Origin: a virus
Taxonomy: Duplodnaviria > Heunggongvirae > Uroviricota > Caudoviricetes
IMG/VR virus record: IMGVR_UViG_3300037088_000797
Location: 64,001-128,000 of that record
DNA: 64,000 nt
Reading direction: 5' to 3' (one strand)
Part shown: positions 1 through 64,000 of the stretch, in pieces
How the letters are laid out: each line of letters begins with the position of its first letter
Numbering within the stretch: position 1 is the stretch's first letter
The notes under the pieces: model-generated
The model's input: the letters and a program-made list of their open reading frames with translations, nothing else
Told to the model about the DNA's origin: nothing
The model's database searches: none
Program-made: the position numbers and the translations under genes

Positions 1-673
1 CTTGTTCTAAAATATCTGCGTTTTGTTTCTTCAGTTTAGTCTTGATGTAGTTTATTCTGTTACTTACAGTACTACTGGTAAGATTAAATTCTTTACCAAT
101 TTCACAATGGCTATAACCCTGCACATATTTCATATTCAATAATCCATAATCAGTTGGTGATATCTGTGAAGAAATATAATTTATAACATCACAATTTTCA
201 AACTCAACGTTATTGGAAGCACTGAATGATGCATTGTTTGAAACTGATAGTGTGCCATTTATAGCACTTGTTTGTGATGCACTACCTGTTGCCCATACGG
301 TAGATTCTCCGTTGAATATTAAGTTTTGAGCACCATTATTACTTATAGATATACCACAATTATTAAAAGTTGAAGTGAACGAATTTAAATCTTTTCTGTA
401 TGTATCAATCATGAAATGTTTGGCGATAACCAACACCCATGTTTTAACACTGGATTTCTCTGGATTATATAGTTTAATATTCTCAAAGACTTTAATTAAA
501 ATCATTTGAACACAATCTTCGAGATCATCTACATTTTTTAGTGGTGGAAGTTTAGTTCTTATAAATTCTTTAACTATTTTCTGATATTTCTTAAAAAATT
601 GTTCCTCTGCTTGACGGTTTCCATTCAAAATATTTTGAGTTAACATCACGTCTTCCGTATCCTTTTCTATCAT
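1..673 (-). CDS. ECF-type (group 4) RNA polymerase sigma factor, runs off the left edge; absent from the ORF track
   Basis: Manual translation from ATG at 673: MIEKDTEDVMLTQNILNGNRQAEEQFFKKYQKIV...DDLEDCVQMILIKVFENIKLYNPEKSSVKTWVLVIAKHFMIDTYRK (region 2), then ...LLNMKYVQGYSHCEIGKEFNLTSSTVSNRINYIKTKLKK (region 4 HTH). No stop before position 1. Overlaps the primase 3' end by 83 nt. Confidence 0.85.
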   Translation of the reverse strand, partial: MIEKDTEDVMLTQNILNGNRQAEEQFFKKYQKIVKEFIRTKLPPLKNVDDLEDCVQMILIKVFENIKLYNPEKSSVKTWVLVIAKHFMIDTYRKDLNSFTSTFNNCGISISNNGAQNLIFNGESTVWATGSASQTSAINGTLSVSNNASFSASNNVEFENCDVINYISSQISPTDYGLLNMKYVQGYSHCEIGKEFNLTSSTVSNRINYIKTKLKKQNADILEQ

Positions 674-1673
674 AGGGTTTCTGTAACTTATTAATAAAGT
701 AATCTTCAACAGTTAAATACCTTGCACTTCGTAAACTTTTCAAAACTTCATCAATGCCATCCCTTTTTCGCATGTTATCCAAGTCATACGTTGTAGGTAA
801 TTTAACTATTCTCACCCTTTCTTCGCAGTCAACATATAGTGTATGTAATTTATAATACAATTCAATGCTGCTTTTATATGCGTCAGGGTCTAACAATACA
901 ACCACATCTGGCTTCATTTCTTTCAGTTTCATATATAATGTGGTTGATAGTGTTTTCCCTAACATTGGTATTGTGTTAACAGGAAATGACAGCATTTCAA
1001 ACGCACCTTCAACAAGGTATACAGTAGAATCCCAATTTACAAGACCCTCATTAAAAATAATCTTATCCTTATCTGATTTAGGATTGTCATACTTCTTTTT
1101 TTTCTCCATTTTCGGGTCATAAGTTCTCCCTACAAAATAATTCACTTCGCCATTTGCATCGTATGAAGGAATTATTATTCTTTTTTCATATTTTCCAGTA
1201 GTACAAAAACCGAGCCGATATTTTAAAATAATATCTCTGGTTATCTTTCTGTCAAGAACTAAATAGTTATATGCTTCAAAATGCTCCAGATTACCTGTTT
1301 CCATTTGAGAAAATAAAATCATTTCTGTTGGTAATTTAACTGGAACAAATTCTTTTTCATCTTCTTCAAATTCATAATCATTGAAAGTACCTGCATAAGA
1401 CTTATAAATTTCATAGTCAGCAGATGAACCAAATGTTCTGATTAACCTACCTAATGAGCCACTAAAACTTGGTTCTTCACATTTCCAGCAACGAAATTGT
1501 CGTCTTGCAGTATTGATTTCAAGATTGAACTTATTATCAGGTTCTGATAGACCTTCTCTTTCTTGGCAATGAGGACAGTTTACCTGAATTTGTTCAGACT
1601 GCATTACACCCTGAACATCACCAAATATATTTTGAATTAAACTATGAAATTCCTGTCCACGTATTTGACTCAT
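591..1673 (-). CDS. dnaG: DnaG-like DNA primase (Zn finger + Toprim)
   Basis: CPHC...RCWKC Zn ribbon; RIIIP..D..G.V.YF.GR; Toprim VYLVEGAFE and LLDPDA. Confidence 0.85.
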   Translation of the reverse strand: MSQIRGQEFHSLIQNIFGDVQGVMQSEQIQVNCPHCQEREGLSEPDNKFNLEINTARRQFRCWKCEEPSFSGSLGRLIRTFGSSADYEIYKSYAGTFNDYEFEEDEKEFVPVKLPTEMILFSQMETGNLEHFEAYNYLVLDRKITRDIILKYRLGFCTTGKYEKRIIIPSYDANGEVNYFVGRTYDPKMEKKKKYDNPKSDKDKIIFNEGLVNWDSTVYLVEGAFEMLSFPVNTIPMLGKTLSTTLYMKLKEMKPDVVVLLDPDAYKSSIELYYKLHTLYVDCEERVRIVKLPTTYDLDNMRKRDGIDEVLKSLRSARYLTVEDYFINKLQKPYDRKGYGRRDVNSKYFEWKPSSRGTIF

Positions 1674-2389
1674 TTATCAAATATTTTATTTAACCAGTTA
1701 TTCTTTAATGCTGCTCTGTATGCACTGGAATTATTACGATACAGATTAGTTCTTGTTTTATATATTACTCCCTCTGCTTTACACATTTCAAAAGTCCAAT
1801 ATATAAGCATCCAATTCATGTGTGAACAAATATTTTCTAACCATCCATTTATTCGAGCAGATTCGTAAGCAGAACGATTATTCTTTTTAAATTCATTTCT
1901 ACTCTCATATTTCAATGCCAAATTTTTACAGTTTTCATATGTCCATAAACGCATACAATTTCCGACAGTACCACCTTTTGAAGTATTTAATACTTTCCAT
2001 CCATTTTGTAAATATTCAGTAATATATTTTACCTCTAAGTCGGCTGCAAGATCAACCAACAAATAATCAGTTAATTGCTTTAATATTGGAGCTAAATTTG
2101 TTTCATTAATGTGTTTAGTAACAGCATCATTAATATTCTTTTTTCTATTTAAATGTCGTTCTGAAATATTATAAGTTAATCCAATATATGCACAATTATC
2201 AGAAAATTCATACACGTACACACATCTATTATACCAATTGCCAGTTTTTTTCATATGTACACATATTTCATCAAGCCAATTGTTTCTATGTGCTGCACCA
2301 TATGCACCACTTGAATTTACCTGAAATTCAAATCTATGTTCATATTTTAAGGCTTCTTGCCGACAATTTTCTTTTGACCATTTAATCAT
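1670..2389 (-). CDS. GIY-YIG-like free-standing (homing) endonuclease with W-x-x-E-x-C-K-x-x-A-L-K-Y repeats
   Basis: CVYVYEFSDNCAYIGLT core flanked by three WxxExC...AY..A..N.WL..IC.HM repeats. Start placed at ATG 2389 (MIKWSKENC) because the promoter occupies 2395-2425; the ORF track uses 2419. Paralogue of 42923..43666. Confidence 0.75.
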   Translation of the reverse strand: MIKWSKENCRQEALKYEHRFEFQVNSSGAYGAAHRNNWLDEICVHMKKTGNWYNRCVYVYEFSDNCAYIGLTYNISERHLNRKKNINDAVTKHINETNLAPILKQLTDYLLVDLAADLEVKYITEYLQNGWKVLNTSKGGTVGNCMRLWTYENCKNLALKYESRNEFKKNNRSAYESARINGWLENICSHMNWMLIYWTFEMCKAEGVIYKTRTNLYRNNSSAYRAALKNNWLNKIFDK

Positions 2390-2394
2390 AATGG

Positions 2395-2425
2395 CAAATA
2401 TATAAAAAATTTGCACCAAAACAAA
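2395..2425 (-). promoter_or_regulatory. Bacteroidota sigma-A type promoter (TTTG-N19-TATATTTG)
   Basis: Minus strand reads cctTTTG ttttggtgcaaatttttta TATATTTG ccattATG, matching the -33 TTTG / -7 TAnnTTTG consensus. Confidence 0.65.
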
Positions 2426-2465
2426 GGTTTTAATGCAAATTTAATTTTAGCGTACTTAACTCTAA

Positions 2466-3017
2466 TTAAAAACGTTTCTGATCTTCCAAGAATGGGAAGA
2501 ATAAAATCAATCTGTTCAAGAATGCAACAGGAACAATTATAAAATTACGTCCTAATGCAAGATGATTAGCTTGAATTTCATTGAATAACTGAACAACCTT
2601 TGTTTTTAGCAATGTATCTGAAGCATTTGGATTGTCATTCAACACAACAGCATTTTTTTGCTGTTGAAATGCTGCAAATAAATGTTGATAATCTTCTTTT
2701 GCAAGATTAGCTTCAGCTTTCAGTTTTTTGTTTTCTTCTATCAGTCTTGACATTTGTTCTTCAAGCCATTCAACCCCTTTTGGTTCATCATCTTCTACGA
2801 CTTCAAGAAGATCATCTTTTTTTACTTCTGGTTCAAGTGTTAATTTAACACCATCCAGTAATTCATCAACCTTTGCTTTTGTTTTAAGGTCTCTTTCTTC
2901 TTCAGGAGTGAGCACTTTTTCAGGTGCTTTTACTTCTTCTTTTACGGCAGGTGCTGCAGGAGTTTCCTTTTTGCCTTTTGCCAGTTTTACTAAGTTGTTT
3001 TTTTTCGTTGTTGCCAT
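2466..3017 (-). CDS. hypothetical protein, Lys/Glu-rich with coiled-coil
   Basis: 183-aa ORF in operon spacing (2 nt from the upstream gene); heptad-like stretch WLEEQMSRLIEENKKLKAEANLAKED. Confidence 0.7.
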   Translation of the reverse strand: MATTKKNNLVKLAKGKKETPAAPAVKEEVKAPEKVLTPEEERDLKTKAKVDELLDGVKLTLEPEVKKDDLLEVVEDDEPKGVEWLEEQMSRLIEENKKLKAEANLAKEDYQHLFAAFQQQKNAVVLNDNPNASDTLLKTKVVQLFNEIQANHLALGRNFIIVPVAFLNRLILFFPFLEDQKRF

Positions 3018-3019
3018 TA

Positions 3020-4477
3020 TTATTCTATTGTTAAATTTGCATTTAAGTGTGCAATCATACCTGTTTCATCGTTCCATATAAAACCTTCGCCAGCTTTAAG
3101 TGCACCAATGAAACCTTTCTTATGATGCCATTCTTCTGTACCTGTCAGACTTGAAAGATACCTTACGGTAACACCCAAATCTTCATTTGTCATTTGTGCT
3201 TTATCAAGCACAGTATATTTCATGTCTCTTTTTCTATGAATATGACCAACATGCCATTCGTGAAACAATGTTTCGCTCCACAATGGTTTAGATTCAATAT
3301 CACTTGCCATAATTAACGGTAATGAACTTTCTTTTTCTTCACTTCCGTGAGTAAGACCAATTAATACTTTACCAAACTGGTAATATTTTCTTGGTGAAGC
3401 ACCATTATTAACCTTAACCTGTGTGTCATTGTTATACCATGCTTCAAGATATGAACCAAGATAAAAACTGCGTTCGAAATCATGATTACCCGGTATGTTC
3501 ACCACATCTATCGGTACACCAGTTTGTTTCAATAAGCTGATTGCATCAATAAGTAATCTGACACCAACATTGAAAGTTTTCTGCCAACGTAAATCTTCAT
3601 CCTGTGGAGTTCCTTTGGTTGTTGTGTTAAAAATGGTGTCACTATTAAAGAAGTCACTACCTATTGGAAACAGAATTTTATTGTATTTAAATCCGCTTGC
3701 ATTCTTAACAAGAGTTGCAACAGTTGTCAAAAATCTTTGACGAGCAATTTTTGTATCGTAACTTTCACCAGTTTCACCGCCCCAAGCAAGTTTACCTAAG
3801 TGCAGATCGAAAATTGTTACTTCGAAAAGGTTATTTTCATTATCAACAGAACTTTCTTTGGGATAAATAGCAAGTAAAGGTGCTTTATAGTTTTTAGTCA
3901 TTTCCTGAAAAATCTCACCAATTATTTTTTCTCTAATTGCTTCATTTTTTCTGTTAAGAGTTGCTTTAACCTGAAAGTTTTGAACTGTTCTTGCATAACC
4001 GTCTGCCCATCCTGTAACGTCCCATTTATTAACACGATACTGAGCAACTTTCCAAGTATCCATATCTACCTTGCATGCAGCAAGTAATTCTTCAAGTGTT
4101 TTAATGTGATTTTTTGGATAACTTTCATCACCATTCCATATGATGCTTGCTTGAGTGCCTTTTTGATCAAAAATTATTTGATCTTTACCGTTAACGGCTG
4201 GCGGAATGTCATTGGGTTTTGTTTCTTCAATGGTGATTTCGTCTTCTTTTGTTCCGAAACCCCTATAATACGCATATTCTTTATATGCTTCGTCAAATAA
4301 CTGAAATAAATCTTTTTCGAGTTCTCCTTCTTCGTAAAGTTCATATACCAATGCTTTGATATTTTTTACGTAAGTATCAGAAAATCCACATTGTTTGGAT
4401 GCTTCTTTGACTGATATGTGATTTTTGATTGCATAATTAATAACATCTACTGCTTTTTCAATTCGTTTTCTTTCCAT
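3020..4477 (-). CDS. calcineurin-like metallophosphoesterase (Mre11/SbcD-like fold) with N-terminal helical/HTH-like extension
   Basis: All five motifs present: DLHLGK, GSDFFN, PGNHD, THG, GHIH. Confidence 0.8.
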   Translation of the reverse strand: MERKRIEKAVDVINYAIKNHISVKEASKQCGFSDTYVKNIKALVYELYEEGELEKDLFQLFDEAYKEYAYYRGFGTKEDEITIEETKPNDIPPAVNGKDQIIFDQKGTQASIIWNGDESYPKNHIKTLEELLAACKVDMDTWKVAQYRVNKWDVTGWADGYARTVQNFQVKATLNRKNEAIREKIIGEIFQEMTKNYKAPLLAIYPKESSVDNENNLFEVTIFDLHLGKLAWGGETGESYDTKIARQRFLTTVATLVKNASGFKYNKILFPIGSDFFNSDTIFNTTTKGTPQDEDLRWQKTFNVGVRLLIDAISLLKQTGVPIDVVNIPGNHDFERSFYLGSYLEAWYNNDTQVKVNNGASPRKYYQFGKVLIGLTHGSEEKESSLPLIMASDIESKPLWSETLFHEWHVGHIHRKRDMKYTVLDKAQMTNEDLGVTVRYLSSLTGTEEWHHKKGFIGALKAGEGFIWNDETGMIAHLNANLTIE

Positions 4478-4515
4478 ACTAACTATTTTAGATAAAATTA
4501 TTTATAAATTTTTGT

Positions 4516-4546
4516 CAAACTTATAACAAAAATGTCATAAAGACAA
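4516..4546 (-). promoter_or_regulatory. Bacteroidota sigma-A type promoter (TTG-N20-TAAGTTTG)
   Basis: Minus strand: TTG tctttatgacatttttgtta TAAGTTTG, about 40 nt upstream of the phosphoesterase start. Confidence 0.6.
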
Positions 4547-4550
4547 GACT

Positions 4551-4903
4551 TTATATAAATACATTATCATTTTTTTTAAGAAAGGCTATCATTTCCTCTA
4601 TATTTTGACATTCACGACCAAAATTAGCTATACTTACCATTGGCATGTCAAACCATTCGCCTACTTTACGAAACGGTAATAACCTGTTTTGTAAATTTTT
4701 TCAATTTTATTTGCAACTTCTGATTGATATATCTCAACAAGTTTTAATTTTGAAGAGTTACCTGTTTGTAACTGTTCAATTCTTCTTTGTGGATGCTTTG
4801 AAACTCCTACTTTATAATATCCGTTTTCTAAAGACTGAATTAAATAAACATAATTAATCTTATCTTGTGGATTTGTAGGAATAGTTAAATTGTGTTTTCT
4901 CAC
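4551..4903 (-). pseudogene. T5orf172/MUG113-like GIY-YIG protein split by a 1-nt frameshift near 4696-4701
   Basis: Frame 1 gives YVYLIQS...YKVGVSKHPQRRIEQLQTGN...IEK and then stops at TAG 4661. The -1 frame continues LQNRLLPFRKVGEWFDM...VFI to TAA at 4551, restoring the family GEWF motif. Confidence 0.75.
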
Positions 4904-5511
4904 TTTAAAATGCCCAATTGTTTTAATCCAGCGATTCCAACCGCATAACTATCAGACATATCGAAGCACATGTCTTTAGGTTCATTTGAGTCTTTCTTAT
5001 AAAACCACTCGATTTGGGGTTCTAAAGTACAAACTTTTTTCCAGATATACAACTTTTTTTCTTTAATATATTCTGGTGGAAATGATAATACTTCAACCAT
5101 TTCACCTTTTTTCTTTTCAAGATGAACTAATTCTGGACAAAATAATTTACGTGAATCATATACTGATATTTTTTTGGGATAAACATTAAATACTCTGAAA
5201 AGCAAGTATCTACATATGCCATTGAATCCATAAAGTAATGAAACTGTATTGGCATTATTACTGCCACCAAGAGGTTCTTCAACCACAATGTGTGCAATTT
5301 CACTATTTAATTCATGCTTAATACGTTCTTTATAATCTTCAACGTACTTTCTGAATATTTCTGCCTTATGCATATCTCTGTCTTCAACGGGTATGTCTTT
5401 TCCGAGTTTTAATTCAAGATGTTTTAACTCGATAAGTTTTCCCCTTTTATCCCATAACGCACTGCCAATATTAGTGGTACTTATATCCAATGACCAAATA
5501 TATCTTTCCAT
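4900..5511 (-). CDS. RuvC-like Holliday junction resolvase (RNase H fold)
   Basis: WSLDISTTNIGSALWD (catalytic D), IVVEEP (E), DMSDSYAVG (D..D). Confidence 0.75.
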   Translation of the reverse strand: MERYIWSLDISTTNIGSALWDKRGKLIELKHLELKLGKDIPVEDRDMHKAEIFRKYVEDYKERIKHELNSEIAHIVVEEPLGGSNNANTVSLLYGFNGICRYLLFRVFNVYPKKISVYDSRKLFCPELVHLEKKKGEMVEVLSFPPEYIKEKKLYIWKKVCTLEPQIEWFYKKDSNEPKDMCFDMSDSYAVGIAGLKQLGILK

Positions 5512-5514
5512 AAA

Positions 5515-5748
5515 TTATTTATTTAATCCTTCAATAGCTTGAAGACGAAGCGATTTTGATGAATCTTCTTCTTTCATCGCATCGATAATTTTCTGAACAT
5601 CTTTTGGATTTCTAAGATATACTCTTATTAAATCTTCGATAACACCACCAATTTTCATGCTTTTGCCCTTACACAATACTTTGAATTGATTATGTAATTT
5701 GCCATCAATTATAATTGACTTAGGCTTTGTTTCTTCATTAATTCCCAT
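5515..5748 (-). CDS. ribbon-helix-helix (CopG/Arc-like) DNA-binding protein
   Basis: KSIIIDGKLHNQFKVLCKGKSMKIGGVIEDLIRVYL beta-alpha-alpha pattern. Confidence 0.6.
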   Translation of the reverse strand: MGINEETKPKSIIIDGKLHNQFKVLCKGKSMKIGGVIEDLIRVYLRNPKDVQKIIDAMKEEDSSKSLRLQAIEGLNK

Positions 5749-5830
5749 ATATATTATAAATTTTAAATCATAATTTATAATAAATACTAAGAATTTATAA
5801 AAAAATATAAATTTTTATGATTATTTTGAA

Positions 5831-6583
5831 TTAAAAGTCGATATCGAACACAATTGTTCTTGTGATATTTGAATCTTTCGTGATAGGGTCATTTAATTTA
5901 CCCATAGCAACCAGATTTTTATTAACATCATAAATACCAATTTCTGTAATAGCTACTGCTGGTTTAATTAGCATTTGTTGCCAGCTAAGATTTGTAGAAG
6001 AATTAAAATTATTTAAATTTAATGTAATTGCAAGATCAGTTACGAATACGTCTGCATGTATTTGCGTTGAAACATTACCAAGGAAATATATTTCATCACC
6101 AAATGATAAAGTATTCGCTGATACTGCTGGATAATTTAAATATGAAAGATTATATGTAGTGAAACCAGTACCATTAATTTGTCCAATTGGTATTTTAAAT
6201 ATATTATTTACCAATTCATTTGCAGTTAATGGAGCACCTGCAACATGTAATGCAGGTGTTGTTATTTGCGGTGTAAGATCATACAATTTCCAATTTGCGG
6301 GATTTGGAGTTGTTGTACCAGTTGGATTTATTAACACGCTTTGAACTATTGCATATATTTTATTTGCAGTGAATCCAGTGCCACTTCCAGTGCTGTTTAA
6401 ATATTTAAATGGAGCAGTTGCACCAGTAGTACCTCCAGAGAAATTCATAATAATTTCCTGTATTGGAAAATTATTTGTTTCAATATTAATTGAAGTAATA
6501 TAATTACAATGAATTCCAGTACTATAACCAGTCGTTGTTGCACTTAAAAGATATGAAGCAAATATTGTATAATCTTGTGTCAT
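5831..6583 (-). CDS. tail/baseplate structural protein
   Basis: C-terminal ITEIGIYDVNKNLVAMGKLNDPITK motif typical of tail-collar/baseplate proteins; T/N/G-rich; last gene of the baseplate operon. Confidence 0.6.
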   Translation of the reverse strand: MTQDYTIFASYLLSATTTGYSTGIHCNYITSINIETNNFPIQEIIMNFSGGTTGATAPFKYLNSTGSGTGFTANKIYAIVQSVLINPTGTTTPNPANWKLYDLTPQITTPALHVAGAPLTANELVNNIFKIPIGQINGTGFTTYNLSYLNYPAVSANTLSFGDEIYFLGNVSTQIHADVFVTDLAITLNLNNFNSSTNLSWQQMLIKPAVAITEIGIYDVNKNLVAMGKLNDPITKDSNITRTIVFDIDF

Positions 6584-6604
6584 TTTCTATTTTATTTAAA
6601 ATTA

Positions 6605-9475
6605 TTATAAAGCTGCTACTGGTAATGAACCATGACCAACAGGAGCACCACTACCAGAAATATTATATGCTTCCATGCTATTTGCACCAAGTTGATAATT
6701 TGCTCCACCAACATTCTCAATTTCAGTTATATTTACTGATGATAAGTTTGTATATGAATATGATGTATTCTTGCTTGCACTATATGCATTAGAATGTAAG
6801 CAAATATTATCAATATTTGAAGCCGTGATTGTGAGAGTACCAGATGCCTGATTGTTGCAAGTATCTTCTGTATCAAATGGCATAATACTACATGCTAAAA
6901 TATTTTGTGTTGTACCTGCTCCAACTGTGTAATATGCAGATGCTCTAATATTAGCGAGTAATGCTTGATTTCCAGCAGTTACAGTATCTGAAATTGCACA
7001 ATTAGTAAAATGTAATATAATGCTTTCACCTGCGCCCAATGGTGTGCTTACACCAAGTTTACCTGCCATACAGCTTGTAACTGCTGGATTACTACCTAAT
7101 TGTGTTGCACCACAAATATAAACGGTATTTGAAGGTGGTACAACTGCTAATGGATTTGTTTCATCATACACAATATCACCATATCCAATACCAGAACCGT
7201 TTTGTGCAAATGCTCTAAAATAAATTGCTGAACTATCTAAAAGTCCACTCATTGTTATAGCAAATGCTCCTGTTGGATTAGGATAATCTTGAACAAGTGA
7301 GGCTTTGCCAATACCAACACCACCATATATTAATTTTGCTGGGTCATAATTTGCTAAGTCTTGTGTGTATAATAAACCATATTCTGTAAGTGGAAGACCA
7401 CCTTTATCAACTATTTGATTAAGTTTCGTAAGTGCATCAATAGCACCATTATAGGTAAGTTGTTTAAATATTGAACCTGTTGTAACTTGTGGAGCATATG
7501 TGGTTGGTGGTGGTGTTGCAGTTGTTATATCTGTTTGCCAAGAACCAGAAATATATTTTATTCCTGCAACTTGTATATATGCACGATAATCATATGAAGT
7601 GCTTTGTGCTAAACCTGTTATGTCAAGGATGAAATTACCAACAGATAACGGTCCTGACAATGCTATTGCAGGTGATAAATGCCAGTTAGCAGGAACATCA
7701 GCAAGACTACTTTCTTTATACTCCATACCATATTTTTCAATTGCAACAAATACATTTGCTGGTATTGAATTACCACCAGTACCATTAATTTGTCCGATTC
7801 CACTTGTACCTTTAATTGTTGTAACTGAAGGTATAATCACTGGTGGTGTAGGCGGTGGTGTAGGCGGTGCAGGTAATGTTGTAATTGGATTATTATCATT
7901 TGAATGATCAACATATGAGTTATTACCTATCATAACATATGCACGATAATTGTATGATTTATTTGGAGTTGTATTAGTAATTGTATAATCAAAATTATTA
8001 GCACCAAGAGTTATTCCAACTTTTATACGAGTCCAATCTGTTGCACCAGTTAATTTATATTCAACACCGTATTCGGTAACATTTTCCCATCCAATAATGT
8101 TTTTTCCACCAGTATTTTTAATTGAACCCGGTGTGCCTATTTGTGTCTGAACAAATAATATTTGTGGTGCAGGAGGTACAGGTGAATTACCACCACTACC
8201 GCCAGCTAATGAAAATTGTGGAAGTGTCCATGACCTATTTGATTTATATGACATAGCGTATAATAATTCTTGATCTTCAATTAAAAACATCTTTAATTCA
8301 TCAAATATTTTACCAACAACTGCAGTTGGATTACTTGCATCCACCAAATCATAATAATGTATGCCCAAAGTTGCCAAAGTATAACCATTACCAATAGCAG
8401 CAATAAATTTAGCACCTAATTTTGGAGTGCTATTTTTATGCCACATTATTGTTGGCATGTCAAGTACTGCTGTGTTTAAATAAAAACCTTCAGCATAAAC
8501 ATTGGCGGGTGAATTATTGCTATAATGAATCACACCTAATTTTTTATAATAAGGTTGTTGACTTTGAATATATGAAACAAAACCACCATAACCTTTGGTC
8601 TTAAATTCAGCATACGTTTTATTATTCAAACTGGATTGAACCCCAGCAATTTCATCTGTAAATATGATTGACATATTCCAGAAAGGAAATATTTCTGTAG
8701 GACATTGACTGTTTTGTTGAAAAGTTAATACACTTTCAGCAATATAATCAGTTGAACTCATACCATTTATTGTGTTTCCAGTTATATTTTCACTATAATA
8801 ATATATTACTGCACCTGCTATGCCTGTGGCATTTAATCCAGTAAAATTAGGTAGTTTTCTATCAACACTAACAACTAAATTATTTGCGCCCAAAGAACCA
8901 GATATAATGTTTATAATTCTATAAATTAAAAATGGTGTTGGTTTTGTTGTATCTGTTAAAAATGGTGTTGTATCTCCATTTATTGTCCATTTAACCAAAA
9001 TCAAATCACCTTTACTTGGTTCATTAAGAGGAATATAATTAGATGCTTGTTTTAAATATAATGTACTGCCACCAGTAATGCTACTCATATAAATCATTAT
9101 ACCTGCTTGTTTAACATGATCAGGGTCTGTATTAAAAGTAAATGAATTACCAGAGAGATTACTAAAAAATCCAATCGAGCCAGCATTATTTGTAACCAGA
9201 TATGTTGAGGTAGGTATACTTGGTATCACATTATAAGGGTCACCTGATAATGTTTGCGGTATAAATGATATAATATTCGGATTGTTATCAGCAGGTCTTA
9301 AAATATTGGCATAAAAGGGATTTAAACCTACTGCATTATCAAATTTATAATCAATTTCACTATCACCAATAGCAAAATATTTAAATGATAAATTACCAGT
9401 AGACAGTAATTCTCTACCTTTGGTTGTTAATTTGATGTTTAAAACTACAGGGTCTGATTTTTCAATGAATGCCAT
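6605..9475 (-). CDS. baseplate/tail-associated structural protein with FN3-like repeats and Cys-rich C-terminal domain
   Basis: N-terminal KLTTKGRELL...FKYFAIGDSEIDY motif; repeated YGxEY...Y.YRAY..G..Y FN3-like units separated by Pro-rich linkers (PAPPTPPPTPP). Confidence 0.65.
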   Translation of the reverse strand: MAFIEKSDPVVLNIKLTTKGRELLSTGNLSFKYFAIGDSEIDYKFDNAVGLNPFYANILRPADNNPNIISFIPQTLSGDPYNVIPSIPTSTYLVTNNAGSIGFFSNLSGNSFTFNTDPDHVKQAGIMIYMSSITGGSTLYLKQASNYIPLNEPSKGDLILVKWTINGDTTPFLTDTTKPTPFLIYRIINIISGSLGANNLVVSVDRKLPNFTGLNATGIAGAVIYYYSENITGNTINGMSSTDYIAESVLTFQQNSQCPTEIFPFWNMSIIFTDEIAGVQSSLNNKTYAEFKTKGYGGFVSYIQSQQPYYKKLGVIHYSNNSPANVYAEGFYLNTAVLDMPTIMWHKNSTPKLGAKFIAAIGNGYTLATLGIHYYDLVDASNPTAVVGKIFDELKMFLIEDQELLYAMSYKSNRSWTLPQFSLAGGSGGNSPVPPAPQILFVQTQIGTPGSIKNTGGKNIIGWENVTEYGVEYKLTGATDWTRIKVGITLGANNFDYTITNTTPNKSYNYRAYVMIGNNSYVDHSNDNNPITTLPAPPTPPPTPPVIIPSVTTIKGTSGIGQINGTGGNSIPANVFVAIEKYGMEYKESSLADVPANWHLSPAIALSGPLSVGNFILDITGLAQSTSYDYRAYIQVAGIKYISGSWQTDITTATPPPTTYAPQVTTGSIFKQLTYNGAIDALTKLNQIVDKGGLPLTEYGLLYTQDLANYDPAKLIYGGVGIGKASLVQDYPNPTGAFAITMSGLLDSSAIYFRAFAQNGSGIGYGDIVYDETNPLAVVPPSNTVYICGATQLGSNPAVTSCMAGKLGVSTPLGAGESIILHFTNCAISDTVTAGNQALLANIRASAYYTVGAGTTQNILACSIMPFDTEDTCNNQASGTLTITASNIDNICLHSNAYSASKNTSYSYTNLSSVNITEIENVGGANYQLGANSMEAYNISGSGAPVGHGSLPVAAL

Positions 9476-9491
9476 TTTCTAACAATTTAAT

Positions 9492-9500
9492 TATAAATAC
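9492..9500 (-). promoter_or_regulatory. putative late promoter motif GTATTTATA
   Basis: Same 9-mer recurs 15-40 nt upstream of many structural and accessory starts. Confidence 0.6.
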
Positions 9501-9512
9501 TAATAATTTTAT

Positions 9513-12500
9513 TTATGTAGTATCAAAAGTTCTACCATCACCATAAGCAGTTCCCATACTATTGGTTGCATAAAATTTCCAAAACCAATATCCATGTGCT
9601 AATAAGGTTACATCAGTTTGAACGGTAAATGCTCCAGTGCCAGCAGTGGAAGCAATGCTTTTATGATCGGCAATTGTTGGGTTATTTTGTAACGCCCAGA
9701 CAGTACCACGTTCAGTAACTGGTTCTCCACCATCAGAGGTTACGTTTCCATTTGCAATCGAAACAACATGACCCTGTGGATTAAAACCAGCAGAAGATGT
9801 TACATAAACAACTGTTGGTATTGTTGCAGCATCTGTTGTAAAACTTACTTCATTACCATATGATGTACCAACTACACTTGTAGCAAATGCACGAACATGA
9901 TATGTAGTGTTTGGCGACAAACCAGTAATTAAACAACCAGTAAATGCACCGCTTCCGCTACCACTTGTAATAACATTATTTGCAAGTGTTGGTGCTGGTG
10001 CTAAACTCCAAACAATTCCACGTGAAGTTACTGATTGAGTGCCTTCAGATGTTACATTTCCACCACCAACACCAGAAGTTCGATCTATTGATGTTATTGC
10101 ATCTGTTGTAACTGTTGGTGCAACAGGTGTAATAGCAGCAGTTGAAATTTGAAGTGGAAGTCCAGTATAAGCAATACCACCAACCATCATATATGCACGA
10201 TAATAATATAATGTGCTTGGAGATAAACCATTGATCACATAAGTATAGAAATTACCGCTTAATCCACCTGCGATGAGTGGTGTTGTTGTCCATGTTACAT
10301 TATTTGTACTATATTGCATACCATGCCACTCAATTAAACTTAAACTTGGAGCAATAATAAATTGACCACCAGTGGTTATTGAATTACTATCAAGATCAGT
10401 AAATGGCGTTGTTGTTATTGAAGGCACAATCACCGCAGCAGGTGTTGTAAAGCTAATTTCATCACCATAACCAATTCCAATGCCGTTAATTGCATATGCA
10501 CAAACATAATAAGTTGTATTTGGCAATAATCCTGTTAATACGCTAACAAATGTGCCATTTCCAACACCATTATTTGTATGACTATCTCCAATTTGTGGAG
10601 TTGGCGAAGTACTCCAACAAATACCACGTTGTGTAACTGCTGCACCACCGTTTGAAGTTACATTACCACCACCAGTTGCACCAGTTTGTGTAATGTTTGT
10701 TATTGCTGCAGTAATAACTGTAGGTAATGTTGCTATAGGTGATGGTTGTCCTTGTCCTATCATAAATGTAGCACCATCATCACCAAAATATCGAACCATT
10801 AAATTTCCTCTTGTGTCAAATGTGATTGAACCCCCCGAATATAGATTCACGCCTCTTTTATATGCAAATTTCTGTTTTGTAAAGACAGTATTTCTAACCA
10901 ATAAACCGCTTCTTTTTAATATAACTGTTGCTGCTAATAATTCATCAACAAATCTTTGGAAAAATGAATTATATTTACTAAGAAATCCATATAAATTTTC
11001 AAAAGTATAACCATTTGAATGTAAAGGATTGCTTTCTGGCAATAATCCTCTCTTAAGATATTGTATATAAACATTAAGCAATGTCGGATACCAGCCACCT
11101 TTAAAATCAGTAACTGTTTTTCTGGTTCTTGCATTTATCATTTTTCTTTGAATAAGTTCAATAAATTCGAGAAACGATAATTTGCTTATATCTCCAACTC
11201 CAAAAACATCATTTATGATTGGATTAAAGAATGAACTAACAGCAACAAGATAATATACACTAATAACACTACCATATTTAATACCCTTCGGTAAAAATAC
11301 TTCATAAGGATTCTGTTGATTAATACTATAATCACCACCAATACCATTACTATCTGGTGGTTCTAATGCTATGCCGTCAATTAAAAACTTAATTTCTGAT
11401 GCATTATTTGCTTTGTAATTAAGTTTATAAACATATTTATTTGCTGAAACATTGTAATATATTTTACCAGTATTAAAACTATCAACTCTCATTACTTCAT
11501 TTCTTGCATTAATTTCATTACTACCTACCACTTGAACGTATGCTACTTGAACATACGCATTCGTAATTGTTTGGTTCATTACTGCCAAATATGAAATTAT
11601 TTCTGGATTTTGAATAATAATACTATTACTTCCACCAGTTGAATTTAACGGGTCGAGAATGTAATCCGCAGTGAATTGATTAGTGCCTTTTGTGAGTGCT
11701 ATGCCATTTACTGTTACCTGTACATCACCACGTGGAAAACTTGGCAACGGGATTGTCGTACCCAATAAAGTAGGATTAATCCTTGCTACGATATATTCAA
11801 CGGTAATGCCAGTAACAGGACGACTGCCACCAGAATAGATAAAAGTTGCTTGAATAACATCCCTGCGATTACCAGAATTTATTGCGGAAATTGCAGTAGC
11901 TGGATTTAAATAAATTATGTTGTTGTTAACAAAATATTCCCATGCAGAATCAGATGCTGCTGGAAAAGTACTACCATCATATGTATCGTTTGTGTTTAAT
12001 AAAATACCATTATAACGAACTTCCAATTTACCTTGAATCTTATTCACATTATATTGAAATGGAAGCGCAAATTGTGTTGCTGGTGAAGTATATCCCAATG
12101 ATACGTTCACATAAGAGAACGGAAGAGTATAACCAGTTGAATTGGCTGGGAAATCTGTATTTTTTATGTAATCATAAACATCATATTCAATACCACGTGC
12201 AGTATCTAATGCAATGTCCACTTCTTTTGTGTTTATAACCAACTTACTATCTTCTTGATGATATTGTGGTGTACTGTAATGAACTCTTGTGGTTGAACCA
12301 GCTTCTGCCCATGATTTTTTATTATCAACATTCTGTTTTAAATTAAAACCAACTTTACGAAATATATTTAAATATGCCTGACCAGCATCTGTATCACCAG
12401 AAATCTGAAAGAAAAAATCGCTGTTTTCTAATGGTGCTTTAGGATAACCATCGCTATCATATGGTAATGAATTGCTTGGAAAATCAGAAAGTTTAAATGG

Positions 12501-13982
12501 TACTGTATTGGGGTCTATTTTACCATCAACAGTATAAACGTATTCGGTGATATTAATGAATGGTTCTGGGATACCAATTAAAAGAAACATTGATTTTATT
12601 GCTTCTCTTGTACCCTTTGACTTCCAGAAATAGCTGGTATTCATTATTGTTCTTCTCCAGAGTTCAATATTAATTTCTGCTGGCATTAAATCGGTATCAA
12701 GATTTCTTTCAGTATCATCAAGGCTAAGAAAACTATTCATCAGTTCACTTTCGTTAACTAATGAGAAATAATTCCATCCAAATGTTCTTGACATGTTCAT
12801 TATTAACTGATCAGGTACGTTATTAACCTTATCATATGAAACACGATTAATATTAACTAAAGAATCAATAAATTGTTTTATTTGATCAAATTCTCTACCA
12901 TATAATCTCAAAAGTTTGGTCATTTTACCGTCTTCTGTAAGGTCATATGTTTTAATTGAATCAGGAGTAAGAAATCTTGCAACTAAATCTGTTTTAATTG
13001 CATCATATTTACTGCCAATTGCAAGAACAATATTCAAAAAATTACTATATTTTGGTGTATTGATATCTACATTATAATTATCACTTGTTACCCACAACAT
13101 AGAGGTATTTGAATATGAAATACTTCCATTATCAAGTAACGTTGGGTCTTTTAATGTAAATTTGAATCCAGTTGTATTACCAGTTACTCTTTGTGAAACA
13201 ATATATCTCTCATAATCATTTAATAATGATCTAAAGTTTTCAAAAACTATATTGTTTGGTTTAATATGAAAATCAATACTACCTGTTGTCCCAGAACCCG
13301 TTGCACCAGTTATTGTTGGAAATGGATTACCAATTGTTTGAACTGTAATATACTTTCTATATGAAGTATAGCCAGTATAACCAATAAGAGTATATGAATT
13401 ACCAGTTGAATTAATTGAAGACCAAACAACATATTTATCATATGAAAGATTCAGGTTTTTAATTATGTTATTATCAGGACTGCTTATATTTCCATAATTA
13501 ATTGCCAAACCAAATGTGTTAACAGTACATCCTGTTGGTATTCTAAAGGTTGAAATATTTGTGATTGGGTCATAAACAAAATTGGTGAGTGTGATTGTAC
13601 CTATACGTTTAAGCTGTGAATTCATGAACAAACTGCCCGGATATGCCACAATAATGTTCTGTATCGATACTCTTAAGAATTCATATGCTGAACCAAATCT
13701 CACAAAGGTATTTAGGTCTGATTTATCCAGATTTAACACCGCATTTGTATTATATTGATGTATAACGTCTGATTGTGTCTGTGTCAATCCCATTGTTTCC
13801 AATGTAACTGGACGTACAAATGAACTTAATGTATTTGAATAATCAATTGGTACTCTACCCTCAAAATTTGATGTAACAGTAAAACTACCAAAACTGAATA
13901 TAGTTTCAGATGTTGTATTATTAAAGTTAGTCCCGTTTAAATTCTGGTCAAGACCTGTATTTACTACTTTTACTTTTGCCAC
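9513..13982 (-). CDS. large baseplate wedge-like protein (P2 gpI-like core) with C-terminal FN3 repeats
   Basis: LLRLYGREFD...VPDQL...FGW...ELWRR...YFWKSKGTREAIK wedge-like segment; C-terminal PTVxT..IT.I....A.GGGNVTS.G...VT.RG..WS....P...TTYYV.AYA.N..G..YG....FTT repeats; GTG start. Confidence 0.65.
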   Translation of the reverse strand: MAKVKVVNTGLDQNLNGTNFNNTTSETIFSFGSFTVTSNFEGRVPIDYSNTLSSFVRPVTLETMGLTQTQSDVIHQYNTNAVLNLDKSDLNTFVRFGSAYEFLRVSIQNIIVAYPGSLFMNSQLKRIGTITLTNFVYDPITNISTFRIPTGCTVNTFGLAINYGNISSPDNNIIKNLNLSYDKYVVWSSINSTGNSYTLIGYTGYTSYRKYITVQTIGNPFPTITGATGSGTTGSIDFHIKPNNIVFENFRSLLNDYERYIVSQRVTGNTTGFKFTLKDPTLLDNGSISYSNTSMLWVTSDNYNVDINTPKYSNFLNIVLAIGSKYDAIKTDLVARFLTPDSIKTYDLTEDGKMTKLLRLYGREFDQIKQFIDSLVNINRVSYDKVNNVPDQLIMNMSRTFGWNYFSLVNESELMNSFLSLDDTERNLDTDLMPAEINIELWRRTIMNTSYFWKSKGTREAIKSMFLLIGIPEPFINITEYVYTVDGKIDPNTVPFKLSDFPSNSLPYDSDGYPKAPLENSDFFFQISGDTDAGQAYLNIFRKVGFNLKQNVDNKKSWAEAGSTTRVHYSTPQYHQEDSKLVINTKEVDIALDTARGIEYDVYDYIKNTDFPANSTGYTLPFSYVNVSLGYTSPATQFALPFQYNVNKIQGKLEVRYNGILLNTNDTYDGSTFPAASDSAWEYFVNNNIIYLNPATAISAINSGNRRDVIQATFIYSGGSRPVTGITVEYIVARINPTLLGTTIPLPSFPRGDVQVTVNGIALTKGTNQFTADYILDPLNSTGGSNSIIIQNPEIISYLAVMNQTITNAYVQVAYVQVVGSNEINARNEVMRVDSFNTGKIYYNVSANKYVYKLNYKANNASEIKFLIDGIALEPPDSNGIGGDYSINQQNPYEVFLPKGIKYGSVISVYYLVAVSSFFNPIINDVFGVGDISKLSFLEFIELIQRKMINARTRKTVTDFKGGWYPTLLNVYIQYLKRGLLPESNPLHSNGYTFENLYGFLSKYNSFFQRFVDELLAATVILKRSGLLVRNTVFTKQKFAYKRGVNLYSGGSITFDTRGNLMVRYFGDDGATFMIGQGQPSPIATLPTVITAAITNITQTGATGGGNVTSNGGAAVTQRGICWSTSPTPQIGDSHTNNGVGNGTFVSVLTGLLPNTTYYVCAYAINGIGIGYGDEISFTTPAAVIVPSITTTPFTDLDSNSITTGGQFIIAPSLSLIEWHGMQYSTNNVTWTTTPLIAGGLSGNFYTYVINGLSPSTLYYYRAYMMVGGIAYTGLPLQISTAAITPVAPTVTTDAITSIDRTSGVGGGNVTSEGTQSVTSRGIVWSLAPAPTLANNVITSGSGSGAFTGCLITGLSPNTTYHVRAFATSVVGTSYGNEVSFTTDAATIPTVVYVTSSAGFNPQGHVVSIANGNVTSDGGEPVTERGTVWALQNNPTIADHKSIASTAGTGAFTVQTDVTLLAHGYWFWKFYATNSMGTAYGDGRTFDTT

Positions 13983-13998
13983 GAAAATTCTATTTTAC

Positions 13999-14007
13999 TA
14001 TAAATAC
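13999..14007 (-). promoter_or_regulatory. putative late promoter motif GTATTTATA
   Basis: 17 nt upstream of the GTG at 13982. Confidence 0.6.
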
Positions 14008-14010
14008 AAC

Positions 14011-14044
14011 AAAAAAAAATCCCAATGCACATCATTGAGATTTT
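14011..14044 (-). terminator. intrinsic terminator
   Basis: Minus strand aaaatctcaatg-atgtg-cattgggatttt followed by a U-run, downstream of 14090. Confidence 0.65.
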
Positions 14045-14089
14045 AAGGTCAGAATTTTAATAAACATTAAATAATTGATTTTTTAATGT

Positions 14090-15025
14090 TTATTGTACTC
14101 CTTGGGTTACATCAGTGAAGTTTTGTGTTTCATCAATGGTTGTCCTCTGTTCTTTGATTTCAAATAACGGTACGTTGGTAACGTCATCTTTAATTTCATA
14201 TAGATTATCTTGTCTCATAATAACTCTATTTTCGTCAAAATATGTTAAAATACCGTTCTGAACATCTTTAATTTGTTCGCCAGCAATATAATTTGTTAAA
14301 GTATCAATCGTGTTTTGAACTAATTCAACTTCCAGCACAAGCGGTGAAAAATATGTGTTAGTAATTAAAATAATACCACCTGTGTTGCCAATAAATGGCA
14401 ATACATTTGGTTTAACGTCTGAAGAACTACTTGGAGTAAGTTGTAAGAACATCAGCGTACCTGAGTCATCAAAACGATATCTAACAGCTTTCTGTGAAGT
14501 GTTACCTACGTTTTCACTAACAGGAACAACTTTATTTGCAGTAACGACATATCGTACAGTATTTCTTAATTTAGTACCGTCTGAATTAAGATACTCAATT
14601 TTGAAACCTTGTAAAGCGTTATTCGCTTTCAAATTTTCGGATAATTGTGTTGTACTTAAATCAATTACAATACCATTAATTGTTGGCAATGATGACAATA
14701 CACCGCAATCTACAATTGTTGACAAAATGAGTTTCGGTTTTATATAAATTGTGTAAATACCCAAATTATTAAATATTGTTGCAGGTAATCTTAAATTATA
14801 AAGTCCTTCTAATACGTTAGTGTTTTCAGCTAAACTTGGTGTGGAAACAGGTATTGCATTTGGGTCAGTTGCTGGTAAATAAGAATATGACAATAATTCA
14901 ACAGGGTTTAATTTAATAACATCTATATTATTAGTTTGTCTGTTGGGTGTATAATTGTAATACATGTCAATATCTTCGATACTAACGTCAGCACTGCGAG
15001 TAATTCCATAAATACCTGTCGCCAT
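14090..15025 (-). CDS. virion structural protein (baseplate/tail region)
   Basis: 311-aa beta-rich ORF inside the baseplate operon; no catalytic motifs. Confidence 0.55.
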   Translation of the reverse strand: MATGIYGITRSADVSIEDIDMYYNYTPNRQTNNIDVIKLNPVELLSYSYLPATDPNAIPVSTPSLAENTNVLEGLYNLRLPATIFNNLGIYTIYIKPKLILSTIVDCGVLSSLPTINGIVIDLSTTQLSENLKANNALQGFKIEYLNSDGTKLRNTVRYVVTANKVVPVSENVGNTSQKAVRYRFDDSGTLMFLQLTPSSSSDVKPNVLPFIGNTGGIILITNTYFSPLVLEVELVQNTIDTLTNYIAGEQIKDVQNGILTYFDENRVIMRQDNLYEIKDDVTNVPLFEIKEQRTTIDETQNFTDVTQGVQ

Positions 15026-15028
15026 AGT

Positions 15029-15862
15029 TTAAATTTTTATTAGTTCTTCTTTAGTTATTGAGCATTTAGTTCTTTTCGTAACGTTTTCTTCCCAAGGTAT
15101 AAATACAAGATTATTTAAACTTGCAATTATCTCAGGATTAATATTGTTTTTAAAGCCTTCTAAAATTGAATATTTATGATCTAAATGATGTGCACCAATT
15201 TTACCACTAATTCCTCTTTTTTCATAATTCTCCAATAAAGAAATTGGCTGTCTGCTGGTTAATTTATTAACTTCTCGTTTATATTTTTCTTGTTTTGGTA
15301 AATTCAGTAAATATGTATCATAATCTACTCCACTATATCTTTTAACTAATCCAACTGATGTCCCTTCACTATTGCATCTTCTATAATTAGTTGTAGATAG
15401 GTATTTATTAATAAAAGATGGTGTCATATTATATATCTTGGCGATTTCTTCACAGTTTTTGTATTCGTTTAAATATAAATGACGTATTTTTTCTTTTTGT
15501 TCTTGTGTTAAATTGATTTTAATGCCATTACTATATCCCGTTCTTAAAATATTCAAACCTCTTAATATTTTTATTATAGGTATTTTACTGACATTAAAAT
15601 ATTTTCCAATTTTTTCGGTACTTGAATTTTCAAGCAAATACATTTCTTTTATTTTCTCAATTTCATTGTCAGTAAATATTATTTTCACATTATCTCTATT
15701 TTCAATCCAAACATTTTTCTGAATAAGTATTTTTTTTATTACTTTTCTCACTATATTTAAATTATTGCTTATTTCAGTAAATGACATACCAGATTCATAT
15801 AATAAAACAATTTTATTGATTTCATCAACAGTATAATTATTTATGTATTTTCTGATCTTCAT
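15029..15862 (-). CDS. HNH-type homing endonuclease with N-terminal HTH repeats
   Basis: HLDHKYSILEGF..NI.PEIIASLNNL..IPWEENVTK at the C-terminus; three EKIxxxYL....S..EIA..Y HTH-like repeats; Lys/Ile-rich composition unlike its structural neighbours. Confidence 0.7.
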   Translation of the reverse strand: MKIRKYINNYTVDEINKIVLLYESGMSFTEISNNLNIVRKVIKKILIQKNVWIENRDNVKIIFTDNEIEKIKEMYLLENSSTEKIGKYFNVSKIPIIKILRGLNILRTGYSNGIKINLTQEQKEKIRHLYLNEYKNCEEIAKIYNMTPSFINKYLSTTNYRRCNSEGTSVGLVKRYSGVDYDTYLLNLPKQEKYKREVNKLTSRQPISLLENYEKRGISGKIGAHHLDHKYSILEGFKNNINPEIIASLNNLVFIPWEENVTKRTKCSITKEELIKI

Positions 15863-15863
15863 G

Positions 15864-16511
15864 TTATGTATTTTTTACTATATTAAAGAAATTACCAGCA
15901 GCGTATGTTTCAAGATCAGCTAAATTTCTTATATATTCTAATCTATAATTTCCATCAAATGCTGACAATTCTTGTCTTACTATAAATACGTCATTACTAA
16001 TTTCTGGGTTACTGATAATATTTTCTTTATTTGGGTCTTTATATATTGGTTTATTAATAAAATTCGGATTTTTATATCCTTGACTTGTGAAAGTAAAGGT
16101 AGAACCTGAAGTACTGCCAGTAAGAAGATCAACATATTTAATACCGCCAAGGTAATAAACAACCCTTATGTTTGGTATTGAAACATTCAGGTCTACTCCA
16201 TCATTGACATATGTACCACCACTAAAATATTGATCAGCAAATACGTTTGTTACCGCATATTTTCTAAGTTCTTGTAGTCTGCTTGTGCATTCACCAGTTA
16301 CGGTATATGGTGTGTATGTTATTGTCGTACCAGTAACTCCGCTAAGTGGATATGCGTCAAAAAAAGCTAAATTCTTTACTTCTTGATTTAATAATATTTT
16401 AAAAGTATACGTAGCACCAGTAGCAGGAATAATCACTCGACATGTTCCAGTACAACCAGTTGTAGTACCAGTCGTCATTATTCGAAGTACCGTTTTCTTT
16501 ATAAACTCCAT
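15864..16511 (-). CDS. virion structural protein (baseplate region)
   Basis: T/G-rich ORF translationally coupled (TAATG) to the baseplate J-like gene. Confidence 0.55.
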   Translation of the reverse strand: MEFIKKTVLRIMTTGTTTGCTGTCRVIIPATGATYTFKILLNQEVKNLAFFDAYPLSGVTGTTITYTPYTVTGECTSRLQELRKYAVTNVFADQYFSGGTYVNDGVDLNVSIPNIRVVYYLGGIKYVDLLTGSTSGSTFTFTSQGYKNPNFINKPIYKDPNKENIISNPEISNDVFIVRQELSAFDGNYRLEYIRNLADLETYAAGNFFNIVKNT

Positions 16512-18358
16512 TATGTTGTACTTTTTCTTAAGAACACTTTAATATCTTTTTCAGGATATTTAATTTCAAACATTGAGTCTGCACTTGAATATATGGTGTT
16601 GTTAATTATTTGTATTTCACCAGTAGCTGGGTCAATTGCCTGTGAAACAACGTTATTTGAATATTGACCACCAACTCTGTTAAAAACCTTAATTGTAATT
16701 ACGTTAATAACTCCATTTGCACCAAGTATTTCTCTTTGAAGTCTGCCAAGAAAAATATCTTGATTCATTTCATAATTATTAACATCTAAATAGTTTCTTA
16801 CAAGTGTAATAATGCTATTAGCAATCGTATTATCTGAAATATTATCAACATATACGTCAACTTCAAAAGCAAGATTGTAAATTTTACCGTCTTTTATTTC
16901 AACATAATCATTGATCATTCTAAACTGAGTAAGATATTCAGTAATATTTTCCTTTAAAAGTGTGTTGCTTGTATTTGATAATTTGCCGTCTGCACCTATG
17001 TCGAGAATCGATATAACTACCTTATTATTTACTTTAAAAGCATTGGCACGGAAGGGTGAGCCAAACTTACCGGGCATCTTATACATTTGCAACAGGTAAT
17101 CGCTCAATGATACGTCCCTGAATTGGCTTGAAAAGTTATATTTAATTAATTGTCTTATTTGTTCTACGCTTAATCCATCATTTCCACCGATAGCTGGGAT
17201 TGGATTGTTTGCTGCCAAACTTCTCTGTACTGTTTGATTATAATCCTGACGTGAACCAGTAACTGTTAGATTGTAACCACCAAGTTGTGTTAATGTAGTT
17301 GAACCAATATTAGAATTACTTCCGCCACCTGTTCTATATTGAACAAATAATGTATAGTTTGGTAATAGTTTTTCTCCAAGAGCAGTATTATTTAAAAAGT
17401 TTTCAAGAAAATAACGATTACTAACACCTTCTTTTAAAAAACCACTTTTAAATGCATTTACATCTGCATCACCAGAACCGAATATAATCTTACAATAACC
17501 GTTAGTTGTAAATTCTTTAATGAATTTTTTTGTTACGTCAATCCAAGTAGCTGCTTTAAGGTTATTTGTATTGCCATTTAATTGTGAATTACTTGGGTCT
17601 TGAACAAATACTCTTTGTTGTGCAAGAAAATCTACCTCATAATACTGTTGACCAGATTTAGCAAAGTCACTTGATGATGGCGTTGATGAATAGTTAGTCC
17701 CGGGCATCAGGTATATTGCCGTAATTTCAATTACATCTGGGTCAGGCAATGTTAAGGCAAAAAACGGTATAATGTCTGTTGATGAAATTGTTCTTTTGAA
17801 TACGCTTGTTGAACCATTGGTTACAACTTCTCTTTTGGTAATACTATAATTAATGATTGTACCGTTTGAATCTGTATTTGGTATGATTGAACGGTTAGGG
17901 TCACCCAAGTTACTTACTGCTGATTTCCAATCAATACTGTCAGTGGTTTCGAAGATTTTACCACCCCCAAGTACTTGTGCACCTGCTGCTAATGTAGGAT
18001 AATAAGAACTATCTGGACTGTCACCAAGAACAGGAATTGTTACCGTAAAATCTACTACTGTAACAGAAGGTCTTCTTGCTGGGATATTGAAACCCATATT
18101 TTTTGCAAGATTTAAAATTGATGCTCTTTGTTGTGCATATTCTAATTGAGTTTCCTGAAATGCCCTGTCTGTATTAACGGCTAAGTTATTACCAACACCA
18201 GCATTGAGGTCTAACATTATAGCACCAACACTTGAATCAGTGAAGTCGCTGAGTACTTCTGGGTATGTCTGTCTGATTAATGAAACTAAATCTGATCTAA
18301 TTTCTCCGAAAGTCCTGCTTCCGTATTGTACCACGTTTGTTGTTGTATCTACTGCCAT
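16511..18358 (-). CDS. baseplate wedge protein (T4 gp6 / P2 gpJ-like)
   Basis: RTFGEIRSDL...YPE..SDF..SSVG..MLDL.A.VG.NL....DR..QET.LEYAQQR.S N-terminus; YRTGGG..SN; N.IPAIGG.D...VEQIR..I..NF.SQ.R.V...DY. Confidence 0.8.
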   Translation of the reverse strand: MAVDTTTNVVQYGSRTFGEIRSDLVSLIRQTYPEVLSDFTDSSVGAIMLDLNAGVGNNLAVNTDRAFQETQLEYAQQRASILNLAKNMGFNIPARRPSVTVVDFTVTIPVLGDSPDSSYYPTLAAGAQVLGGGKIFETTDSIDWKSAVSNLGDPNRSIIPNTDSNGTIINYSITKREVVTNGSTSVFKRTISSTDIIPFFALTLPDPDVIEITAIYLMPGTNYSSTPSSSDFAKSGQQYYEVDFLAQQRVFVQDPSNSQLNGNTNNLKAATWIDVTKKFIKEFTTNGYCKIIFGSGDADVNAFKSGFLKEGVSNRYFLENFLNNTALGEKLLPNYTLFVQYRTGGGSNSNIGSTTLTQLGGYNLTVTGSRQDYNQTVQRSLAANNPIPAIGGNDGLSVEQIRQLIKYNFSSQFRDVSLSDYLLQMYKMPGKFGSPFRANAFKVNNKVVISILDIGADGKLSNTSNTLLKENITEYLTQFRMINDYVEIKDGKIYNLAFEVDVYVDNISDNTIANSIITLVRNYLDVNNYEMNQDIFLGRLQREILGANGVINVITIKVFNRVGGQYSNNVVSQAIDPATGEIQIINNTIYSSADSMFEIKYPEKDIKVFLRKSTT

Positions 18359-18368
18359 GTTTTATATC

Positions 18369-18767
18369 TTAAAAGTTTATATCTAATTCTCCATTTTCAC
18401 TAAATGCATCTTCACTAAATGTAAATTTAATGTTTACGTTTAACTGGTTCTCAGATATTGGTTGACCATTATCGTCTAAATTCCAGTTAAATGTTACCTG
18501 ATTGATCGTAAGTGCTGGTATATATAAGGATACTGTTGTTTTTATTTCCTGTTCAACATCACTCGCATTTAAGTTATCATTAGGTTCGAAAATGTATTTT
18601 AATAAATTAGTCCCATAGTCAGGTTCATAATATCTTTCTCCTTTTCCTGTAAGTAATAATAACAATAAATCAGAACTGAAGGCATCTTTAGTTACTTTAC
18701 TCATTAAAAAATAACTATTTGTTGCCATGTCATCGTTAAGCGGAAAGGTAATATTATATGAAGCCAT
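18369..18767 (-). CDS. baseplate wedge subunit, T4 gp25 / gpW-like
   Basis: LLLLLLTGKGERYYEPDYGTNL..YIFEP...IKTTV..YIP motif. Confidence 0.85.
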   Translation of the reverse strand: MASYNITFPLNDDMATNSYFLMSKVTKDAFSSDLLLLLLTGKGERYYEPDYGTNLLKYIFEPNDNLNASDVEQEIKTTVSLYIPALTINQVTFNWNLDDNGQPISENQLNVNIKFTFSEDAFSENGELDINF

Positions 18768-18800
18768 TATATAAGATTTTCTAATAAATACTTATAAATA

Positions 18801-18830
18801 AAAAATCCCAACAGTAGTGTGTTGGGATTT
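18801..18830 (-). terminator. intrinsic terminator
   Basis: Perfect 11-bp stem aaatcccaaca/tgttgggattt, 6-nt loop, U-run on the minus strand. Confidence 0.7.
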
Positions 18831-18854
18831 GTCATAAATTAGGTCTGATTTTAA

Positions 18855-19319
18855 TTAAAAGGCTTTCTTAAACTTACCTTTCTTTTCTTTCTTTTGTGAT
18901 TTTTCTTCGTTTTCTTTCTGCTTTTGAGCATCGTAGAGACTCTTTATTGATTCATGAAGAACAATGATAGGGTCGTGTCCGAACTTCTCTAAAACGCCTC
19001 TGTAGGTACTAAAATTTGGTTTCTCCAGAGTTATCTTATCATTTTCGTCAACTATAACCCCTGCAAGGCATTCTACAATTGCCATTTCTTTCATATCATC
19101 TGGTAATTGATCAAAGATGTCTTCGTTAAATACCACTGCGAAGTTAAGTCCGTCTGTAAGTATTTCAACAATTTCATTTGCTTTAACAATTTTGTAAAGT
19201 TCTTTCTGTTTATTATTACAGAGAACTTCAAATTTCAACCAGTCCTTAATAGTTGTTGTGTCTTTAACCTTATCAAAAAGGTCTTCCATTTCTTGTGATG
19301 CTTTTTCAATTTTTGCCAT
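18855..19319 (-). CDS. putative phage metallopeptidase-like protein, apparently lacking HExxH
   Basis: EDIFDQLPDDMKEMAIVECLAGV...KPNFSTYRGVLEKFG follows the family pattern W..L...K.ALIDHELxH...HDVEEF..IV.RYG without the His ligands. Confidence 0.45.
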   Translation of the reverse strand: MAKIEKASQEMEDLFDKVKDTTTIKDWLKFEVLCNNKQKELYKIVKANEIVEILTDGLNFAVVFNEDIFDQLPDDMKEMAIVECLAGVIVDENDKITLEKPNFSTYRGVLEKFGHDPIIVLHESIKSLYDAQKQKENEEKSQKKEKKGKFKKAF

Positions 19320-19330
19320 AAAATTTAATT

Positions 19331-19795
19331 TTAATTGTTAATAATAGTACTATATTTATTTTTAAGTTCTTCAAGTTTTGCTATTAAATCTTTAAATGCA
19401 GGGTCTGCTTCTGCAATCTCTTTTTTAAATTTTTCTTCAAGTTCAGTAATAAAAGAAAACATATCCTGAACGCTAAGTTTTACAAGGTCTTCAATATCAA
19501 CTAATGTTACGACTTGTAAATTAATAGCATCTTGTTTCTTAATCTCTGCCATTTTCTTTTCATATTCAGAATTAAGTTTCAATGCTTCTTCTTCAGTAAC
19601 ACTTTTAGTGCCAGATTCCTGTACTCGTTTATCAATACTGTTTTGAAGTTCTTTCAGGTCTTCTTCACTTTTAAAGCCACCAACAGGTACTTTAGTCTCA
19701 GCAAGTTTACTGATTTCAATTATTTTTTTTGCTGCTTCTGAGTTAAATTCACCCTTATCTACAGAATTTTTTAGGTTTTCTAAAAATGGATTCAT
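19331..19795 (-). CDS. hypothetical alpha-helical/coiled-coil protein
   Basis: 154-aa E/K-rich ORF in operon context. Confidence 0.6.
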   Translation of the reverse strand: MNPFLENLKNSVDKGEFNSEAAKKIIEISKLAETKVPVGGFKSEEDLKELQNSIDKRVQESGTKSVTEEEALKLNSEYEKKMAEIKKQDAINLQVVTLVDIEDLVKLSVQDMFSFITELEEKFKKEIAEADPAFKDLIAKLEELKNKYSTIINN

Positions 19796-19807
19796 ATTTA
19801 TTCGGTT

Positions 19808-20785
19808 TTAAGTTCTCACGTTCTGCATTTCGATTGCTTCGAATTTTAATACTTCGTGAGTATCATTATAATTTATTCTTTTTATGTATTTAATTATACC
19901 ATAGCCAATTATCGTGCCATAATCGTCACGAAGATAAACTTCTTTGATGTTAATTAATTGTTTGAAAATATCACTATCATCAACACAATCATTTGTCCTG
20001 AATTTTAATGGGATAAGAAACTCTAATTGACGATATTCAAATCCAATTTTTTTAACATGTAGAAATTCAGTAAGTTGTTCAATTTTATTAAGAGTGTTTT
20101 CGTCTTCCCTGACAACTTTAATTGGAAAGTTGAATGTCTTCGACTTTTCTGCAATATCTTTTACTTCATATTCATCTTCATCGACATAACCAGTGATATT
20201 TTCAACTTCAGAAGTTTCAGTTTTTGTGATACTTGAAACAACGGGTACTGTCCTCACCTTATTAGTTTTCTTTATCAAGTTTAACATTTTTTCCAATCCA
20301 ACTTCAATTGGTTTATTATTAAAAATATGAAGTAATTCATAGTCGTCATCCTTAAGTCTTCTTTCTTCGAATTCTTCAACCAGTACTTCACCAATTGTTT
20401 TACCAGCGTGTTTGTGCTTGTCATCATAGAAGCCGAAGTGTTCATACCTTCTGCCATACTGATCTTTTTGACCATATGATGCACCGTGTCTGTCGGCTGC
20501 AAGAGCCATTTGACGTGGAGTTGCATTACGTATGAACAAATCTGCCTTTTTTAGTATTTCATAGTATTGTTGAACATATTTTTCATCGGTTTTTCCAGCA
20601 TAAAATTTTTCAAGAGTCTGATTCCTGTGAAGCATTCTCTGAACCTTCTTGTCACCTTCTCTTATAACATTTGGGTCTGCTTGTGCATCTACTTCTGCTC
20701 GATAGAGCATAATACCAACGTTTAATAAGATAATGTGTATCTTAAGAAATATCCAATAATATATGTTTCTGAAAAAATTAAACAT
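19808..20785 (-). CDS. hypothetical protein with N-terminal hydrophobic segment
   Basis: Likely ATG at 20785 (MFNFFRNIYYWIFLKIHIILLNVGIMLY); the track uses TTG 20812. Confidence 0.6.
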   Translation of the reverse strand: MFNFFRNIYYWIFLKIHIILLNVGIMLYRAEVDAQADPNVIREGDKKVQRMLHRNQTLEKFYAGKTDEKYVQQYYEILKKADLFIRNATPRQMALAADRHGASYGQKDQYGRRYEHFGFYDDKHKHAGKTIGEVLVEEFEERRLKDDDYELLHIFNNKPIEVGLEKMLNLIKKTNKVRTVPVVSSITKTETSEVENITGYVDEDEYEVKDIAEKSKTFNFPIKVVREDENTLNKIEQLTEFLHVKKIGFEYRQLEFLIPLKFRTNDCVDDSDIFKQLINIKEVYLRDDYGTIIGYGIIKYIKRINYNDTHEVLKFEAIEMQNVRT

Positions 20786-21203
20786 TAACCAATACTTTCT
20801 TTTTTGTTTCAAGTTCTCTTATTTCATCCTGAAGTCTTCTTCTTTCAATTTTCAAGTCAGAAATTTTTTCTTTTAATGTTTCGGCTTTAGTCTGAAGTCC
20901 ATTGTTGTATTTTTCAACCAATTTTCTGAATTCAGAATATAACTCCTGAAAATATGATTCCTGCCATCTTTTCAACTGATCTTTATCTCTACCCAACATT
21001 CTTTTATTAAGAATGACAGATTTGGTGATTGCTTCAACAAGTTCATTGTTTTTTCTTTTGTCTTTCTTGCTATCAATCTTACTAACTCTACTTTTTGGAT
21101 TGTATTGATCAACTCTTGTACCAAATACTTTTTTTACTTTAGAGTGTATTTTCTTCTCTTTTTTTGCTTGTTTTTTCACAAGCTGTTTAAATGTTTTTTT
21201 CAT
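20778..21203 (-). CDS. hypothetical basic coiled-coil protein
   Basis: 141-aa K/R-rich ORF in operon context. Confidence 0.55.
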   Translation of the reverse strand: MKKTFKQLVKKQAKKEKKIHSKVKKVFGTRVDQYNPKSRVSKIDSKKDKRKNNELVEAITKSVILNKRMLGRDKDQLKRWQESYFQELYSEFRKLVEKYNNGLQTKAETLKEKISDLKIERRRLQDEIRELETKKKVLVNV

Positions 21204-21213
21204 GTTTTTAAAT

Positions 21214-22596
21214 TTAAGATACCGCTAATGTTTTAGCAACTGCTGCTTTATAAAAGTCAGCACGTTTTTTTGTAACCGTTGCCAAGTTATACTCAATATT
21301 GAAATCTTCATATAGCTGTTCGCCAAGTTGTTTACGTAGATCAGCATCTAATATGAGTCTCTTGAGATATTTTTGCCAATATTTTCTGGCATTTTTTTCT
21401 GTCGGAATAAGAACACAATTCTCCATGTGTTTTCCGTGTACATTATATGGTGGCATATCTGAACAAACAATTGGAAGTTTTCTTGTCCAGCATTCTACCT
21501 GTTTCAAATTCGATTTCATCCTGTTGAATGGATTATCAGCAAGCGGAGCAATAACTATATCGGTTTCATCCAATACTTTAGCGTATGCATTTGCTTTTTC
21601 AGTCCAACGTCTACCATAATTAAATTCGTTTTCATATTTGACGTTTCTTTCATAATTAGTAAGCCATTGAAGATAATCAGGATTGCTAATCATATGATGT
21701 CTATCTGTTAAAATATTTTCATATATAAGATAAACACTCTCCATTGATTTAATGTCTCTTTGTTTCTGGTCAAATACTTTTCCTCTGTATTTTTCTCTTA
21801 TTTCTGGTGGCAATTTAGGTATCTGATCTACATCACCCCTTGATCTGTTAATTGCTTTAACTGTCTGTGGTGTCCATAGACCTTTCTTTTGAAGCAAATC
21901 ACCAAACTCCTGATTAAAAGTAATATCAGTTGTGCTACCTTCAGTATCCCAACCAGCAAGAATTACTTTAAATTTATCATGTAATTGAGGGTCATTATAA
22001 AGTACGTTGAATACTCCATCAAGTTGTTCTACGTCACCCATGTGAGAAGACCCAGCCATATATGTGATTCTTACAAGTCCGTCTGGGTCTGGTTTCCTGT
22101 TATCCTGAAATTGTTTCATCATTGCAGGGTCAATTGAGTTGTAAAACACTCCGACATTATCCTTGCCAGTTACTTTACGAATTTCACTTGCAAATAAATC
22201 CGTTGTAGTTGTAACGTAGTCTGCAATCTTAAGGTTCTCCAGAATTGGAATATGCATTTTCTTTTCAAGATTCAAAGAATAGAACGGATGTTTTCTATGT
22301 AACTGCCAGAAGTCATCAATATCTACCATTAATATCACACCTGATTTTCTTAATTCAGTAGCCAGTTTTAACATTTCTTTAGTTTCACCTAAAAATTGAC
22401 GGTGATAATGGATAATATGAAAAGTTTTTAAATAGTCAACATACTTTGGGTCATTAAAGTCTATTTGTGGATTTATTTCAACATAAAATTCGTCTGAATG
22501 ATTTTTATCGAGTTCCATTGCTGGTGTTAATGTTCTGAAGTAGTTTACCCCTGCTGAGTCTAAGTTGTAGAATAAAATTCTAATCTTTCCGTCCAT
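21214..22596 (-). CDS. GT-B fold glycosyltransferase (GT4-like)
   Basis: RILFY.LDSAGVNYFR..TP; VDIDDFW; IADYVTTTT..FA; DIVIAPL..N.FN..KSNLK..E; G.NC.L. Start moved to MDGKIR (22596) because a terminator and late motif lie at 22635-22713. Confidence 0.75.
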   Translation of the reverse strand: MDGKIRILFYNLDSAGVNYFRTLTPAMELDKNHSDEFYVEINPQIDFNDPKYVDYLKTFHIIHYHRQFLGETKEMLKLATELRKSGVILMVDIDDFWQLHRKHPFYSLNLEKKMHIPILENLKIADYVTTTTDLFASEIRKVTGKDNVGVFYNSIDPAMMKQFQDNRKPDPDGLVRITYMAGSSHMGDVEQLDGVFNVLYNDPQLHDKFKVILAGWDTEGSTTDITFNQEFGDLLQKKGLWTPQTVKAINRSRGDVDQIPKLPPEIREKYRGKVFDQKQRDIKSMESVYLIYENILTDRHHMISNPDYLQWLTNYERNVKYENEFNYGRRWTEKANAYAKVLDETDIVIAPLADNPFNRMKSNLKQVECWTRKLPIVCSDMPPYNVHGKHMENCVLIPTEKNARKYWQKYLKRLILDADLRKQLGEQLYEDFNIEYNLATVTKKRADFYKAAVAKTLAVS

Positions 22597-22684
22597 ATTG
22601 TGTTTATAAATTATTATAAAATTATGTAATTTATTATAAATAGTCAAATGTAATAGAAAAGCATCAAACATGCCAGAGATTTTT

Positions 22685-22713
22685 AAAAAAAATGCCAACA
22701 AAATGTTGGCATT
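22685..22713 (-). terminator. intrinsic terminator
   Basis: 10-bp stem aatgccaaca/tgttggcatt followed by U8 on the minus strand. Confidence 0.7.
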
Positions 22714-22739
22714 ATTATAATCTCAATAAAGAAAATTAA

Positions 22740-23087
22740 TTATTCTTTTTTCTTTCTACTCGATTTTCTTGCAGTTTCTTCTGCATTAACCTCTTCACCT
22801 ACTGTCACTTCTGCAAGTACTGGAGCAGCAACTTTAGGTTTTCTTTCATTTCTTATGCTTTCAAGTTCGCTTTGACTAACTTCAACAACACTAACTAAAT
22901 TTTTTATTCTTAGTTTGTGTACTGAAAGTGGCAAATCAGCAACGGTAAGATAAAGACTTTTACCCGGATTTACGATAACTGTCTTTTTCATCATATTGTC
23001 AACATATTCAATGCTTATTGGAGAATTGAATTTAAAATCACGCTTTCCTGCGGTATCTGTTACGTTTGTAATTTTGTATGTGTTCAT
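22740..23087 (-). CDS. small hypothetical protein
   Basis: 115-aa ORF, 7 nt after the upstream stop, followed by a terminator. Confidence 0.6.
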   Translation of the reverse strand: MNTYKITNVTDTAGKRDFKFNSPISIEYVDNMMKKTVIVNPGKSLYLTVADLPLSVHKLRIKNLVSVVEVSQSELESIRNERKPKVAAPVLAEVTVGEEVNAEETARKSSRKKKE

Positions 23088-23094
23088 AGTCTTT

Positions 23095-23952
23095 TTATTT
23101 TAGTCCTTGTATTAATGTATCACCATATTTAATACCATCATATCCTAACTTCATTGCCTTTTCAGCAATGGCTTTGTTTTTAAGATTAATTGATGGCATA
23201 TCATATTGTTCACTTATTTTTTCAAAATTTATGTGCGGAAACCAAATTTTCGCCATTATATCGAGTGGTTCTTGACCGTCTTTATACGTAACACCCATCG
23301 AGTGCAGATCAAGGAGATTGTCGAATTCGATTTCATACTTATCAAAACCTTCAACGGGTTTTAACATGAAAAAATTTCCAACCACTGAATTTTCTTTTAT
23401 TGGTTCTTTTCTGTAACCAATGACAGTTTTATTATTTGTACCAGTATCACCAGAAGGCTTAAGTGCTAAATTATCTTCTTCAAGTGTGTTAAGAAATTGA
23501 TTTTCATCACCACCATAATAATTTATTGTATCCTGCATTTCAACTTCTTCCAAACCACGAGATTGCTCATATTCGTAAATGTCTTGTATTTTATTTAACA
23601 TTCTACAAGCATCTTTTTCATTCATTGCAAGTTTTACTGCTTTAAGTGGTACATTATCAATTAATGCTTTTAAATATCTGTGATGACCGTCACAAATATT
23701 CATTTTTTCTCCCGCAATCCAAATTGGATTAGTGTCATCAATATTAACTTTTTCTACTTCATCAGAAAATGTAACGCCTTGTGAAACATTTATATCGTCA
23801 TCTTCTTTAGGATTAAGCTCTATTAATTCATATTCAATACCTTCTTCATCAAGTTTCTGAAGTACAGTTTCATAAGGCATTGAAATTTGTGGAAGATATG
23901 ATGGCTTATATTTCATTGTTATCATAATACTGATTGATTTTTTAATTCGCAA
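23095..23952 (-). CDS. ParB/Sulfiredoxin-like domain protein plus a second unknown domain (start uncertain)
   Basis: NPIWIAGEKMNICDGHHRYLKALID..PLKAV ParB/Srx signature; C-terminal KLGYDGIKYGD. Confidence 0.6.
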   Translation of the reverse strand: MRIKKSISIMITMKYKPSYLPQISMPYETVLQKLDEEGIEYELIELNPKEDDDINVSQGVTFSDEVEKVNIDDTNPIWIAGEKMNICDGHHRYLKALIDNVPLKAVKLAMNEKDACRMLNKIQDIYEYEQSRGLEEVEMQDTINYYGGDENQFLNTLEEDNLALKPSGDTGTNNKTVIGYRKEPIKENSVVGNFFMLKPVEGFDKYEIEFDNLLDLHSMGVTYKDGQEPLDIMAKIWFPHINFEKISEQYDMPSINLKNKAIAEKAMKLGYDGIKYGDTLIQGLK

Positions 23953-24659
23953 AATAATGCTTCCTCAAAATATTTATCTACTGAATATGGTATTTTAATT
24001 AATTTAAATCCATTATTTACGGCATATTTTATTTTAATGAAATCATATTTTTTTCTTAATAATAATGAATCTTTGCCACCAAAAAAAGGTATTACTTTAT
24101 TGTGTTGTATACCATCATATTCAATAAGTATTTTATGGTCTGGTAAATAAAAATCATAAAATAATGGTTTTGAATCACCAACTAATTCTTTGAATGTTAT
24201 TTCTCGTTCAAAATTAATGTTATTATTCAATAAAAATTTGGCAACTTTTCTCTCACCTAATGATTCACGACATAAGCGACATCCATTTCCATTTAAATGA
24301 GAATGTGGTGTTTGTTGAAATTTACCATGTTTTTTGCAAATAACAATAATTTTATTTTCATATCCATCATATTTAACTAATGAATAATCATATGTGTTAC
24401 TATGTATTTTATTTGCTTTTTCAATAAATTCTTCATTTGTGAATCTATTTTCTTTCGAAGTTTTTTCGTATTGGCACATTTTACAACCATATCCTGTCAA
24501 ATGATCATTTGGTCTCTGTAAAAATTCACCATGTTTAGGACAAATAATTACCACTTTTGATTTACTATGAATGTAGTCAACATTAGAATAATCATATTTA
24601 TCACCATGTTTTTTTTGTGCATTGATGACAAAATTTTTTTTATTTGAACTTATTCCCAT
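23922..24659 (-). CDS. free-standing endonuclease: Zn-binding CPKHG repeats + Vsr/DUF559-like PD-(D/E)XK domain
   Basis: Two YDYS.V.Y......V.IIC.KHG.F.Q.P..HL.G.GC..C repeats; LFYDFYLPDHKILIEYDGIQH. Confidence 0.75.
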   Translation of the reverse strand: MGISSNKKNFVINAQKKHGDKYDYSNVDYIHSKSKVVIICPKHGEFLQRPNDHLTGYGCKMCQYEKTSKENRFTNEEFIEKANKIHSNTYDYSLVKYDGYENKIIVICKKHGKFQQTPHSHLNGNGCRLCRESLGERKVAKFLLNNNINFEREITFKELVGDSKPLFYDFYLPDHKILIEYDGIQHNKVIPFFGGKDSLLLRKKYDFIKIKYAVNNGFKLIKIPYSVDKYFEEALFCELKNQSVL

Positions 24660-24677
24660 TAATTGTGATAATTTTAC

Positions 24678-24686
24678 TATAAATAC
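24678..24686 (-). promoter_or_regulatory. putative late promoter motif GTATTTATA
   Basis: 19 nt upstream of ATG 24659. Confidence 0.55.
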
Positions 24687-24692
24687 AGTACT

Positions 24693-25886
24693 TTAAATTT
24701 TTTGAAATGGTATTGTTTTTCTACCTGCCATTTTATAAGCATAGTATCTATGATATCCATCCTTAAGTAAATTATTCTTATCTAAAACAACTGGTGGTAA
24801 TTCACTTCCTGTTTTTAATTTCTTGATCATTGTTTCCACTCTTAATTTATCTAAAGGTATTTTACCACTATTATGAACACTAATTATTTCGTTGGGATTA
24901 TTGGTGTCTACCAATATAAGTTCACCATTTATCTTAATGTTATTTATATCAATATTTTGTATTGAATTTTGAATTTCTTCATTAATGTTTTGTTTTATTT
25001 CTTTGTCGATAAAATCCCAATTATTCAATGGAATCCAACCGTATTTTGTATTAATTTCCAGTTCATCTACTGGTATTTCTCTGGTTGTTACCCATTCATA
25101 TGAATCATTTTTCTTATATTTGGGTGACAATTGAAAATCATCTGTCTTTTTTGTTCTAAGTACAATACCTCTGGCTGACCCACCTTTCATATCAGCATAA
25201 TATTTTGCGACATTAGGTTTACCAGTAAATGAAATATATGGTTCATTATTATTTGCTGCATTGATCTTCATACTACCAGTACGTTGTATGTAATACCCAG
25301 CACCATCATATGTGCCATGATAAACATAATTATCTTCAGCAATAAAGTTTTGAATTTCTTCAGCAACTATATTGGTGACTTCATCCAATGTCAACTCACC
25401 CTTATTTGCAATATAAATATTGAATTTAATACCTTCTGGTAATGAATTTCTTATGCCTTCGTATGTGGTAATATCAGTATCCCTGTCATCATAAACGTTA
25501 ATCTCTCTTAGGTCTGGTAATTTAGTTGCATAATCAAGAATTTTTTGACCCTTATTTCTTGCACCACGTTGCATATCAAGTTTATCAACTTTAATATGGT
25601 TAACATCCAGTACTGCTTGTACTAAGGGACGTAATTTTTCTTGTCGTGAGGTTAATACAATAGTATATGTGGCAGGTGTTGAAACATCTTTATTTAAAAT
25701 GCTTAATACCTTTGGAAATGGTTTAATGTCGAAAACATCTAAATCCAAACTTTCGGGTCTACCCCACCAGCCTTGATATTTAAATGGCACACCCTTCTTG
25801 TATGACCAGAAACGTTGTCCTGTTTCTTTCTCAGGAGTATTAATAAGTGTTGCATCAAAATCAAATGCGCATAATCTTGTTATCAT
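24693..25886 (-). CDS. three-domain protein: HAD phosphatase (Swiss-Army-Knife RNA-repair type) + ADP-ribosyltransferase-like + ParB/Srx
   Basis: CAFDFDATL..TP...GWWGRPESL...VLTSR...INVYDDR (HAD); YVYHGT...ISFT..PNVAKYYA...GIVL...EWV (ART fold); LPPVVLDKNNLLKDGYHRYYAY (ParB/Srx). Confidence 0.7.
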   Translation of the reverse strand: MITRLCAFDFDATLINTPEKETGQRFWSYKKGVPFKYQGWWGRPESLDLDVFDIKPFPKVLSILNKDVSTPATYTIVLTSRQEKLRPLVQAVLDVNHIKVDKLDMQRGARNKGQKILDYATKLPDLREINVYDDRDTDITTYEGIRNSLPEGIKFNIYIANKGELTLDEVTNIVAEEIQNFIAEDNYVYHGTYDGAGYYIQRTGSMKINAANNNEPYISFTGKPNVAKYYADMKGGSARGIVLRTKKTDDFQLSPKYKKNDSYEWVTTREIPVDELEINTKYGWIPLNNWDFIDKEIKQNINEEIQNSIQNIDINNIKINGELILVDTNNPNEIISVHNSGKIPLDKLRVETMIKKLKTGSELPPVVLDKNNLLKDGYHRYYAYKMAGRKTIPFQKI

Positions 25887-25909
25887 TATTCGTCTATTTT
25901 GTTTTTCTT

Positions 25910-26419
25910 CTAACTTTTTGTAAAATTATCATAATACATTACTTCATCTTCTTTTATCATTGTAACCCAACCATCTTTTTTATCAACTTTATGATGAATG
26001 TACTTAACTAAAACATCATGTCCCACAAGATGTGCTTTTTTTGGTGTATCGTCACCATCACCAGTAAAATGCGCTCTTCCGTATTCAAAATGTTGTTCAA
26101 GAAAACGATATATTTCAAGTGGAGTAATCCATATATATCTATATCCTGTGATAAACACCCAATATTTTGCTTTAGTCACTGATAATGCGGATAATTTACC
26201 GTTCATTTCAACCTCAATCACCAAATTACCAGTATGTTTTGATTTGTAATCATTTTTAACTTCAACACCAGCATTTATTTCTGGTATAAAAATATCCCAA
26301 TCACTATTTGCTTTACCTATATCATCAATATATGACTTAGGATACTTGTGCTGTAAAATTTTCAATATTTCTTCTTCTCCAATATTACCAGCTTTTTTTG
26401 ATTCTTTATATTCGCTCAT
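25910..26419 (-). CDS. PD-(D/E)XK restriction-endonuclease-like protein
   Basis: GNIGEEEI...DWDIFI...GVEVKND...TGNLVIE. Confidence 0.65.
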   Translation of the reverse strand: MSEYKESKKAGNIGEEEILKILQHKYPKSYIDDIGKANSDWDIFIPEINAGVEVKNDYKSKHTGNLVIEVEMNGKLSALSVTKAKYWVFITGYRYIWITPLEIYRFLEQHFEYGRAHFTGDGDDTPKKAHLVGHDVLVKYIHHKVDKKDGWVTMIKEDEVMYYDNFTKS

Positions 26420-26426
26420 ATTTCAG

Positions 26427-26810
26427 TTAATTATATTCTACTTCAGTTACTTTTCCTGTTAATGATAATGGTCTTCTAATTTTTTCCCAATTTTTCAAAT
26501 TATTTGACATCATTGGCTTACCACCATTTGCTCTATTTACTGCAAGTGTTACATGTGCTTTTGGATTAAGTGTTTTAAAGCCAGATACTCCAACTGCAAT
26601 CACTTTATCATCCATTGCAATGTCTTCAACTGCCAGTCTTACTGGTAATCCAAGATATTTTTGATAATCTGGGTCGATTTCACCTGTATTAATAGTCATG
26701 TGATGCGCAATAATCTCCCAGCCTTCAGGTATTACGTTTTTAAATCTGTTAATTAATCTTTTTCTTGATTGTTCATCAAGTACAACAGCACTATATGAAA
26801 TGTTGTCCAT
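26427..26810 (-). CDS. 2H phosphoesterase, fungal tRNA-ligase CPDase-like (2',3'-cyclic phosphodiesterase)
   Basis: YSAVVLD...AHHMTI and AHVTLAV (two HxT motifs), ending GGKP..SN.L. Confidence 0.75.
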   Translation of the reverse strand: MDNISYSAVVLDEQSRKRLINRFKNVIPEGWEIIAHHMTINTGEIDPDYQKYLGLPVRLAVEDIAMDDKVIAVGVSGFKTLNPKAHVTLAVNRANGGKPMMSNNLKNWEKIRRPLSLTGKVTEVEYN

Positions 26811-26812
26811 GT

Positions 26813-29800
26813 TTATTCGTTTAATAGTTCTCTGTCAGTTAATGCCCAGAGTAATTCTTTTTTAAGATGTTCATCGTGTGTAAGGTCTTCATAATTATTC
26901 TGAAAAAATTCAAGAACACTTGCAGTTGAAGGGTCTTTATAACCATCTTGATTCCATATATCGTATTTTTCAACAAAGAATGGTATTCCTACTTCTTGTC
27001 CGTTTATATTCCAGATATCTTTTTTTTCAGGTTCTAATGTATCATATGAAAATTCTTTTAACAAACCATCATCATTAAGATTTAATATCTCACCATCTTT
27101 ACCTCTGCGACCTTTCCACGTATAAACCAATTCATCACCCTTCAATATTCTTTCTTTTTCAAATGGTTTAATGTACTTTTTACCTTCACCTTTTTTAACG
27201 TATGCAATTGTAATGTGTGCGTGGTAGTCAGGAAACTTAGTGGTATTTGGCAGTTCTCTCATAATACCATTAACCTTTGCAAGTAAATCTGAATTAACGT
27301 CAAATTTAACCACATCAAAATCGGGGTTTTCAAACACTGAAATACCAGATATTTTAACTTCAATTGGTTTCAACGGCATCTTTGATTTGTATAATTCAAA
27401 TACCTGTTCTGGTGTAACTTCATCATGAAATCCATATAATATTGTAAGATGTGGTTCTTTTTCAACACCATAGTCATCGCCCTTTATGTAAAGATCGTCC
27501 AAATCAACAACTGATGTGATCTTGCTCCAAATAGGTACTTCGAGAAATAACATAAGACAACCATACTCAATTCTTTCGGATGTTTCTTCTTTAATTTCTT
27601 TTGCATTTGCAAATCCAACAGTATTTCTTGCATTTTGTAATGCATCATATTTTTCTATTGTCGTTAATCTTACGTGTGAACCATTAATTGGATGATTGTA
27701 ATCCACCCTGCCATTATCAATAAATTCTACAAGTTGTTCTTCAGTCATATTTGTTGTCCAAATATCGCCTCTAAATTTATTATCCAAGGGACGCATTTCA
27801 ATTAAATATGTATTTGTTTCTTTATCAAAAACAATATTATTCAATACAACCATCATCATACCGCTTGGACTACCAAAATATAATTTTCGATTACTATATT
27901 TTCTCCAACCTAAACCTTCAGCGTGTTCTTCTTTAATCATCGGCTTTTCTTGCTTTGCCAAAGATAGTAAATCTTCTTTATTATTCATAGCATTATTTGA
28001 ATAAACCTTTAATAACAATGATTTTTGCATATCACCAATTGCTTTGCCCTGTAAACCAAGTTGCATTAAGTCATTGCCATTTATTGCTAATTCATTGACA
28101 CTCTTTGGATATTTGCCTTGCAGTAGTTCTTGTGCTGCAGTTTTAATAACATTAGGTAATATCTGGCTCTGTAATGATGTAGGAGATATTACGTACATGT
28201 TATGAGCAACTGAACGTGCTTCAACTAAATTAGTTGCTTCTCTGCTTTCAAATGCTATTTGAAGTGCCTTAATTTCTCTATAAGCATTTTCATCACCCTT
28301 TAAATTAGTTTTATAAAACTCTGCTGGGTCGTTAACAAGATTTTTACTTAATAAATAAACAAATTCGCCTATTGTTCTTACTTTATCGAAAGGTTCTTTT
28401 GTGTTTCTGAAGTCATAATATAATCCTTTGCCGAATATTTCTTTAAGTAAACCAGTTTCGTCAAGTAATATTGCACCTGTCAAAATATTGCCCTTTTTGA
28501 CAATTTTATCAAATTCTGTCAAAATTCTTTCGGGAGCAATTTCTTTAACTCTTTCAGCATTTTCCTGAATCATTTTCATTGTTTCTGGTTCAATAGTAAA
28601 ACCGAAACGACTTGCAAACTGTACAGCACGCAACATTCTAAGTGGGTCATCACTGAATGCCTGTGGATTAACAACCTTGATGACCTTATTCTTTAAGTCT
28701 TCCTGACCACCGAAAGGGTCAACTATATTACCATCAATATCTTTTGCAATTGCATTAATCGTAAAGTCCCTACGTTCCAAATCCTTTTCTATTGGCAATG
28801 CATGATCAGACTTAACATCAAATCCCTGATGACCACCTTCACCTGTTGGTGTTTCAGTACGTGGGATTGCAATATCAATATCTTCAGTTGCTCCTTTTGG
28901 TTTGAATTTAAGCACACCGAATGATTTACCAACAGCATTCACAGCACCATACTTACCAAGAATCTGTTCGAGTTGTTCAAATGGTATGCCTGTAATAAGA
29001 ATATCCAAGTCTTTGGATTCTTTGCCAAGAATTTCATCCCTGACAGCACCGCCAACTGAATATATTTTACCACCTGCTTCTTCAACATCTTCTCTGAATG
29101 GAAGATAGTTTAATCCCATTATTTGCCCCTCATATATCATTTTGCGCATTCTTTTGTTTGAGTATAAAAAATTATCCAAATCTTCTTTATCGGTAGGTAA
29201 TTGAAAATTCTGATGTTTACTATGTTCTTCATCACCAATATCGGTATAAATATATGATTCTCCCCCTAATGAACTTGAATAAGCATCAAGCAATACTTCT
29301 TTCAGTCTTTCTTCAGTTGGTGCATGAATATCTAATATATTTCCAATCTCTCCCTTATTAAATATTATTCTTGTATAACCATCATTATATGCCCTGTTGT
29401 ATATTTCATTTTGACTTTTTATGTCTGGATATAATCGCACTAAATAAGCCAAATGTACATCAGATTCAATAAATTTATTGTCAGGTGTTATCCAACCAGT
29501 ATGATCATAATTAGGAACTCTGATATTCCCTTCTGTTAATACCTCATTTATAGATTCATTTGCTGGTTCATGTTTTTGTTTACTCTTTTCTGGTTTGAAA
29601 GTTTTTACAAATGTATCATAAATTTTCTCAGCAATAGCACGATTTGCTCCATTTGGTATGTTTTTTCTGAACATCATTTCAATTTTGTTCGCAATCTCGT
29701 GAGCGTCATCATATTCATAACCATAATGTCTTATAATAAAACTTTCTGTTCTTTCATGTAATAGTATTGCTTCAAAGTCTGCTGGTTTGATCATAAACAC

Positions 29801-32800
29801 ATCATCAATCCAATATTCATTTTCTCCAATATGACTTGCATATTTCTGTTCGATTTTTGGAAGATCAGCATCAACCCAATGGTTACCACCATCGACCCAT
29901 TCAATAAATCCACTATCACGAACCTGATCACCATTAACGGCAAACACACTATATGTGTGATCTCCATCCTGATAATTTCTTATAAATTTCTTATCAAGAT
30001 GATGTGTAGTAAGGTCTTGCTGAATATCTTTTTCAAATTCAGGAAAATTTTCTTCATTTAAGTCCCAGAAATCATATGCAACTTCTTCATCAAGATCATT
30101 AAAGTCATCTGGTGATTTATCAGGCATTATTGGCACTTTGCTACCATATTTATTACGAATGTGTTGTTCTATATCGCTTGGTTTATAATCTAATAATTTT
30201 CCGATCTCACGTGCTTCTTCTGGAGTTTTATCTTTAAGATAACCTTCATTGTTCTTTGCAAAATCATATAATAAATATGCTTTAACCTTATCAGTATATA
30301 TAATTGCCATCATTGTTAGACGTGAAGTCATTCTTGTGGGAATTACACCAATTTTTCTTTTTTCAAGTTTTTGAGCAATTTCTTTATTAATTTCAAGAAA
30401 AGCAACGCCTCTTTTTCCATTTAAAATAGACTTAATTGCAGCAATATCGCTACGCATTTCTTTTGCATTAACTTCTTCGTTAACTTCTTCTTTTAATGGC
30501 TTAATGTCCACAGCATTAATGTCACCCCAATTACATTGAGCACTTGTGTTACCCAAGCCACCTAATCTACATTTCTTTTTAATTTCAACAGTACTGCTAC
30601 CTTCCATAGAAGATAATTTTCTTTCTTCATTCAATTCTTCTGATGATATATCAACAGCATTGATTGTTGCCACTTCTTTATTAAAAAAGGCAACTATTTT
30701 ATGATAACCATCAATTAAAATCTTATCAGAAGTACTAATCACAAAATAATCATTTAAATGCTTTTCAATATTCTCTTCATAGTATTTTATTGTTTCTAAT
30801 TGTTCTTCTTTCGTATTATCAATACTATCTTCAATTTCGCCATTATTATAAAACAAATAAATGTCCTTAACGCTTAATTTTTTTAATTCAAAATATGTGT
30901 TATTATATTCATCCGTTGTAATAAAATTCCATAACATTTCATGTTTATCGGGCATTTCAGGATAAACCTCAGATAGTTTAATTTTATTTACATTTTGTAC
31001 TTCTTCAGACATCAAATATTCATCTTTAGTAGCATCGTCAACATGATTATATTCTAAATCTTCTTCAATATTTGTATTTGCGTTTATATCGTTCTGAATT
31101 GAAGGAGAATTATCAATATTATTATGTGCAGGAAAATTATCTTGACCCATTGCATTATCGGTTGAAAATTTTGCGCTACCATCTTCAGGAAGATAAATAA
31201 TATCTTGTGCCATCATTGTTGGTTCATGTGCTTTATAACCACCAACATCAAAAAATTTCAACACCCCGTTTTGATATCCCAAGTTACCTGCATTACCATA
31301 GTCATCTGACTTAATACCATATTTACGTAATTCTTCTTGTATGTTAATTAAATCAATTAAATAGTCATATGTTGATTCTCTGTCTTCAGCAGAAATATTT
31401 AATTCTGGTTTATCACTTATTAAGTGTTTTGCAACTTCACCTACTTCTGCAGATGATTTTTTACGCATCATTAACAAGATATCAATATAATTCAATCCTG
31501 CAGGTTCAATTGTGTCAATTGTTTTCATGTATATGAAAAATTCTGCAGTAGGTTTGTCCTTAACGTTTTCCTGAAGAATTGCAAAGAAAGCGAGTTGTTT
31601 TACAGTATCAATTATTTTATAAAATGAGAATATTTTAGCAATATACTTTGGCTGTTCATTTATTAATTTACCAGCAGCATCTGCTTCGCTCTTATCTGCA
31701 GTTATTTTCAATATTACATTATCGTTAATTGTGAATGCATGACCATTTGAACCACCATCCATGTATACTGGTTCTGCCCCAAGATTTATTTTTTTTGCAA
31801 AAGCACTTGCCAATTCAGTTGCATAGTTTTTATCTTCTAATGTAAACGGTTTAACTGTTTGTCTTGAAGGATTTGTTGCTTCATTAATTTCATATTCTTC
31901 TTTAAGAAGCGGGTCTCTGTCATAATATTTATTTTCAATAAGCCATTCTTGAAGCGTCAATAAATTATTATAAAATTTCTTTTTCTGTGGAACACGTTTC
32001 AATACTTCTTTAAGATTGTTTACCACATTATGAAATTCATCAAGAACATACGGTGCGCTCGGTAATTTCTTTGGATATTTATCTCTGGCAAGTACAAATG
32101 AAATAAAACCTTCATTAATGACACCACCACCATCACCAACACCATAAGGCATTTGCGCCCACATACCTCTACGAGTATCGATTGCATCTTGTGGTGGCAT
32201 ATCTGAAAGTATATCATCATTACCATCAGCACAATTAAACATTTCATACATCTGATATTGTTGCTTTCTTTTTGGACTATAATGAGTATTATAAACTTCA
32301 TCAGTTAATCCATAATCACTAAGAACAATTGTTGGTTGACCATCACGAAAAACCTCACCATAGGTACTTGCTCTACCCAAATCACCTGCAGATATCGAAT
32401 AATTTGACATTATGTCTTGTAAATCAGTGACAAATTCATTATCGTTTAATAATTTTTCAATATCTACATCCAAGCCAAATATATTTCCACCACCTTTAAT
32501 TCTATTTTCATGATTTCTAAGAAAATAAAACAATTCATTTAAACTTGGAATACCTGTTAATTGTTTAATTCTTGCTTCGCTTACTTTTTTTGCTTTCTCC
32601 GCAACAATCCAACTACCATTATTATCGGATTCTAAAACCTTTGTAACAATATAATGTGTGTCTGGATATCTACCAATATTTATTTCTGCGTCATTCTGAG
32701 CAACACCCTTGGCGTTCTTAGCTAATTTGAATACCTTTGTGCCATCAATATCGTAAACAATTCTACCACTACCAGCACCAAGTTTCAGAAGGTTTTGATC

Positions 32801-32878
32801 GGCATATATAATTTTCTGTCTAAAGGACTGTATTTCTTCAAATTGGTCTAAGAAATTTAAGAATTCATCGTAAGTCAT
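26813..32878 (-). CDS. 2021-aa polyvalent protein: kinase, kinase, ParB/Srx, zincin-like, CCA-adding nucleotidyltransferase, Acb1-like 2H phosphoesterase and several unknown modules
   Basis: Kinase 1 LGAGSGRIVY..KVFKLAK..DL..DYG; kinase 2 GGSNGHAF..LKIT..D.GNAGN..FFDVG; ParB LIDGYHK; LLHERTE; CCA GGAVRDEILG..KDLDI, DLERRDFTINA, DDPLRMLRA; 2H EPHLTILYG / YHAHITIAY. Confidence 0.85.
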   Translation of the reverse strand: MTYDEFLNFLDQFEEIQSFRQKIIYADQNLLKLGAGSGRIVYDIDGTKVFKLAKNAKGVAQNDAEINIGRYPDTHYIVTKVLESDNNGSWIVAEKAKKVSEARIKQLTGIPSLNELFYFLRNHENRIKGGGNIFGLDVDIEKLLNDNEFVTDLQDIMSNYSISAGDLGRASTYGEVFRDGQPTIVLSDYGLTDEVYNTHYSPKRKQQYQMYEMFNCADGNDDILSDMPPQDAIDTRRGMWAQMPYGVGDGGGVINEGFISFVLARDKYPKKLPSAPYVLDEFHNVVNNLKEVLKRVPQKKKFYNNLLTLQEWLIENKYYDRDPLLKEEYEINEATNPSRQTVKPFTLEDKNYATELASAFAKKINLGAEPVYMDGGSNGHAFTINDNVILKITADKSEADAAGKLINEQPKYIAKIFSFYKIIDTVKQLAFFAILQENVKDKPTAEFFIYMKTIDTIEPAGLNYIDILLMMRKKSSAEVGEVAKHLISDKPELNISAEDRESTYDYLIDLINIQEELRKYGIKSDDYGNAGNLGYQNGVLKFFDVGGYKAHEPTMMAQDIIYLPEDGSAKFSTDNAMGQDNFPAHNNIDNSPSIQNDINANTNIEEDLEYNHVDDATKDEYLMSEEVQNVNKIKLSEVYPEMPDKHEMLWNFITTDEYNNTYFELKKLSVKDIYLFYNNGEIEDSIDNTKEEQLETIKYYEENIEKHLNDYFVISTSDKILIDGYHKIVAFFNKEVATINAVDISSEELNEERKLSSMEGSSTVEIKKKCRLGGLGNTSAQCNWGDINAVDIKPLKEEVNEEVNAKEMRSDIAAIKSILNGKRGVAFLEINKEIAQKLEKRKIGVIPTRMTSRLTMMAIIYTDKVKAYLLYDFAKNNEGYLKDKTPEEAREIGKLLDYKPSDIEQHIRNKYGSKVPIMPDKSPDDFNDLDEEVAYDFWDLNEENFPEFEKDIQQDLTTHHLDKKFIRNYQDGDHTYSVFAVNGDQVRDSGFIEWVDGGNHWVDADLPKIEQKYASHIGENEYWIDDVFMIKPADFEAILLHERTESFIIRHYGYEYDDAHEIANKIEMMFRKNIPNGANRAIAEKIYDTFVKTFKPEKSKQKHEPANESINEVLTEGNIRVPNYDHTGWITPDNKFIESDVHLAYLVRLYPDIKSQNEIYNRAYNDGYTRIIFNKGEIGNILDIHAPTEERLKEVLLDAYSSSLGGESYIYTDIGDEEHSKHQNFQLPTDKEDLDNFLYSNKRMRKMIYEGQIMGLNYLPFREDVEEAGGKIYSVGGAVRDEILGKESKDLDILITGIPFEQLEQILGKYGAVNAVGKSFGVLKFKPKGATEDIDIAIPRTETPTGEGGHQGFDVKSDHALPIEKDLERRDFTINAIAKDIDGNIVDPFGGQEDLKNKVIKVVNPQAFSDDPLRMLRAVQFASRFGFTIEPETMKMIQENAERVKEIAPERILTEFDKIVKKGNILTGAILLDETGLLKEIFGKGLYYDFRNTKEPFDKVRTIGEFVYLLSKNLVNDPAEFYKTNLKGDENAYREIKALQIAFESREATNLVEARSVAHNMYVISPTSLQSQILPNVIKTAAQELLQGKYPKSVNELAINGNDLMQLGLQGKAIGDMQKSLLLKVYSNNAMNNKEDLLSLAKQEKPMIKEEHAEGLGWRKYSNRKLYFGSPSGMMMVVLNNIVFDKETNTYLIEMRPLDNKFRGDIWTTNMTEEQLVEFIDNGRVDYNHPINGSHVRLTTIEKYDALQNARNTVGFANAKEIKEETSERIEYGCLMLFLEVPIWSKITSVVDLDDLYIKGDDYGVEKEPHLTILYGFHDEVTPEQVFELYKSKMPLKPIEVKISGISVFENPDFDVVKFDVNSDLLAKVNGIMRELPNTTKFPDYHAHITIAYVKKGEGKKYIKPFEKERILKGDELVYTWKGRRGKDGEILNLNDDGLLKEFSYDTLEPEKKDIWNINGQEVGIPFFVEKYDIWNQDGYKDPSTASVLEFFQNNYEDLTHDEHLKKELLWALTDRELLNE

Positions 32879-32901
32879 GCTGTAACTATTTATAGTATGT
32901 T

Positions 32902-32910
32902 TATAAATAC
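32902..32910 (-). promoter_or_regulatory. putative late promoter motif GTATTTATA upstream of the polyprotein
   Basis: 24 nt upstream of ATG 32878, just downstream of a terminator. Confidence 0.6.
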
Positions 32911-32922
32911 AAAGTTAACACG

Positions 32923-32951
32923 AAAAAAAAGCGCAATTAGAGTTGCGCTTT
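32923..32951 (-). terminator. intrinsic terminator overlapping the stop codon of 32937..33623
   Basis: Stem aaagcgcaa/ttgcgcttt followed by U8 on the minus strand. Confidence 0.7.
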
Positions 32952-33623
32952 CTTTGCTTTATTTTTATCTGAAATTTCTTTGATTACTTCGAATATCACC
33001 CCTCTGATCATTTCCTTGTTTTCAGTAAGCACTTCTTTTATTCGTTCAGCAGCATACATTTCAAGTATTGTGCCTTTGATTGCTTCCTCTACGACAGGAC
33101 CGAAATTATCAATCAGGTAATTGTCAACTATTTTCTTCACGTTCTCAACCAAATAACCTTCATTAAGCTGTTGTGCAGGTACTCCAAGAGGCGCACCTTG
33201 ATTATTATATTGTTGTTTATTGCCACCACCAATATATGGTGCAATTGATTCAGCAAGTGTTTGTTTGTTTTTTGCCTGAAGATCAATAAACATTTGTTCT
33301 TCTCTTTCAGGTGACATGTCAACTTTAGTGTTTGTTGGCTGTATTGGCATACGTGTCGATTCTCTTTCAACTGGAGTTTCATTAACATTGTGACGTACTG
33401 TTTCTTTGTTTTTAACTGCAACTTGATTTTCAACTAATTTAATTAATTTGGTTGCCTCTGTTTGAAGACCAGTGTTATATGATTGCATTAATTCATATAA
33501 GAATTTATCTCTCGGAGCAACATTGTTAACAACATTTCCATTTACAACTGTTGATGTATTAGTTCTTTCGTTCTTTCGAGAAGCTATTTCGGTTCTAAGT
33601 TTATTTAAATCAGGTTTTGCCAT
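32937..33623 (-). CDS. hypothetical helical protein, possibly head/scaffold-associated
   Basis: Preceded by the late motif (33646-33654); contains LNEG and LVEN motifs and a Q/N/P-rich linker. Confidence 0.55.
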   Translation of the reverse strand: MAKPDLNKLRTEIASRKNERTNTSTVVNGNVVNNVAPRDKFLYELMQSYNTGLQTEATKLIKLVENQVAVKNKETVRHNVNETPVERESTRMPIQPTNTKVDMSPEREEQMFIDLQAKNKQTLAESIAPYIGGGNKQQYNNQGAPLGVPAQQLNEGYLVENVKKIVDNYLIDNFGPVVEEAIKGTILEMYAAERIKEVLTENKEMIRGVIFEVIKEISDKNKAKKAQL

Positions 33624-33655
33624 TTTATAAAATTTTATATTTTTTTATAAATACT

Positions 33656-34564
33656 CTAATCTTTGAAAAAAGTCTTTCTAATCATAGGAATATTTTCATT
33701 TTCTCTAAACATTGGTGGATTTTGTGGGGTTTGCTTCTCAGCAAGACCTTTTACCATCCTGTCTTTTTGATTTTTAGCGAACTGATCTTGTGCTGCTTTA
33801 TTCACTGGTGTCTTCATGACAAGCCTGTTGTATAAGTTAATGAGATCATCCACATAAGCATTTTGTGGAAAATTGGCTTTTGTTCTCACATCCTGCAAAT
33901 TATAATTATTTCTGTCATCAATTGCAACAAAGAAATCTGTGATAGGTTTTTTGTAAACTTTTTTTGCAATGTCAACCAGTCCAATAACGTCTTCTTTAGT
34001 AATCTTACGATTGTTCTTATTTGCGTTTTTATATTTTTCCCATCTTGGTGTTTTGGGTTTTGCTGTTGGTAATATGTTTTTCATTGGTTGTTTTCCACCA
34101 GTAACTGATGCAACAATACCGCCTGTCATATCAGCATCGTTTTGTTTATATCCGGGCGGAACTTGAACATTTCCCTTCTCGTCTTCAAATTTTTTATGCA
34201 TTGGTACAATTGAAGTTATTTTGTCAACAAGAAACAATCTCCAAGCAGGTTTTGTTACTCCATCATTATCAAGATCATATTCATGACCTTTTCTTTTTAC
34301 TCTTGGAGCATCAGGTCTTAGGCTATCACTTCTCCCTTTATCTTGCCATGCTCTAAGTGCTAAATTGCCAGTGGTATTTACTCCCAGCACAAAAGGTCTT
34401 ATTGTTCGATAACCAGTTTCTTTTGTTGTATCACCCTTATAGTATATATACAAGAATTCATGGTTGTTGATAGCATCAACAATTGTCTTATCACTAACGC
34501 CCTCTGTTAAGAGTTGACGGAAATGCCTAATGTTTTCGAACAATATTTTAGACTCACTAATCAT
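33656..34564 (-). CDS. WYL-domain protein with a long C-terminal extension
   Basis: IVDAINNHEFLYIYY.G.....GYRTIRPFVLG......ALRAWQ...WRLFLVDKITSI. Confidence 0.75.
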   Translation of the reverse strand: MISESKILFENIRHFRQLLTEGVSDKTIVDAINNHEFLYIYYKGDTTKETGYRTIRPFVLGVNTTGNLALRAWQDKGRSDSLRPDAPRVKRKGHEYDLDNDGVTKPAWRLFLVDKITSIVPMHKKFEDEKGNVQVPPGYKQNDADMTGGIVASVTGGKQPMKNILPTAKPKTPRWEKYKNANKNNRKITKEDVIGLVDIAKKVYKKPITDFFVAIDDRNNYNLQDVRTKANFPQNAYVDDLINLYNRLVMKTPVNKAAQDQFAKNQKDRMVKGLAEKQTPQNPPMFRENENIPMIRKTFFKD

Positions 34565-34803
34565 TATGCTGTACCTGCATCATATTGTTTGCCTTCTTGA
34601 TATTTGTTCTTAGCAATTTCACAGGTCCTTACTTTAATGTCTGTTTTGCCACCAATACTACCATTCAATTCACCTTTGCCTTCTTCATCACCTGTTGATA
34701 ATGCATCTGGATGACCAGTGTTATATTGATCATTATCATCATAGTCATTTTTAGCAATGCTGCATTTTCTGTATGGTAGGCTAACGCCTTCTAATCTACT
34801 CAT
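34564..34803 (-). CDS. small protein with an internal duplication
   Basis: RKCSIAKNDY..NDQY.TG and RTCEIAKNKY..GKQY.AG; late motif at 34836-34844. Confidence 0.6.
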   Translation of the reverse strand: MSRLEGVSLPYRKCSIAKNDYDDNDQYNTGHPDALSTGDEEGKGELNGSIGGKTDIKVRTCEIAKNKYQEGKQYDAGTA

Positions 34804-34847
34804 TTTTTTATATTTTAATTAATTCAATTATTTACTATAAATACAAT

Positions 34848-35618
34848 TTATTCGTCTTTTTTGAATGCCATTGTAATATATTCTATCAAATGTGGTACAA
34901 TATCTAAGAATTTCATTTCTTCAACATCATACCAACCATAGTTTGTGTTTTCTTCATTTAACTTAATATCTGTTGGTTCGCCATCATAACGACAAGCAAA
35001 TATGTGTTCAATACTATCTGGATTCTTTTGAATACTGAAGGACTTAATAAACTTACTGATATCCAAACCAGTTTCTTCTTTAATCTCTCTTTTAACTGCT
35101 TGCTCTGGAGTTTCATCTTTTTCAATCCCACCGCCAACTAATGCCCATTTACTTGGTTGCCATATCTTGGGGTCTGAACTTCTTTTAAGTAACAGTATTT
35201 TATTATCACCGTCTACAATTACTGCACAAGCATTTTTTTTCAGGTCTTTCTTTTCTTCATTCAGTCTGGGTGTCTGGTATGGTTTTAATTCTGAATTAGG
35301 ATTTGTTGCCATATCCTGTTTAACATTCTTTGTCATTTCAACACCTGCCCTGTCACTTGCCAATGTTGCTTCAATAAATTGTCTCATAGGATTACCGCCA
35401 GCAAGAGCATACTGCATCTTATCACCTGTTTGTGAATTAAAATAATCAAAGAAATTCTTCAGTCTTTTCATTGCCTGATAGGTTATAGCACCATTTTTAA
35501 GAAGATAATTAGCACGTTTAATGCCTTCTCCATCTGAACTCGATGCTTTTGCTATCTCAATACCTTTAAGTATGTCTGGAGGTATCCTATATTGTTTATT
35601 GTACAATTCTTGGTTCAT
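34848..35618 (-). CDS. two-domain protein: helical N-domain + Nudix hydrolase
   Basis: Complete Nudix box GGIEKDETPEQAVKREIKEETGL; N-domain G.KRA..L......T....KR...FF....YAL.GG resembles a module of phage head-associated proteins. Confidence 0.8.
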   Translation of the reverse strand: MNQELYNKQYRIPPDILKGIEIAKASSSDGEGIKRANYLLKNGAITYQAMKRLKNFFDYFNSQTGDKMQYALAGGNPMRQFIEATLASDRAGVEMTKNVKQDMATNPNSELKPYQTPRLNEEKKDLKKNACAVIVDGDNKILLLKRSSDPKIWQPSKWALVGGGIEKDETPEQAVKREIKEETGLDISKFIKSFSIQKNPDSIEHIFACRYDGEPTDIKLNEENTNYGWYDVEEMKFLDIVPHLIEYITMAFKKDE

Positions 35619-36315
35619 ATGTTTCTAAAATTTTCTCAATTTGATTTATTTGATCAAATCTAATTCTAAGTAAATTATAATTATTTGATTTGGCATATTC
35701 ATTTTTTATATTGTCATTAATTTTCTGTAAATTAAATTTATTTAAACCACCGAAATGATTATTCGGTGAAAAATGTTGTGCTCCATCAAATTCAATTAAC
35801 ACGTTGTTTTCAGGAAGAAAATAATCAAACGCAAGTTTATTAACGTTTTTACAATCATCAAACTTTTTTTCTCTTTCAAATTTTATTGAATTTTTCAATA
35901 AAAAATCGGCAATTCTTTTTTCGCCAATTGATTCATTACAACATGGACAACCACTTCCTTTTAAATGTGTGTTTGGTTTTTGAAAAAATGTTCCGTGTAC
36001 AAGACAAATAATATTAATATATTTATGCGCATCTATGTAATTAACCTCTGAATAATCATATTTTTCTCCATGAATTTCTTTTGCTTTAGAAATAAAATAT
36101 TCGGTATTTTTTCTTAATTTCATATCACCACATATTGGACAACCATGACCAGCTAAATGTGTATTTACTCGTTGTATAAATTCTCCGTGTTTAGGACATG
36201 TAATTACTATATTATCATGTGTTAATATAAAATCAACCAGATCATATAAATAATAATAATTATGAACAATATTTGCTTTTTTAATAAACATATCAATTGT
36301 TAATCTCTTACTCAT
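35596..36315 (-). CDS. free-standing endonuclease (CPKHG repeats + Vsr/DUF559-like domain), paralogue of 23922..24659
   Basis: ITCPKHGEFIQR..THLAGHGCPIC; LAFDYFLPENNVLIEFDGAQH. Confidence 0.75.
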   Translation of the reverse strand: MSKRLTIDMFIKKANIVHNYYYLYDLVDFILTHDNIVITCPKHGEFIQRVNTHLAGHGCPICGDMKLRKNTEYFISKAKEIHGEKYDYSEVNYIDAHKYINIICLVHGTFFQKPNTHLKGSGCPCCNESIGEKRIADFLLKNSIKFEREKKFDDCKNVNKLAFDYFLPENNVLIEFDGAQHFSPNNHFGGLNKFNLQKINDNIKNEYAKSNNYNLLRIRFDQINQIEKILETYEPRIVQ

Positions 36316-36956
36316 TACTTTCTTTCCAATAAATTTGCAAGTTTATCTTTGTCCTGTTGATCTAATTTACTTATAAGACCAGCTATTTTTTCAAGTTTTT
36401 TATCTCTAACGTCTTTATCGTCAGCTTTTTTTGACAATTCATCTTCAACTTTGTCAACAAGTTTATCTTCAGCTACGTTATCTTCAACAATTTCATTTTC
36501 ATTTAATGTTTCATCAATAGGTTCTTTAAATGCTTTTTCGAAATGTGGTTCAACGGCTTTAATAATTTTTCTTGCCCATGCAATATCTTCTTTCTCACAC
36601 TGTTCTGAATGTGTTTCACCTGCTGCATGTTTTCTGTAGTCTGGTTTTAAAAGATTAGGATTCTTATAATAATACTGTAAAGTATCTATACGTTTATCGT
36701 GCATGAGTTGTGCTAAGTCTTTCAATAATTCTTTCTGGCTTATATCTTCTTTACCTTCAAAGAATGGAAGTAATGTAAAGCCAAAACGACCTAACATATC
36801 GTATCTGAATGGTTGTTGAGCTTTTCCAACGTTCATATCGGTAGTGCCATTTGCTTGAGTATCTGCGTTAGCATCATTAGCTGGTACATCGTTCTTGCCG
36901 ATTAGTTCACCGTTAGAATCAATGATCTCAAATAATTGTATCTTTTTTATTTTCAT
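36315..36956 (-). CDS. hypothetical late protein, possibly head-associated
   Basis: Late motif at 36972-36980; LFE, LNE and IVED acidic motifs; helical C-terminus. Confidence 0.55.
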   Translation of the reverse strand: MKIKKIQLFEIIDSNGELIGKNDVPANDANADTQANGTTDMNVGKAQQPFRYDMLGRFGFTLLPFFEGKEDISQKELLKDLAQLMHDKRIDTLQYYYKNPNLLKPDYRKHAAGETHSEQCEKEDIAWARKIIKAVEPHFEKAFKEPIDETLNENEIVEDNVAEDKLVDKVEDELSKKADDKDVRDKKLEKIAGLISKLDQQDKDKLANLLERK

Positions 36957-36971
36957 TACTGCATATTTTCA

Positions 36972-36980
36972 TATAAATAC
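36972..36980 (-). promoter_or_regulatory. putative late promoter motif GTATTTATA
   Basis: 16 nt upstream of ATG 36956, at the boundary between replication genes and the accessory island. Confidence 0.6.
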
Positions 36981-36999
36981 TATTAAAAGTTAATATGCA

Positions 37000-39900
37000 C
37001 TATTCATCGTCCTCAATTTCATCATCAAATGATTCTGCATCATCATCTTCTTCAATGCCCTCCATTTGACCTATATAGAAGTCAAGCATTTCAGATGCAG
37101 TATCCTCTTCTCTGAAAAGCGTATCCATTGTCATATCCTCTGGAATATTAAAACGTTTTTTAAATTTATTAAAATATTTTTCACGTTTTATTCTGATAAG
37201 TTCAAGTTCTTTTTCTTTCTCTGTCTTAGTTGCCAACGTTATTTCGAGATTTTTAATTCTTTCTTGTTCTTCAGCTTTTTTCTTATCCAGTTCAAGTTCA
37301 ATTTCACATTTAGATATTTCAACAATTGGTCTGATGATTTCAATGAATGTGCCATTATGTTTACCAACACTATAATCACCACCGTTTTTAATTAAAACCA
37401 TATCTCCCTCACCGTAATTATCATTAATTGATTTAATTTTTGGTTTGTTAATTGCGGTCATCTTTTCATTAAGGAAATTCAGTGCATGATCATAAATTTC
37501 ATAATAAACTTTAGCATCATCATACATTTTAAAGCCATTCCATATTTTTCTTGGGTCATAACCATGCTTATTCCAGAATTCAACTTCTTTTTCTTCCAAA
37601 TGCATTGATTCGTCAAAGTCATTAAGATCAAAATTTTTCAAGTCTAATTGATATGAGGCAAAATTTTCACCACCACATTTCAAATCAACTTCTTTTGTTT
37701 TTTTATCTTTGACAATTTTAGCCAGCATGTTTTTTGATACTTCAGGGTCAAATCCAACAAGTAATGCTTTAACACGCTTATTAAAAGCATTTAAATACTT
37801 AGCCACATTATATTGACCCATCATGTTTGGATTGTCCTGAAGATCATCGGCAGTAATTAAAGCTGAACAATATCTCTCTTCGCCAGTTATCTTGTCTTTA
37901 ATAATACTTGAATTGCCTTCAGAAATCTTAGTGCCAGTATTAACATAATAAACAACACTGTCAAGTTCAGGTTCAGGTGGCATGTAATCGGAAACTAACT
38001 TTATTTTTTCATCAATTTTATATTTTTCGGCATCTTTGGTGAGAATAAGTTTATCTTTATTCTTATCAAATATTTGTTCAGCAATTTTATTTCTCTTGTC
38101 GATCAGAAGCTCCATGTGTGCCTGTTTACCTTTCTCCCTGCCATTTTTATCTTTACCTCTTTTCTTATATGCGGTTATTGTATTTTTTATTTTACTTTTA
38201 CTTGCAATTTTCTTTAATGGAATCCTGCAGAGATATAAATCTTTTGCATAGTCATTATAATAGTTAACAAACTCAGTACCTTTACCGTGAAGAATCATGT
38301 CAAGTCCTTTGTCAATAAAGTCTTCAATGTATCCGGGCATGATTTTCGATTTAATTGTATTACCAGTATGCTTAATTTTCTCTTTCATTTCGCCACTCTT
38401 CTTATCTTTGGCAAGTGATAAGGTTGCATAATTAATTCTTGAAAGATTTAAACATGAAATTGATTCACCATCATTATCAACCGACATGTAAGGTGGAGTC
38501 ATTTCTTCTTTATTGTACTTAAGTATAAGGGCATCAATACCTTTCTTACCACCATATTGCCACATTTCTTCAATTGGTGCTTCTGGTTGATCAGTATAAT
38601 ATTCAGTTTCAGTAAATCTTATTGTTGTTGTTTCAGGATACTGGAAGTTAATACCATCGGTTACAGCAAGTAATGCGATACATTTAAATTTACTGAACCA
38701 CATAATTGCATGTCTTAAATGCAATCTACCAGTACAAGTTATACGTGCTGCACAAACATTATCTGACCAGTTAAATGAAATATCAGAACCAAGAGCACCG
38801 TACAAAGAGTTATTTAAAATCTTGATAGGTAATTGTTTGATTTTAAACATTGCAACGTCAGCAGGAGTTAATAATTTATTAACATACTTCAAGTGCATTT
38901 CTGGGTCGATCTGTCTGAATAAAATAACTTCTTCATCATTTAATTCATTACCATTTCCTAATTTTTTATAGATGTTACGAGTTGTAGTAAGATACAACAA
39001 AATTTTCTTCATAACATCGGTGATGTCAAATATTGGAAATACACCTTCAGTTAGTTGTATGGAAGGATAAAGACCTGCATAGTCAATCTTAATAATTCTC
39101 TTACTAAAACCTGATTTATAGCATCTTGCAAGACCACCAGCAAATTTTTTCGGTAATTTTACATCAGGTATTGGGATTGCAAGGTCGTTTTCGTAACTCC
39201 ATGCCGTCATAAGTAAGTTCCAAATACCTGCCGTACCCATCGTACAAATACGTTGATAGGTCGTTGGTACTATTTTAGCGAGCATAAATGATGACTGATT
39301 ATAAAGTTCATCAACCTGTGCTGTTTCCCAAAGGTCATCAAGAAGATATTGTTTCACAAGTTTTTTACCGCCAATAAAACCTGTCATTTGTTTTGGAATT
39401 GCATCTGATCTGAACCACTGTGCAAATTGCGGACAATCTCTAAGATAACTATTTTTTAATGACTGATAACGTTCAGGTGCTAATGTTGTTTTATTTGCCT
39501 GTAATTTATATAAATTTTTTGCCGTCAGTTGATATTCGTCTGGTATTTCAACGTATTCATTCTTTTCGTTAATAGCAAAGACCTTATTTTCAGAATAATA
39601 ACGACCAATGTTATTATCTTCCCCCGGGATGTATGTTCGGTTTGGCTTTGCAAACTTCTCAAACTTTGCTATATACTTTAACTTATTCTCTTTTATTTCA
39701 CTATTAACAGCAGCAGTTCTTCTCACTGCGTGAAGAATATCAATAACCGACATACCCCACATATCAGTCCAAGTATATTTATCTGCAGTATTACCATATT
39801 TAACTGAAGTATTGGGTCTTCTTCTCATTTGAACACCTTCTTTAAGACTCGTTGGAATCTTACTCATGTCCATCTTAAGAAGTTTTGCTCTGCCCAGAAT

Positions 39901-40686
39901 GAATTCAAAGTCAAACATTTCTGAGTTGTAACCCATAACAACGGCAGGTTTTAAATCAACAATCAGATTAAAGAAACTTTGTATAAGTCTGATTTCTGAT
40001 TCATCATCATCTGTCTTATCGAGTTCAAGTATTATTTCAAAACCTCTATTATCTCTGACACCAATAGCAAAAAGTCTTGCCATTTGATATCTCAAACCAG
40101 TTGTTTCACAGTCAAAAACTACTTTATGTACTTGCTTATATTCTTCATATCCTTTATATAATCTTGATTGTGTTGATATGAAAAATTGTTCCGTTGTTTT
40201 GGGAGAATGAAATAATGCACGATGAATAAACTTAACATTACCTCTCTTGTCTTTTACAACATTTCCGTTAGTATCTTCAACCTTGGCAAACATGTCAATA
40301 CCACCGTCCCTGAAATAGTTTACAATGGCATTATATGACTTACTACTTGTTACTTTATAACAATAACCGTCAACCAGTCTTTTTTGATTACCAGTCTTTA
40401 ATTTAGCGATAGTAATACCATATTTTATTTTTTTACTTTCAACATAAGTGTCTGAGTAACCTTCATATAAAGTATAACCTGCTTTTGGCAGGTCTTTTGA
40501 ATATACGAAAGGTACATATGGTATTTTTACTGTTTTTGGTTCTTTGTTTGGTTCATGAATTATACAGTCAGCAAGATTGGTAGCTGGGTCAGTTTCAACA
40601 TTCACCACATATTTTAAATCGTTGTTATAGCCTTCAAGGAATCCTTTAATCTCAGCTAAAACCTGTACCTTATTCATTTTGCTCAT
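37000..40686 (-). CDS. polB: family B DNA polymerase with 3'-5' exonuclease
   Basis: ExoI VFDCETTGL, ExoII GYNSEMFDFEF, ExoIII YLLDD; motif A KIDYAGLYPS, motif B KILNNSLYG, motif C variant AVTDG; acidic C-terminal tail. Confidence 0.92.
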   Translation of the reverse strand: MSKMNKVQVLAEIKGFLEGYNNDLKYVVNVETDPATNLADCIIHEPNKEPKTVKIPYVPFVYSKDLPKAGYTLYEGYSDTYVESKKIKYGITIAKLKTGNQKRLVDGYCYKVTSSKSYNAIVNYFRDGGIDMFAKVEDTNGNVVKDKRGNVKFIHRALFHSPKTTEQFFISTQSRLYKGYEEYKQVHKVVFDCETTGLRYQMARLFAIGVRDNRGFEIILELDKTDDDESEIRLIQSFFNLIVDLKPAVVMGYNSEMFDFEFILGRAKLLKMDMSKIPTSLKEGVQMRRRPNTSVKYGNTADKYTWTDMWGMSVIDILHAVRRTAAVNSEIKENKLKYIAKFEKFAKPNRTYIPGEDNNIGRYYSENKVFAINEKNEYVEIPDEYQLTAKNLYKLQANKTTLAPERYQSLKNSYLRDCPQFAQWFRSDAIPKQMTGFIGGKKLVKQYLLDDLWETAQVDELYNQSSFMLAKIVPTTYQRICTMGTAGIWNLLMTAWSYENDLAIPIPDVKLPKKFAGGLARCYKSGFSKRIIKIDYAGLYPSIQLTEGVFPIFDITDVMKKILLYLTTTRNIYKKLGNGNELNDEEVILFRQIDPEMHLKYVNKLLTPADVAMFKIKQLPIKILNNSLYGALGSDISFNWSDNVCAARITCTGRLHLRHAIMWFSKFKCIALLAVTDGINFQYPETTTIRFTETEYYTDQPEAPIEEMWQYGGKKGIDALILKYNKEEMTPPYMSVDNDGESISCLNLSRINYATLSLAKDKKSGEMKEKIKHTGNTIKSKIMPGYIEDFIDKGLDMILHGKGTEFVNYYNDYAKDLYLCRIPLKKIASKSKIKNTITAYKKRGKDKNGREKGKQAHMELLIDKRNKIAEQIFDKNKDKLILTKDAEKYKIDEKIKLVSDYMPPEPELDSVVYYVNTGTKISEGNSSIIKDKITGEERYCSALITADDLQDNPNMMGQYNVAKYLNAFNKRVKALLVGFDPEVSKNMLAKIVKDKKTKEVDLKCGGENFASYQLDLKNFDLNDFDESMHLEEKEVEFWNKHGYDPRKIWNGFKMYDDAKVYYEIYDHALNFLNEKMTAINKPKIKSINDNYGEGDMVLIKNGGDYSVGKHNGTFIEIIRPIVEISKCEIELELDKKKAEEQERIKNLEITLATKTEKEKELELIRIKREKYFNKFKKRFNIPEDMTMDTLFREEDTASEMLDFYIGQMEGIEEDDDAESFDDEIEDDE

Positions 40687-41044
40687 AAACCACTGTTGTA
40701 TACGTTAATTCGTTTGTTTCTTTATTGAAAACATATTTTCTGTTTCCAATTATAAATGTTGTACTTTTTATAATTTTTGAACCATCAGTTGGAAAAAATC
40801 CGCTTAACCATAAAGCACTTATTGAATTCTTACCGTGAAGTTTATAATACTCTTCATTTTTCTTTATTTCAAAGTCCAAATATACTATCTCGTCACGATT
40901 AATCAAAATGTTTCCTAAAATATACTTAAAAGCACTGTCAATATCTCTTTTTGATTCTTTTGTTGATATATCAATATTGGTCATAATTGATTCAAGCAAA
41001 AAATCCCTGAAAGGATTTCTATTGTAAATATACTTACTTCCCAT
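40670..41044 (-). CDS. hypothetical protein in the replication operon
   Basis: ORF overlaps both helicase and polymerase; ATG at 41044 preferred. Confidence 0.55.
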   Translation of the reverse strand: MGSKYIYNRNPFRDFLLESIMTNIDISTKESKRDIDSAFKYILGNILINRDEIVYLDFEIKKNEEYYKLHGKNSISALWLSGFFPTDGSKIIKSTTFIIGNRKYVFNKETNELTYTTVVYEQNE

Positions 41045-42827
41045 GTTTTTCTTTAATTTTAGCAATAACTTCACTCAGCACTGATTCGCTAACATCGGAT
41101 TTGTAATCTTCATTATCAATCACTTTCACAATTTCTTTTCTTTTATTTTCAATTGAACTGAATACATAGTCGTCAATTGTGTCCCTGAACATCAAAGGAT
41201 ATATGTTTACGACTGCTTTCTGACCAATTCTATGAAGTCTATCACTTACCTGATCATATTCACCTACCGAATAAGGAAGTGTCATAAAGAACAGCTTACT
41301 GGCTGCTGTGAGGGTTAAACCATACCCGCATGTCTGTACCGTACCCAAAAATACCTTCAAATCACTATTTGGGTCTTGAAACTTCTTTACAATGTCTGCT
41401 CTTTCATCATCTTTTTGATCACCAGTATGAAGTGCAGCAACATCGCCAAGTTTTTCTTTCAATTCATATAGCGCATCTTTAAAATAATCAACAATCACAA
41501 CCTTTTCGCCTGTTTCAAGAATACTTTCAACCAATTCAATAACATGCTTGATCTTTAACGATGCGGTGTATTGTCTTAATCGCAACATTGTTGTCAACGG
41601 ATTTCCATTTGGATGCGCAACAAATTCATTTGCAACACCTTCTTCGATTTCATCATAAACTGCATATTCGTCATCGTCCATTTCAAACATAATTTTCTGA
41701 TAAATTTTATCAGGAAGATCAAGCAATACTTCAAATTTACGTTTTCTGTGTGTATATGGTGCTGCTTTATGATAAAGTTCTTCGAGTTTTGCTTCTGCAC
41801 TATTAGTAACATATCCCCAGCCACTATCATAATCATAAATCATACCGCAATAATACTCGTAAAAATATTCTTTTGTTGCAAAGTCTGCGGGAGATATTTG
41901 ATTTAAAACAGTATATAATTCATATGCTCTATTCGGTGCAGGAGTACCAGAAAGGAAAATTTTACTAATCTTACCATTTTTAAATAAAAGTTTATTGAAT
42001 GTCCTATTAAAATTCTTATAAGTATTTGCTTTTGTATTCTTTAGTTTCTGACTTTCATCACAAATAACGGCATCAATACAATCTATGCCTAATTTTTTCC
42101 ACTTAACTAAAAACTTATCTTTACTGCCTGAGTTGAAGAAATCATAATTAACAATAATATATTTGGCATTCTCAATACTGCACTTATTTTTTCTCCAACC
42201 AATTATATATGAGTTGCTATTTGTGAATTTCTCAACTTCATTAAAATAATTGAATTTCAATGAGTTTGGAGTAACGACCATTACTTTTTCAAATTTATTC
42301 ATTTCAACATAAAGAATAGAACTAAGAGTTTTTCCAAGTCCCATCTCGTGGGAAATCAATGTGTTACGTGTAGTATTTGCAAATAAGGCTGCTTGAATTT
42401 GGTGAGGATAAAGTTTTATCTCTGGTTTTAACAATGCATGTAACTGATCGCTATACTTCTCATATGTTACTTCTAACTCTTGTTTATATTTAACCCAATG
42501 CTCCTTTTTAACATTAAGATCGGCTATAAATTTACGTTTTTCTTCTTCGGCAGTTTCAACCTTTTTAATTTGATTAATAAAAATTTTTTTACTTTCGTCA
42601 TTACCAAAATCAAAATGAATTTTATTTGAGCCTTTGTATCTTTTAATTAAACTGAGCAGTCCTGCACTATTAACTTCCCATGCATATTCTAATGCAACCC
42701 ATCTTCTTGAAGCGTGTGGCAATTCTTTAATTCTATTAGTAAGTTGGTCGTTAATTGGAAATCTTAACTGATATAAGGATGTCTTGCGAACTCTTAAACA
42801 ATGAACAATAAAAACTGGTTCTGACAT
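41034..42827 (-). CDS. SNF2-family (SMARCAL1/HARP-like) helicase
   Basis: HEMGLGKT, ICDESQKL, FLSGTP..N...EL, QTCGYGLTLT.A, QVSDRLHRIGQ. Confidence 0.9.
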   Translation of the reverse strand: MSEPVFIVHCLRVRKTSLYQLRFPINDQLTNRIKELPHASRRWVALEYAWEVNSAGLLSLIKRYKGSNKIHFDFGNDESKKIFINQIKKVETAEEEKRKFIADLNVKKEHWVKYKQELEVTYEKYSDQLHALLKPEIKLYPHQIQAALFANTTRNTLISHEMGLGKTLSSILYVEMNKFEKVMVVTPNSLKFNYFNEVEKFTNSNSYIIGWRKNKCSIENAKYIIVNYDFFNSGSKDKFLVKWKKLGIDCIDAVICDESQKLKNTKANTYKNFNRTFNKLLFKNGKISKIFLSGTPAPNRAYELYTVLNQISPADFATKEYFYEYYCGMIYDYDSGWGYVTNSAEAKLEELYHKAAPYTHRKRKFEVLLDLPDKIYQKIMFEMDDDEYAVYDEIEEGVANEFVAHPNGNPLTTMLRLRQYTASLKIKHVIELVESILETGEKVVIVDYFKDALYELKEKLGDVAALHTGDQKDDERADIVKKFQDPNSDLKVFLGTVQTCGYGLTLTAASKLFFMTLPYSVGEYDQVSDRLHRIGQKAVVNIYPLMFRDTIDDYVFSSIENKRKEIVKVIDNEDYKSDVSESVLSEVIAKIKEKHGK

Positions 42828-42845
42828 AAAATTTTAAAATTTTTA

Positions 42846-42876
42846 CAAATATATATAATAAATAATTCAATTGCAA
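42846..42876 (-). promoter_or_regulatory. Bacteroidota sigma-A type promoter (TTG-N20-TATATTTG) for the helicase-polymerase operon
   Basis: Minus strand: TTG caattgaattatttattata TATATTTG, 19 nt upstream of ATG 42827. Confidence 0.65.
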
Positions 42877-42897
42877 CGATTATTAAAACATATCCCT

Positions 42898-42906
42898 GTA
42901 TTTATA
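42898..42906 (+). promoter_or_regulatory. putative late promoter motif GTATTTATA on the plus strand
   Basis: 17 nt upstream of the only convincing plus-strand gene, which fixes the orientation of the motif. Confidence 0.65.
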
Positions 42907-42922
42907 ATAAATTGTATCTGCT

Positions 42923-43666
42923 ATGAATAAATGGAATTTTGAAACATGCAAAAAAGAAGCATTAAAATATATAACGAAAATTGATTTTAAAAATCAATCA
43001 AGTTCAGCATATCAAACAGCAAGAAGAAAAAATTTTTTAAATGAAATATGTACACATATGATACCTTTGGGTAATCAACATAAAAAATTAATATATTCAT
43101 ATGAATTTTCAGATAATTATGTATATGTTGGTTTAACATATAATATTATAAAAAGAAATTGGGAACATATAACCGATATTAAAAGTCCTGTTTATAAACA
43201 CATTTTAAAAACTAACATAATACCAACGCATAAAATATTAGTTAATGAATTTGTTGATATTGATGAAGCAAAAATATTAGAAAATTATTGGTATAATAAT
43301 TATAAAACAAATGGATGGAAACTTTTAAATAAAGCAAAAACTGGTGCTTTAGGTGGAAATAAGATATATTGGACTTTTGAAAAATGTAAAGAAGAAGCAT
43401 TAAAATACAATACGAAATATAAATTTGAAAAAACCTCTGGTTCTGCATATAATTCGGCACTAAAAAATAATTGGCTTGATATAATTACAACACACATGAT
43501 TAAAACTCAAAAACCTACTGGTTATTGGAGTATTGAAAAATGTCAAACCGAAGCACTTAAGTATAATACAAGATATGAATTTCAAAAAAAATCACTTAGT
43601 GCTTATTCTGCTGCATTTAAAAAGAATTGGCTTGATACAATATGTTCACATATGTTAATTGGTTAG
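42923..43666 (+). CDS. GIY-YIG-like homing endonuclease, paralogue of 1670..2389
   Basis: LIYSYEFSDNYVYVGLT core; three W.xEKCK.EALKY repeats; convergent 4-nt overlap with 43663. Confidence 0.78.
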   Translation: MNKWNFETCKKEALKYITKIDFKNQSSSAYQTARRKNFLNEICTHMIPLGNQHKKLIYSYEFSDNYVYVGLTYNIIKRNWEHITDIKSPVYKHILKTNIIPTHKILVNEFVDIDEAKILENYWYNNYKTNGWKLLNKAKTGALGGNKIYWTFEKCKEEALKYNTKYKFEKTSGSAYNSALKNNWLDIITTHMIKTQKPTGYWSIEKCQTEALKYNTRYEFQKKSLSAYSAAFKKNWLDTICSHMLIG

Positions 43667-44082
43667 ACGACAGTGGTTTTAGTAATTGAATCACTTATTA
43701 ATACATTGATATAACCATTTACAGGTAATTTAATTTTTCCGCAACCAATTTGCTCACCTAAAAAATCGATGACAAATTCTGCATTGTATCTACCTGCTTT
43801 CTTTGTGTCTCTTAAACTAAATCTATAACTAAAGGTATATTTTTCATCTGCTGGAAAAGCAGGTCTGTCATTTCTAATAACAAGATTTGCAGGTACGTTT
43901 GCAATACGATATAAACCAGTTTGAGCATCAATCATTGAAAATGTAACAGCAACGTTTTCAAGCATATCCTCTGTAATATTATACATTTCCATTACTTGTT
44001 GAACAAGTGGATATTCTAATTCAGGAAGAGTGCTATCTTTCTTAATAAAAAAATTGTTAATGTCGAATGTACTATAATTCAT
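43663..44082 (-). CDS. BppU N-terminal-like Ig-fold baseplate/tail protein
   Basis: FFIKKDSTLP.L...VTFSM...Y.F...DT..AGRY.AEF.I.F...KLP. Confidence 0.6.
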   Translation of the reverse strand: MNYSTFDINNFFIKKDSTLPELEYPLVQQVMEMYNITEDMLENVAVTFSMIDAQTGLYRIANVPANLVIRNDRPAFPADEKYTFSYRFSLRDTKKAGRYNAEFVIDFLGEQIGCGKIKLPVNGYINVLISDSITKTTVV

Positions 44083-44084
44083 AA

Positions 44085-44531
44085 TTATGTTGTTTGTTCT
44101 TCTTTACTATTAGCTTTAACTTCATCTACAATTTGTTTTTGATCTGATCTGAATTCATCTGTATGATATTCTCTCATTAATTCATCTCGATCTCCACCAA
44201 TTCCACCAATTCTTCTCTTAACGGTTGCTGCAATTCCATCACCAAGAAGACCCAATGTAACCGCATCAAAATTACCGAACGGATGACCATTTATTTCAAT
44301 ATAAAATCTAAAAAGTATATATGTACATAAAATTGTTGCTAAATATCTGCGCCAGTTATCAAAAAACCAGAATTTCCAACTCCATTTAATTGGTGTGTGT
44401 GAGCTTTGAACATCCCTACCACTTACTTCGGTTAAAAAATAAATAATATATCCAATAACAAAGAACCACAAATATCCCAATAATTGAACTGTACTATATT
44501 CTCCAAAAACTGTTTTAAGAAATTCATTCAT
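44085..44531 (-). CDS. small membrane protein, holin-like
   Basis: Two to three hydrophobic helices (LLGYLWFFVIGYIIYFL; YLATILCTYILF; AVTLGLLGDGIA) and a charged C-terminus; ATG 44531 preferred. Confidence 0.5.
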   Translation of the reverse strand: MNEFLKTVFGEYSTVQLLGYLWFFVIGYIIYFLTEVSGRDVQSSHTPIKWSWKFWFFDNWRRYLATILCTYILFRFYIEINGHPFGNFDAVTLGLLGDGIAATVKRRIGGIGGDRDELMREYHTDEFRSDQKQIVDEVKANSKEEQTT

Positions 44532-44572
44532 ACGCTCATAATTAATATTTACTATAAACACATAGTTATTTT

Positions 44573-46018
44573 TTAAGTTATTGATTTTAATATACCACAA
44601 CAAAAATTAAGTATTGAAAATGTTGATGGAAGTGCTGTCAATACTGATATACTGCAAGTTGCACCACTTGTTGGAAATTTAGCTTGATATGTATCTGCTA
44701 AACAAGCTGCACCTTCAATAAATTTAGGCGCAGTTGCTTGTGTTGTGAAACTTGGTGAAACTAATGGTGCTGCTGCTGATGTTAAGCCTGAAACATAGCC
44801 TAAATATGCGGGTTTATTTTGAATACTTGCCCATTGTGGACTCATATTTACTAACAATGGTGGTTGTATAAAGCCAAACACATCTGTACCAGCATAATGA
44901 AGTGTAGCAGTTTTTGCGCCACCTGTTGTTTGAGCAAGAATACGAAGTACAAGTCTATCAGTAGCATTCATTGTAGTACCACTATAAATTTGAGAAATTT
45001 GATATTCTTGTAATGTTGTAACGCCAATATCTGGTGTCGAAGTTCTAAATAAGAATGTTAATGTACCACCTGTTGAATATTTATAAGTATCCCAATGTAA
45101 AAAATTAAGACCAGTAACACTTGACCATTGAGCATGACTATGAAATGTCCATAATCCTGAAGGTATTGAAGTAACTGAAGGAATATCAGAATCCGTAATA
45201 AATTCATCAATCAATACGGTATTATTATTAAGTCCTGTTGTACTCTCGGTATAACCAGATGTTGTTAATTGACTGGTTGTCATTCTTTCATAAGTACCAA
45301 CATTTGCTGGAAGATGTTCAATATAAAAAATTGTAGCTGTTTGTATTTGGCTTAATTGATTGATTTCTGTTTGTAAATATGATAAATCAGTGGGTAAATT
45401 TGTTACTTGATTTTCAGTAATGGTTATACCAGATTGTTTATAGTGAATTGTAGTATCACCAGTATGATTATTATATGTTGTTCTATTTGCAAATTGATTA
45501 GGAGCAGTAGTGCCAGTATATGTATTAATACCTGCTTTTTGTTGATAACATGAAGCTGATGAACTACCAAGACATAATGCATTTCCAGCAGTGGTTGAAC
45601 ATAATGCGGTACTACCTGTGTTAAGATAATATGTTGATAAACGATTATTTAATTTTGTTGAATCATTTGCACAAGCATTAATGCCTAAATACAAATTCGG
45701 TGCTGTTATTCCAGTATAATTATTAAAAATAGAAATATTTAACTTAGTATCAGCATAACCTTTATCAATAAGTGAACGATTACTAAAACTCGCACTATAA
45801 TCACCCCCATATTCAATACCTGCAGTATTTCCAACGCCTCTTGTTATTGTTGTTGTGCAAATTAATGTACCACCAAGTTTAACACGATGTGGACTAATAC
45901 AAGTCAAACCGTTATTGGCTGATGTGATACCTGTAAAGGTAGTCATACCACTATTAGTAAAATCTCCATCAAATAAATATTGTTTTCCTGAGAATAAATC
46001 TGTTGCAAATGTTGCCAT
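44573..46018 (-). CDS. tail fibre-like protein
   Basis: Shares the NGL...VKLGG...GIEYGGDYS..FS.RSLIDKGY.D module with other fibre genes; ATG 46018 (MATFATDL) lies 17 nt after a GTATTTATC motif. Confidence 0.65.
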   Translation of the reverse strand: MATFATDLFSGKQYLFDGDFTNSGMTTFTGITSANNGLTCISPHRVKLGGTLICTTTITRGVGNTAGIEYGGDYSASFSNRSLIDKGYADTKLNISIFNNYTGITAPNLYLGINACANDSTKLNNRLSTYYLNTGSTALCSTTAGNALCLGSSSASCYQQKAGINTYTGTTAPNQFANRTTYNNHTGDTTIHYKQSGITITENQVTNLPTDLSYLQTEINQLSQIQTATIFYIEHLPANVGTYERMTTSQLTTSGYTESTTGLNNNTVLIDEFITDSDIPSVTSIPSGLWTFHSHAQWSSVTGLNFLHWDTYKYSTGGTLTFLFRTSTPDIGVTTLQEYQISQIYSGTTMNATDRLVLRILAQTTGGAKTATLHYAGTDVFGFIQPPLLVNMSPQWASIQNKPAYLGYVSGLTSAAAPLVSPSFTTQATAPKFIEGAACLADTYQAKFPTSGATCSISVLTALPSTFSILNFCCGILKSIT

Positions 46019-46073
46019 ACATATAAACATTTAAGATAAATACTAAGAATAAAACAATTTGATGTTGATTATA

Positions 46074-46100
46074 AAATAAAAAGGGAAATAATTTCCCTTT
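46074..46100 (-). terminator. intrinsic terminator
   Basis: aaagggaaa-taa-tttcccttt hairpin with a U-rich tail on the minus strand. Confidence 0.6.
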
Positions 46101-46127
46101 CATTAATGTTTTATATTTTAAATCAAT

Positions 46128-46373
46128 TTATTGATAAGTATATCCACTTCTACAACTCCAAGCAAATTTAAATGACTGATTGCCATCTGGGAATAATGAA
46201 TACCATACCGTACCATTTTGACATATAAATTTTATTTGCCAATTGTTAGCATCTTCATTATTTCCGTTTAGTGACACACCAACATAAATTTCAGATGGCG
46301 ACACATTATCCGTTAATGTATATGGTGTAAAGTTAAAACTTTGAACATTCATATCTGTTTTAAAATCTGACAT
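46128..46373 (-). CDS. small tail-associated protein
   Basis: YVG....G......WQIK.I...G......P.G...F.F.W..R..YTY pattern; late motif at 46389-46397. Confidence 0.5.
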   Translation of the reverse strand: MSDFKTDMNVQSFNFTPYTLTDNVSPSEIYVGVSLNGNNEDANNWQIKFICQNGTVWYSLFPDGNQSFKFAWSCRSGYTYQ

Positions 46374-46440
46374 ATTTATTTGTTTTATTATAAATACTTA
46401 TTAAAACAACTTTATTTGTTGATTTATATTTAAAATTATT

Positions 46441-48645
46441 TTATGGCGCAATTATTGTATCACCACCCCAAATACCACCATTTCTACATTGAACAACCAA
46501 TGTTGCTCCGCTTGTTACAAATCTCCAACTACCATCTGTATTTTTATTACCTAAATATAAATAATTACATGTACCATTTACAATTTCAGTAGTACCACTT
46601 ATTACTACTCTTTTTGTATCAAATTCACCATAAATTAATGAACAATCACTGCAGTTTGCTATATGTAACTTATTTGAACCTTTTTCAAAATATCCTGCTT
46701 GTCGTCCAATTGCAACATTTGTGTTACCAGTAGTACCAGTATAAAGTGCTTGATGACCTATTGCTGTATTATTACAACCAATTATATTGTTATATAATGT
46801 AGCACAACCAATTGCCATATTAGTATTACCACTTATATTATTATACATTGAAGACGGACCGATTGAAGTGTTTTGAGAACCAATAGTATTACAATATAAT
46901 GCAGAAGTACCATATGCAAGATTATAACAACCAGTTGTATTACGATTAAGTGATACAGGACCGACTCCGATGTTATCACCACCAGTTGTGTTATTTCTAA
47001 GTACACCATTACCAACTGCGGTGTTTTCAGGACCACAACTATTATTACCAAGTGCACCATTTCCAATTGCAATATTATTATCTCCACAAATATTACAATA
47101 AAGTGCTTCACAACCCATTACAATATTACTAATACCAATTGTATTATTATACATTGCAAAAAATCCAATTGCAATATTATCATTACCAGTAGTATTATTT
47201 GCAAGTGTTGCATATCCATTGGCTATATTGTGACAACCTGTTGTATTTACACCAAGTGAAAATGCACCAACACCCACATTATTACAACCTATTGTATTTC
47301 CAGCAAGTGTTTGACTTCCAATTGCAAGATTATAATTACCGCTTTTATTTGTATATAATGCACATTCACCTAAAGCAATGTTTTGAGTGCCACCCGTATT
47401 CCAATAAAGTGCTTGATAACCATTTGCAACGTTATTACTACCACACATATCATGATAAAGTGCCTGATAACCAATTGCAACGTTATTACTACCGCCAGAA
47501 TTACTGTAAAGGGTAGCGTAACCAATTCCAACGTTATTATTAGCTCCTGCATTACTATAAAGAGCACAAGCACCATTTGCAATATTACCACATCCACTTG
47601 TATTAAATGCAAGTGCTTGAAAACCATTTGCAATATTATCACAACCAGTTAAATTATTTTGAAGCGCAGAACTTCCATATGCTACGTTACCGCAACCACT
47701 TGTATTACCATTAAGAGCATATGTACCAAATGCAATATTTTCGCAACCAGTTAAATTACTTTGAAGTGTAGCAGTACCAAAACCAATGTTTGTACTTCCA
47801 CTTGTGTTATTTTGAAGTGCATTATATCCAAAAGCTATATTATAACTACCAACTAAATTATTTTGAAGTACATTATATCCAAAAGCTATATTATAACTAC
47901 CACATATATTACTTGATAATACTCGATTACCACTTGCTATATTATGATTACCATTTCTATTTGAAAAAAGTGCACATAATCCATTAGCAATATTGCCAGT
48001 ACCACCAGTATTATTATAAAGTGCACAATTACCATGTGCAATATTATCACTACCAATTGAACCATTTAAAAGTGCTGATTTACCTATAGCAATATTACAA
48101 CTACTTCCAGAACTATTACCAAGTGCATTAGTACCCATTGCAATATTATCAGAACCTATAATGTTTTGATTAAGTGCCAAGAAACCAATTCCAATATTAT
48201 CACAACCAGTTAAATTATTTTGAAGTGCATGGTCGCCAATTCCGATATTAAAACATCCTGTATTATTATTATACATTGTTTGAAAACCGATTGCAATATT
48301 ATCACAACCTGAAGATGACATATTTCTACCAGCACTAACGCCATATAAAGTATTACGTATAAATGTATATCCGCTTGCAACTGTGTCACAACCTGCAACA
48401 GTATTACCACATACTAAATTTGACCAACCAATACCACCACCGCTTGGATTTTCCCATGTACTATTACCTAAAGAATCTGATGTTAAAATTTTTCCCGCAC
48501 CAGCATTTGATAATATTGATAATGTTGCACCACTTCTTATTTCAAAGTCGCCATAAATGCGTGTGCTACCAGATAAATTAAGCGTTTCACCAGAAAACTG
48601 TTCAAATTTATTACTATTTAGATTGGGTTTTGTATCAACTGCCAT
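46441..48645 (-). CDS. beta-solenoid adhesin/tail fibre with 17-aa NIAIGxxALxxNxxG repeats (YadA-head/Hep_Hag-like)
   Basis: About 30 tandem 17-aa repeats; C-terminal NTDGSWRF motif; late motif at 48676-48684. Confidence 0.75.
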   Translation of the reverse strand: MAVDTKPNLNSNKFEQFSGETLNLSGSTRIYGDFEIRSGATLSILSNAGAGKILTSDSLGNSTWENPSGGGIGWSNLVCGNTVAGCDTVASGYTFIRNTLYGVSAGRNMSSSGCDNIAIGFQTMYNNNTGCFNIGIGDHALQNNLTGCDNIGIGFLALNQNIIGSDNIAMGTNALGNSSGSSCNIAIGKSALLNGSIGSDNIAHGNCALYNNTGGTGNIANGLCALFSNRNGNHNIASGNRVLSSNICGSYNIAFGYNVLQNNLVGSYNIAFGYNALQNNTSGSTNIGFGTATLQSNLTGCENIAFGTYALNGNTSGCGNVAYGSSALQNNLTGCDNIANGFQALAFNTSGCGNIANGACALYSNAGANNNVGIGYATLYSNSGGSNNVAIGYQALYHDMCGSNNVANGYQALYWNTGGTQNIALGECALYTNKSGNYNLAIGSQTLAGNTIGCNNVGVGAFSLGVNTTGCHNIANGYATLANNTTGNDNIAIGFFAMYNNTIGISNIVMGCEALYCNICGDNNIAIGNGALGNNSCGPENTAVGNGVLRNNTTGGDNIGVGPVSLNRNTTGCYNLAYGTSALYCNTIGSQNTSIGPSSMYNNISGNTNMAIGCATLYNNIIGCNNTAIGHQALYTGTTGNTNVAIGRQAGYFEKGSNKLHIANCSDCSLIYGEFDTKRVVISGTTEIVNGTCNYLYLGNKNTDGSWRFVTSGATLVVQCRNGGIWGGDTIIAP
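47807..47902. repeat. near-perfect 51-nt-period tandem duplication (one 17-aa solenoid turn)
   Basis: 47807-47851 vs 47858-47902: 45 nt with 1 mismatch. Confidence 0.85.
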
Positions 48646-48714
48646 TTGTTTTTAATTTTAATTTTTGTTATTAATTATAAATACTCAAATTAATATCAAT
48701 ACTTTTCATTTTTA

Positions 48715-51700
48715 TTAATATAATACATTTACTGTACCACCAGCATCCTTATACACTAACTTACCAACATTTGTTGAAAAGTATATGCTATTGTTTGGCA
48801 TTCCTACATCTGCACAACTTGCTGGTTTTATAGCACAGCTTGCTTCAATACAACCACAAATTTTTACATAATTATTATCAAATTCGCCATAAATCAACGA
48901 ACATGCTGCTTTATTAGCAATATGCAATCTGCTTGAATTTGTTTCGCCACTACCTGCAGTATATCCTATTGTAACATTACAACTACCAGCAATATTATTA
49001 TATAGTGTTTGATATCCAAGTGCTGTATTATGAATACCAGTAGTATTTTTTGTCATGCTTTGATAACCTATTGCAATATTCCAAGAACCGCTTGTATTAC
49101 AAATAAGTGAACCTTGTCCCACAGCAATATTGTTACCACCAGTAATTGGAGCATTCGGTCCTTGCATTGTAGCATAACCAATTGCAATATTATAATTACC
49201 AGTAGTATTACACATAAGTGCATTTATACCAATTGCTAAATTAGCAGTACCACTGGTATTATAGCCAAGTGCAACACTACCCATTGCAATGTTATTACCA
49301 CCCGTTGTGCTATTCATAAGTGCTTGAATACCAATACCAATATTAGCAGTACCAGTGGTATTTTTATTCATTGCATAATAACCATTTGCAATATTATATG
49401 AACCTATTGTATTATCATTAAGTGCATTCTGACCCAATGCAACGTTATCATTACCAGTACTATTATTTTTAAGTGCTTGATAACCAACGGCTACGTTATA
49501 ACAACCAGTTTTTGCACCAGCAACTACACTTCCATACATTGCTTGATAACCAAGTACCGCATTACCAGTACCACCACTATTATAATATAATGCACCATAT
49601 CCTACTCCAGTGTTGTAGCATGCAGCACAGTTATTTGAAAGTGAACTACTACCGACAGCAGTATTAAAACATCCAGTAGTTGTAAATACAAGTGAACTTC
49701 CGCCAATGCCAACATTATGACAACCAACAGTATTGTTTTGAAATGCACCATTACCAAGTCCAATATTATCACCACCAGTTGTATTAGAATATAAAGCAAA
49801 GAATCCAAGAGCTATGTTATCAGTACCTGTAGTATTAGCTTGCATTGCACCATATCCAATTGCAATGTCTTGTTGACCAGTTGTATTGGCTTTCATTGCA
49901 TTGTTGCCAAGTGCAACATTGTAAATACCTGTTGTATTTAAACAAAGTGCACCATTGCCAATAGCAAGATTACCAGCACCAGTTGTATTTGTTGTAAGTG
50001 CATTCAATCCAAGTGCCACGTTATCATAACCATTTGTGTTTGATGCAAGTGCACGCTTACCAAGTGCAATATTATTAACACCTGTTGTATTTGATGCAAG
50101 TGTAGAATCTCCTTGGGCAATATTATCACAACCTGTTAAATTATTAAATAATGCATAATAACCAATTGCAATGTTGCAATTACCAGTTGTATTACTCTTA
50201 AGTGCACTGTAACCAAATGCAATATTCCAGCAACCACTTGTATTGCCATAAAGTGCAGCATAACCAAGACCTATGTTATGACAACCACTTGTATTAGTTT
50301 GAAGTGCAGTACTTCCAAGACCAATGTTATTAGTACCAGTTAAATTACTTGAAAGTGCAGAAGTACCCAACGAAATATTATCTGTACCAGTTGTATTGTT
50401 TCTGAGTGAAGTAAAACCAAGTGCAATATTATAACTACCAGTTGTATTTCCCATAAGCGCAGATACTCCAAGAGCAACGTTTTGAGAACCAGTTGTATTA
50501 GTATAAAGTGTCTGACAACCAATTCCAATATTGCAACCACCACTTGTATTTACACGAAGTGAATTTAAACCCATAGCAATATTGTCACTACCACTTATAT
50601 TACTATAAAGTGCATGGCAACCTTGTGCAATATTATCACAACCAGTTGTATTAAATTGAAGTGCGCATGCACCTTGTGCAATATTATTGCAGCCACTTGT
50701 GTTTTGATAAAGTGCTAAATATCCACTTGCGAAATTATAATTACCACTTATGTTTTGACGTAAAGAGTTATAACCAAGTCCGATATTATCATGACCAATT
50801 GTATTTGTTGTTAATGATGTATTTCCAATTGCAACGTTATTATAACCAATTGTGTTATTACTAAGTGCTGAACCACCAATTGCAATATTAGTACCACCTG
50901 TTGTATTAGCATAAAGTGCACCAGTACCAAGTGCAATATTACCACTACCAATTGTATTACTGCAAAGTGCCTGATAACCCATAGATAAATTATTTTTACC
51001 ATCGGTATTTTTTACAAGTGCCTGATAACCAATTGCCGTATTATAACAACCACCAACAGTTTTACAAAGAGCCTCAAAACCAATACCGACATTACCAAGA
51101 CCATTAATAGTAATACTTTTACCTGCACAAACACCTATAAATGTATTACATAAACTTGTAGTACCACTTGCAATTGTTCCACACCCAATTACTGTTGAAC
51201 CATTAGTTAAATTAGACCAACCCATACCACAAATTGTAATGTCATTTGCAGTACAAGAAATACCAATACCACCACCAGCCAATAATGATTTAAATCTTAA
51301 ACCATAATTAGTAGTTGTTGCATATACAGCATAACCACTACCTAAACTCGTTGCGCCAGTAATTGTCCCGCCACCACCAGTACCACCACTTATAACACCA
51401 GTACTTAATCTACCATTTGAATCGATATATATTCCACATGTTTCTACAGTTTTTACAGGTAATCCACACACATAAACTCTGCCATTTGTAAGTGTGCCAG
51501 TACCTGAACGCAATGTTAGATTACCACCAATAGAAGTTAAACCATTTGCATCACCGCCTCTAAGATATAATGAACATGCATTTGCACTTGGAACAGAAGT
51601 ATCATTACCAATAATACAAAAATTATTAGGAGTTATTTTAGAAAGACAATCACCAAAAACACCTAAATAATTACTTGATGCTCCAATGTATGTACCACCA

Positions 51701-52809
51701 TCTCCAAATAAACCTAAAACACCGCTATTTTTAGCACATAACCATAAACCGATATTAGATGTTGTACCTGCAGGTTGAACAAATACATTTGGTTTATCAT
51801 AAGTATTTGAACCTAAATATATGGCATGATAAGGTGTGCCTCTACCCGGGTCTAAATATAAATAACCATCCTGATGACCACTAACATAGCCAAGACATGT
51901 ACCCGGTTTTATAACTAAACTTATTGGTTGTGTTGGGTGATCATGTGCTTTAATTGTTACATTATTAGAATTTGCAGGATTACCAACAACAAGATTATCT
52001 TTTGTTATACATATACAAGTTGTACCGCTATCAAAAATTGAACCATTAATGAGATTATTACCTGCGGTATTAAATTTAGCCACATAATCATTTGTACCAT
52101 TAAGCAAAACACCTTTACTTAAATTACCGCTTCCATCAATATACATTATGTTTGTTTGTGTTGATGTCGGTAAATTCGGTATTTGAATTCTACCAATAGA
52201 AGTACCACTACCACCACTTAATACGATATTTCCACCTGCTGCACTTATTCCGTCACCACCGCTAAGTTTTAATGTTTTACCTACTTGACCAAATGATATT
52301 GCACTACCAGCATGAAGTAATAAATCACAATATGCTGCTGAACACAATGTAAGACCATCGAGTGTTGCACCAATACAAAGACAGTTACCGCTATAAGCTC
52401 CAATATTTACACCGCTTTGTGCAATCAATTCGATTTTTCTGTTCGATTTTGGTTTAATTGTTACTTTGCATCCGTCAGCAATATTGCCACCAAGAAGAAT
52501 ATTATATCTGTCTATACTAAGATTATCAGTAACAGTTGTACCACTATCAAAAATTGAACTAATCGTAATACCAGTAGTCGTACCTTTTAATAAATAATCT
52601 GTAAATCCTGATGGTACAACAAAACCGCCACCACTAATTGTAAGTGTTGTGTCACCAGTGATAATTGATAAGCCACCTGCCACTGAAATGGTCTTAAATT
52701 CTAAAGTGTTACCAGTAACGTTCTTGCATTTAAAAATGCAACTTCCAACACCAAGATTTACTCCTGTCGTGGCATTAGCAAGTAAATCTATGTTTGATCT
52801 ATCTGTCAT
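48715..52809 (-). CDS. large beta-solenoid adhesin/tail fibre, paralogue of 46441..48645
   Basis: About 40 NIAxGxxALxxNTTG repeats; shared HIAN...CSLIYGEFD module; C-terminal NNSIYFS...KLVYKD motif. Confidence 0.75.
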   Translation of the reverse strand: MTDRSNIDLLANATTGVNLGVGSCIFKCKNVTGNTLEFKTISVAGGLSIITGDTTLTISGGGFVVPSGFTDYLLKGTTTGITISSIFDSGTTVTDNLSIDRYNILLGGNIADGCKVTIKPKSNRKIELIAQSGVNIGAYSGNCLCIGATLDGLTLCSAAYCDLLLHAGSAISFGQVGKTLKLSGGDGISAAGGNIVLSGGSGTSIGRIQIPNLPTSTQTNIMYIDGSGNLSKGVLLNGTNDYVAKFNTAGNNLINGSIFDSGTTCICITKDNLVVGNPANSNNVTIKAHDHPTQPISLVIKPGTCLGYVSGHQDGYLYLDPGRGTPYHAIYLGSNTYDKPNVFVQPAGTTSNIGLWLCAKNSGVLGLFGDGGTYIGASSNYLGVFGDCLSKITPNNFCIIGNDTSVPSANACSLYLRGGDANGLTSIGGNLTLRSGTGTLTNGRVYVCGLPVKTVETCGIYIDSNGRLSTGVISGGTGGGGTITGATSLGSGYAVYATTTNYGLRFKSLLAGGGIGISCTANDITICGMGWSNLTNGSTVIGCGTIASGTTSLCNTFIGVCAGKSITINGLGNVGIGFEALCKTVGGCYNTAIGYQALVKNTDGKNNLSMGYQALCSNTIGSGNIALGTGALYANTTGGTNIAIGGSALSNNTIGYNNVAIGNTSLTTNTIGHDNIGLGYNSLRQNISGNYNFASGYLALYQNTSGCNNIAQGACALQFNTTGCDNIAQGCHALYSNISGSDNIAMGLNSLRVNTSGGCNIGIGCQTLYTNTTGSQNVALGVSALMGNTTGSYNIALGFTSLRNNTTGTDNISLGTSALSSNLTGTNNIGLGSTALQTNTSGCHNIGLGYAALYGNTSGCWNIAFGYSALKSNTTGNCNIAIGYYALFNNLTGCDNIAQGDSTLASNTTGVNNIALGKRALASNTNGYDNVALGLNALTTNTTGAGNLAIGNGALCLNTTGIYNVALGNNAMKANTTGQQDIAIGYGAMQANTTGTDNIALGFFALYSNTTGGDNIGLGNGAFQNNTVGCHNVGIGGSSLVFTTTGCFNTAVGSSSLSNNCAACYNTGVGYGALYYNSGGTGNAVLGYQAMYGSVVAGAKTGCYNVAVGYQALKNNSTGNDNVALGQNALNDNTIGSYNIANGYYAMNKNTTGTANIGIGIQALMNSTTGGNNIAMGSVALGYNTSGTANLAIGINALMCNTTGNYNIAIGYATMQGPNAPITGGNNIAVGQGSLICNTSGSWNIAIGYQSMTKNTTGIHNTALGYQTLYNNIAGSCNVTIGYTAGSGETNSSRLHIANKAACSLIYGEFDNNYVKICGCIEASCAIKPASCADVGMPNNSIYFSTNVGKLVYKDAGGTVNVLY

Positions 52810-52833
52810 TTTTCCTGTTTTTTATTTTAAATC

Positions 52834-53991
52834 TTATGTGTTACAAATACAATCTTCTTGATTGCCACTCATGGTTACTGTTAATCCTACGCTACTTAAA
52901 TATGGATGAATGCAGAAACTACTACATGAACCGCTATTACCATCAGAATAATTCTGATAACAAATACTATCACCAGCACCTATATATACTTGTCCACCAC
53001 CAAAACCACAATATCTTGTGTTGTCAGTACACATATAGTTACTTGGGTCTATTGATGAGGTTATATCAGTATAATATGGATTTCCATTTGGTTTGCAGAA
53101 TATACAAACTCTACCACAAGAACCAATATTATTAATGGTTTGATTATAATTTATTGATAAACATACCCATTGACCAGTAGCTAATGGTTGATCAAAACTA
53201 ATAACACCATTGGTTTCAATACCAAAATCATTACATCTATTTAAAGTAATATCAACACTTGTTAATGGTGGTAAAGCAGGAGTTGTGCAACATTTAACTA
53301 CTCCATATCCAGTTTCTTCACAATTTTTTGCATACATTCTGAAATATGTCAACGTATTGTCCTGTAGACCACTTATTGGCTTACTGTATGGTATGCCAAC
53401 ACCAATATTACCCACAGTACAAACTTTACAAGCAGATATTGTTGGATTTGAAGTTACTTGTGAAAACGCTACACCATATTCACATATAGAATAATTGCCA
53501 TCAAATGTTACAATATTATTATCAACATGTAAACAACTTGCAGCTAAACAAGATACAGTTCCAGTTAAACCGCTTGGTGATTTGATGTTGGAATATGTGA
53601 TTGAAACACATCCTCTATTAACCGAACTACCATAAAAACCACTCTGTGTGAAAAAAGCACCGTCATCCCTTTCTAATTCAATTGTTCGTGCGGTACAACA
53701 AAGACGCATTCTGCCTGATGGAGTCCAATCAGGATAAGAAAATGGAAATAAATCTCCACCATTTGAACGTATAAGTGCGTCAAAACTTCTTATTTTGGCT
53801 GTTGGAATATCACTTGGAATTGAAGTTGTATGTCCTCTATTTGGATGTGCCATATCCCAAGCACCTATTGAAATGTATCTTGTTAATTGTGCCTGTTGTA
53901 AATTATTGATGTTTGTCGTGCTACCGCCAGTTGTAGTACCAGTCATCACGGTTGTAAGATTACCTACTAATTTAATATATGATCTGCTCAT
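52834..53991 (-). CDS. tail-associated protein with an FN3-like unit and Cys-rich C-terminal domain
   Basis: ICEYGVAFS...GLQDNTLTYFRMYAKN...GYG FN3-like unit; C-terminal domain resembles the C-terminus of 6605..9475; late motif at 54006-54014. Confidence 0.55.
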   Translation of the reverse strand: MSRSYIKLVGNLTTVMTGTTTGGSTTNINNLQQAQLTRYISIGAWDMAHPNRGHTTSIPSDIPTAKIRSFDALIRSNGGDLFPFSYPDWTPSGRMRLCCTARTIELERDDGAFFTQSGFYGSSVNRGCVSITYSNIKSPSGLTGTVSCLAASCLHVDNNIVTFDGNYSICEYGVAFSQVTSNPTISACKVCTVGNIGVGIPYSKPISGLQDNTLTYFRMYAKNCEETGYGVVKCCTTPALPPLTSVDITLNRCNDFGIETNGVISFDQPLATGQWVCLSINYNQTINNIGSCGRVCIFCKPNGNPYYTDITSSIDPSNYMCTDNTRYCGFGGGQVYIGAGDSICYQNYSDGNSGSCSSFCIHPYLSSVGLTVTMSGNQEDCICNT

Positions 53992-54100
53992 TTTATTATT
54001 TTTACTATAAATACTAATTTTAGTACAAATACTGAATTCTATTCAATATTCTTATTTATAAATACTTTTAAAACAGTACTTGACAATAGATAATGAAAAT

Positions 54101-54130
54101 AAAAAAACCCACTAAAAATTCAGTGGGTTT
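54101..54130 (-). terminator. intrinsic terminator
   Basis: Stem aaacccact/agtgggttt with U7 on the minus strand. Confidence 0.65.
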
Positions 54131-54151
54131 AAAACAAATAAAATATGGCTA

Positions 54152-55063
54152 TTATTTTTGTTTATTTACTGCTTCAATAATTTTATTAATATCAAATACA
54201 TTAACAGTATCATACGGAAATTGTTGTATCTGTCCGCTTATATCAAATTGTTCAAGATAACTAAATTTATTAAGTTCACGAACATAATTTGCATTTGGTA
54301 AAACATTAATGTGTTCTGGATAACCAAATACTTCTGGTTTATTTCCAATCCAAACAACCGTACTCTGTAAATCAAGTGCTGCAGCTACATGTTGTGCGAA
54401 ACTATCAATGAATAATCTTTTTGTACTCAAAGGAAAACAAGCATATAATTCTCTGTAAGGAAGTGTCAAAGGTTCTACACCTTGTAAAATTGGTTGCTCT
54501 GGTGACTTAACATGAAGAATTCTGTAAGATTTACCGAAATAATTCACAAGTTTCTGCGCAATTTCAATTGGTATATCCCTGTACCATGATTTTTTGCTGT
54601 ATTGCCCCGTAGGAGAGCCACCATGCGTTTGTAATAGCATGATTGGTCTGTTATCTGGTTTTATTTTATCCTTCGCTATTTCGAGTTCTCTGGGGTTTAA
54701 ATAGATTTTTGGTTTATATCCATCCCAAGGAATACCATACATGTCACACCAAGACTGTGTAAGATGTTTGCGTTGTAATATATGATCTTCGCTAAAATAA
54801 ACCTCTTGACGAAAAATTTTGGTGTCAGCATTAACATAGTCATCAAAAAAATATTGCATCTGTCCAAAGGTATAAAAACGCCATACATCAGGATTGTAAA
54901 AGAACGGTCCGTCCCAAGCCGTAACAACTATTAATTTTCTGTCTGGATATGCTTTCTTTATTGCTCTGCAAACTGCTGTTGCACAAACCTGCTTCCCATG
55001 TCCCCCCTCTGAATGAAATATACAGAACTTATCACCTTGTTTAATTGAACCATCATTTTTCAT
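54152..55063 (-). CDS. GT9-like (heptosyltransferase-like) GT-B glycosyltransferase
   Basis: IFHSEGGHGKQVCATAVCRAIKKAYPDRKLIVVT; ILLQTHGG...RD.P..IAQ.LV; FIDSFAQHVAAALD..S.VVW...PEVFGY..H.N. Confidence 0.65.
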   Translation of the reverse strand: MKNDGSIKQGDKFCIFHSEGGHGKQVCATAVCRAIKKAYPDRKLIVVTAWDGPFFYNPDVWRFYTFGQMQYFFDDYVNADTKIFRQEVYFSEDHILQRKHLTQSWCDMYGIPWDGYKPKIYLNPRELEIAKDKIKPDNRPIMLLQTHGGSPTGQYSKKSWYRDIPIEIAQKLVNYFGKSYRILHVKSPEQPILQGVEPLTLPYRELYACFPLSTKRLFIDSFAQHVAAALDLQSTVVWIGNKPEVFGYPEHINVLPNANYVRELNKFSYLEQFDISGQIQQFPYDTVNVFDINKIIEAVNKQK

Positions 55064-55084
55064 AATACGAATTTATTTAATTTT

Positions 55085-55789
55085 TTAATTATTTTTATAT
55101 TCCCACCTATAATCGTTTGTTTGTGAATAGGTTGGTATTCTTAAACACTTATTTATTAATTTTGAACTTATGCCAGTTATCTTTTCTGCTTCACCCTGAC
55201 CACAAAATTCAGCAACGATTTCACCATTCAATGTTCTTTGAATAATTGGAATGTTCCTTTTTGCTGCTTTTCTAAATACTATGTTTTCTTTTTCTTGTGG
55301 AGTTGTAAACCAATAACAATTAGCCGAACTCTTATTTATTTTTTGATTTAAAGCCAGAGATATTTTAGAAATACTAACATGAACATCATTACTGGCTTCT
55401 GTCATTGACAAATATTTTATTTTAAAATCACCATTTTCATCGTAACAATATAATTCAATTGTTGGATAAACATATGAACTTTCTGCTTCTCCACCGTCAG
55501 TAACATTTAATAATCTATTTGATTTTCGTAACTGTGCAATATATTTTCTTTCGGCATCTTTCCAAGTACTTTCATTACATTCTTCAAGTTTAATATAAAC
55601 TGGTTTTTGATCATCCAATTTCATTTTACGAATCCATTTATGAATTGGTGCAATTCCTGTTTTACTGTCTTCAATATGCTTCGATAATCTACGATTAATT
55701 TCATTCTTTGTTTTTCCAACATATCGAACATTTTTAATAGTTAATTCATTTCTGGGGTCAATTAATCCGTAAATGTAAACAACAGCCAT
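55085..55789 (-). CDS. GIY-YIG homing endonuclease with NUMOD1 DNA-binding repeats
   Basis: VYIYGLIDPR...RYVGKT...RL..H; LLNVTDGG; two Q...G.....F.S..EA.......I NUMOD1-like units; late motif at 55812-55820. Confidence 0.8.
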   Translation of the reverse strand: MAVVYIYGLIDPRNELTIKNVRYVGKTKNEINRRLSKHIEDSKTGIAPIHKWIRKMKLDDQKPVYIKLEECNESTWKDAERKYIAQLRKSNRLLNVTDGGEAESSYVYPTIELYCYDENGDFKIKYLSMTEASNDVHVSISKISLALNQKINKSSANCYWFTTPQEKENIVFRKAAKRNIPIIQRTLNGEIVAEFCGQGEAEKITGISSKLINKCLRIPTYSQTNDYRWEYKNN

Positions 55790-55852
55790 ATTATAATTTT
55801 TTATACTTTTTTATAAATACGAAGATAAACACGAAAATCTCGATTTACAAGA

Positions 55853-55920
55853 AAGAAAAATGGGAAATTTTTAGTTTCCCATTTTTCTTCGTATCGAGGT
55901 CCGCACACAGGTGCGGACCT
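55853..55920 (-). terminator. two adjacent hairpins, probable terminator(s)
   Basis: 15-bp A/T-rich stem at 55853-55889 and a perfect 10-bp GC-rich stem aggtccgcac/gtgcggacct at 55897-55920. Confidence 0.6.
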
Positions 55921-55932
55921 TATATCTATTCG

Positions 55933-58134
55933 TTAGTTAACGAAAGAGAATACATACCATGAACCCAGAACGATATTGTAAACCAATTCAAGTGCACCGC
56001 CATCAGTATTAATGCTTGCATCGTTTCCAGCACCATCAATGTTGTTACCATTACGTGCAACTGTGATATTATTTGTCAATGCATTACTTGAAGCATCTTT
56101 GATTCTAAATACTAAACCATTGATTGGAGTTGCAGGTAATGTAATTGTAATTGCAAGACTTGAAGTATCAACTAACTGTACATAAGTGTCACCTGTTGTT
56201 AATATGATATCACCTGTTTGTACAGTCATTGCGTAAATGTTATTCTTGTCACCAAGAGCAGCACCACTAACTGTTTTAATTGTGCTATCGGCACTATCCC
56301 AAACAAGAACTGAATTTGAAACACTACCAGCAATTGGTTCTCCAATTTTAATTGTTGAACCACTTAAAAGAATTTCGGTACTACCCGTAATTTTAACAAG
56401 ATTACCAACTGCACATATATCTTGACCTATTAATCCAAGATATGCACAACCTACTGCACAAGTTTGAAGTTCAATTTGAGTACTACTAACACTAAGTGTT
56501 GTCGATGGACTAACCCATAAATTAATTTCAGTAGTAGCAGACATTGAAATGTTTTGTGAGTCTAATTTAAAACATACATCAGTATTAAGTGGATTACTGA
56601 TAGTAAATGAATTATTATCTATTGCAATTGTAGTATTACCAGTTAAAGTACCACCAAGACCTATTGCATTTCCACTGTTTTTATTTAAACCATTAGTTGG
56701 AGAAATATTTGTTGCGCCTGTTACGGTTGCAAGATAACCTTTAGTTATAAGTGACTCACTGGTGAAATTACCACTATAATCTGCAGCATAAACAATACCT
56801 TTTGAACCTGCATCAGTGAAAATATTACATGATGCTGTTATATCCAAGCAACCACCACCTAATACACCAAGACAAATACCCGCTACTGAACTAATCTCTG
56901 TAATTACTGAACAACTACGGAGAACAGTACATGCACTATCAATAATGAAATGTGGACTTGCAAATGTTACATCACCAAGAGTAACTGTACTTGAACCAGC
57001 AGCGATTTGTAATCCACCAACACCACCACATGCAACACAAAATGTATTTGCAGCAGTTTCAATAGTTGTTGCACCTGTTAAACTACCACCAAGAACAACA
57101 TTTTGACCGCATTTTGTTAAACCATTACATGCTGTTGTTATTCCACAACATGTTAAACCTGTTACATAAGCAACATCAGGAATTGAACAAGTGGTTATTG
57201 CACCAAATGTTGAAAATGGTTGTAAATAGTTAAAACCACTATATGTTGCAATATTTGCAGAATCTCCTTGAATTCCACCTGTATTAATTTTCAATGTTGC
57301 CAAACATGCACCAATATTTGTTGCGCCCAATTCAATTGTTGAGCAAGCAACACACATTTTTATACTAATATTTTCAGATATACCATCAATAATATTTAAT
57401 TGATTTGAAGCCACGTCAATAGTTGTTGCACCTGTTAAACTACCACCAAGAACAACATTTTGACCGCATTTTGTTAAACCATTACATGCTGTTGTTATTC
57501 CACAACATGTTACACCAGTTACATATTGTGCAGTTACCAATGAACGTGGAACAAATGTTGCTTCATAATCACCAGCATATGTTAAGCCAGATGGTGTTCC
57601 ATTATTATCAGTAATAACACCACTACCACCATATGATAAACTAAAATTACCACCTGCAACAACTTCTACACCACCAGTAACACAACCACAAATACTCGTA
57701 CAACCTTTACTACCAATACTAATTGTACTTGCTGCCTGAGTTGTATCATTAATTGCAATAAATGGAGCTGCAGATGCACCTTGAATAGTTAAAGTATGTA
57801 AACAAACATCAATTGTTGTATCACCAGTTAAATTACCGCCAAGACTTACAGTGTTACAACCTGATTTATGTAAACCATTATCGGCAGCAGTAATACCAGT
57901 ACTTGCTATACCACTATCCTTAATGGTTAAAGTACCACCAGTAACATCACTACTTGTAGCGTACCAATATTCAACACCATTTATATTTACCGTTAAACCA
58001 ACACTTCTCAAACCAACTGGTATCGCTGTATTTACAGCACTAACACTTGTGTATGGAACAGTATTGTTTAAATACTTTGCATCGAGTGGTTTCGGAATTT
58101 GAACACTTATATTGTCACCTAAATAAATTGCCAT
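55933..58134 (-). CDS. tail fibre-like protein, type B (PxDAKYLN N-domain)
   Basis: N-terminal KPLDAKYLN...GLTVNI.G.EYWY; repeated NGL.K.G..V.LGG.LTG.TTI modules; C-terminal ITLP.TP..G..F.IKD...NA..NNIT...NG..IDG domain. Confidence 0.7.
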   Translation of the reverse strand: MAIYLGDNISVQIPKPLDAKYLNNTVPYTSVSAVNTAIPVGLRSVGLTVNINGVEYWYATSSDVTGGTLTIKDSGIASTGITAADNGLHKSGCNTVSLGGNLTGDTTIDVCLHTLTIQGASAAPFIAINDTTQAASTISIGSKGCTSICGCVTGGVEVVAGGNFSLSYGGSGVITDNNGTPSGLTYAGDYEATFVPRSLVTAQYVTGVTCCGITTACNGLTKCGQNVVLGGSLTGATTIDVASNQLNIIDGISENISIKMCVACSTIELGATNIGACLATLKINTGGIQGDSANIATYSGFNYLQPFSTFGAITTCSIPDVAYVTGLTCCGITTACNGLTKCGQNVVLGGSLTGATTIETAANTFCVACGGVGGLQIAAGSSTVTLGDVTFASPHFIIDSACTVLRSCSVITEISSVAGICLGVLGGGCLDITASCNIFTDAGSKGIVYAADYSGNFTSESLITKGYLATVTGATNISPTNGLNKNSGNAIGLGGTLTGNTTIAIDNNSFTISNPLNTDVCFKLDSQNISMSATTEINLWVSPSTTLSVSSTQIELQTCAVGCAYLGLIGQDICAVGNLVKITGSTEILLSGSTIKIGEPIAGSVSNSVLVWDSADSTIKTVSGAALGDKNNIYAMTVQTGDIILTTGDTYVQLVDTSSLAITITLPATPINGLVFRIKDASSNALTNNITVARNGNNIDGAGNDASINTDGGALELVYNIVLGSWYVFSFVN
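57059..57512. repeat. 97-bp identical direct repeat (57059-57155 and 57416-57512)
   Basis: Both copies encode TCCGITTACNGLTKCGQNVVLGGSLTGATTI; offset 357 nt. Confidence 0.9.
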
Positions 58135-58189
58135 ATTTTCTGTTTTTTATTATTGTTTCGTATAATTTTTATTCTATTTCTTTAAAATT

Positions 58190-59260
58190 TTATGGTAATA
58201 AGTAAGAGCTTAATGCAATTGTACCAACAGTACCAACAGTACCACTCATATACACATTATAACTAATACCTGCCCAACATGCGCTACTTATTGATATATT
58301 ACAAGTATCTGGATATTTATCACTTGGAGCAGATGCCATACAACCTCTACTTAAAGCAGTTTCACACCAATATGCTCTTGCTGCACAAGCAGCAGGAAGT
58401 GCAAACCAAGTCCATTCGCCAGTTGCACCAAAAATAACTGAAGTACATGTGCCAGCATATGCTGCCACTTTTGTTCCACCAGTTATAAGTGCGTTTGTTA
58501 CTGCAGGACGGCTACCACTTGAAAGTTTTCCAAAATAATATGGATATATACCAGTAATTGTATTTTCACATAAAGCACCAATAATACCAGCAGCTAATGG
58601 AGAGCCAAAGTTAGTACCTTTATTAGTTTTTGGTTGAACACCTACATCATAACATGCACGTGAACCCCAAGTATTTGCACCAGCCAGTACCGAATATGCA
58701 GTTACTGTTTCGGTATCTGAATTAGCAGTACATGCTTTTAAACCAACAATTTGTGCACCCGTAAAACAATAACATGTTGCACAATTACTTCTACATGCAG
58801 CAGCACTGCATCCTTGTGGATTTATTGAACCTCTGCTGAAATTAGCCGTTACGCTTAATGAGCCAATAACTGTACCAACTTCAAGGGGTGAAGTACTTGG
58901 TGCTAAACCAAGTGATGTCATACTTGGAGCAGTAAGAACTGGAGATATTTCAGGAAATAACATGTCTTGAATTATACAATTACTGCTTTTTCCAGTTAGA
59001 ACATATCCAACATTTATTCCACCTACACATACTGCAGCAGGAGTCAATAAATTATATATTGTAGTACCTGTAGCACCAGTGATTTTTAAATCAACATACT
59101 TCTTATCAACTATTTGAGTATTACCAGTAAATTCTGGATGTGTCTGATATCTTAAATCTCCAACTGTTGCAATAACAGTATTACCAGATAATATTAATAA
59201 TTCATTATCACTCTGAAATACTTTATTCTTATTTAAGTCTATTTTTGTAGTAAATGCCAT
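58190..59260 (-). CDS. Cys-rich tail-associated protein, type A
   Basis: Y.THP.F...TQIVDKKYVD module, then P....VGG...G..L.G, YPYYFG, WFALP, Y.VY.S; 16 Cys in 356 aa. Confidence 0.65.
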   Translation of the reverse strand: MAFTTKIDLNKNKVFQSDNELLILSGNTVIATVGDLRYQTHPEFTGNTQIVDKKYVDLKITGATGTTIYNLLTPAAVCVGGINVGYVLTGKSSNCIIQDMLFPEISPVLTAPSMTSLGLAPSTSPLEVGTVIGSLSVTANFSRGSINPQGCSAAACRSNCATCYCFTGAQIVGLKACTANSDTETVTAYSVLAGANTWGSRACYDVGVQPKTNKGTNFGSPLAAGIIGALCENTITGIYPYYFGKLSSGSRPAVTNALITGGTKVAAYAGTCTSVIFGATGEWTWFALPAACAARAYWCETALSRGCMASAPSDKYPDTCNISISSACWAGISYNVYMSGTVGTVGTIALSSYLLP

Positions 59261-59350
59261 AATTTTTTGTTTTTATATTTTTATAATAATTTTTCCTTAC
59301 TTATAAATAGTTTTTAAAATCAATAACTTCCTTGAACCTTAAAATTTATT

Positions 59351-62101
59351 TTAATTTATCCATGCAACAGCACTCCAAGAAGTACCTGTATTGTTATTAA
59401 CAAATGACATTGAGCCATAATTAGTATTAATTAAAGCAACTTGACAAACAGCATCTGCAATAGTTCTACCATTACCACATATAGTTATATTATCACTCAA
59501 AGCATTACCATAAATATCGGCAACTGTAATTCTTTGACCCGGTTTTGGAGTTAAAGGTAATACGACACAAACACCAGTGCCACCAGTTACTCCAATAAAA
59601 TCATCATTTATTGTTGCAGTATAATTTACACTTATATTGCGAACACCAACAGTATTTCCGCCAGTGCCACCAGTTGGTGAATAAATAATCCACGTATTAC
59701 CACTAATATTATTTGCAACTGTTGCGCCACTACCAACAAAAGTATATGACATTCCAGTTGGATTGGTATAAATATTGACATTGTTACCAACCTGTGTAAT
59801 AATTGTTGCTCCACTTTGTGTAAATGTATATCCAGTAAAGCCACCTGTACCACCACTTGAATAAATTATAATATCATTTCCAACTTGTGATATTGAAGTG
59901 TTTCCACTACCGACAAAACTTCTAAATTGAAGATTTTTATTAAGAGTACTGTCATATATGCCTGTACCTGTACCAATATTAGTAGCACCAGTAATTGTGC
60001 CACCACCTGTACTACCAGTACCACCACTTGTTAGAATATATCCGGGGTATGGCAAAATCCAGCCACTTGCTGATGTATCTGCTACAAGAACTGCTCTAAC
60101 CACATGTTCAAGAATTGTGGGTTTTGTTGTTTGTAATTTACCAGCAATACTATCACTAAGGAAGTATGTACTGTTCATTGTTATGCCAGTTAAACCACTA
60201 ATATATCCTGCCTGAGTAAGATCAAATACGTTTGGATTTACAACCTTATTTACAATACCAATAACTTCACCATTATATTTACCATTTGCAATAGCTTTAT
60301 TATATGTCCCACCACTCCAACCAACCACATCGCTTACAGCAAATCCGTGTGAGATTTGTGTTATTCTTCTTGTATTAGTACCACTCTCAGTAATTCCTGA
60401 TGATATAATATATCCAGCATATGGCAATACCCAACCACTTGCAGCAGAATCTGCAATAATAACTGCTTTACTAACATAGCCAAGTGTTATTGGTTCAACT
60501 GAACTTAATTGACCTGCAATAGTATCACTTAAAAAATAAGTTGTATTTGCAACAAACATTGAAGGTGTTCCGCCTGTTGGTATTTGTGAAATATAACCTG
60601 TGGTAGTTAAATCAAAACAATCAGCATTATAACATTTAGTTACTATACCAAGAATTTCACCATTATATAAGCCATTGGCGATTGGTTTATTATATGTACC
60701 ACCACTATAACCAATAACATCTTTTACTACAAAACCATGAGAAGTCTGACATATTAATTTACTAACCTTTTCATTTATAAGATTTGCATATCCCTTATCA
60801 ATAAGTGAACGATCACTATAATCAGCACTATAATCAGCACCATACTCAATACCTGCAAGGTTACCAACACCACGTACTATTGTTGTTGTCTGACATAATG
60901 CTCCGCCTAATTTAACATTTAAACCACCAACGCTTAAACCGTTTGTAGCACCTGTAATTGTGCCACCACCAGTTCCACCACTTGCAAGACCAAAAGATAC
61001 TTTACCTGATGTTGAATTATAATAAAGTACGTCAATTTCACTTGTTTTTGCAGGTAAATTACATACAATAATATTACCTCTTGCACCAGTACCAGTACCA
61101 AGTCCACTTTCAATTACCACATCACCGCCAATACAGTTTTGAGCACCAATACCATCAGTAGCATCACCACCACAAATAAATAAATGACCACCACAACCAG
61201 CAAATCCAACTTGTGAATATCCATGACCACCAATAATATAATTTGCTGGAGCATTTGGAGTAAGTGAATCACCACCATAACCAAGTATAGTACCTGATTG
61301 TGGTAAAGTTAATGTACGATTAACTGGACTAAAACTCAAACCACATCTTCCAGTTGTACCAAGATTAACACTTGATGTTGGCGTGATAAGTGTAATTTGA
61401 CCAGTACCTTTTGCGCTTATATCTAAAGCAATACATGTTGCTTGACCAGCTACACAAATATTAGCAACGGTATATCCAGTGCTCATTGTAGGATATCCTA
61501 ATGTTACTACGGTGTTTGCAGGACCGTTAACACCAACTAAATATAAACCATTTAATGCTTTAACAGTAAAATAATTAGGATTATATAATGTTGTTCCACT
61601 GAATATTAATGTACTGTCAATTAATTTATTTCCCGCATTATTAAAAACTGGTATATGAAATGTAGTTCCAGTTGTATTTTGCAAATCAACATATCTTTTA
61701 GTTACAAGAGATTCATTAATAAATGTGCTGCTATAATCAGCACCATACTGAATACCAACTCCTGTAACATCTGTTATTACTGCAGATGGACTTATTGCAC
61801 CACCAAGACAAATATTTTTACCGCTAACACCAAGACCGTTTGTTGCACCAGTAATTGTACCACCGCCACCAGTACCACCACTGAAAGTCTTTAAAATCAA
61901 GTCAGCATCAGTAACACCATTTTTATACCAATATTCGGCATTACCAATATTCACGGTTAAACCAATATATCTCTGAGATTCAGATATTCTGGTATTAGTT
62001 TCGCCAGTATCTGCATATGGTTGATTTAATGCATTCAAATATTTGGCATCAATTGGGTTACCTACACCTATGCTAAAATTATCACTGAAAGGAATTGCCA
62101 T
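59351..62101 (-). CDS. tail fibre-like protein, type B, with a duplicated Q.SHGF module
   Basis: N-terminal NPIDAKYLN; two Q.SHGF...DV.G.SGGTY.K.IANG.Y.GE..GIV modules; C-terminal domain shared with 55933..58134. Confidence 0.7.
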   Translation of the reverse strand: MAIPFSDNFSIGVGNPIDAKYLNALNQPYADTGETNTRISESQRYIGLTVNIGNAEYWYKNGVTDADLILKTFSGGTGGGGTITGATNGLGVSGKNICLGGAISPSAVITDVTGVGIQYGADYSSTFINESLVTKRYVDLQNTTGTTFHIPVFNNAGNKLIDSTLIFSGTTLYNPNYFTVKALNGLYLVGVNGPANTVVTLGYPTMSTGYTVANICVAGQATCIALDISAKGTGQITLITPTSSVNLGTTGRCGLSFSPVNRTLTLPQSGTILGYGGDSLTPNAPANYIIGGHGYSQVGFAGCGGHLFICGGDATDGIGAQNCIGGDVVIESGLGTGTGARGNIIVCNLPAKTSEIDVLYYNSTSGKVSFGLASGGTGGGTITGATNGLSVGGLNVKLGGALCQTTTIVRGVGNLAGIEYGADYSADYSDRSLIDKGYANLINEKVSKLICQTSHGFVVKDVIGYSGGTYNKPIANGLYNGEILGIVTKCYNADCFDLTTTGYISQIPTGGTPSMFVANTTYFLSDTIAGQLSSVEPITLGYVSKAVIIADSAASGWVLPYAGYIISSGITESGTNTRRITQISHGFAVSDVVGWSGGTYNKAIANGKYNGEVIGIVNKVVNPNVFDLTQAGYISGLTGITMNSTYFLSDSIAGKLQTTKPTILEHVVRAVLVADTSASGWILPYPGYILTSGGTGSTGGGTITGATNIGTGTGIYDSTLNKNLQFRSFVGSGNTSISQVGNDIIIYSSGGTGGFTGYTFTQSGATIITQVGNNVNIYTNPTGMSYTFVGSGATVANNISGNTWIIYSPTGGTGGNTVGVRNISVNYTATINDDFIGVTGGTGVCVVLPLTPKPGQRITVADIYGNALSDNITICGNGRTIADAVCQVALINTNYGSMSFVNNNTGTSWSAVAWIN

Positions 62102-62134
62102 TTTTTATGTTTTTATTTTTACTTCTAATTTTTA

Positions 62135-64000
62135 TTATCCTATTAACATTGAGCCACTTGCTGTCGCTTGTTTATTGCTTATATATACCTTATATGGACA
62201 TCCTGACCAACACACTGTTGTGACTGCTACAGGGTCTGGTGAAGGAAATAAATTACATCCAGCACCAATACCACCACCGATTAAACCACAGTTTGATGGG
62301 TTAATATACCATGTTGATTTGTCTGCACCTGCTGCTGTTGGTACAGCAAACCATAAATAATCATTACCAGTACTGTTAAATGCAATACTAACCGAACCTG
62401 CACTACCTGCAAGTACTTTTGTGCCCGTTAATACCATTGCACAACTTGCTGTTGGACGATTTGCACCAGCAGGACCGGGACATGTACACAGTCCCCAATA
62501 ATATGGTAATAATGCAGTTGTAACAAAACTACTTGAACCAAATTGAACAGCATTCGTGTTTTTAGCACTACCACACCATGATTGCTGTTGACCACAAGAA
62601 GTAAACGTTGTTGTATTAATTGCTACTGATTGTGGTGAACTTACTGATATATTTGTTGCAAGATTACTTCCAAGTGTTACGTCTCTAACACACATCGTTG
62701 CTGGTTGAACATTGGCGTTTGTAAATCCCCAAGTAAATGATTTAGTACCGCTTATTACACAACCAACTTCAACTGTTGAAAGCACACCACTATTACTAAA
62801 ACTACTAAAAGCAGGTGCTATATATGGTGCAAGTATTTCTTCAAGTATTCTATCTAAACCACAACCACTCAATGAACTACCAGCAGATAAACCACCAACA
62901 GTTATTGTAGAGGGACTTGAACATTGATATGTGGTAGAACCACTTGCTTTATCATCCACATATTTTTTATCAACTAATTGAGTGTCCTGTGAAAATGTAG
63001 GATGAGAAGCATATCTCATGTCACTACCATTTACTGTTATATCATTACTTTGAAGTGTTAATCCACTTAAGCCTATAACTGATAAAATACCAGCACCTGA
63101 ATTTATTTCTGTTAATGCAGGAGTTGCATATATATAATTATCCGTAAAACCAGTATCACCAATAATTACTGAAATTGGGTCAATTTTTACGGCAAATCCA
63201 TTTTTACCAAGAACTAATGCTTGTGCATTGGTATTAATTGTTACGTCACTTGTTAATACACCGCCTAATTCAGCATTTTTTCCAACTTTATTTAAACCAT
63301 TAGTAGCACCAGTCAATGTAATTCCTAATACAGTGCTTAAACCACCATTATTAATGTCAACATTAAATGTATTTCCTGACCATTGTATTGAATTGCCAGC
63401 AAGTGCAGCACCATCTACTGATATTGTACCACCACCAATATTAATGCCAATACCAGCAATAAATGTTGGACTACTGAATAAACCAAATAACATTGAAGTT
63501 ACGCCCGGATTTATTGGATTATCTGTTACCAATACCCAAATACTATTACTATTCGTATTACCACTAATAACAGGTATTAATGAACCTTGAACGGTTTGAC
63601 CACTTAAATAAAAATCCGCAACACGACCCCAAGAACCAGTATTTGCACTATATATACCATTTTCACTACCAGTTAATTGATCTTTAACCAAAACTCTCAT
63701 GCCATCGGTTGTAGTAACTCCGTCTATAGATTGATTGGTACTTAATGTAATATTACCAATTGTTGCAATTTCTACAGCCAATTTTGGACTAAGACCTAAT
63801 GCAACAGTATCAACATATTTTTTATCTACAATTTCAGTATCATTACTAAAGAAAGGATGTGTAATATATTTTAATTTACCACCACTAAAACTTGTATCAC
63901 CAGTTAATGCGCCACCTAAAAATACTGTTGAACCACTAACATGTAAGCCACTCTGAGCATCTGTTAATGTACCAGCACCACTGCCAACTTTAACCCAACT
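62135..64000 (-). CDS. tail-associated protein, type A, 5'-truncated by the window edge
   Basis: The frame is open from 64000 (SWVKVGSGAGTLTD...HPFFSNDTEIVDKKYVDTVALGLSPKLAVEIAT), so the track's TTG start at 63781 is internal; DGV....G.RVLVKDQ...ENGIY module; C-terminus paralogous to 58190..59260. Confidence 0.7.
   Translation of the reverse strand, partial: SWVKVGSGAGTLTDAQSGLHVSGSTVFLGGALTGDTSFSGGKLKYITHPFFSNDTEIVDKKYVDTVALGLSPKLAVEIATIGNITLSTNQSIDGVTTTDGMRVLVKDQLTGSENGIYSANTGSWGRVADFYLSGQTVQGSLIPVISGNTNSNSIWVLVTDNPINPGVTSMLFGLFSSPTFIAGIGINIGGGTISVDGAALAGNSIQWSGNTFNVDINNGGLSTVLGITLTGATNGLNKVGKNAELGGVLTSDVTINTNAQALVLGKNGFAVKIDPISVIIGDTGFTDNYIYATPALTEINSGAGILSVIGLSGLTLQSNDITVNGSDMRYASHPTFSQDTQLVDKKYVDDKASGSTTYQCSSPSTITVGGLSAGSSLSGCGLDRILEEILAPYIAPAFSSFSNSGVLSTVEVGCVISGTKSFTWGFTNANVQPATMCVRDVTLGSNLATNISVSSPQSVAINTTTFTSCGQQQSWCGSAKNTNAVQFGSSSFVTTALLPYYWGLCTCPGPAGANRPTASCAMVLTGTKVLAGSAGSVSIAFNSTGNDYLWFAVPTAAGADKSTWYINPSNCGLIGGGIGAGCNLFPSPDPVAVTTVCWSGCPYKVYISNKQATASGSMLIG

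Follow-up and report, generated by a model that had tools for sequence, protein, structure and literature searches.

Conserved L/I-x-E motifs at the module joints of a 2021-residue polyvalent protein from a T4-like jumbo phage and its possible processing by the head protease

RESULTS

The polyprotein and its modules

The window, by which we mean the whole 64,000-nucleotide stretch of viral DNA analyzed here, carries a gene for a modular polyprotein and, next to it, several smaller multidomain genes (Table 1); baseplate genes adjoin the locus. The source is a giant uncultured phage, a T4-like jumbo phage. The kinase-like module 1 is the N-terminal module in all 119 of the 119 family members, module 2 is missing in three relatives (deletion of residues 325 to 557), module 4 was found in 19 of 119 relatives, and module 7 was found in 30 of 119. 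Module 2 is predicted with a pLDDT of 75 to 89 and its Foldseek matches, to APH(2'') and protein kinases, are weak (E value, 3e-3). Module 9 is a class II CCA-adding enzyme, with a PolyA_pol head (82.3 bits; second Pfam score, 56.2 bits), RNA-binding domains, and a full-length fold match (PDB sequence match to 6ibp at 5e-31; Foldseek, 7e-18 across about 380 to 400 columns). Module 11 scores on the Pfam families 2_5_RNA_ligase2 (28.3 bits) and Acb1 (24.2 bits). Relatives with the same N-terminal module contain ART-PolyVal (46.5 bits; cut-off, 31.2) and GNAT domains according to our scans, ParBc according to a precomputed Pfam column, and also an NleE-like module. The predicted structures of the polyprotein are poor, and the joint sites lie in low-confidence coil beside confident domains.

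Pfam gave no peptidase domain for the query, whether whole or as separate modules, or for the four relatives scanned, and the precomputed domains of the 120 relatives listed include none either. The sole hint of a peptidase is an Atlas lead (0.78) from module 7 to Peptidase_M78, and the conserved motif of this module is HERTE, not HEXXH. As the polyprotein has no recognizable peptidase module, any processing must be carried out by a separate enzyme.

Table 1. Genes, modules, and motifs at the polyprotein locus (window positions unless given as residues)
Feature	Position	Strand	Remark
397-aa three-module protein	24693..25886	-	HAD, then ART/Tpt1-like fold, then ParB-like
127-aa CPD-like protein	26427..26810	-	Separate gene here
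2021-aa modular polyprotein (polyvalent protein)	26813..32878	-	About 12 modules
Module 11, residues 1765-1942	27053..27586	-	2H phosphoesterase (LigT/Acb1-like); IKE/E before, LKE/F after
Module 9, residues 1251-1650	27929..29128	-	Full-length class II CCA-adding enzyme; IYE/G before
Module 7, residues 943-1116	29531..30052	-	Conserved HERTE motif
Module 4, residues 628-751	30626..30997	-	ParB-like by DGYHK motif; borders MSE/ and LNE/
Module 2, residues 334-557	31208..31879	-	Second kinase/aminoglycoside-phosphotransferase-like domain
Module 1, residues 1-324	31907..32878	-	Kinase-like; phrog_4301
Polyprotein joint sites (first-letter residues)	325, 331, 563, 625 (MSE), 749, 795, 799, 929, 940, 1110, 1114, 1248, 1648, 1762, 1940, 2019		Residue 2019 is the site at the C-terminus
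Promoter-like motif GTATTTATA	32902..32910	-	Precedes the polyprotein start codon by 23 nt
Further copies of GTATTTATA	24678, 33646, 34836, 36972		
228-aa protein	32937..33623	-	N-terminal domain, V/I-x-E, hypervariable linker, LNE/[GA], conserved C-terminal domain
302-aa protein	33656..34564	-	N-terminal peptide of 21 residues with LL[TN]E/[GA] at its end
256-aa protein	34848..35618	-	N-terminal domain, L[NTS]E (residues 120-122), Nudix
213-aa protein	36315..36956	-	PIDE/, then LNE

A hydrophobic-x-Glu motif is placed at the joints

An earlier note on this DNA, made from the sequence alone, had listed [ILV]-x-E sites at nearly every module boundary of the 2021-residue protein. All of the listed sites are present at the positions it gave, including the C-terminal LLNE; one of them, LMSEE, is there as M-S-E and so fits [ILVM]xE rather than [ILV]xE. 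By frequency alone the motif is unremarkable, with 48 [ILV]xE sites in the protein versus 39.9 predicted by its composition (P = 0.08); [ILV]xE[EG], a motif defined post hoc, occurs 12 times versus 6.2 expected (P = 0.017). At one site per about 42 residues, a site near each boundary is cheap by itself. Its placement was therefore assessed at boundaries set blind to the motif, namely, the ends of BLAST segments against seven relatives that gain or lose modules. Of 13 boundary clusters, 9 have [LI]xE no more than 5 residues away, compared to 3.9 under circular shifts (P = 0.007), and 10 of 11 boundary windows of the query contain it, compared to 5.2 after shuffling of residues within windows (P = 0.003). 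Across 12 orthologous proteins, 55 of 66 windows have a site (27.3 ± 3.6 expected), with the register controls [LI]E., [ILV]xD, and [ILV]xK at or below expectation. Enrichment of [LI]xE holds at the joints, beyond what local composition yields in shuffles and circular shifts, and does not extend to the raw count over the protein.

The same rule is seen across the family, where [ILVM]xE occupies 956 of 1,270 joints in 120 members (379 ± 16 expected). Kinship among the members makes such large z-scores overstate the independent evidence, and the number of distinct joint types gives a fairer picture: 111 of 138 have the motif, compared to 27% of joints displaced by 25 to 60 residues. In the joint logo, position P3 is L (34), I (20), M (5), or V (3), P2 is variable, and the P1 glutamate is invariant; [SAG]xE is not enriched at the polyprotein joints. 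Joints to which the note had no access, those of GNAT, ParB-like, and C-terminal insertions in relatives, have a site on both flanks, and where a module is absent its two flanking sites become adjacent, as in LKE-E-VNE. A control family from the same phages, a 1,489-residue fibre-like protein, shows no enrichment (13 of 312 joints versus 23 expected), nor do ordinary gene ends in these genomes (12 to 15% versus 9 to 12% in protein interiors). The motif is thus placed at the joints, conserved there, and specific to this family, and the data support selection on L/I-x-E at these positions. Counted against a reading as cleavage sites are about 32 other [ILV]xE sites of the query, which lie within domains and many of which are conserved.

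Modules as separate genes and multidomain neighbors

Several modules also exist as genes of their own, and the ends of these genes coincide with or lie close to the joints. The 127-residue CPD-like protein is fused to the polyprotein in two relatives, straight after the terminal LL[DG]E; the polyproteins of the query and of relative L013 stop exactly after the glutamate, and the gene that comes next corresponds in sequence to what stands after LLDE in the fused forms. A stand-alone CCA-adding enzyme begins about 7 residues from the IYE/G position. In four relatives, the polyprotein gene is interrupted by a gene for a Vsr/DUF559-like endonuclease, which leaves the C-terminal half as a separate gene. 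Pieces made in this way would be without the polyprotein N-terminus, so linkage is unnecessary for their function, and packaging may be as well.

The 397-, 256-, 302-, 228-, and 213-residue neighbors obey the same joint rule as the polyprotein. The sites that the note had pointed out in them are present and conserved in 5 to 6 orthologues each: L[NTS]E before Nudix is invariant in six orthologues, the N-terminal peptide of the 302-residue protein is invariant down to orthologues at 31 to 35% identity, and LNE/[GA] and both joints of the 397-residue protein were recovered too. The latter joints consist of a conserved I-x-E together with a nonconserved IAE, and of INE. In two relatives of the 213-residue protein, a 65-residue insertion falls precisely between PIDE/ and LNE. 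The variant EE[IV]Q[NS], put forward as an extended joint motif, recurs only three to four times, at the start of paralogous ParB-like modules and in a C-terminal HAD helix.

N-terminal peptide, head protease, and shared upstream motif

In 79 of 105 relatives, the polyprotein begins with MTY[DAE]EF..L[PG]E, a peptide of 12 to 13 residues that ends in the motif and resembles the T4 capsid-targeting sequence MKTYQEFIAE (PMC8442874). The query begins with MTYDEF and reads FLDQ, without a glutamate, where most relatives have the hydrophobic-x-Glu site (its end at residue 12 to 13). No targeting peptide is common to the island proteins, which counts against packaging. The peptide QNFIAE, which the note had likened to the T4 sequence, is internal and is not supported in the proposed targeting role: it forms part of the helix with which the HAD protein naturally ends, orthologues read QNF[VI]PD without IAE, and in relatives the HAD protein stands alone, ending in EEIQKFI.

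The joint motif is identical to the published specificity of the T4 head protease gp21, I/LxE (PMC12991175). A gp21-like protease, which the note proposed to look for elsewhere in the genome, was found in a relative that is 100% complete (G001; 362.8 kb; polyprotein, 84% identical), where it scores on Peptidase_S77 (67.9 bits), conserves the catalytic H85 and S140, and is encoded next to genes for a gp20-like portal and a gp23-like major capsid protein. In this relative, 33 sites were counted in the scaffold-like protein and 6 in the N-terminal 64 residues of the capsid protein. No such protease gene is present on the window's own contig of 178.5 kb, a fragment with 54% completeness that stops short of the relative's head-gene region, so that the link to a head protease is made through the relative.

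The window has 16 copies of the promoter-like motif GTATTTATA, where 2.6 would be expected; 15 lie on the coding strand, and five transcription units of the island have the motif upstream. It also stands upstream of the portal, protease, and scaffold genes and not upstream of polymerase, helicase, or primase genes. The note had taken it for a late motif. Its position before the island transcription units was borne out; as a T4-type late promoter it was rejected on orientation, because the transcribed strand carries the T4 late box in reverse-complement form.

DISCUSSION

In this study, we find that the joints of a modular phage polyprotein keep a stereotyped motif that equals the specificity of a head protease. 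We give about an even chance to a reading in which the gene product is a modular polyvalent effector, made by a T4-like jumbo phage, that is cut by the head protease and injected. A constant N-terminal kinase-like part would be followed by swappable modules, among them a ParB-like module, the CCA-adding enzyme, and the 2H phosphoesterase, with hydrophobic-x-Glu (L/I, less often M/V) retained at each joint. The polyprotein would be made late, alongside the head proteins, and incorporated into the prohead core, where a gp21-type protease would cleave after the glutamate of each joint; the freed enzymes would then pass into the next host with the DNA. Cleavage at the joints we consider somewhat more likely than not from the sequences; packaging with injection falls a little short of that, at somewhat under an even chance. 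The polyprotein reading of the earlier note is thus partly supported, by the joint motif, the protease of the relative, and the upstream motif shared with head genes, and is not supported in QNFIAE or in the orientation of the supposed late promoter.

Chance from an E-, K-, L-, and I-rich composition could account for the raw count in the query, which is just 48 against 40 expected, and is very improbable as an explanation of placement, given the local-composition shuffles, circular shifts, register controls, 138 joint types, and control family. Unlikely in our view, though far less so, is an uncut cytoplasmic "Swiss-army-knife" of RNA repair and host modification, in which the joints follow a linker or cassette-boundary convention that aids folding or swapping and are not protease sites. 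Multidomain RNA-repair enzymes function uncut in other systems, which counts against cleavage, and fused enzymes of this kind are common; the adjacent HAD domain, in the 397-residue protein, scores on HAD_SAK_1 (24.0 bits, just below the cut-off of 25.6), and the modules also function as separate genes. The DNA string AAAGAAGAA, which some joints have in common, could assist recombination, yet the codons differ between joints and no DNA-level recombination signal is conserved. A generic linker rule would moreover be expected in the fibre-like control family, where it is absent, whereas the motif is register specific and equal to a known protease specificity, and ordinary gene ends are not enriched in it.

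The polyprotein might also be cut at its joints in the cytoplasm late in infection, by the head protease or another Glu-specific protease, with the unpackaged enzymes serving the current infection. When expressed alone, T4 gp21 indeed cuts at an LPE loop in a host protein of the cytosol (PMC12991175), and both the separate-gene modules, which have no targeting peptide, and the degenerate N-terminal site of the query, which resembles a capsid-targeting sequence, would be accommodated. We nevertheless regard this as rather unlikely: in T4, gp21 is confined to the prohead core and rapidly inactivates itself, and the host-modifying modules of the relatives (ART-PolyVal, NleE-like, and GNAT) would be of greatest use as infection begins, yet the upstream motif is that of head genes, late synthesis being consistent with delivery by the virion.

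If processing in the prohead and injection are true, enzyme cassettes could be added, removed, or split into their own genes with delivery unchanged, and the virion would inject a customizable kit of at least 10 free enzymes that act in RNA repair and host modification. More tentatively, we propose that T4-like jumbo phages may employ the head-maturation protease as a trans-acting polyprotein protease, a conserved N-terminal anchor loading one late product and a universal L/I-x-E code freeing its cassettes.

The polyprotein belongs to the polyvalent proteins of Iyer et al. 2017 (PMC5512222), phage or conjugative-element polypeptides that join 2 to 15 biochemically disparate domains. It combines a CCA-adding enzyme, a 2H phosphoesterase, two kinase-like modules, one ParB-like module, and others, and it has hallmark domains of the class, with Pol-beta nucleotidyltransferase and 2H domains in the query and ART-PolyVal, GNAT, and ParBc domains in relatives. 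Shared with the class are the repertoire of kinases, Pol-beta nucleotidyltransferase, 2H phosphoesterase, ParB-like, GNAT, and ART-PolyVal domains, the late-gene or virion gene context, and the rapid shuffling of modules. Iyer et al. predict packaging and injection, liken these proteins to viral polyproteins, and envisage that the domains are set free by peptidases within the polypeptide, chiefly zincin-like metallopeptidases and in rare cases an assemblin-like domain at the C-terminus; the zincin-like metallopeptidase is the commonest domain of the class, and a peptidase is present in about 36% of members and not obligatory (PMC5512222). In contrast, the family described here has no embedded peptidase, and its L/I-x-E joints match a separate head protease; a stereotyped joint code is not described in the available part of that paper (PMC5512222).

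In phiKZ, 201phi2-1, and SPN3US, diverged gp21 homologues cut a large number of head-internal and ejected proteins after Glu in a three-residue motif, often with several sites in one protein (PMC5694885, PMC9026906). There, P3 is small (S/A/G-x-E or A-x-E), a pattern not enriched at our joints, and processing mainly strips propeptides instead of separating strings of enzymes. [quoted passage not shown] There is also a likeness to T4 IPI-III and Alt, which combine a capsid-targeting sequence with gp21 processing, Alt being a host-modifying enzyme that is injected and is trimmed at both ends: the complete relative has T4-type head genes that include one for a gp21-family protease, the logic is I/L-x-E in both, and most family members begin with 12 to 13 residues of the form MTYxEF..LPE (compare MKTYQEFIAE). 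The family, known here from sequence alone, differs in having no sequence homology to the T4 internal proteins and, in the query, a degenerate N-terminal site. T4 cargo, finally, is single-domain and undergoes one or two cuts that remove short propeptides, whereas here at least 10 internal cuts would free enzymes.

RESULTS

A modular polyprotein of the polyvalent class

The window spans bases 64001-128000 of a 178.5-kb IMG/VR phage contig (~31% G+C, estimated 54% complete). Almost all genes are on the minus strand, and the island at 22740-36956 lies between a family-B-type DNA polymerase gene on one side and glycosyltransferase and baseplate genes on the other. Judged by the module content of the 2021-aa polyprotein and its relatives, the family is that of the polyvalent proteins of Iyer et al. 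2017 (PMC5512222); the parts of that study on which we draw predict packaging and injection, compare these proteins with viral polyproteins and assign their release to embedded peptidases. The query combines kinase-like and ParB-like modules, a Pol-beta nucleotidyltransferase (a full CCA-adding enzyme) and a 2H phosphoesterase, and its relatives add ART-PolyVal, GNAT, NleE-like methyltransferase, ParBc and CPD modules. Since the NleE-like cysteine methyltransferase (29 bits) and ART-PolyVal modules occur in the relatives P0071, P0067 and P0101, the payload would not be RNA repair alone but also host-protein modification. A short conserved-cysteine module (KKCRLGGLGNTS.xCN.GD; residues 752-798 of the family member P0001), a possible metal binder without a Pfam match, is shared by 107 of 119 relatives.

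No peptidase module was found by Pfam in the query and four scanned relatives, nor among the precomputed domains of the 120 listed relatives, so that any cutting of the protein would require a separate protease acting in trans. Module 7 (residues 943-1116) was considered as an embedded metallopeptidase and rejected: it has no Pfam match, reads HERTE and not HEXXH, and has an Atlas lead of only 0.78. It is present in only 30 of 119 family members. AlphaFold2 models of the two halves place the joint sites in low-confidence coil beside confident domains, but these models are poor (mean pLDDT 50 and 55, from 7-8 aligned sequences) and therefore inform linker exposure only weakly; with the N-terminal-half model, Foldseek returned kinase-like matches only, all weak. 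Our search of the phage collection found no cultured relative with virion proteomics; for the capsid protein the closest match comes from Microcystis phage Mel-JY01, at 33% identity, and among other phages only the CCA-adding module of the polyprotein finds matches.

Features of the island and of related genomes (coordinates are those of the window unless a locus or genome is named; L010, L012, L013, L014 and L035 are IMG/VR loci of relatives, and G001 is a complete relative)
Feature	Location	Strand	Size	Annotation
Polyprotein	26813-32878	minus	2021 aa	modular polyprotein
Island protein			127 aa	CPD-like
Island protein	24693-25886		397 aa	HAD + ART/Tpt1-like fold + ParB-like module
Island protein			256 aa	Nudix
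Island protein	33656-34564	minus	302 aa	
Further island proteins			228, 213, 285, 169, 115 aa	
HNH homing endonuclease	23922-24659	minus		phrog_559 (both genes, E 1e-55 to 1e-60)
HNH homing endonuclease	35596-36315	minus		phrog_559
DNA polymerase	37000-40686			family-B-type
Vsr/DUF559-like endonuclease	L014:12637-13491		~290 aa	
Vsr/DUF559-like endonuclease	L013:2370-3251		~290 aa	
Vsr/DUF559-like endonuclease	L012:12357-13331		~290 aa	
Vsr/DUF559-like endonuclease	L010:2282-3160		~290 aa	
Portal	G001			gp20-like, 208.8 bits
Protease	G001		233 aa	Peptidase_S77, 67.9 bits
Scaffold-like protein	G001		543 aa	
Capsid protein	G001			gp23-like, 250.4 bits
GH25 protein	L035:540-5936 (G001 175540-180936)	plus	1798 aa	C-terminal GH25 lysozyme domain

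A three-residue motif marks the joints

The sites that the earlier note had listed at module boundaries are all present in the sequence, with the exception that LMSEE is M-S-E. In the query, [ILV]xE occurs 48 times, or once per 42 residues, compared to 39.9 expected from composition (P=0.08); such raw counts mean little, and boundaries were therefore defined without reference to the motif, from seven related IMG/VR loci whose orthologues (44-84% identity) gain, lose or replace modules. The ends of BLAST segments cluster at query residues 324, 559, 625, 751, ~800, ~943, 1110-1123, 1239-1260, 1644-1662, 1758 and 1934-1956, which largely matches the module map of the earlier note. Within the query, [LI]xE lies at most 5 residues from 9 of 13 boundary clusters compared to 3.9 expected (circular shifts, P=0.007), and 10 of 11 boundary windows hold a site compared to 5.2 when residues are shuffled inside each window (P=0.003). 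Across 12 orthologous proteins, 55 of 66 boundary windows hold [LI]xE (27.3 ± 3.6 expected), whereas in the same windows (i) the register control [LI]E. gives 13 against 27 expected, (ii) [ILV]xD gives 16 against 18, and (iii) [ILV]xK gives 15 against 21; the enrichment at linkers proposed from a single sequence thus exceeds composition in the query and these orthologues alike. At the joints of the 12 proteins, P3 is L (34), I (20), M (5) or V (3), P2 varies among polar residues (K, N, D, S), P1 is Glu without exception, and P1' is E, D, G or A.

The rule extends to the whole family. A search with the N-terminal module gave 141 proteins of 1111-2903 aa and 49-84% identity, 120 of which were retrieved; in these, [ILVM]xE lies at most 6 residues from 956 of 1270 boundary peaks (379 ± 16 expected) and [LI]xE near 704 (263 expected), with [ILV]xD and [ILV]xK depleted. 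Because family members are kin, boundaries were collapsed to 138 distinct upstream/downstream module pairs, each seen in at least two members: the motif is present in most members for 111 of these joint types, and falls to 27% when the boundary is shifted by 25-60 residues. By contrast, 120 homologues of a 1489-aa FN3-containing fibre-like protein from the same phages, run through the same pipeline, have [LI]xE near only 13 of 312 peaks compared to 23 expected. The joint rule is therefore specific to the polyprotein family rather than a general habit of joints in these AT-rich genomes. The observation that the motif sits at the joints is confirmed, and is stronger than one sequence could reveal.

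Smaller island proteins follow suit. In all 5-6 orthologues, reaching down to 31-35% identity, L/I-x-E is kept at the border of a conserved domain with a variable linker or neighbouring domain in four of them; in the 302-aa protein it closes a conserved N-terminal peptide. No other part of the 302-aa protein is as well conserved as that peptide, which ends LL[TN]E before [GA]: the first ~35 residues are ~70% identical even where orthologues are 31-35% identical overall. Residues 187-300 of the 397-aa protein have Atlas leads to the ART-fold families Arr, PARP and Tpt1/KptA RNA 2'-phosphotransferase (TM 0.63), which makes Tpt1-like RNA repair and protein ADP-ribosylation equally plausible roles for this middle module.

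Modules are gained, lost and separated at the joints

Joints outside the sequence first read obey the same rule. In L009 and L011, the flanks of a GNAT insertion read IDE and MNE or VNE, and those of a ParB-like insertion in L008 read LNE/LDE and LTE. Replaced modules in L009 and L014 have LSE, VKE or MLE on one side and INE, LDE or LNE on the other. Where a module is absent, its two flanking sites are adjacent, as in PLKE-E-VNE-E; likewise, PIDE and LNE adjoin in the 213-aa neighbour, where two relatives have 65 residues inserted between the sites. The last residue of the query and of L013 is the Glu of the motif (LLNE and ILDE), and further modules continue beyond this terminal Glu in L008, L010, L011 and L014—in L010 and L011, a module homologous to the gene that comes next in the query. 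On its own, the 127-aa protein starts MDNISYSAVVLD, and fused forms read LLDE followed by DDMRRVLYSAVVLD and LLGE followed by EEVKKISYSGVVLD, so that cleavage at the motif would yield nearly the products of separate genes.

In four relatives a Vsr/DUF559-like gene sits at the joint before the CCA-adding module, where it takes the place of module 8 and leaves the polyprotein gene as two ORFs, which indicates that the C-terminal half can work unattached to the N-terminal anchor. A group I intron was rejected as the cause, as there is no Rfam match and the inserted ORF is the endonuclease.

A T4-type head module and a shared upstream motif

On the window's own contig, a fragment that ends before the region holding the head module in G001, Peptidase_S77 had no match, and PHROG scans of the contig's flanks gave no head genes. 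The gp21-like protease that the earlier model invoked is instead present in G001 (362,763 bp, 100% complete), where the polyprotein is 84% identical and lies in the same gene order. Its head module follows the T4 order of terminase, portal, small core-like proteins, protease, scaffold-like protein and capsid. The protease shares 32% identity with Tequatrovirus gp21, with H85 and S140 invariant, which match residues whose mutation inactivates T4 gp21 (PMC12991175). As in T4, the scaffold-like protein carries [ILV]xE sites (33), six lie in the first 64 capsid residues, and the protease has LIE near its N terminus and LKE near its C terminus.

The window contains 16 copies of the motif GTATTTATA (2.6 expected), of which 15 are on the coding strand; they usually lie 12-35 nt before a start codon (window 4554-59302, and genome-wide in G001), implying very short leaders. 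Copies in the window stand upstream of the polyprotein gene, of four further island units and of several large structural genes. In G001, the genes for portal, protease, scaffold and polyprotein are each preceded by the motif, and those for polymerase, helicase and primase are not. Co-expression of the polyprotein with the head genes is therefore a reasonable reading of these upstream sequences. Read on the transcribed strand, however, the motif is the T4 late box in reverse complement, and thus not a T4-type late promoter as such. One HNH gene (23922-24659) lies between a copy of the motif and the 285-aa gene, which the motif directly precedes in G001. Midway through the head module, flanked by the genes for protease and portal, lies the GH25 protein gene; it is read from the other strand and has the same upstream motif, and its product may be another virion-borne protein.

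DISCUSSION

Several sources could be imagined for the joint motif. Chance and composition are ruled out for its placement, though raw counts are ordinary. Scars left by the fusion of ordinary genes were rejected, as the C and N termini encoded by the other genes of the two genomes show no excess of the motif, and so was a DNA-level recombination joint: codons differ at 16 sites, with only AAAGAAGAA recurring, four times, which argues against both explanations. We regard the motif as, very probably, a selected feature.

As to what it is selected for, the earlier note's interpretation—a polyprotein loaded into the prohead, cut by the head protease and injected as separate enzymes—is partly supported. 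Cleavage of the joints by a gp21-type protease seems to us somewhat more likely than not, whereas the full chain of packaging, cutting and injection has an even chance or slightly less. The occurrence of modules as separate genes weakens this processing and packaging reading, and so does the split polyprotein gene of four relatives. The protein may also be cut without being packaged, since T4 gp21 can cut a cytosolic protein (PMC12991175).

Should cutting of the joints take place in the head, the capsid would deliver a whole kit of separate enzymes from one gene, and not one or two internal proteins, and delivery would depend on a simple code of three residues by which modules can be added or removed in evolution. 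For those polyvalent proteins of the 2017 prediction that have no peptidase of their own, this offers a specific and testable route of release. It would also make cargo proteins and their mature ends predictable from sequence in uncultured T4-like jumbo phages, point to tRNA-end repair and host-protein modification as counter-defence functions of the first minute, and provide a joint code with which foreign multi-enzyme cargo could be loaded into T4-type capsids.

The comparison with T4 extends to the N terminus, though not where it had been sought. QNFIAE, earlier proposed as a capsid-targeting peptide, is rejected in that role: it is not conserved, and it lies within the 397-aa protein, where the HAD domain has its natural C-terminal helix; relatives' HAD protein ends EEIQKFI, and IAE becomes [VI]PD in orthologues with the next module. 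EE[IV]Q[NS] is no general targeting motif either: its only 3-4 occurrences, all in the island, are starts of paralogous ParB-like modules and the HAD C-terminal helix. The first module of the polyprotein is N-terminal in 119 of 119 relatives, and 105 of these begin MTY or, with one residue changed, MKY, MTF or MSY, in most cases with [DAE]EF next. Residue 12-13 is the end of the first motif in 79 of the 105, an example being MTYDEFKQNFLPE, with the putative cut after its Glu. This N-terminal peptide resembles the T4 capsid-targeting sequence MKTYQEFIAE, cut after its last Glu (PMC8442874), and is a closer parallel than QNFIAE, by resemblance and not homology; the query itself begins MTYDEFLNFLDQ, without the Glu. 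The joints likewise match the I/L-x-E specificity of T4 gp21 (PMC12991175), whereas the S/A/G-x-E or A-x-E form of the phiKZ/SPN3US group (PMC5694885, PMC9026906), searched as [SAG]xE, is not enriched at them. Both the class, polyvalent proteins, and the mechanism, processing of cargo by the T4 head protease, are already known; what is new is that the two are joined through a universal joint code in a polyprotein that has no peptidase.

Follow-up and report, generated by a model that had tools for sequence, protein, structure and literature searches.

A minimal 2H phosphoesterase, a HAD phosphatase and a class II CCA-adding enzyme kept together in uncultured giant phages: a candidate kit for tRNA 3′-end healing

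In a family of uncultured giant phages, a minimal 2H phosphoesterase, a HAD-type phosphatase and a class II CCA-adding nucleotidyltransferase are encoded next to one another and are frequently fused. We propose, with a probability of about 0.6, that this trio is a kit that heals tRNA 3′ ends and rebuilds their CCA, doing work like that of the CCA-HD enzyme Cca with other folds. The genome under study is a 54% fragment (G000), and the window is the 64,000-nucleotide stretch that was analyzed (positions 64,001 to 128,000 of IMG/VR record IMGVR_UViG_3300037088_000797). The three domains were found where a sequence-only reading had placed them, all on the minus strand and each with intact catalytic motifs. 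The CCA-adding enzyme has no gene of its own and is an internal module of a 2021-residue polyprotein. Besides the trio, the interval outlined earlier contains a second, Acb1-like 2H domain and a nuclease-like open reading frame (ORF) of 169 residues. No relative of the HAD domain was found in any cultured phage, and no cultured member of the family was found.

All features of the locus lie on the minus strand, and their positions are given in window coordinates. The polyprotein (26813..32878), defined by its ORF and domain matches, is preceded by a candidate late promoter motif, GTATTTAT on the sense strand (32903..32910). It is composed of two kinase-like modules, a ParB-like module, an HExxE-containing module, the CCA domain, the Acb1-like 2H domain and several modules of unknown nature, and its module content differs among relatives. 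The CCA domain (27929..29131, residues 1250–1650) lies between IYE^G and IKE^E junctions. The second 2H domain (27059..27556, residues ∼1775–1940) is Acb1/gp57B-like, with a Pfam Acb1 match that falls below the cut-off (E = 0.0015); it occurs at 8 of 29 loci and is variable cargo outside the conserved trio. A PHROG label of ‘RNA ligase’ for residues 1806–1898 of the polyprotein was rejected, as this region is the 2H domain and holds no ligase. The polyprotein is followed by the small 2H ORF (26427..26810) and by the optional 169-residue ORF (25910..26419; phrog_13596, of unknown function; 11 of 29 loci), a candidate nuclease by its PD-(D/E)xK-like motif only. The next ORF (24693..25886, 397 residues) starts with the HAD domain (25371..25886, the N-terminal 172 residues), continues with a conserved tail of an LxE site and then an IIxEEI-type helix (25335..25388), and ends in two further modules that are optional cargo (24693..25334). 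The latter gave no significant Pfam match and are named from motifs only, as a YHGT-containing ART-like module, which lies in the middle of the ORF and is present at 4 of 29 loci, and then a ParB-like module.

The assignment of the CCA domain to the class II CCA-adding family is well supported by its sequence. The domain matches Pfam PolyA_pol (E = 4.7e-23) and PolyA_pol_RNAbd, its best PDB matches are CCA-adding enzymes (E = 5e-32), and the GGAVRD, DxD, RTE, RRD and DDxxR motifs are all present. Class II motifs A (GGxVRD and DxD), B (RRD) and D (the (E/D)DxxR template) are kept in nearly all of 37 sequences. The flexible loop after the basic/acidic motif is deleted in CC-adding enzymes; here it is full-length, with 32 residues from RTE to RRD and no deletion relative to the CCA enzymes in the PDB. 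The predicted activity is C-C-A addition, and the sequence may also be compatible with A-adding specificity. In the NCBIfam comparison, all equivalog scores were below the cut-off, the best model being PRK13299, which was matched over its full length, and no HDIG match was obtained. The match to PRK10885 ends at model position 207 of 409, and identity with E. coli-type Cca (CCA-HD) was rejected because the C-terminal HD domain is absent. The domain was also considered as the bacterial poly(A) polymerase PcnB, the upstream signature of which is G[RK][RK]F; the phage sequence reads GKSF, and PcnB models score below CCA models. Two CCA subtypes swap in place at the locus.

The 127-residue 2H protein is predicted to be an RNA 2′,3′-cyclic phosphodiesterase of the CNPase/Trl1-CPD type. 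It scores 24.2 bits against Pfam tRNA_lig_CPD (cut-off 23) and contains both HxT motifs (H37-x-T39 and H86-x-T88), which are intact in 48 of 50 homologs; the second His is missing in only two homologs, both at loci in which HAD is missing or broken. Its structure model (pLDDT 93) superimposes on CNPase with a Z-score of 13.1 (rmsd 2.2 over 124 residues) and on Acb1 with a Z-score of 7.3, and since there was also no Pfam Acb1 match, identity with the anti-CBASS nuclease Acb1 was rejected. Relatives of this type leave a 2′-phosphate (PMC4201822), which is the source of the product predicted for the phage enzyme. The HAD domain is predicted to be an RNA 2′/3′-phosphatase. Its match to HAD_SAK_1 (PF10307; E = 3.8e-5), at 24 bits, lies below the gathering cut-off of 25.6 bits, and close homologs carry PF10307 above the cut-off. 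The DxDxT, T-S-R, K112 and D134 motifs are present, with D9, D11, K112 and D134 invariant in 51 sequences. The model (pLDDT 95.5) has a Rossmannoid HAD fold with Pnkp phosphatases among its fold matches, the top ones being generic and including protein phosphatases. Sequence searches of the PDB with the 2H and HAD proteins gave nothing useful.

The proposal that the three domains form a functional unit is supported by synteny, fusions, joint degeneration and replacement. At 29 loci collected through an unrelated flanking anchor gene, CCA is present in 26, 2H in 28 and HAD in 27 (one of them broken), and most other modules occur at 1–17 loci; sequencing error may account in part for the broken HAD of locus L023. 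The linkage was scored as present at 26 of the 29 loci, and CCA and 2H share one ORF at 13 of them. When 50% clusters were searched with a HAD profile, 60 proteins longer than 225 residues were among the best 150, and these included 14 with CCA and 17 with 2H. The fusion orders are CCA-2H-HAD, 2H-CCA-HAD, CCA-HAD, 2H-HAD and HAD-2H. Two proteins, P0285 (698 residues) and P0330 (711 residues), consist of exactly 2H, CCA and HAD and nothing else, and the gene neighborhood of P0285 differs from the polyprotein locus. It is with the CCA enzyme that 2H and HAD are physically joined; no ligase fusion was found among the fusion proteins checked. HAD is elsewhere fused to ART, SLT and ParB-like domains, and fusion is weaker evidence here than usual because many unrelated modules fuse at the locus. 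One locus (L077) retains 2H and HAD in the absence of CCA, and in three of four distant huge phages HAD has no CCA within 8 kb. Distance correlations and trees of CCA, 2H and HAD describe a mosaic locus and give no sign of co-evolution other than adjacency, the highest correlation among the pairs (0.66) being that of 2H with HAD.

The window contains no RNA ligase, as had been stated, the only PF09414 match of the genome falling outside it. The picture of a phage devoid of ligase did not survive, since G000 encodes an Rnl2-type ligase at positions 31097–31960. This ligase and Thg1 lie ∼32 kb beyond the window, and G000 also encodes an AAA_33 kinase adjoining an HD gene. All nine near-complete relatives encode an RNA ligase (Rnl1, Rnl2 or RtcB). 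Co-occurrence with a ligase, which the sequence-only reading had set against co-occurrence with the CCA enzyme, does not discriminate, because both are present in all nine genomes. Six of the nine contain the trio and no Pnkp-HAD, and T4-type Pnkp is found only in the two that lack the 2H/HAD pair (G003 and G005), which may represent one replacement event. In the ninth genome (G014), CCA and HAD are gone from the locus, a 2H catalytic His is also lost, and a separate CCA-HD enzyme with an HDIG match is encoded. Such replacement cases are few. In G002, a CCA-2H-HAD fusion is accompanied by RtcB, which leaves 2′-phosphate ends unsealed (PMC4201822), and no Rnl1, Rnl2 or AAA_33 kinase was detected in this genome. 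G013 contains Rnl1, Rnl2 and the kinase and neither Pnkp-HAD nor HAD_SAK_2, so 2H and HAD may serve ligation there. The healing pair is probably shared with the ligases and may prepare ends for Rnl1 or Rnl2.

Most relatives carry 36–65 tRNA genes. Among 327 tRNA genes of the relatives, 310 encode C74, 145 end in CAA and 30 encode CCA, which leaves 91% of the genes examined without an encoded CCA. As the phage tRNA genes are mostly CCA-less, the CCA enzyme has an everyday role in tRNA maturation, a plainer one that had been missed when the enzyme was assigned to the rebuilding of clipped tRNAs. The C74/CAA ending was rejected as a phage-specific trick, since two Bacteroidota genomes share the pattern (68 of 69 tRNA genes with C74, 13 with CCA). 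The tRNA ends of G003 and G005 are the same as those of the other relatives, despite the lack of the 2H/HAD pair. The CCA enzyme of the likely host already carries an HD domain.

The late motif (GTATTTAT) precedes the polyprotein gene in 34 of 35 relatives, and TATTTATA is also found upstream of the protease and scaffold-like genes of the relative G001. In the genome under study the late motif is absent before the 2H, nuclease-like and HAD genes, as well as before Rnl2, Thg1 and AAA_33, and we infer that it would serve as a late promoter for the whole unit. The T4 late consensus, TATAAATA, was not enriched on the sense strand; the motif is its reverse complement. Sites of the [ILVM]xE type are 3.5-fold denser at module junctions, and an S77 prohead protease is encoded by four of four complete relatives, in which the gene was seen, G000 being a fragment. 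Thus, the sequence marks of cargo processed by a prohead protease, i.e. the late motif, [IL]xE junctions and a gp21-type protease (in relatives), are all present. The pattern of the HAD tail (LxE and IIxEEI-type helix) was matched in 29 of 38 sequences, and a segment resembling it opens a small head-region gene of G001, the tail being a candidate cleavage site and packaging signal. As a genome-wide packaging tag, IIxEEI was not significant (8 matches versus 6.3 expected), and the stand-alone 2H protein has no obvious packaging tag. Together, the late motif and the prohead-protease-type junctions suggest virion delivery; given a late unit with such junctions, the CCA and HAD modules, if not more of the cargo, would probably be packaged, cut free and injected.

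Judging from the folds, the small 2H protein would open the 2′,3′-cyclic phosphate, most likely to a 2′-phosphate as in CNPase and Trl1-CPD, and the HAD enzyme would take off the remaining phosphate. The HD-less CCA enzyme would then add or complete C74-C75-A76, with no ligase needed. Jointly, the trio would do the job of the HD domain and polymerase of E. coli-type Cca, and the same CCA enzyme could finish phage tRNAs, most of which are encoded only as far as C74. Injected modules would act at the start of infection, ahead of ligase synthesis, and tRNAs may be rescued from host nucleases. A more specific and less likely proposal is that the trio is injected from the virion as a counter-defence in Bacteroidota, where it would heal and rebuild tRNAs whose tails host immunity has clipped by means of Cas13-type HEPN nucleases or Cas12a3. 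Cas12a3 cuts the universal CCA tail, and its homologs are numerous in Bacteroidota (PMC12851939, PMC13594972); cleavage by a Cas13a frees CCA, with cyclic-phosphate ends left behind (bioRxiv 10.64898/2026.08.25.746378). Cuts of the Cas13 HEPN type, with cyclic-phosphate ends, would require all three enzymes, and those of Cas12a3, with hydroxyl ends, the CCA enzyme alone. According to the Cas12a3 paper, virus resistance would require ‘yet unknown’ means; the trio is a concrete three-enzyme candidate for such an answer, and its natural single-chain form of 698 residues (P0285) makes the question directly testable. If true, this would be a first means for phages to counter an attack from which carrying their own tRNAs offers no escape.

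The same data can be read as a 3′-healing arm, split between 2H and HAD, that stands in for the T4 Pnkp phosphatase and serves ATP-dependent RNA ligases, with a CCA enzyme that only matures CCA-less phage tRNAs. This explanation, which we consider rather unlikely, would account for the ligases in all nine genomes, the replacement of the pair by Pnkp, the close 2H–HAD distance correlation with degeneration of both together, and the scarcity of encoded CCA; passages of PMC7824862 predict the same division of labour. However, the fusions are to CCA and none of those checked is to a ligase, the triple fusion of G002 is accompanied by RtcB only, the trio lies under the late motif and Rnl2, Thg1 and the kinase do not, and the CCA-HD enzyme of G014 goes with the loss of HAD and of the 2H catalytic His.

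Less probable still is that independent virion-delivered effectors are gathered in a polyvalent locus, the adjacency of CCA being a by-product of cargo fusion. 2H and HAD would then degrade nucleotide signals such as 2′,3′-cNMPs, cyclic oligonucleotides or ADPr>p, or act on phosphoproteins in the service of the adjacent kinases. The many unrelated modules fused at the locus, the other fusion partners of HAD and its generic fold matches, protein phosphatases included, are consistent with such roles, as is the signal degradation proposed in passages of PMC5512222 for 2H domains of polyvalent proteins. Yet the trio is retained while most other cargo turns over, proteins of the three domains only exist outside the polyprotein locus, the 2H fold is CNPase-like rather than Acb1-like, and the replacements are RNA end-healing enzymes. 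The abundance of C74 and CAA endings would also fit maturation of the phage's own tRNAs, in which a metal-independent cut after C74 of a C-A-A trailer gives C74>p, which is healed before C75-A76 is added. This is highly improbable: the C74-only pattern of Bacteroidota makes these ends host-like, with no phage-specific route needed, no nuclease of the required kind was identified, and G003 and G005 have the same ends without 2H/HAD.

If the preferred reading of a healing and CCA-rebuilding kit is true, this HAD_SAK_1 subfamily and the 127-residue minimal CNPase-like 2H protein would each acquire their first function. A close parallel is E. coli-type Cca (class II nucleotidyltransferase and HD domain, PRK10885), which has a similar RTE loop and removes a cyclic phosphate and re-adds CCA independently of ligase (PMC6961547); the phage enzyme is HD-less, and both phosphoesterase reactions are attributed to 2H and HAD, which are separate genes or parts of cleavable-looking fusions. 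In eukaryotes, a tRNA ending in N73>p is likewise healed and CCA is re-added in the ANKZF1/Vms1, ELAC1 and TRNT1 pathway (PMC10275265), but ELAC1 is an RNase Z-family enzyme, whereas the phage would use 2H and HAD in a module without an ANKZF1-like nuclease. Jumbo phages with 2H phosphoesterases, Swiss-army-knife HADs, CCA enzymes and Thg1 are described in passages of Iyer et al. 2021 (PMC7824862), and G000 has all of these enzymes. Those passages associate ATP-grasp ligases with 2H and HAD, call the Swiss-army-knife HAD mostly stand-alone, and contain no unit in which CCA, 2H and HAD are linked or fused. Should the trio do no more than mature phage tRNAs and supply ligases, it would amount to a modest variation in architecture on the RNA repair predicted for jumbo phages. 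In T4, the DxDxT phosphatase of Pnkp similarly heals the 3′ end, and Pnkp appears exactly in the relatives without the pair; a single domain of Pnkp carries out the two healing reactions and supplies the ligase Rnl1 at anticodon breaks, whereas in the phages studied here healing is divided between two domains linked to a CCA enzyme. The polyprotein itself resembles the polyvalent proteins (Iyer et al. 2017, PMC5512222), described in passages of that paper as long chains of several enzymes that include kinase and 2H domains, lie close to late genes and are thought to be packaged; those passages contain no CCA or HAD_SAK_1 module, and the junctions here resemble the [ILVM]xE sites of the T4 gp21 type.

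The class II CCA-adding domain (27929..29131), the 2H cyclic phosphodiesterase (26427..26810), and the HAD_SAK_1-type phosphatase domain (25371..25886), all on the minus strand, were confirmed at the positions assigned by the sequence-only reading. The CCA domain comprises residues 1250–1650 of a 2021-aa polyprotein (26813..32878, minus strand), which also contains two kinase-like modules, a ParB-like module, an HExxE module, an Acb1-like 2H, and unknown modules. It keeps the flexible loop noticed earlier, at full length, together with every class II motif, and its sequence contains neither a poly(A) polymerase signature nor an HD domain. The gene for the 127-aa 2H protein starts 2 nt past the polyprotein stop codon, and its structure model (pLDDT 93) is closer to CNPase (Z 13.1) than to Acb1 (Z 7.3). 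The HAD forms the N-terminal 172 aa of a 397-aa ORF; its residues D9, D11, K112, and D134 are invariant, and the predicted structure is a HAD fold. The second 2H, located inside the polyprotein (27059–27556, minus strand), is weakly Acb1-like (Pfam E 0.0015), occurs in 8 of 29 related loci, and is a candidate anti-CBASS cargo. A PD-(D/E)xK-like ORF (25910–26419, minus strand) recurs between 2H and HAD in 11 of the 29 loci.

To avoid selection on the trio itself, related loci were gathered via the flanking ParB-like gene, giving 29 distinct loci that each span the whole region. CCA is present in 26 loci, 2H in 28, and HAD in 27 (one broken), while most other modules occur in 1–17; three N-terminal polyprotein modules and the second kinase of the polyprotein are also common (22–29 loci). 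A single ORF holds both CCA and 2H in 13 of the 29 loci. In a HAD-profile search across 1.84 billion representatives, the best 150 matches include 60 long proteins (>225 aa), 14 with CCA and 17 with 2H, and the domains are arranged in five or more different orders. No fusion to a ligase was found among the long HAD proteins checked. Two of them consist of the three domains and nothing else, and the gene for one (P0285, 698 aa) lies in a different neighborhood, with an RNA ligase gene 7 kb away. The second catalytic histidine is missing in just 2 of 50 2H homologs, both from loci in which HAD is absent or broken. The trio is a real, conserved module.

Several related arrangements were also observed. 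Another CCA subtype (NKPNKD) takes the place of the first in loci L020, L021, L027, L029, L030, L032, L034, L035, L045, L047, L052, L053, and L060; it usually starts from a codon of its own, and its tree disagrees with that of the flanking gene. In a group of ∼600-aa proteins (P0307, P0333, P0347, P0354, P0371, and P0329), the same HAD is fused behind ∼430 N-terminal residues, which gave no Pfam match in the four of six proteins scanned. In LR756511, a distant huge phage of 595 kb, a divergent CCA-type gene lies ∼700 bp from a HAD gene (L277:5710–8612); in three further huge phages, no CCA gene lies close to the HAD. Homologs of the neighboring glycosyltransferase-like gene (21214–22701) in L035, L068, L074, and L082 are split by a ∼350-aa in-frame insert, possibly an intein.

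The virus record is linear, 178.5 kb long, and an estimated 54% complete; complete relatives measure 320–366 kb, and their major capsid protein is T4-like and their prohead protease of the S77 type. No relatives of the HAD were found among cultured phages. The best matches of the phage thioredoxin are mostly from Bacteroidota, and this single gene points to a probable Bacteroidota host.

The sense-strand sequence GTATTTAT occurs upstream of the polyprotein in 34 of 35 relatives, and the overlapping TATTTATA lies upstream of the protease and scaffold-like genes of the related phage G001. The putative late motif, (G)TATTTAT(A) on the sense strand, is the reverse complement of the T4 late consensus and has 30 sites in the window (e.g. 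24678, 32902, 33646, and 34836). In the genome containing the window, the structural part is enriched in it (24 of 115 vs 6 of 91 ORFs, p 0.005); it is absent upstream of the 2H and HAD genes, and also upstream of Rnl2, Thg1, and the AAA_33 kinase in a separate RNA-repair region. With the motif before the polyprotein and none before the 2H and HAD genes, the trio appears to belong to a single late transcript. T4 gp21 cleaves after the glutamates of [ILVM]xE-type sites, and module junctions contain such motifs at 3.5 times the density seen within modules, with the CCA domain flanked by IYE^G and IKE^E. The majority of HADs end in an LxE site and an IIxEEI helix, an element with which a head-region gene also begins; the IIxEEI motif shows no genome-wide enrichment, and the stand-alone 2H has no tag of this type. 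From these motifs we infer that the trio proteins may be packaged in the virion, in which case they would be injected into the host cell.

Seven of nine near-complete relatives carry 36–65 tRNA genes each. Most are CCA-less: among 327 genes examined in relatives, C74 is encoded in 310 and CCA in only 30. Two Bacteroidota genomes share this pattern (C74 in 68 and CCA in 13 of 69 tRNA genes; L201–L260), and Bacteroidota CCA enzymes contain an HD domain. The phage CCA enzyme can therefore be partly explained as added tRNA-maturation capacity. Maturation leaves the attached phosphoesterases unexplained. The tRNA regions of the relatives (L090–L109) also encode a CUA-anticodon tRNA (amber suppressor-like; ARAGORN call Pyl) in 7 of 8 genomes and a tRNA-Ile with a UAU anticodon in several.

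Ligase-free repair, as proposed from the sequence, is not a property of the genome, whose genes include one for an Rnl2-type ligase in which the KxHG motif is intact. Thg1 lies ∼1 kb from Rnl2, and the genome further encodes an AAA_33 kinase adjoining an HD gene, two HAD_SAK_2 genes, and NADAR; all of these are outside the window, so the observation that the window contains no RNA ligase stands. The separate RNA-repair region (G000:C1 16171–40726; L003, L004) contains HD, AAA_33 kinase, NADAR, Thg1, Rnl2, DNA ligase, two HAD_SAK_2, and HD_4 genes. All nine near-complete relatives encode both a CCA-type enzyme and a ligase (Rnl1, Rnl2, or RtcB), and because both are universal, co-occurrence favors neither as the partner. 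Exceptional genomes are informative. T4-type Pnkp has a complementary distribution, being present only in the two of the nine that lack 2H and HAD. In G014, CCA and HAD are lost from the locus, 2H is degenerate, and a separate CCA-HD enzyme is encoded elsewhere. In G002, CCA, 2H, and HAD are fused and RtcB, which does not accept 2′-phosphate ends (PMC4201822), is the only ligase found. In G013, two ATP-dependent ligases are present, and none of the other 3′-phosphatase types searched for was recognized. Taken together, these few independent events point to 2H and HAD as the 3′-healing function of the clade, physically tied to CCA addition. This healing pair is probably also available to ligases.

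CNPase and Trl1-CPD yield a 2′-phosphate from a cyclic phosphate (PMC4201822). In the proposed pathway, the 2H would likewise open a 2′,3′-cyclic phosphate to a 2′-phosphate, the HAD would then remove it, and the CCA enzyme would rebuild the tRNA tail. Spontaneous transesterification is a known candidate cause of tail damage (PMC6961547). Tail cleavage by Cas13a is another known candidate, as is Cas12a3; its RuvC-type cleavage would produce a hydroxyl end, for which the CCA enzyme alone would be enough. Cuts internal to the acceptor stem could not be repaired by the trio route.

A jumbo-phage parts list already contains the components and assigns 2H and HAD to ligases (PMC7824862). In a literature search that did not include one key review, we found no paper on a linked or fused trio or on phage counter-defense against tail clipping. 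The trio is similar in its proposed working to E. coli Cca-HD and to ELAC1/TRNT1 recycling, yet it is a member of neither.

Follow-up and report, generated by a model that had tools for sequence, protein, structure and literature searches.

The window analysed here is a 64,000-nucleotide stretch (positions 64,001 to 128,000) of the IMG/VR record IMGVR_UViG_3300037088_000797, which derives from an uncultivated peat phage with a genome of about 330 kb and probably a member of the Bacteroidota as its host. On its minus strand lies P0001, a gene for a megaprotein that a sequence-only reading had described as a single uninterrupted frame of about a dozen modules. The frame and its ATG start were borne out, and the module borders proposed in that reading match those in Table 1 to within about 20 residues.

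Table 1. Modules of P0001, neighbouring genes and regulatory elements in the window
Feature	Residues	Position	Strand	Characteristics
Whole gene P0001		26813..32878	-	one ORF, 2021 aa, ATG start
K1, minimal protein-kinase-like	1-205	32264..32878	-	GxGSGR Gly loop, Lys51, Glu65, Asp166, Asp188-Tyr-Gly
H, acidic disordered stretch, then conserved helical module	206-335	31874..32263	-	in 105/119 relatives
K2, minimal kinase	336-560	31199..31873	-	Lys391, Glu398, Asp526, Asn532, Asp544
L, acidic linker, predicted disordered	561-625	31004..31198	-	in 99/119 relatives
PB, rare insert	626-750	30629..31003	-	motif ILIDGYHK; 3 close homologues only
C2, two-Cys motif	751-800	30479..30628	-	KKKCRLGGLGNTSxxCNxGD; in 118/119 relatives
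GL, NleE/DUF2023-like alpha/beta domain	801-935	30074..30478	-	pLDDT ~96
ZN, phage-specific domain	938-1115	29534..30067	-	invariant H-E-x-x-E...H...E; pLDDT ~90-96
GW, W..P..H motif	1120-1250	29129..29521	-	~100 family hits by jackhmmer; pLDDT 50-70
Class II CCA-adding tRNA nucleotidyltransferase, without HD domain	1251-1650	27929..29128	-	PF01743, PF12627
U, rare module	1651-1762	27593..27928	-	3 homologues only
2H phosphoesterase, LigT/Acb1-like	1763-1942	27053..27592	-	two invariant HxT motifs
CT, conserved C-terminal module	1945-2021	26816..27046	-	in 78/119 relatives
Next gene, minimal 2H cyclic phosphodiesterase, fungal tRNA-ligase CPD type		26427..26810	-	127 aa; motifs HHMT, AHVT
HAD phosphatase gene, "Swiss-army-knife RNA repair" family		24693..25886	-	DxDxT motif; C-terminal DGYHR motif
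Promoter-like GTATTTATA		32902..32910	-	31 nt upstream of ATG
Hairpin then T-run, between upstream gene and P0001		32923..32951	-	from sequence reading; a hairpin scan places the hairpin at 32928-32951

Both kinases of the earlier reading hold at the level of the fold, and both have conserved Lys, Glu and two Asp residues. The K1 profile has SteC kinase as its best sequence match (6.8e-4), followed by PKC iota (0.03), with the DYG aligning on DFG, and the AF2 model of K1 reaches a pLDDT of about 75-93. K2 (pLDDT 90-96) stops shortly past its DFG equivalent and finds kinase folds exclusively in a Foldseek search of the PDB; it aligns with PKR at Z 10.9 (150 aa, rmsd 4.0), and further structural matches are Stk1, DAPK1, residues 2-151 of CDK2 and APH(2'') (Z 8.7). 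Tandem-kinase proteins align over residues 30-560 of P0001. The atlas clusters Pkinase and APH match K1; K2 is similar to viral clusters bearing the labels Pkinase and Phage_T7_kinase, and its atlas features point to a Kinase-PolyVal cluster (0.94). K1 and K2 look like the minimal kinases of effectors and phages (SteC, T7 gp0.7, Kinase-PolyVal), short domains with Gly loop, Lys, Glu, catalytic Asp and a DFG-like motif that end soon after it. Unlike these, neither K1 nor K2 is matched by any Pfam kinase model, the Kinase-PolyVal model missing 70 of their relatives as well, and K1 defines its own large family (3019 clusters, signature KNxKGxAQNE), annotated in cultured phages only as hypothetical. 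The helical module expected between the kinases is conserved in relatives, its helices (256-315, pLDDT about 80) following a disordered stretch (190-255), and K2 is present in duplicate in 56 relatives.

The class II CCA enzyme, also part of the earlier reading, is confirmed by Pfam (PF01743 at 4.7e-23, PF12627 at 2.9e-15), by NCBIfam NF009814, matched over 14-393 of 396, and by intact motifs: GGAVRD, DLD, RRD and DDPLRMLR are near-invariant across 113 sequences. It further matches phrog_2244 at 1.6e-68. The sole tRNA gene in the 178-kb record, a tRNA-Met, is followed by CAA and not by an encoded CCA.

The phosphoesterase near the C-terminus had been called Acb1-like. Its 2H domain stands, on the HxT motifs and a PF13563 score of 28.2 bits (cut-off 27), whereas the Acb1 assignment is not confirmed: the Acb1 family PF23474 scores 24.2 bits, under the cut-off of 27. 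Both models match all 36 members of the module's family, and the best PDB match of its profile is Acb1 itself (7t26, 3.3e-3), which leaves the subfamily, LigT or Acb1, ambiguous by sequence. The module has the fold and paired HxT motifs of Acb1, the anti-CBASS nuclease T4 gp57B, but it is fused behind a CCA enzyme and scores higher with the LigT-like PF13563. Since the 2H and CPD types both occur within single proteins of the family, and the Acb1 and LigT scores are nearly equal, the fused 2H domain may instead degrade signalling nucleotides.

The remaining modules are more heterogeneous. Conservation across relatives extends to the acidic linker (motifs EDGSAKFSTDN and EDLEYNH, pLDDT <50), C2 and CT, all three of which the earlier reading had listed; C2 directly follows K2 in most of them, an adjacency kept across many architectures, and CT, which has no atlas hit, in some sits between CCA and 2H. 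The "GxLLxY" module (801-915) of the earlier reading is real, and its identity can be revised: GL aligns with NleE (4r29_A) at Z 11.1 (110 aa, rmsd 2.6) and with the DUF2023 structure 2guk at Z 10.2, the next hit falling to Z 5.0, and Foldseek and AFDB agree. The modelled likeness to NleE, a cysteine methyltransferase effector of EPEC, is one of fold, which does not establish function; identity is just 14-18%, and only NleE residues 84-220 are matched. Two other assignments were not upheld. The supposed ParB/Srx domain, PB, has one short motif, no Pfam hit and a pLDDT <50; the supposed zincin, ZN, carries HExxE instead of HExxH, has no PDB hit by sequence and matches ERAP1, lugdulysin and PprI only weakly in fold (Z 4.0-4.4). 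ZN also matches stand-alone viral proteins of 118-127 aa (TM 0.75-0.79). GW matches neither Pfam nor PDB, and U has no hit in the atlas.

Downstream, the CPD gene matches PF08302 (tRNA_lig_CPD) at 24.2 bits (cut-off 23); of 80 loci, 58 keep it in synteny and about 15 have it fused to the megaprotein. The HAD gene, syntenic in 50 of the 80, matches PF10307 at 3.8e-5 and 24.0 bits, slightly under the cut-off of 25.6, and its C-terminus has only the short motif in common with PB (E 0.96). The order pol-U5-Nudix-U2b-U2-U1-[gene]-CPD-(N2)-HAD is kept in about 58 of 80 IMG/VR loci. No MuF, portal or head gene adjoins P0001, its neighbours being replication, Nudix and RNA-repair genes, and the locus contains no ligase and no P-loop kinase; an Rnl2-type RNA ligase, which counts in favour of a repair function, is encoded in the same genome about 32 kb ahead of the window start. 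Thirteen operon starts, those of virion-structural and baseplate operons among them, have the GTATTTATA motif 22-40 nt upstream, but the helicase/polymerase operon does not.

Comparison of module presence in 119 relatives reveals an invariant scaffold, K1-H-K2(+C2)...CCA...CT, around which the remaining modules come, go or change places, as the sequence-only reading had proposed checking; in some cases the gene is divided into two. Direct fusions recur in several orders (K1-CCA-CPD; K2-C2..K1-CCA; K1-K2-C2-CCA; CPD-2H-K1-K2-C2). In distant phages K1 is a stand-alone kinase in clusters of the form CCA...K1-PNK/CPD...Rnl1 ligase. Among 47 non-redundant loci with a stand-alone K1 gene, a gene joining an AAA_33 kinase to tRNA_lig_CPD lies nearby in 22 (median 526 nt downstream), an Rnl1 ligase in 20 and a CCA enzyme in 12, all on the same strand, against a chance expectation of about 6% for a single-copy gene placed randomly (16-kb window in a 250-kb genome). 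About half of the 47 have no repair gene nearby.

We hold with moderate confidence that the megaprotein would be a fused tRNA-repair hub bearing polyvalent-style accessory cassettes. This seems the most likely reading, ahead of a random string of weapons, because its core enzymes are elsewhere separate neighbouring genes of tRNA-repair clusters. The constant core, as predicted from sequence, would comprise K1, K2 with its two-Cys tail, the complete CCA enzyme and the 2H phosphoesterase; the protein is no mere assortment of unconnected effectors, having K1, the CCA enzyme and a cyclic phosphodiesterase as an invariant core. The recurrent core fusions, the separate neighbours with PNK-CPD and Rnl1, and the downstream CPD and HAD genes place the CCA enzyme at the centre of an RNA-repair theme, and the scaffold, these downstream genes and the distant clusters are the novel elements. 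Going by the known activities of the enzyme families, whose domains are present and intact here, we propose that host ribotoxins cut tRNAs to leave 2',3'-cyclic phosphate ends, that the 2H and CPD domains would open these rings, after which the HAD enzyme would take off the leftover phosphate, and that the CCA domain would then restore the 3' CCA, maturing the phage tRNA-Met as well. The kinases might spend ATP on a partner, be it an RNA end, a tRNA-bound factor or a host translation or defence protein. Around this core the phage lineage exchanges accessory cassettes (NleE-like, HExxE, GW, PB and U here; GNAT, ART-PolyVal and ParBc in relatives).

Intact domains, the constancy of the scaffold against variable cassettes, synteny, recurrent fusions, the K1 clusters and the lone tRNA gene without CCA all count for such a hub. 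Counting against it, the kinases have a protein-kinase fold, whereas known RNA 5'-kinases are P-loop enzymes; a P-loop PNK stands beside K1 in the distant clusters, so K1 is not simply an RNA kinase. The stand-alone K1 loci devoid of repair genes, the missing ligase at the locus and the near-equal Acb1 score of the 2H domain weigh on the same side, as do the ART-PolyVal and GNAT domains of relatives, which are typical of injected effectors, and a promoter-like motif common to structural genes, with which late synthesis and packaging fit better than early repair.

The foremost alternative is a classical polyvalent protein, whose independent effectors would be late products, packaged in the capsid, injected alongside the DNA and perhaps cleaved; we regard it as possible, if rather unlikely. 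Each module would then answer a different host defence: the 2H domain would act against CBASS as an Acb1-like nuclease, host proteins would be the targets of the kinases and the NleE-like domain, and the CCA enzyme would be extra cargo. Much in P0001 recalls the polyvalent proteins of phages and conjugative elements described by Iyer et al. 2017 (PMC5512222): one giant chain of many unrelated enzymatic domains, a mosaic of 13 modules in which cassettes are gained, lost and reordered, minimal kinases that lack a C-lobe together with a 2H domain, and ART-PolyVal, GNAT, ParBc and Acb1 Pfam domains in relatives. The atlas placement of K2, Acb1 as the closest solved structure to the 2H profile and the gene's own GTATTTATA element, common to virion genes, point the same way. 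However, P0001 has an invariant K1/K2/CCA core at a fixed genomic locus, outside any MuF, portal or T4SS context and among replication, Nudix and RNA-repair genes; it lacks the Pfam Kinase-PolyVal match and the zincin hub motif HExxH, its Acb1 score is under the cut-off, and a CCA-adding enzyme is mentioned nowhere in that survey (PMC5512222). The linkage of K1, CCA and CPD, kept both as fusions and as neighbours of PNK and Rnl1, argues for cooperation over independence. Of the multi-effector counter-defence cassette first proposed, then, the multi-module architecture, the shuffling and the polyvalent hallmark domains survive, and the independence of unrelated effectors does not; likewise the CCA enzyme, whose fusion that reading did not recognise, is by its repair neighbours and fusions no oddity in a cassette.

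A second alternative, which we judge improbable, combines housekeeping with host takeover and involves no repair: the CCA enzyme would mature CCA-less phage tRNAs or tRNA-like RNAs, the kinases would reprogramme host proteins like T7 gp0.7, and the fusion would be an accident of genome compaction. It accommodates the tRNA-Met, the frequency of stand-alone CCA enzymes in large phages (PMC7824862) and the resemblance of K2 to the viral Pkinase and Phage_T7_kinase clusters, yet it leaves unexplained the conserved CPD and HAD neighbours, the K1-CCA-CPD fusions in varied orders, and PNK-CPD and Rnl1 beside stand-alone K1.

The proposed repair hub has parallels in known systems. As in T4 tRNA repair (Pnkp and Rnl1) and kindred healing-and-sealing cassettes, stand-alone K1 genes adjoin a P-loop kinase-phosphoesterase and an Rnl1 ligase, and the DxDxT HAD phosphatase of the P0001 locus, which also has a cyclic phosphodiesterase, belongs to the superfamily of the T4 Pnkp phosphatase; unlike T4, the locus has no ligase or P-loop kinase, its healing enzyme is of the 2H/CPD and not the Pnkp type, and it has a CCA enzyme and domains of protein-kinase fold in addition. 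The fungal and plant tRNA ligase Trl1 (LIG-KIN-CPD) and the "Swiss army knife" RNA-repair proteins, to whose families (PF08302 and PF10307) the downstream CPD and HAD genes match, also unite several end-processing enzymes in one chain, and distant K1 loci have Trl1-like KIN(AAA_33)-CPD fusions; P0001 differs in being viral, in its protein-kinase folds, in having no ligase domain and in its central CCA enzyme. The E. coli CCA addition/repair enzyme offers a comparable union of class II head and neck with a phosphate-clearing activity, its HD domain being capable of removing cyclic as well as terminal phosphates at the tRNA 3' end. P0001 in contrast has no HD domain, its full-length profile match is of the Bacillus type, and its phosphoesterase is a 2H domain helped by separate CPD and HAD enzymes.

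An artefact, whether a chimeric assembly or read-through across separate genes, deserves next to no credence as the source of the ORF and is already contradicted, for although same-sample contigs have loose ends at a few sites within the gene and about 20 related loci encode the protein as two ORFs, the N part stopping before CCA, long relatives (1111-3537 aa, n=204) come from independent assemblies, more than 100 of them collinear and full-length, and occupy a fixed locus in uncultivated phages of 325-363 kb. Contig L009 (362,763 bp, rated 100% complete) carries the same 13 modules in identical order, and in peat metagenomes contigs from three runs of three studies tile the entire gene at an identity of at least 99% and without indels. 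The two-ORF forms themselves recur in independent samples and are thus natural gene fissions.

To halt phages, bacteria often cleave or block tRNAs of their own; phages are known to respond with spare tRNAs and with the Pnkp/Rnl1 repair pair of T4. The 2021-aa megaprotein (P0001) is most economically read as a fused tRNA-repair hub with exchangeable accessory domains, a reading towards which we lean without holding it firmly. In such a hub the 2H and CPD (Trl1-type cyclic phosphodiesterase) domains would open cyclic phosphates, the HAD enzyme would take the phosphate off and the CCA enzyme would restore the tRNA acceptor end, with an Rnl2 ligase supplied from elsewhere in the genome. K1 and K2 would be two minimal kinases, predicted to use ATP, and the accessory domains would have been grafted onto this repair core in the style of polyvalent proteins.

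The CCA module contains both the Pol-beta head (PF01743, 4.7e-23, 82.3 bits against a cut-off of 23) and the RNA-binding neck (PF12627, 2.9e-15, 56.2 bits against a cut-off of 22) of class II CCA-adding tRNA nucleotidyltransferases, and it matches phrog_2244 (1.6e-68). Positions 14-393 of the 396 in NF009814, the Bacillus-type CCA equivalog, align to it; in NCBIfam the CCA equivalog scores best, at 167.8 below the equivalog cut-off of 290, with pcnB lower (8e-32). The module has the catalytic and templating motifs GGAVRD, DLD, RRD (RRDFTINA) and DDPLRMLR, each of them near-invariant among 113 family members. The sequence-only reading had named this module a class II CCA nucleotidyltransferase, and these profiles and motifs bear the name out: judged by its sequence, it is a class II CCA-adding tRNA nucleotidyltransferase with intact motifs and predicted activity. 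The single tRNA gene of the whole record, a tRNA-Met (CAT) outside the window, has CAA as its 3' flank and no encoded CCA.

The 2H module carries two HxT motifs, EPHLT and AHIT, which are invariant in 36 sequences. Scanned alone, it reaches 28.2 bits with the LigT-like family PF13563 (cut-off 27) and 24.2 bits with the Acb1 family PF23474 (below the cut-off of 27); both families are matched by 36 of 36 2H family members, and the top solved-structure sequence match is Acb1 (3.3e-3). Because the two HxT motifs are invariant and PF13563 lies above its cut-off, membership of the 2H phosphoesterase superfamily is certain as far as sequence can assign it. The earlier label of an Acb1-like phosphoesterase holds for the superfamily; at family level the signs point both ways, PF13563 outscoring PF23474 and Acb1 being the top structure match. 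The role of the fused 2H may be Acb1-like or may concern ADP-ribose cyclic phosphate. In relatives, the fused 2H and the CPD type are found together in single proteins, and the two are therefore not redundant.

Directly downstream of the megaprotein gene lies the CPD gene, whose 127-aa product has the motifs HHMT and AHVT and matches the fungal tRNA-ligase CPD family above cut-off. The gene after next encodes a 397-aa HAD protein with a DxDxT motif, just below the cut-off of the "Swiss army knife" RNA-repair HAD family. With CCA and 2H in the megaprotein and the CPD and HAD genes directly after it, a nucleotidyltransferase and end-healing enzymes are thus encoded together. The order pol-U5-Nudix-U2b-U2-U1-[gene]-CPD-(N2)-HAD-N5-N6-glycosyltransferase is kept in about 58 of 80 loci, and in about 15 loci CPD is fused onto the C-terminus of the megaprotein. 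No RNA ligase gene was found at the megaprotein locus, and no Rnl1 gene in the phage's own record, which has an Rnl2-type ligase gene about 32 kb before the window start. AAA_33 P-loop kinases occur in only three of five complete relatives, far from the locus. Between CPD and HAD sits a gene for a 169-aa protein (N2; PHROG 13596) without a Pfam match, in which a D...EVK pattern suggests a PD-(D/E)xK nuclease. On either side of the locus stands an HNH homing-endonuclease gene (phrog_559; 1.9e-55 and 4.1e-60); only 12 of 80 relatives have these two genes, which are therefore mobile insertions.

A wider association of K1 with RNA repair is seen in distant phages, where K1 is a stand-alone gene product of about 215 aa. 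The next gene encodes an AAA_33 P-loop kinase fused to tRNA_lig_CPD (Pfam), which is the Trl1 healing pair (PNK-CPD); some 3 kb further downstream comes an Rnl1 RNA ligase gene, and upstream there is one for a CCA enzyme. When stand-alone K1 was used as the seed of a second scan, 47 non-redundant loci were obtained, with PNK-CPD in 22 (median gap 526 nt), Rnl1 in 20 and CCA in 12, all of these repair genes on the same strand; by chance, a single-copy gene placed anywhere in a 250-kb genome would fall within such a 16-kb stretch in about 6% of cases, a rough estimate rather than a computed control. A K1 profile search of 1.84 billion representatives returned 3019 clusters, of which 1900 reach 1e-10 or better, and the architectures include K1-CCA-CPD, K2-C2..K1-CCA, K1-K2-C2-CCA, CPD-2H-K1-K2-C2 and tandem K1 arrays. 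Since K1, CCA and CPD are fused in several orders and are neighbours as separate genes, this is classical evidence of joint working, and the three would be expected to act together. Cultivable phages with a stand-alone K1 include the Xanthomonas phages Xoo-sp13 and XacN1 and the Alishewanella phage Slickus01; in cultured phages its sole annotation is "hypothetical". Elsewhere K1 forms the C-terminus of a 962-aa protein with a weak NTP_transf_2 match, and it is met as three to four tandem copies alone (in fetched locus L076 and proteins P0143, P0156 and P0222). The N-terminal half of P0176, a 400-aa K1 fusion, had no PDB match.

That the megaprotein holds two kinases, as first proposed, is upheld at the level of the fold. 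Sequence evidence for K1 is weak: its profile matches SteC (6.8e-4) and PKC iota (0.03), the DYG of K1 falling on DFG; K2 gave no usable match in the PDB profile search, and matches to PBP2x and xylanase in the same searches of K2, ZN and GW were spurious. P0001 matched neither Kinase-PolyVal (PF18762) nor Pkinase (PF00069) at E up to 1, a Pfam scan of 36 K1 and 36 K2 relatives returned no kinase family, and the sole link to Kinase-PolyVal is a language-model lead for K2. In an hhalign comparison of K1 with K2, nothing beyond the stretch of Gly loop and Lys could be paired (67% probability). Whole-protein scans (Pfam, NCBIfam, PHROG, PADLOC) named only the CCA, 2H and K1 (phrog_4301) regions, PADLOC itself returning nothing. 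The AlphaFold model of aa 1-560, built from 46 sequences, has a mean pLDDT of 81.4 (K1 about 75-93, K2 90-96), and every top match in the Foldseek PDB search has a kinase fold. K2 (aa 350-552) superposes on PKR with Z 10.9 (150 aa, rmsd 4.0), as well as on Stk1, DAPK1, CDK2 residues 2-151 and APH(2''), so that K2 comprises the N-lobe through the DFG segment only. Among Swiss-Prot models the best matches are tandem-kinase proteins (RSK, JAK, GCN2), whose alignment spans residues 30-560; K1 is therefore kinase-like too. Atlas clusters labelled Pkinase, APH and Phage_T7_kinase match both domains, K1 matching those of Pkinase and APH. The residues K51 (ATP-binding Lys), E65 (helix-C Glu), D166 (catalytic) and D188 (metal-binding) of K1, and K391, E398, D526, N532 and D544 of K2, are invariant or near-invariant. 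On the models, both modules are thus predicted to adopt minimal protein-kinase-like folds.

The module order K1-H-K2-L-PB-C2-GL-ZN-GW-CCA-U-2H-CT is one arrangement among many. The two-Cys module C2 nearly always directly follows K2, and because the two so regularly adjoin they form one unit; in this megaprotein L and PB sit between them. Relatives carry extra domains (GNAT, ART-PolyVal PF18760, ParBc PF02195 and tRNA_lig_CPD), and in about 20 of 80 IMG/VR loci a split form recurs in independent samples, the N-terminal ORF running from K1 through ZN, GL or GW and the C-terminal one starting at CCA. An orthologue search had been proposed to see whether modules are gained, lost or shuffled, and the variable cassettes, permutations and split forms among relatives show that they are.

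Positions of features (window coordinates unless stated; aa, residues of the megaprotein) and occurrence (that of modules from coverage mapping and a phmmer search with each module, 119 relatives)
Feature	Position	Strand	Occurrence
Window in source contig	64001-128000		
Megaprotein ORF	26813..32878	-	
K1			103/119
H			105/119
K2	aa 350-552		105/119; two copies in 56
L			99/119
PB	aa 626-750		2/119
C2			118/119
GL	aa 801-915		68/119
ZN (as modelled)	aa 941-1100		35/119
GW	aa 1120-1250		6/119 by phmmer; ~100 domain matches by jackhmmer, including ORFs of fetched IMG/VR loci
CCA	aa 1251-1650		112/119
U			2/119
2H	aa 1763-1942		46/119
CT			78/119
CPD gene	26427..26810		
169-aa gene (N2)	25910-26419	-	~20/80 related loci
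HAD phosphatase gene	24693-25886	-	
HNH genes	23922-24659; 35596-36315	-	
GTATTTATA before megaprotein gene	32902-32910		
Other GTATTTATA operon starts, e.g.	9492, 13999, 18793, 24678, 33646, 34836, 36972, 48676, 54006, 55812, 59302		
Helicase/polymerase operon start	42827		
Two adjacent large genes	46441-52809	-	
Divergence of peat-sample contigs	30232-30279; 31107; 32023-32042		
Rnl2-type ligase gene (whole record)	31397-31903		
tRNA-Met gene (whole record)	C1:136662-136734	complement	
K1 proteins, locus L076	7700-10588		

This mosaicism raises the alternative that the megaprotein is purely a polyvalent protein, an injected string of multiple effectors. Like the polyvalent proteins (Iyer 2017), for which 2-15 unrelated conflict-type domains are the criterion, it is made of 13 modules with mosaic cassettes and permutations. 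Their hallmark hubs are an HExxH zincin, ART-PolyVal, ParB and MuF. The megaprotein has an HExxE ZN module, only a motif in PB and no MuF; its relatives do have PF18760, PF02195 and GNAT. Polyvalent proteins are linked to head-packaging and DNA-transfer genes, but this gene is not: no portal, MuF or terminase gene stands beside it, the neighbours being DNA polymerase, helicase, Nudix, HNH endonucleases, CPD and HAD. The injected string accounts for the cassettes and for the promoter class, yet it leaves the conserved K1-CCA-CPD-PNK-Rnl1 linkage unexplained. The multi-effector counter-defence cassette of the sequence-only reading therefore keeps its mosaic part, with that linkage and the lack of adjoining head genes against it, and we consider an injected effector string possible but rather unlikely.

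The promoter class refers to the element GTATTTATA, which, with a hairpin and T-run, precedes the megaprotein gene 31 nt before the ATG. Thirteen operon starts in the window, those of virion-structural and baseplate operons included, have it on the coding strand at a distance of 22-40 nt upstream. The helicase/polymerase operon is without it and has a TATATTTG box, TAnnTTTG-like, which resembles the Bacteroidota -7 element, so that there look to be two promoter classes in the window. Taken by itself, the motif upstream of the megaprotein gene hints at middle or late transcription, which would fit packaging. Two adjacent large genes in the window, of 734 and 1364 aa, contain repeated virion-structural/tail-spike-like units (phrog_23837, 5-8 stretches each).

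A housekeeping function for the megaprotein seems improbable to us, and an artefact can be dismissed as very improbable indeed. The source is an IMG/VR viral contig of 178,514 bp, rated 54% complete and with a G+C content of about 31%, and the ORF listing and translation give a single open frame with an ATG start. A protein search found 204 relatives of 1111-3537 aa on contigs up to 366 kb; complete relatives measure 325-363 kb, one with direct terminal repeats. Peat metagenomes of at least four studies contain near-identical DNA, and contigs of three runs, from three studies, together cover the gene from end to end with at least 99% identity and 0 insertions or deletions. Locus L009, from a complete 362,763-bp genome, has the identical 13 modules in identical order. 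Given this order and the tiling contigs, the suspicion of an assembly chimera fails, and the single uninterrupted ORF is real. Scans for sigma-70 promoters and terminators within the ORF gave chance-level matches only. In the cultured phages of the phage collection the fusion is absent (megablast found nothing, tblastn only stand-alone CCA or K1 genes), and cluster look-ups gave no informative name. Some peat-sample contigs diverge within the gene, and these branch points suggest co-occurring strains with other module arrangements; a contig joint skipping 1743 bases was disregarded, one side having only 20 letters.

The polyvalent-protein survey (PMC5512222) does not mention a CCA enzyme, and the jumbo-phage survey has CCA enzymes only as stand-alone repair genes; a full-text literature search found no account of the megaprotein fusion, nor of any protein with a kinase fold among phage repair genes. 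The locus and the thousands of linked K1-family genes suggest a broader, unstudied repair toolkit, in which a minimal kinase and a phosphatase would act jointly with cyclic phosphodiesterases and a CCA-adding enzyme, as separate genes or as fused megaproteins of 1100-3200 residues. Such a toolkit offers a concrete, testable function for the many phage kinases now labelled "hypothetical". Some apparent polyvalent proteins would then have an ordered functional core. A more speculative proposal, which we regard as doubtful, is that the K1 family (more than 3000 clusters, each with no annotation but "hypothetical") is a previously unrecognised protein-kinase-fold part of tRNA repair that physically partners the CCA enzyme, acting for instance as a gatekeeper or as a tRNA-end kinase dependent on ATP; with 2H, CPD and HAD it might allow ligase-independent rebuilding of tRNA 3' ends lost to host acceptor-end ribotoxins, delivered here as one megaprotein.

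The middle of the protein is less clearly assigned. The model of aa 561-1250, from a 110-row fragment alignment, has a mean pLDDT of 65; it is confident only at GL and ZN and unreliable over L, PB, C2 and GW. For what was first called a GxLLxY module, that label gives way to fold matches with NleE (Z 11.1 over 110 aa, rmsd 2.6) and with 2guk, a DUF2023 protein (Z 10.2), the next match having Z 5.0. The name "zincin-like" for ZN is not borne out: the module has an invariant H-E-R-x-E-S, that is HExxE and then AHEIAN, an H-E-x-x-E...H...E pattern and not HExxH, and its fold matches to ERAP1, lugdulysin and PprI are weak (Z 4.0-4.4). A PDB sequence search with ZN found no match, and neither an AFDB entry named "Peptidase C39" (1.5e-4) nor zincin (Z about 4) was accepted as an assignment; separate viral proteins some 120 aa long do match ZN. 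In PB, called ParB/Srx, the motif ILIDGYHK is all there is of the expected box (GxxRxxA / DGHHR), with no Pfam match (ParBc included), a model pLDDT below 50 and three close homologues, too few for a profile. GW is frequent in the family and had no match in searches against known families and the PDB, and the atlas feature search gave no usable match for U and CT. The C-terminal 60 or so residues of the HAD phosphatase end in LLKDGYHRYYAYKMAG, a ParB/Srx-like box resembling that of PB, a likeness without significance in BLAST (E 0.96). Candidates for new activities are the NleE-like domain, the HExxE domain, GW, the two-Cys tail and CT.
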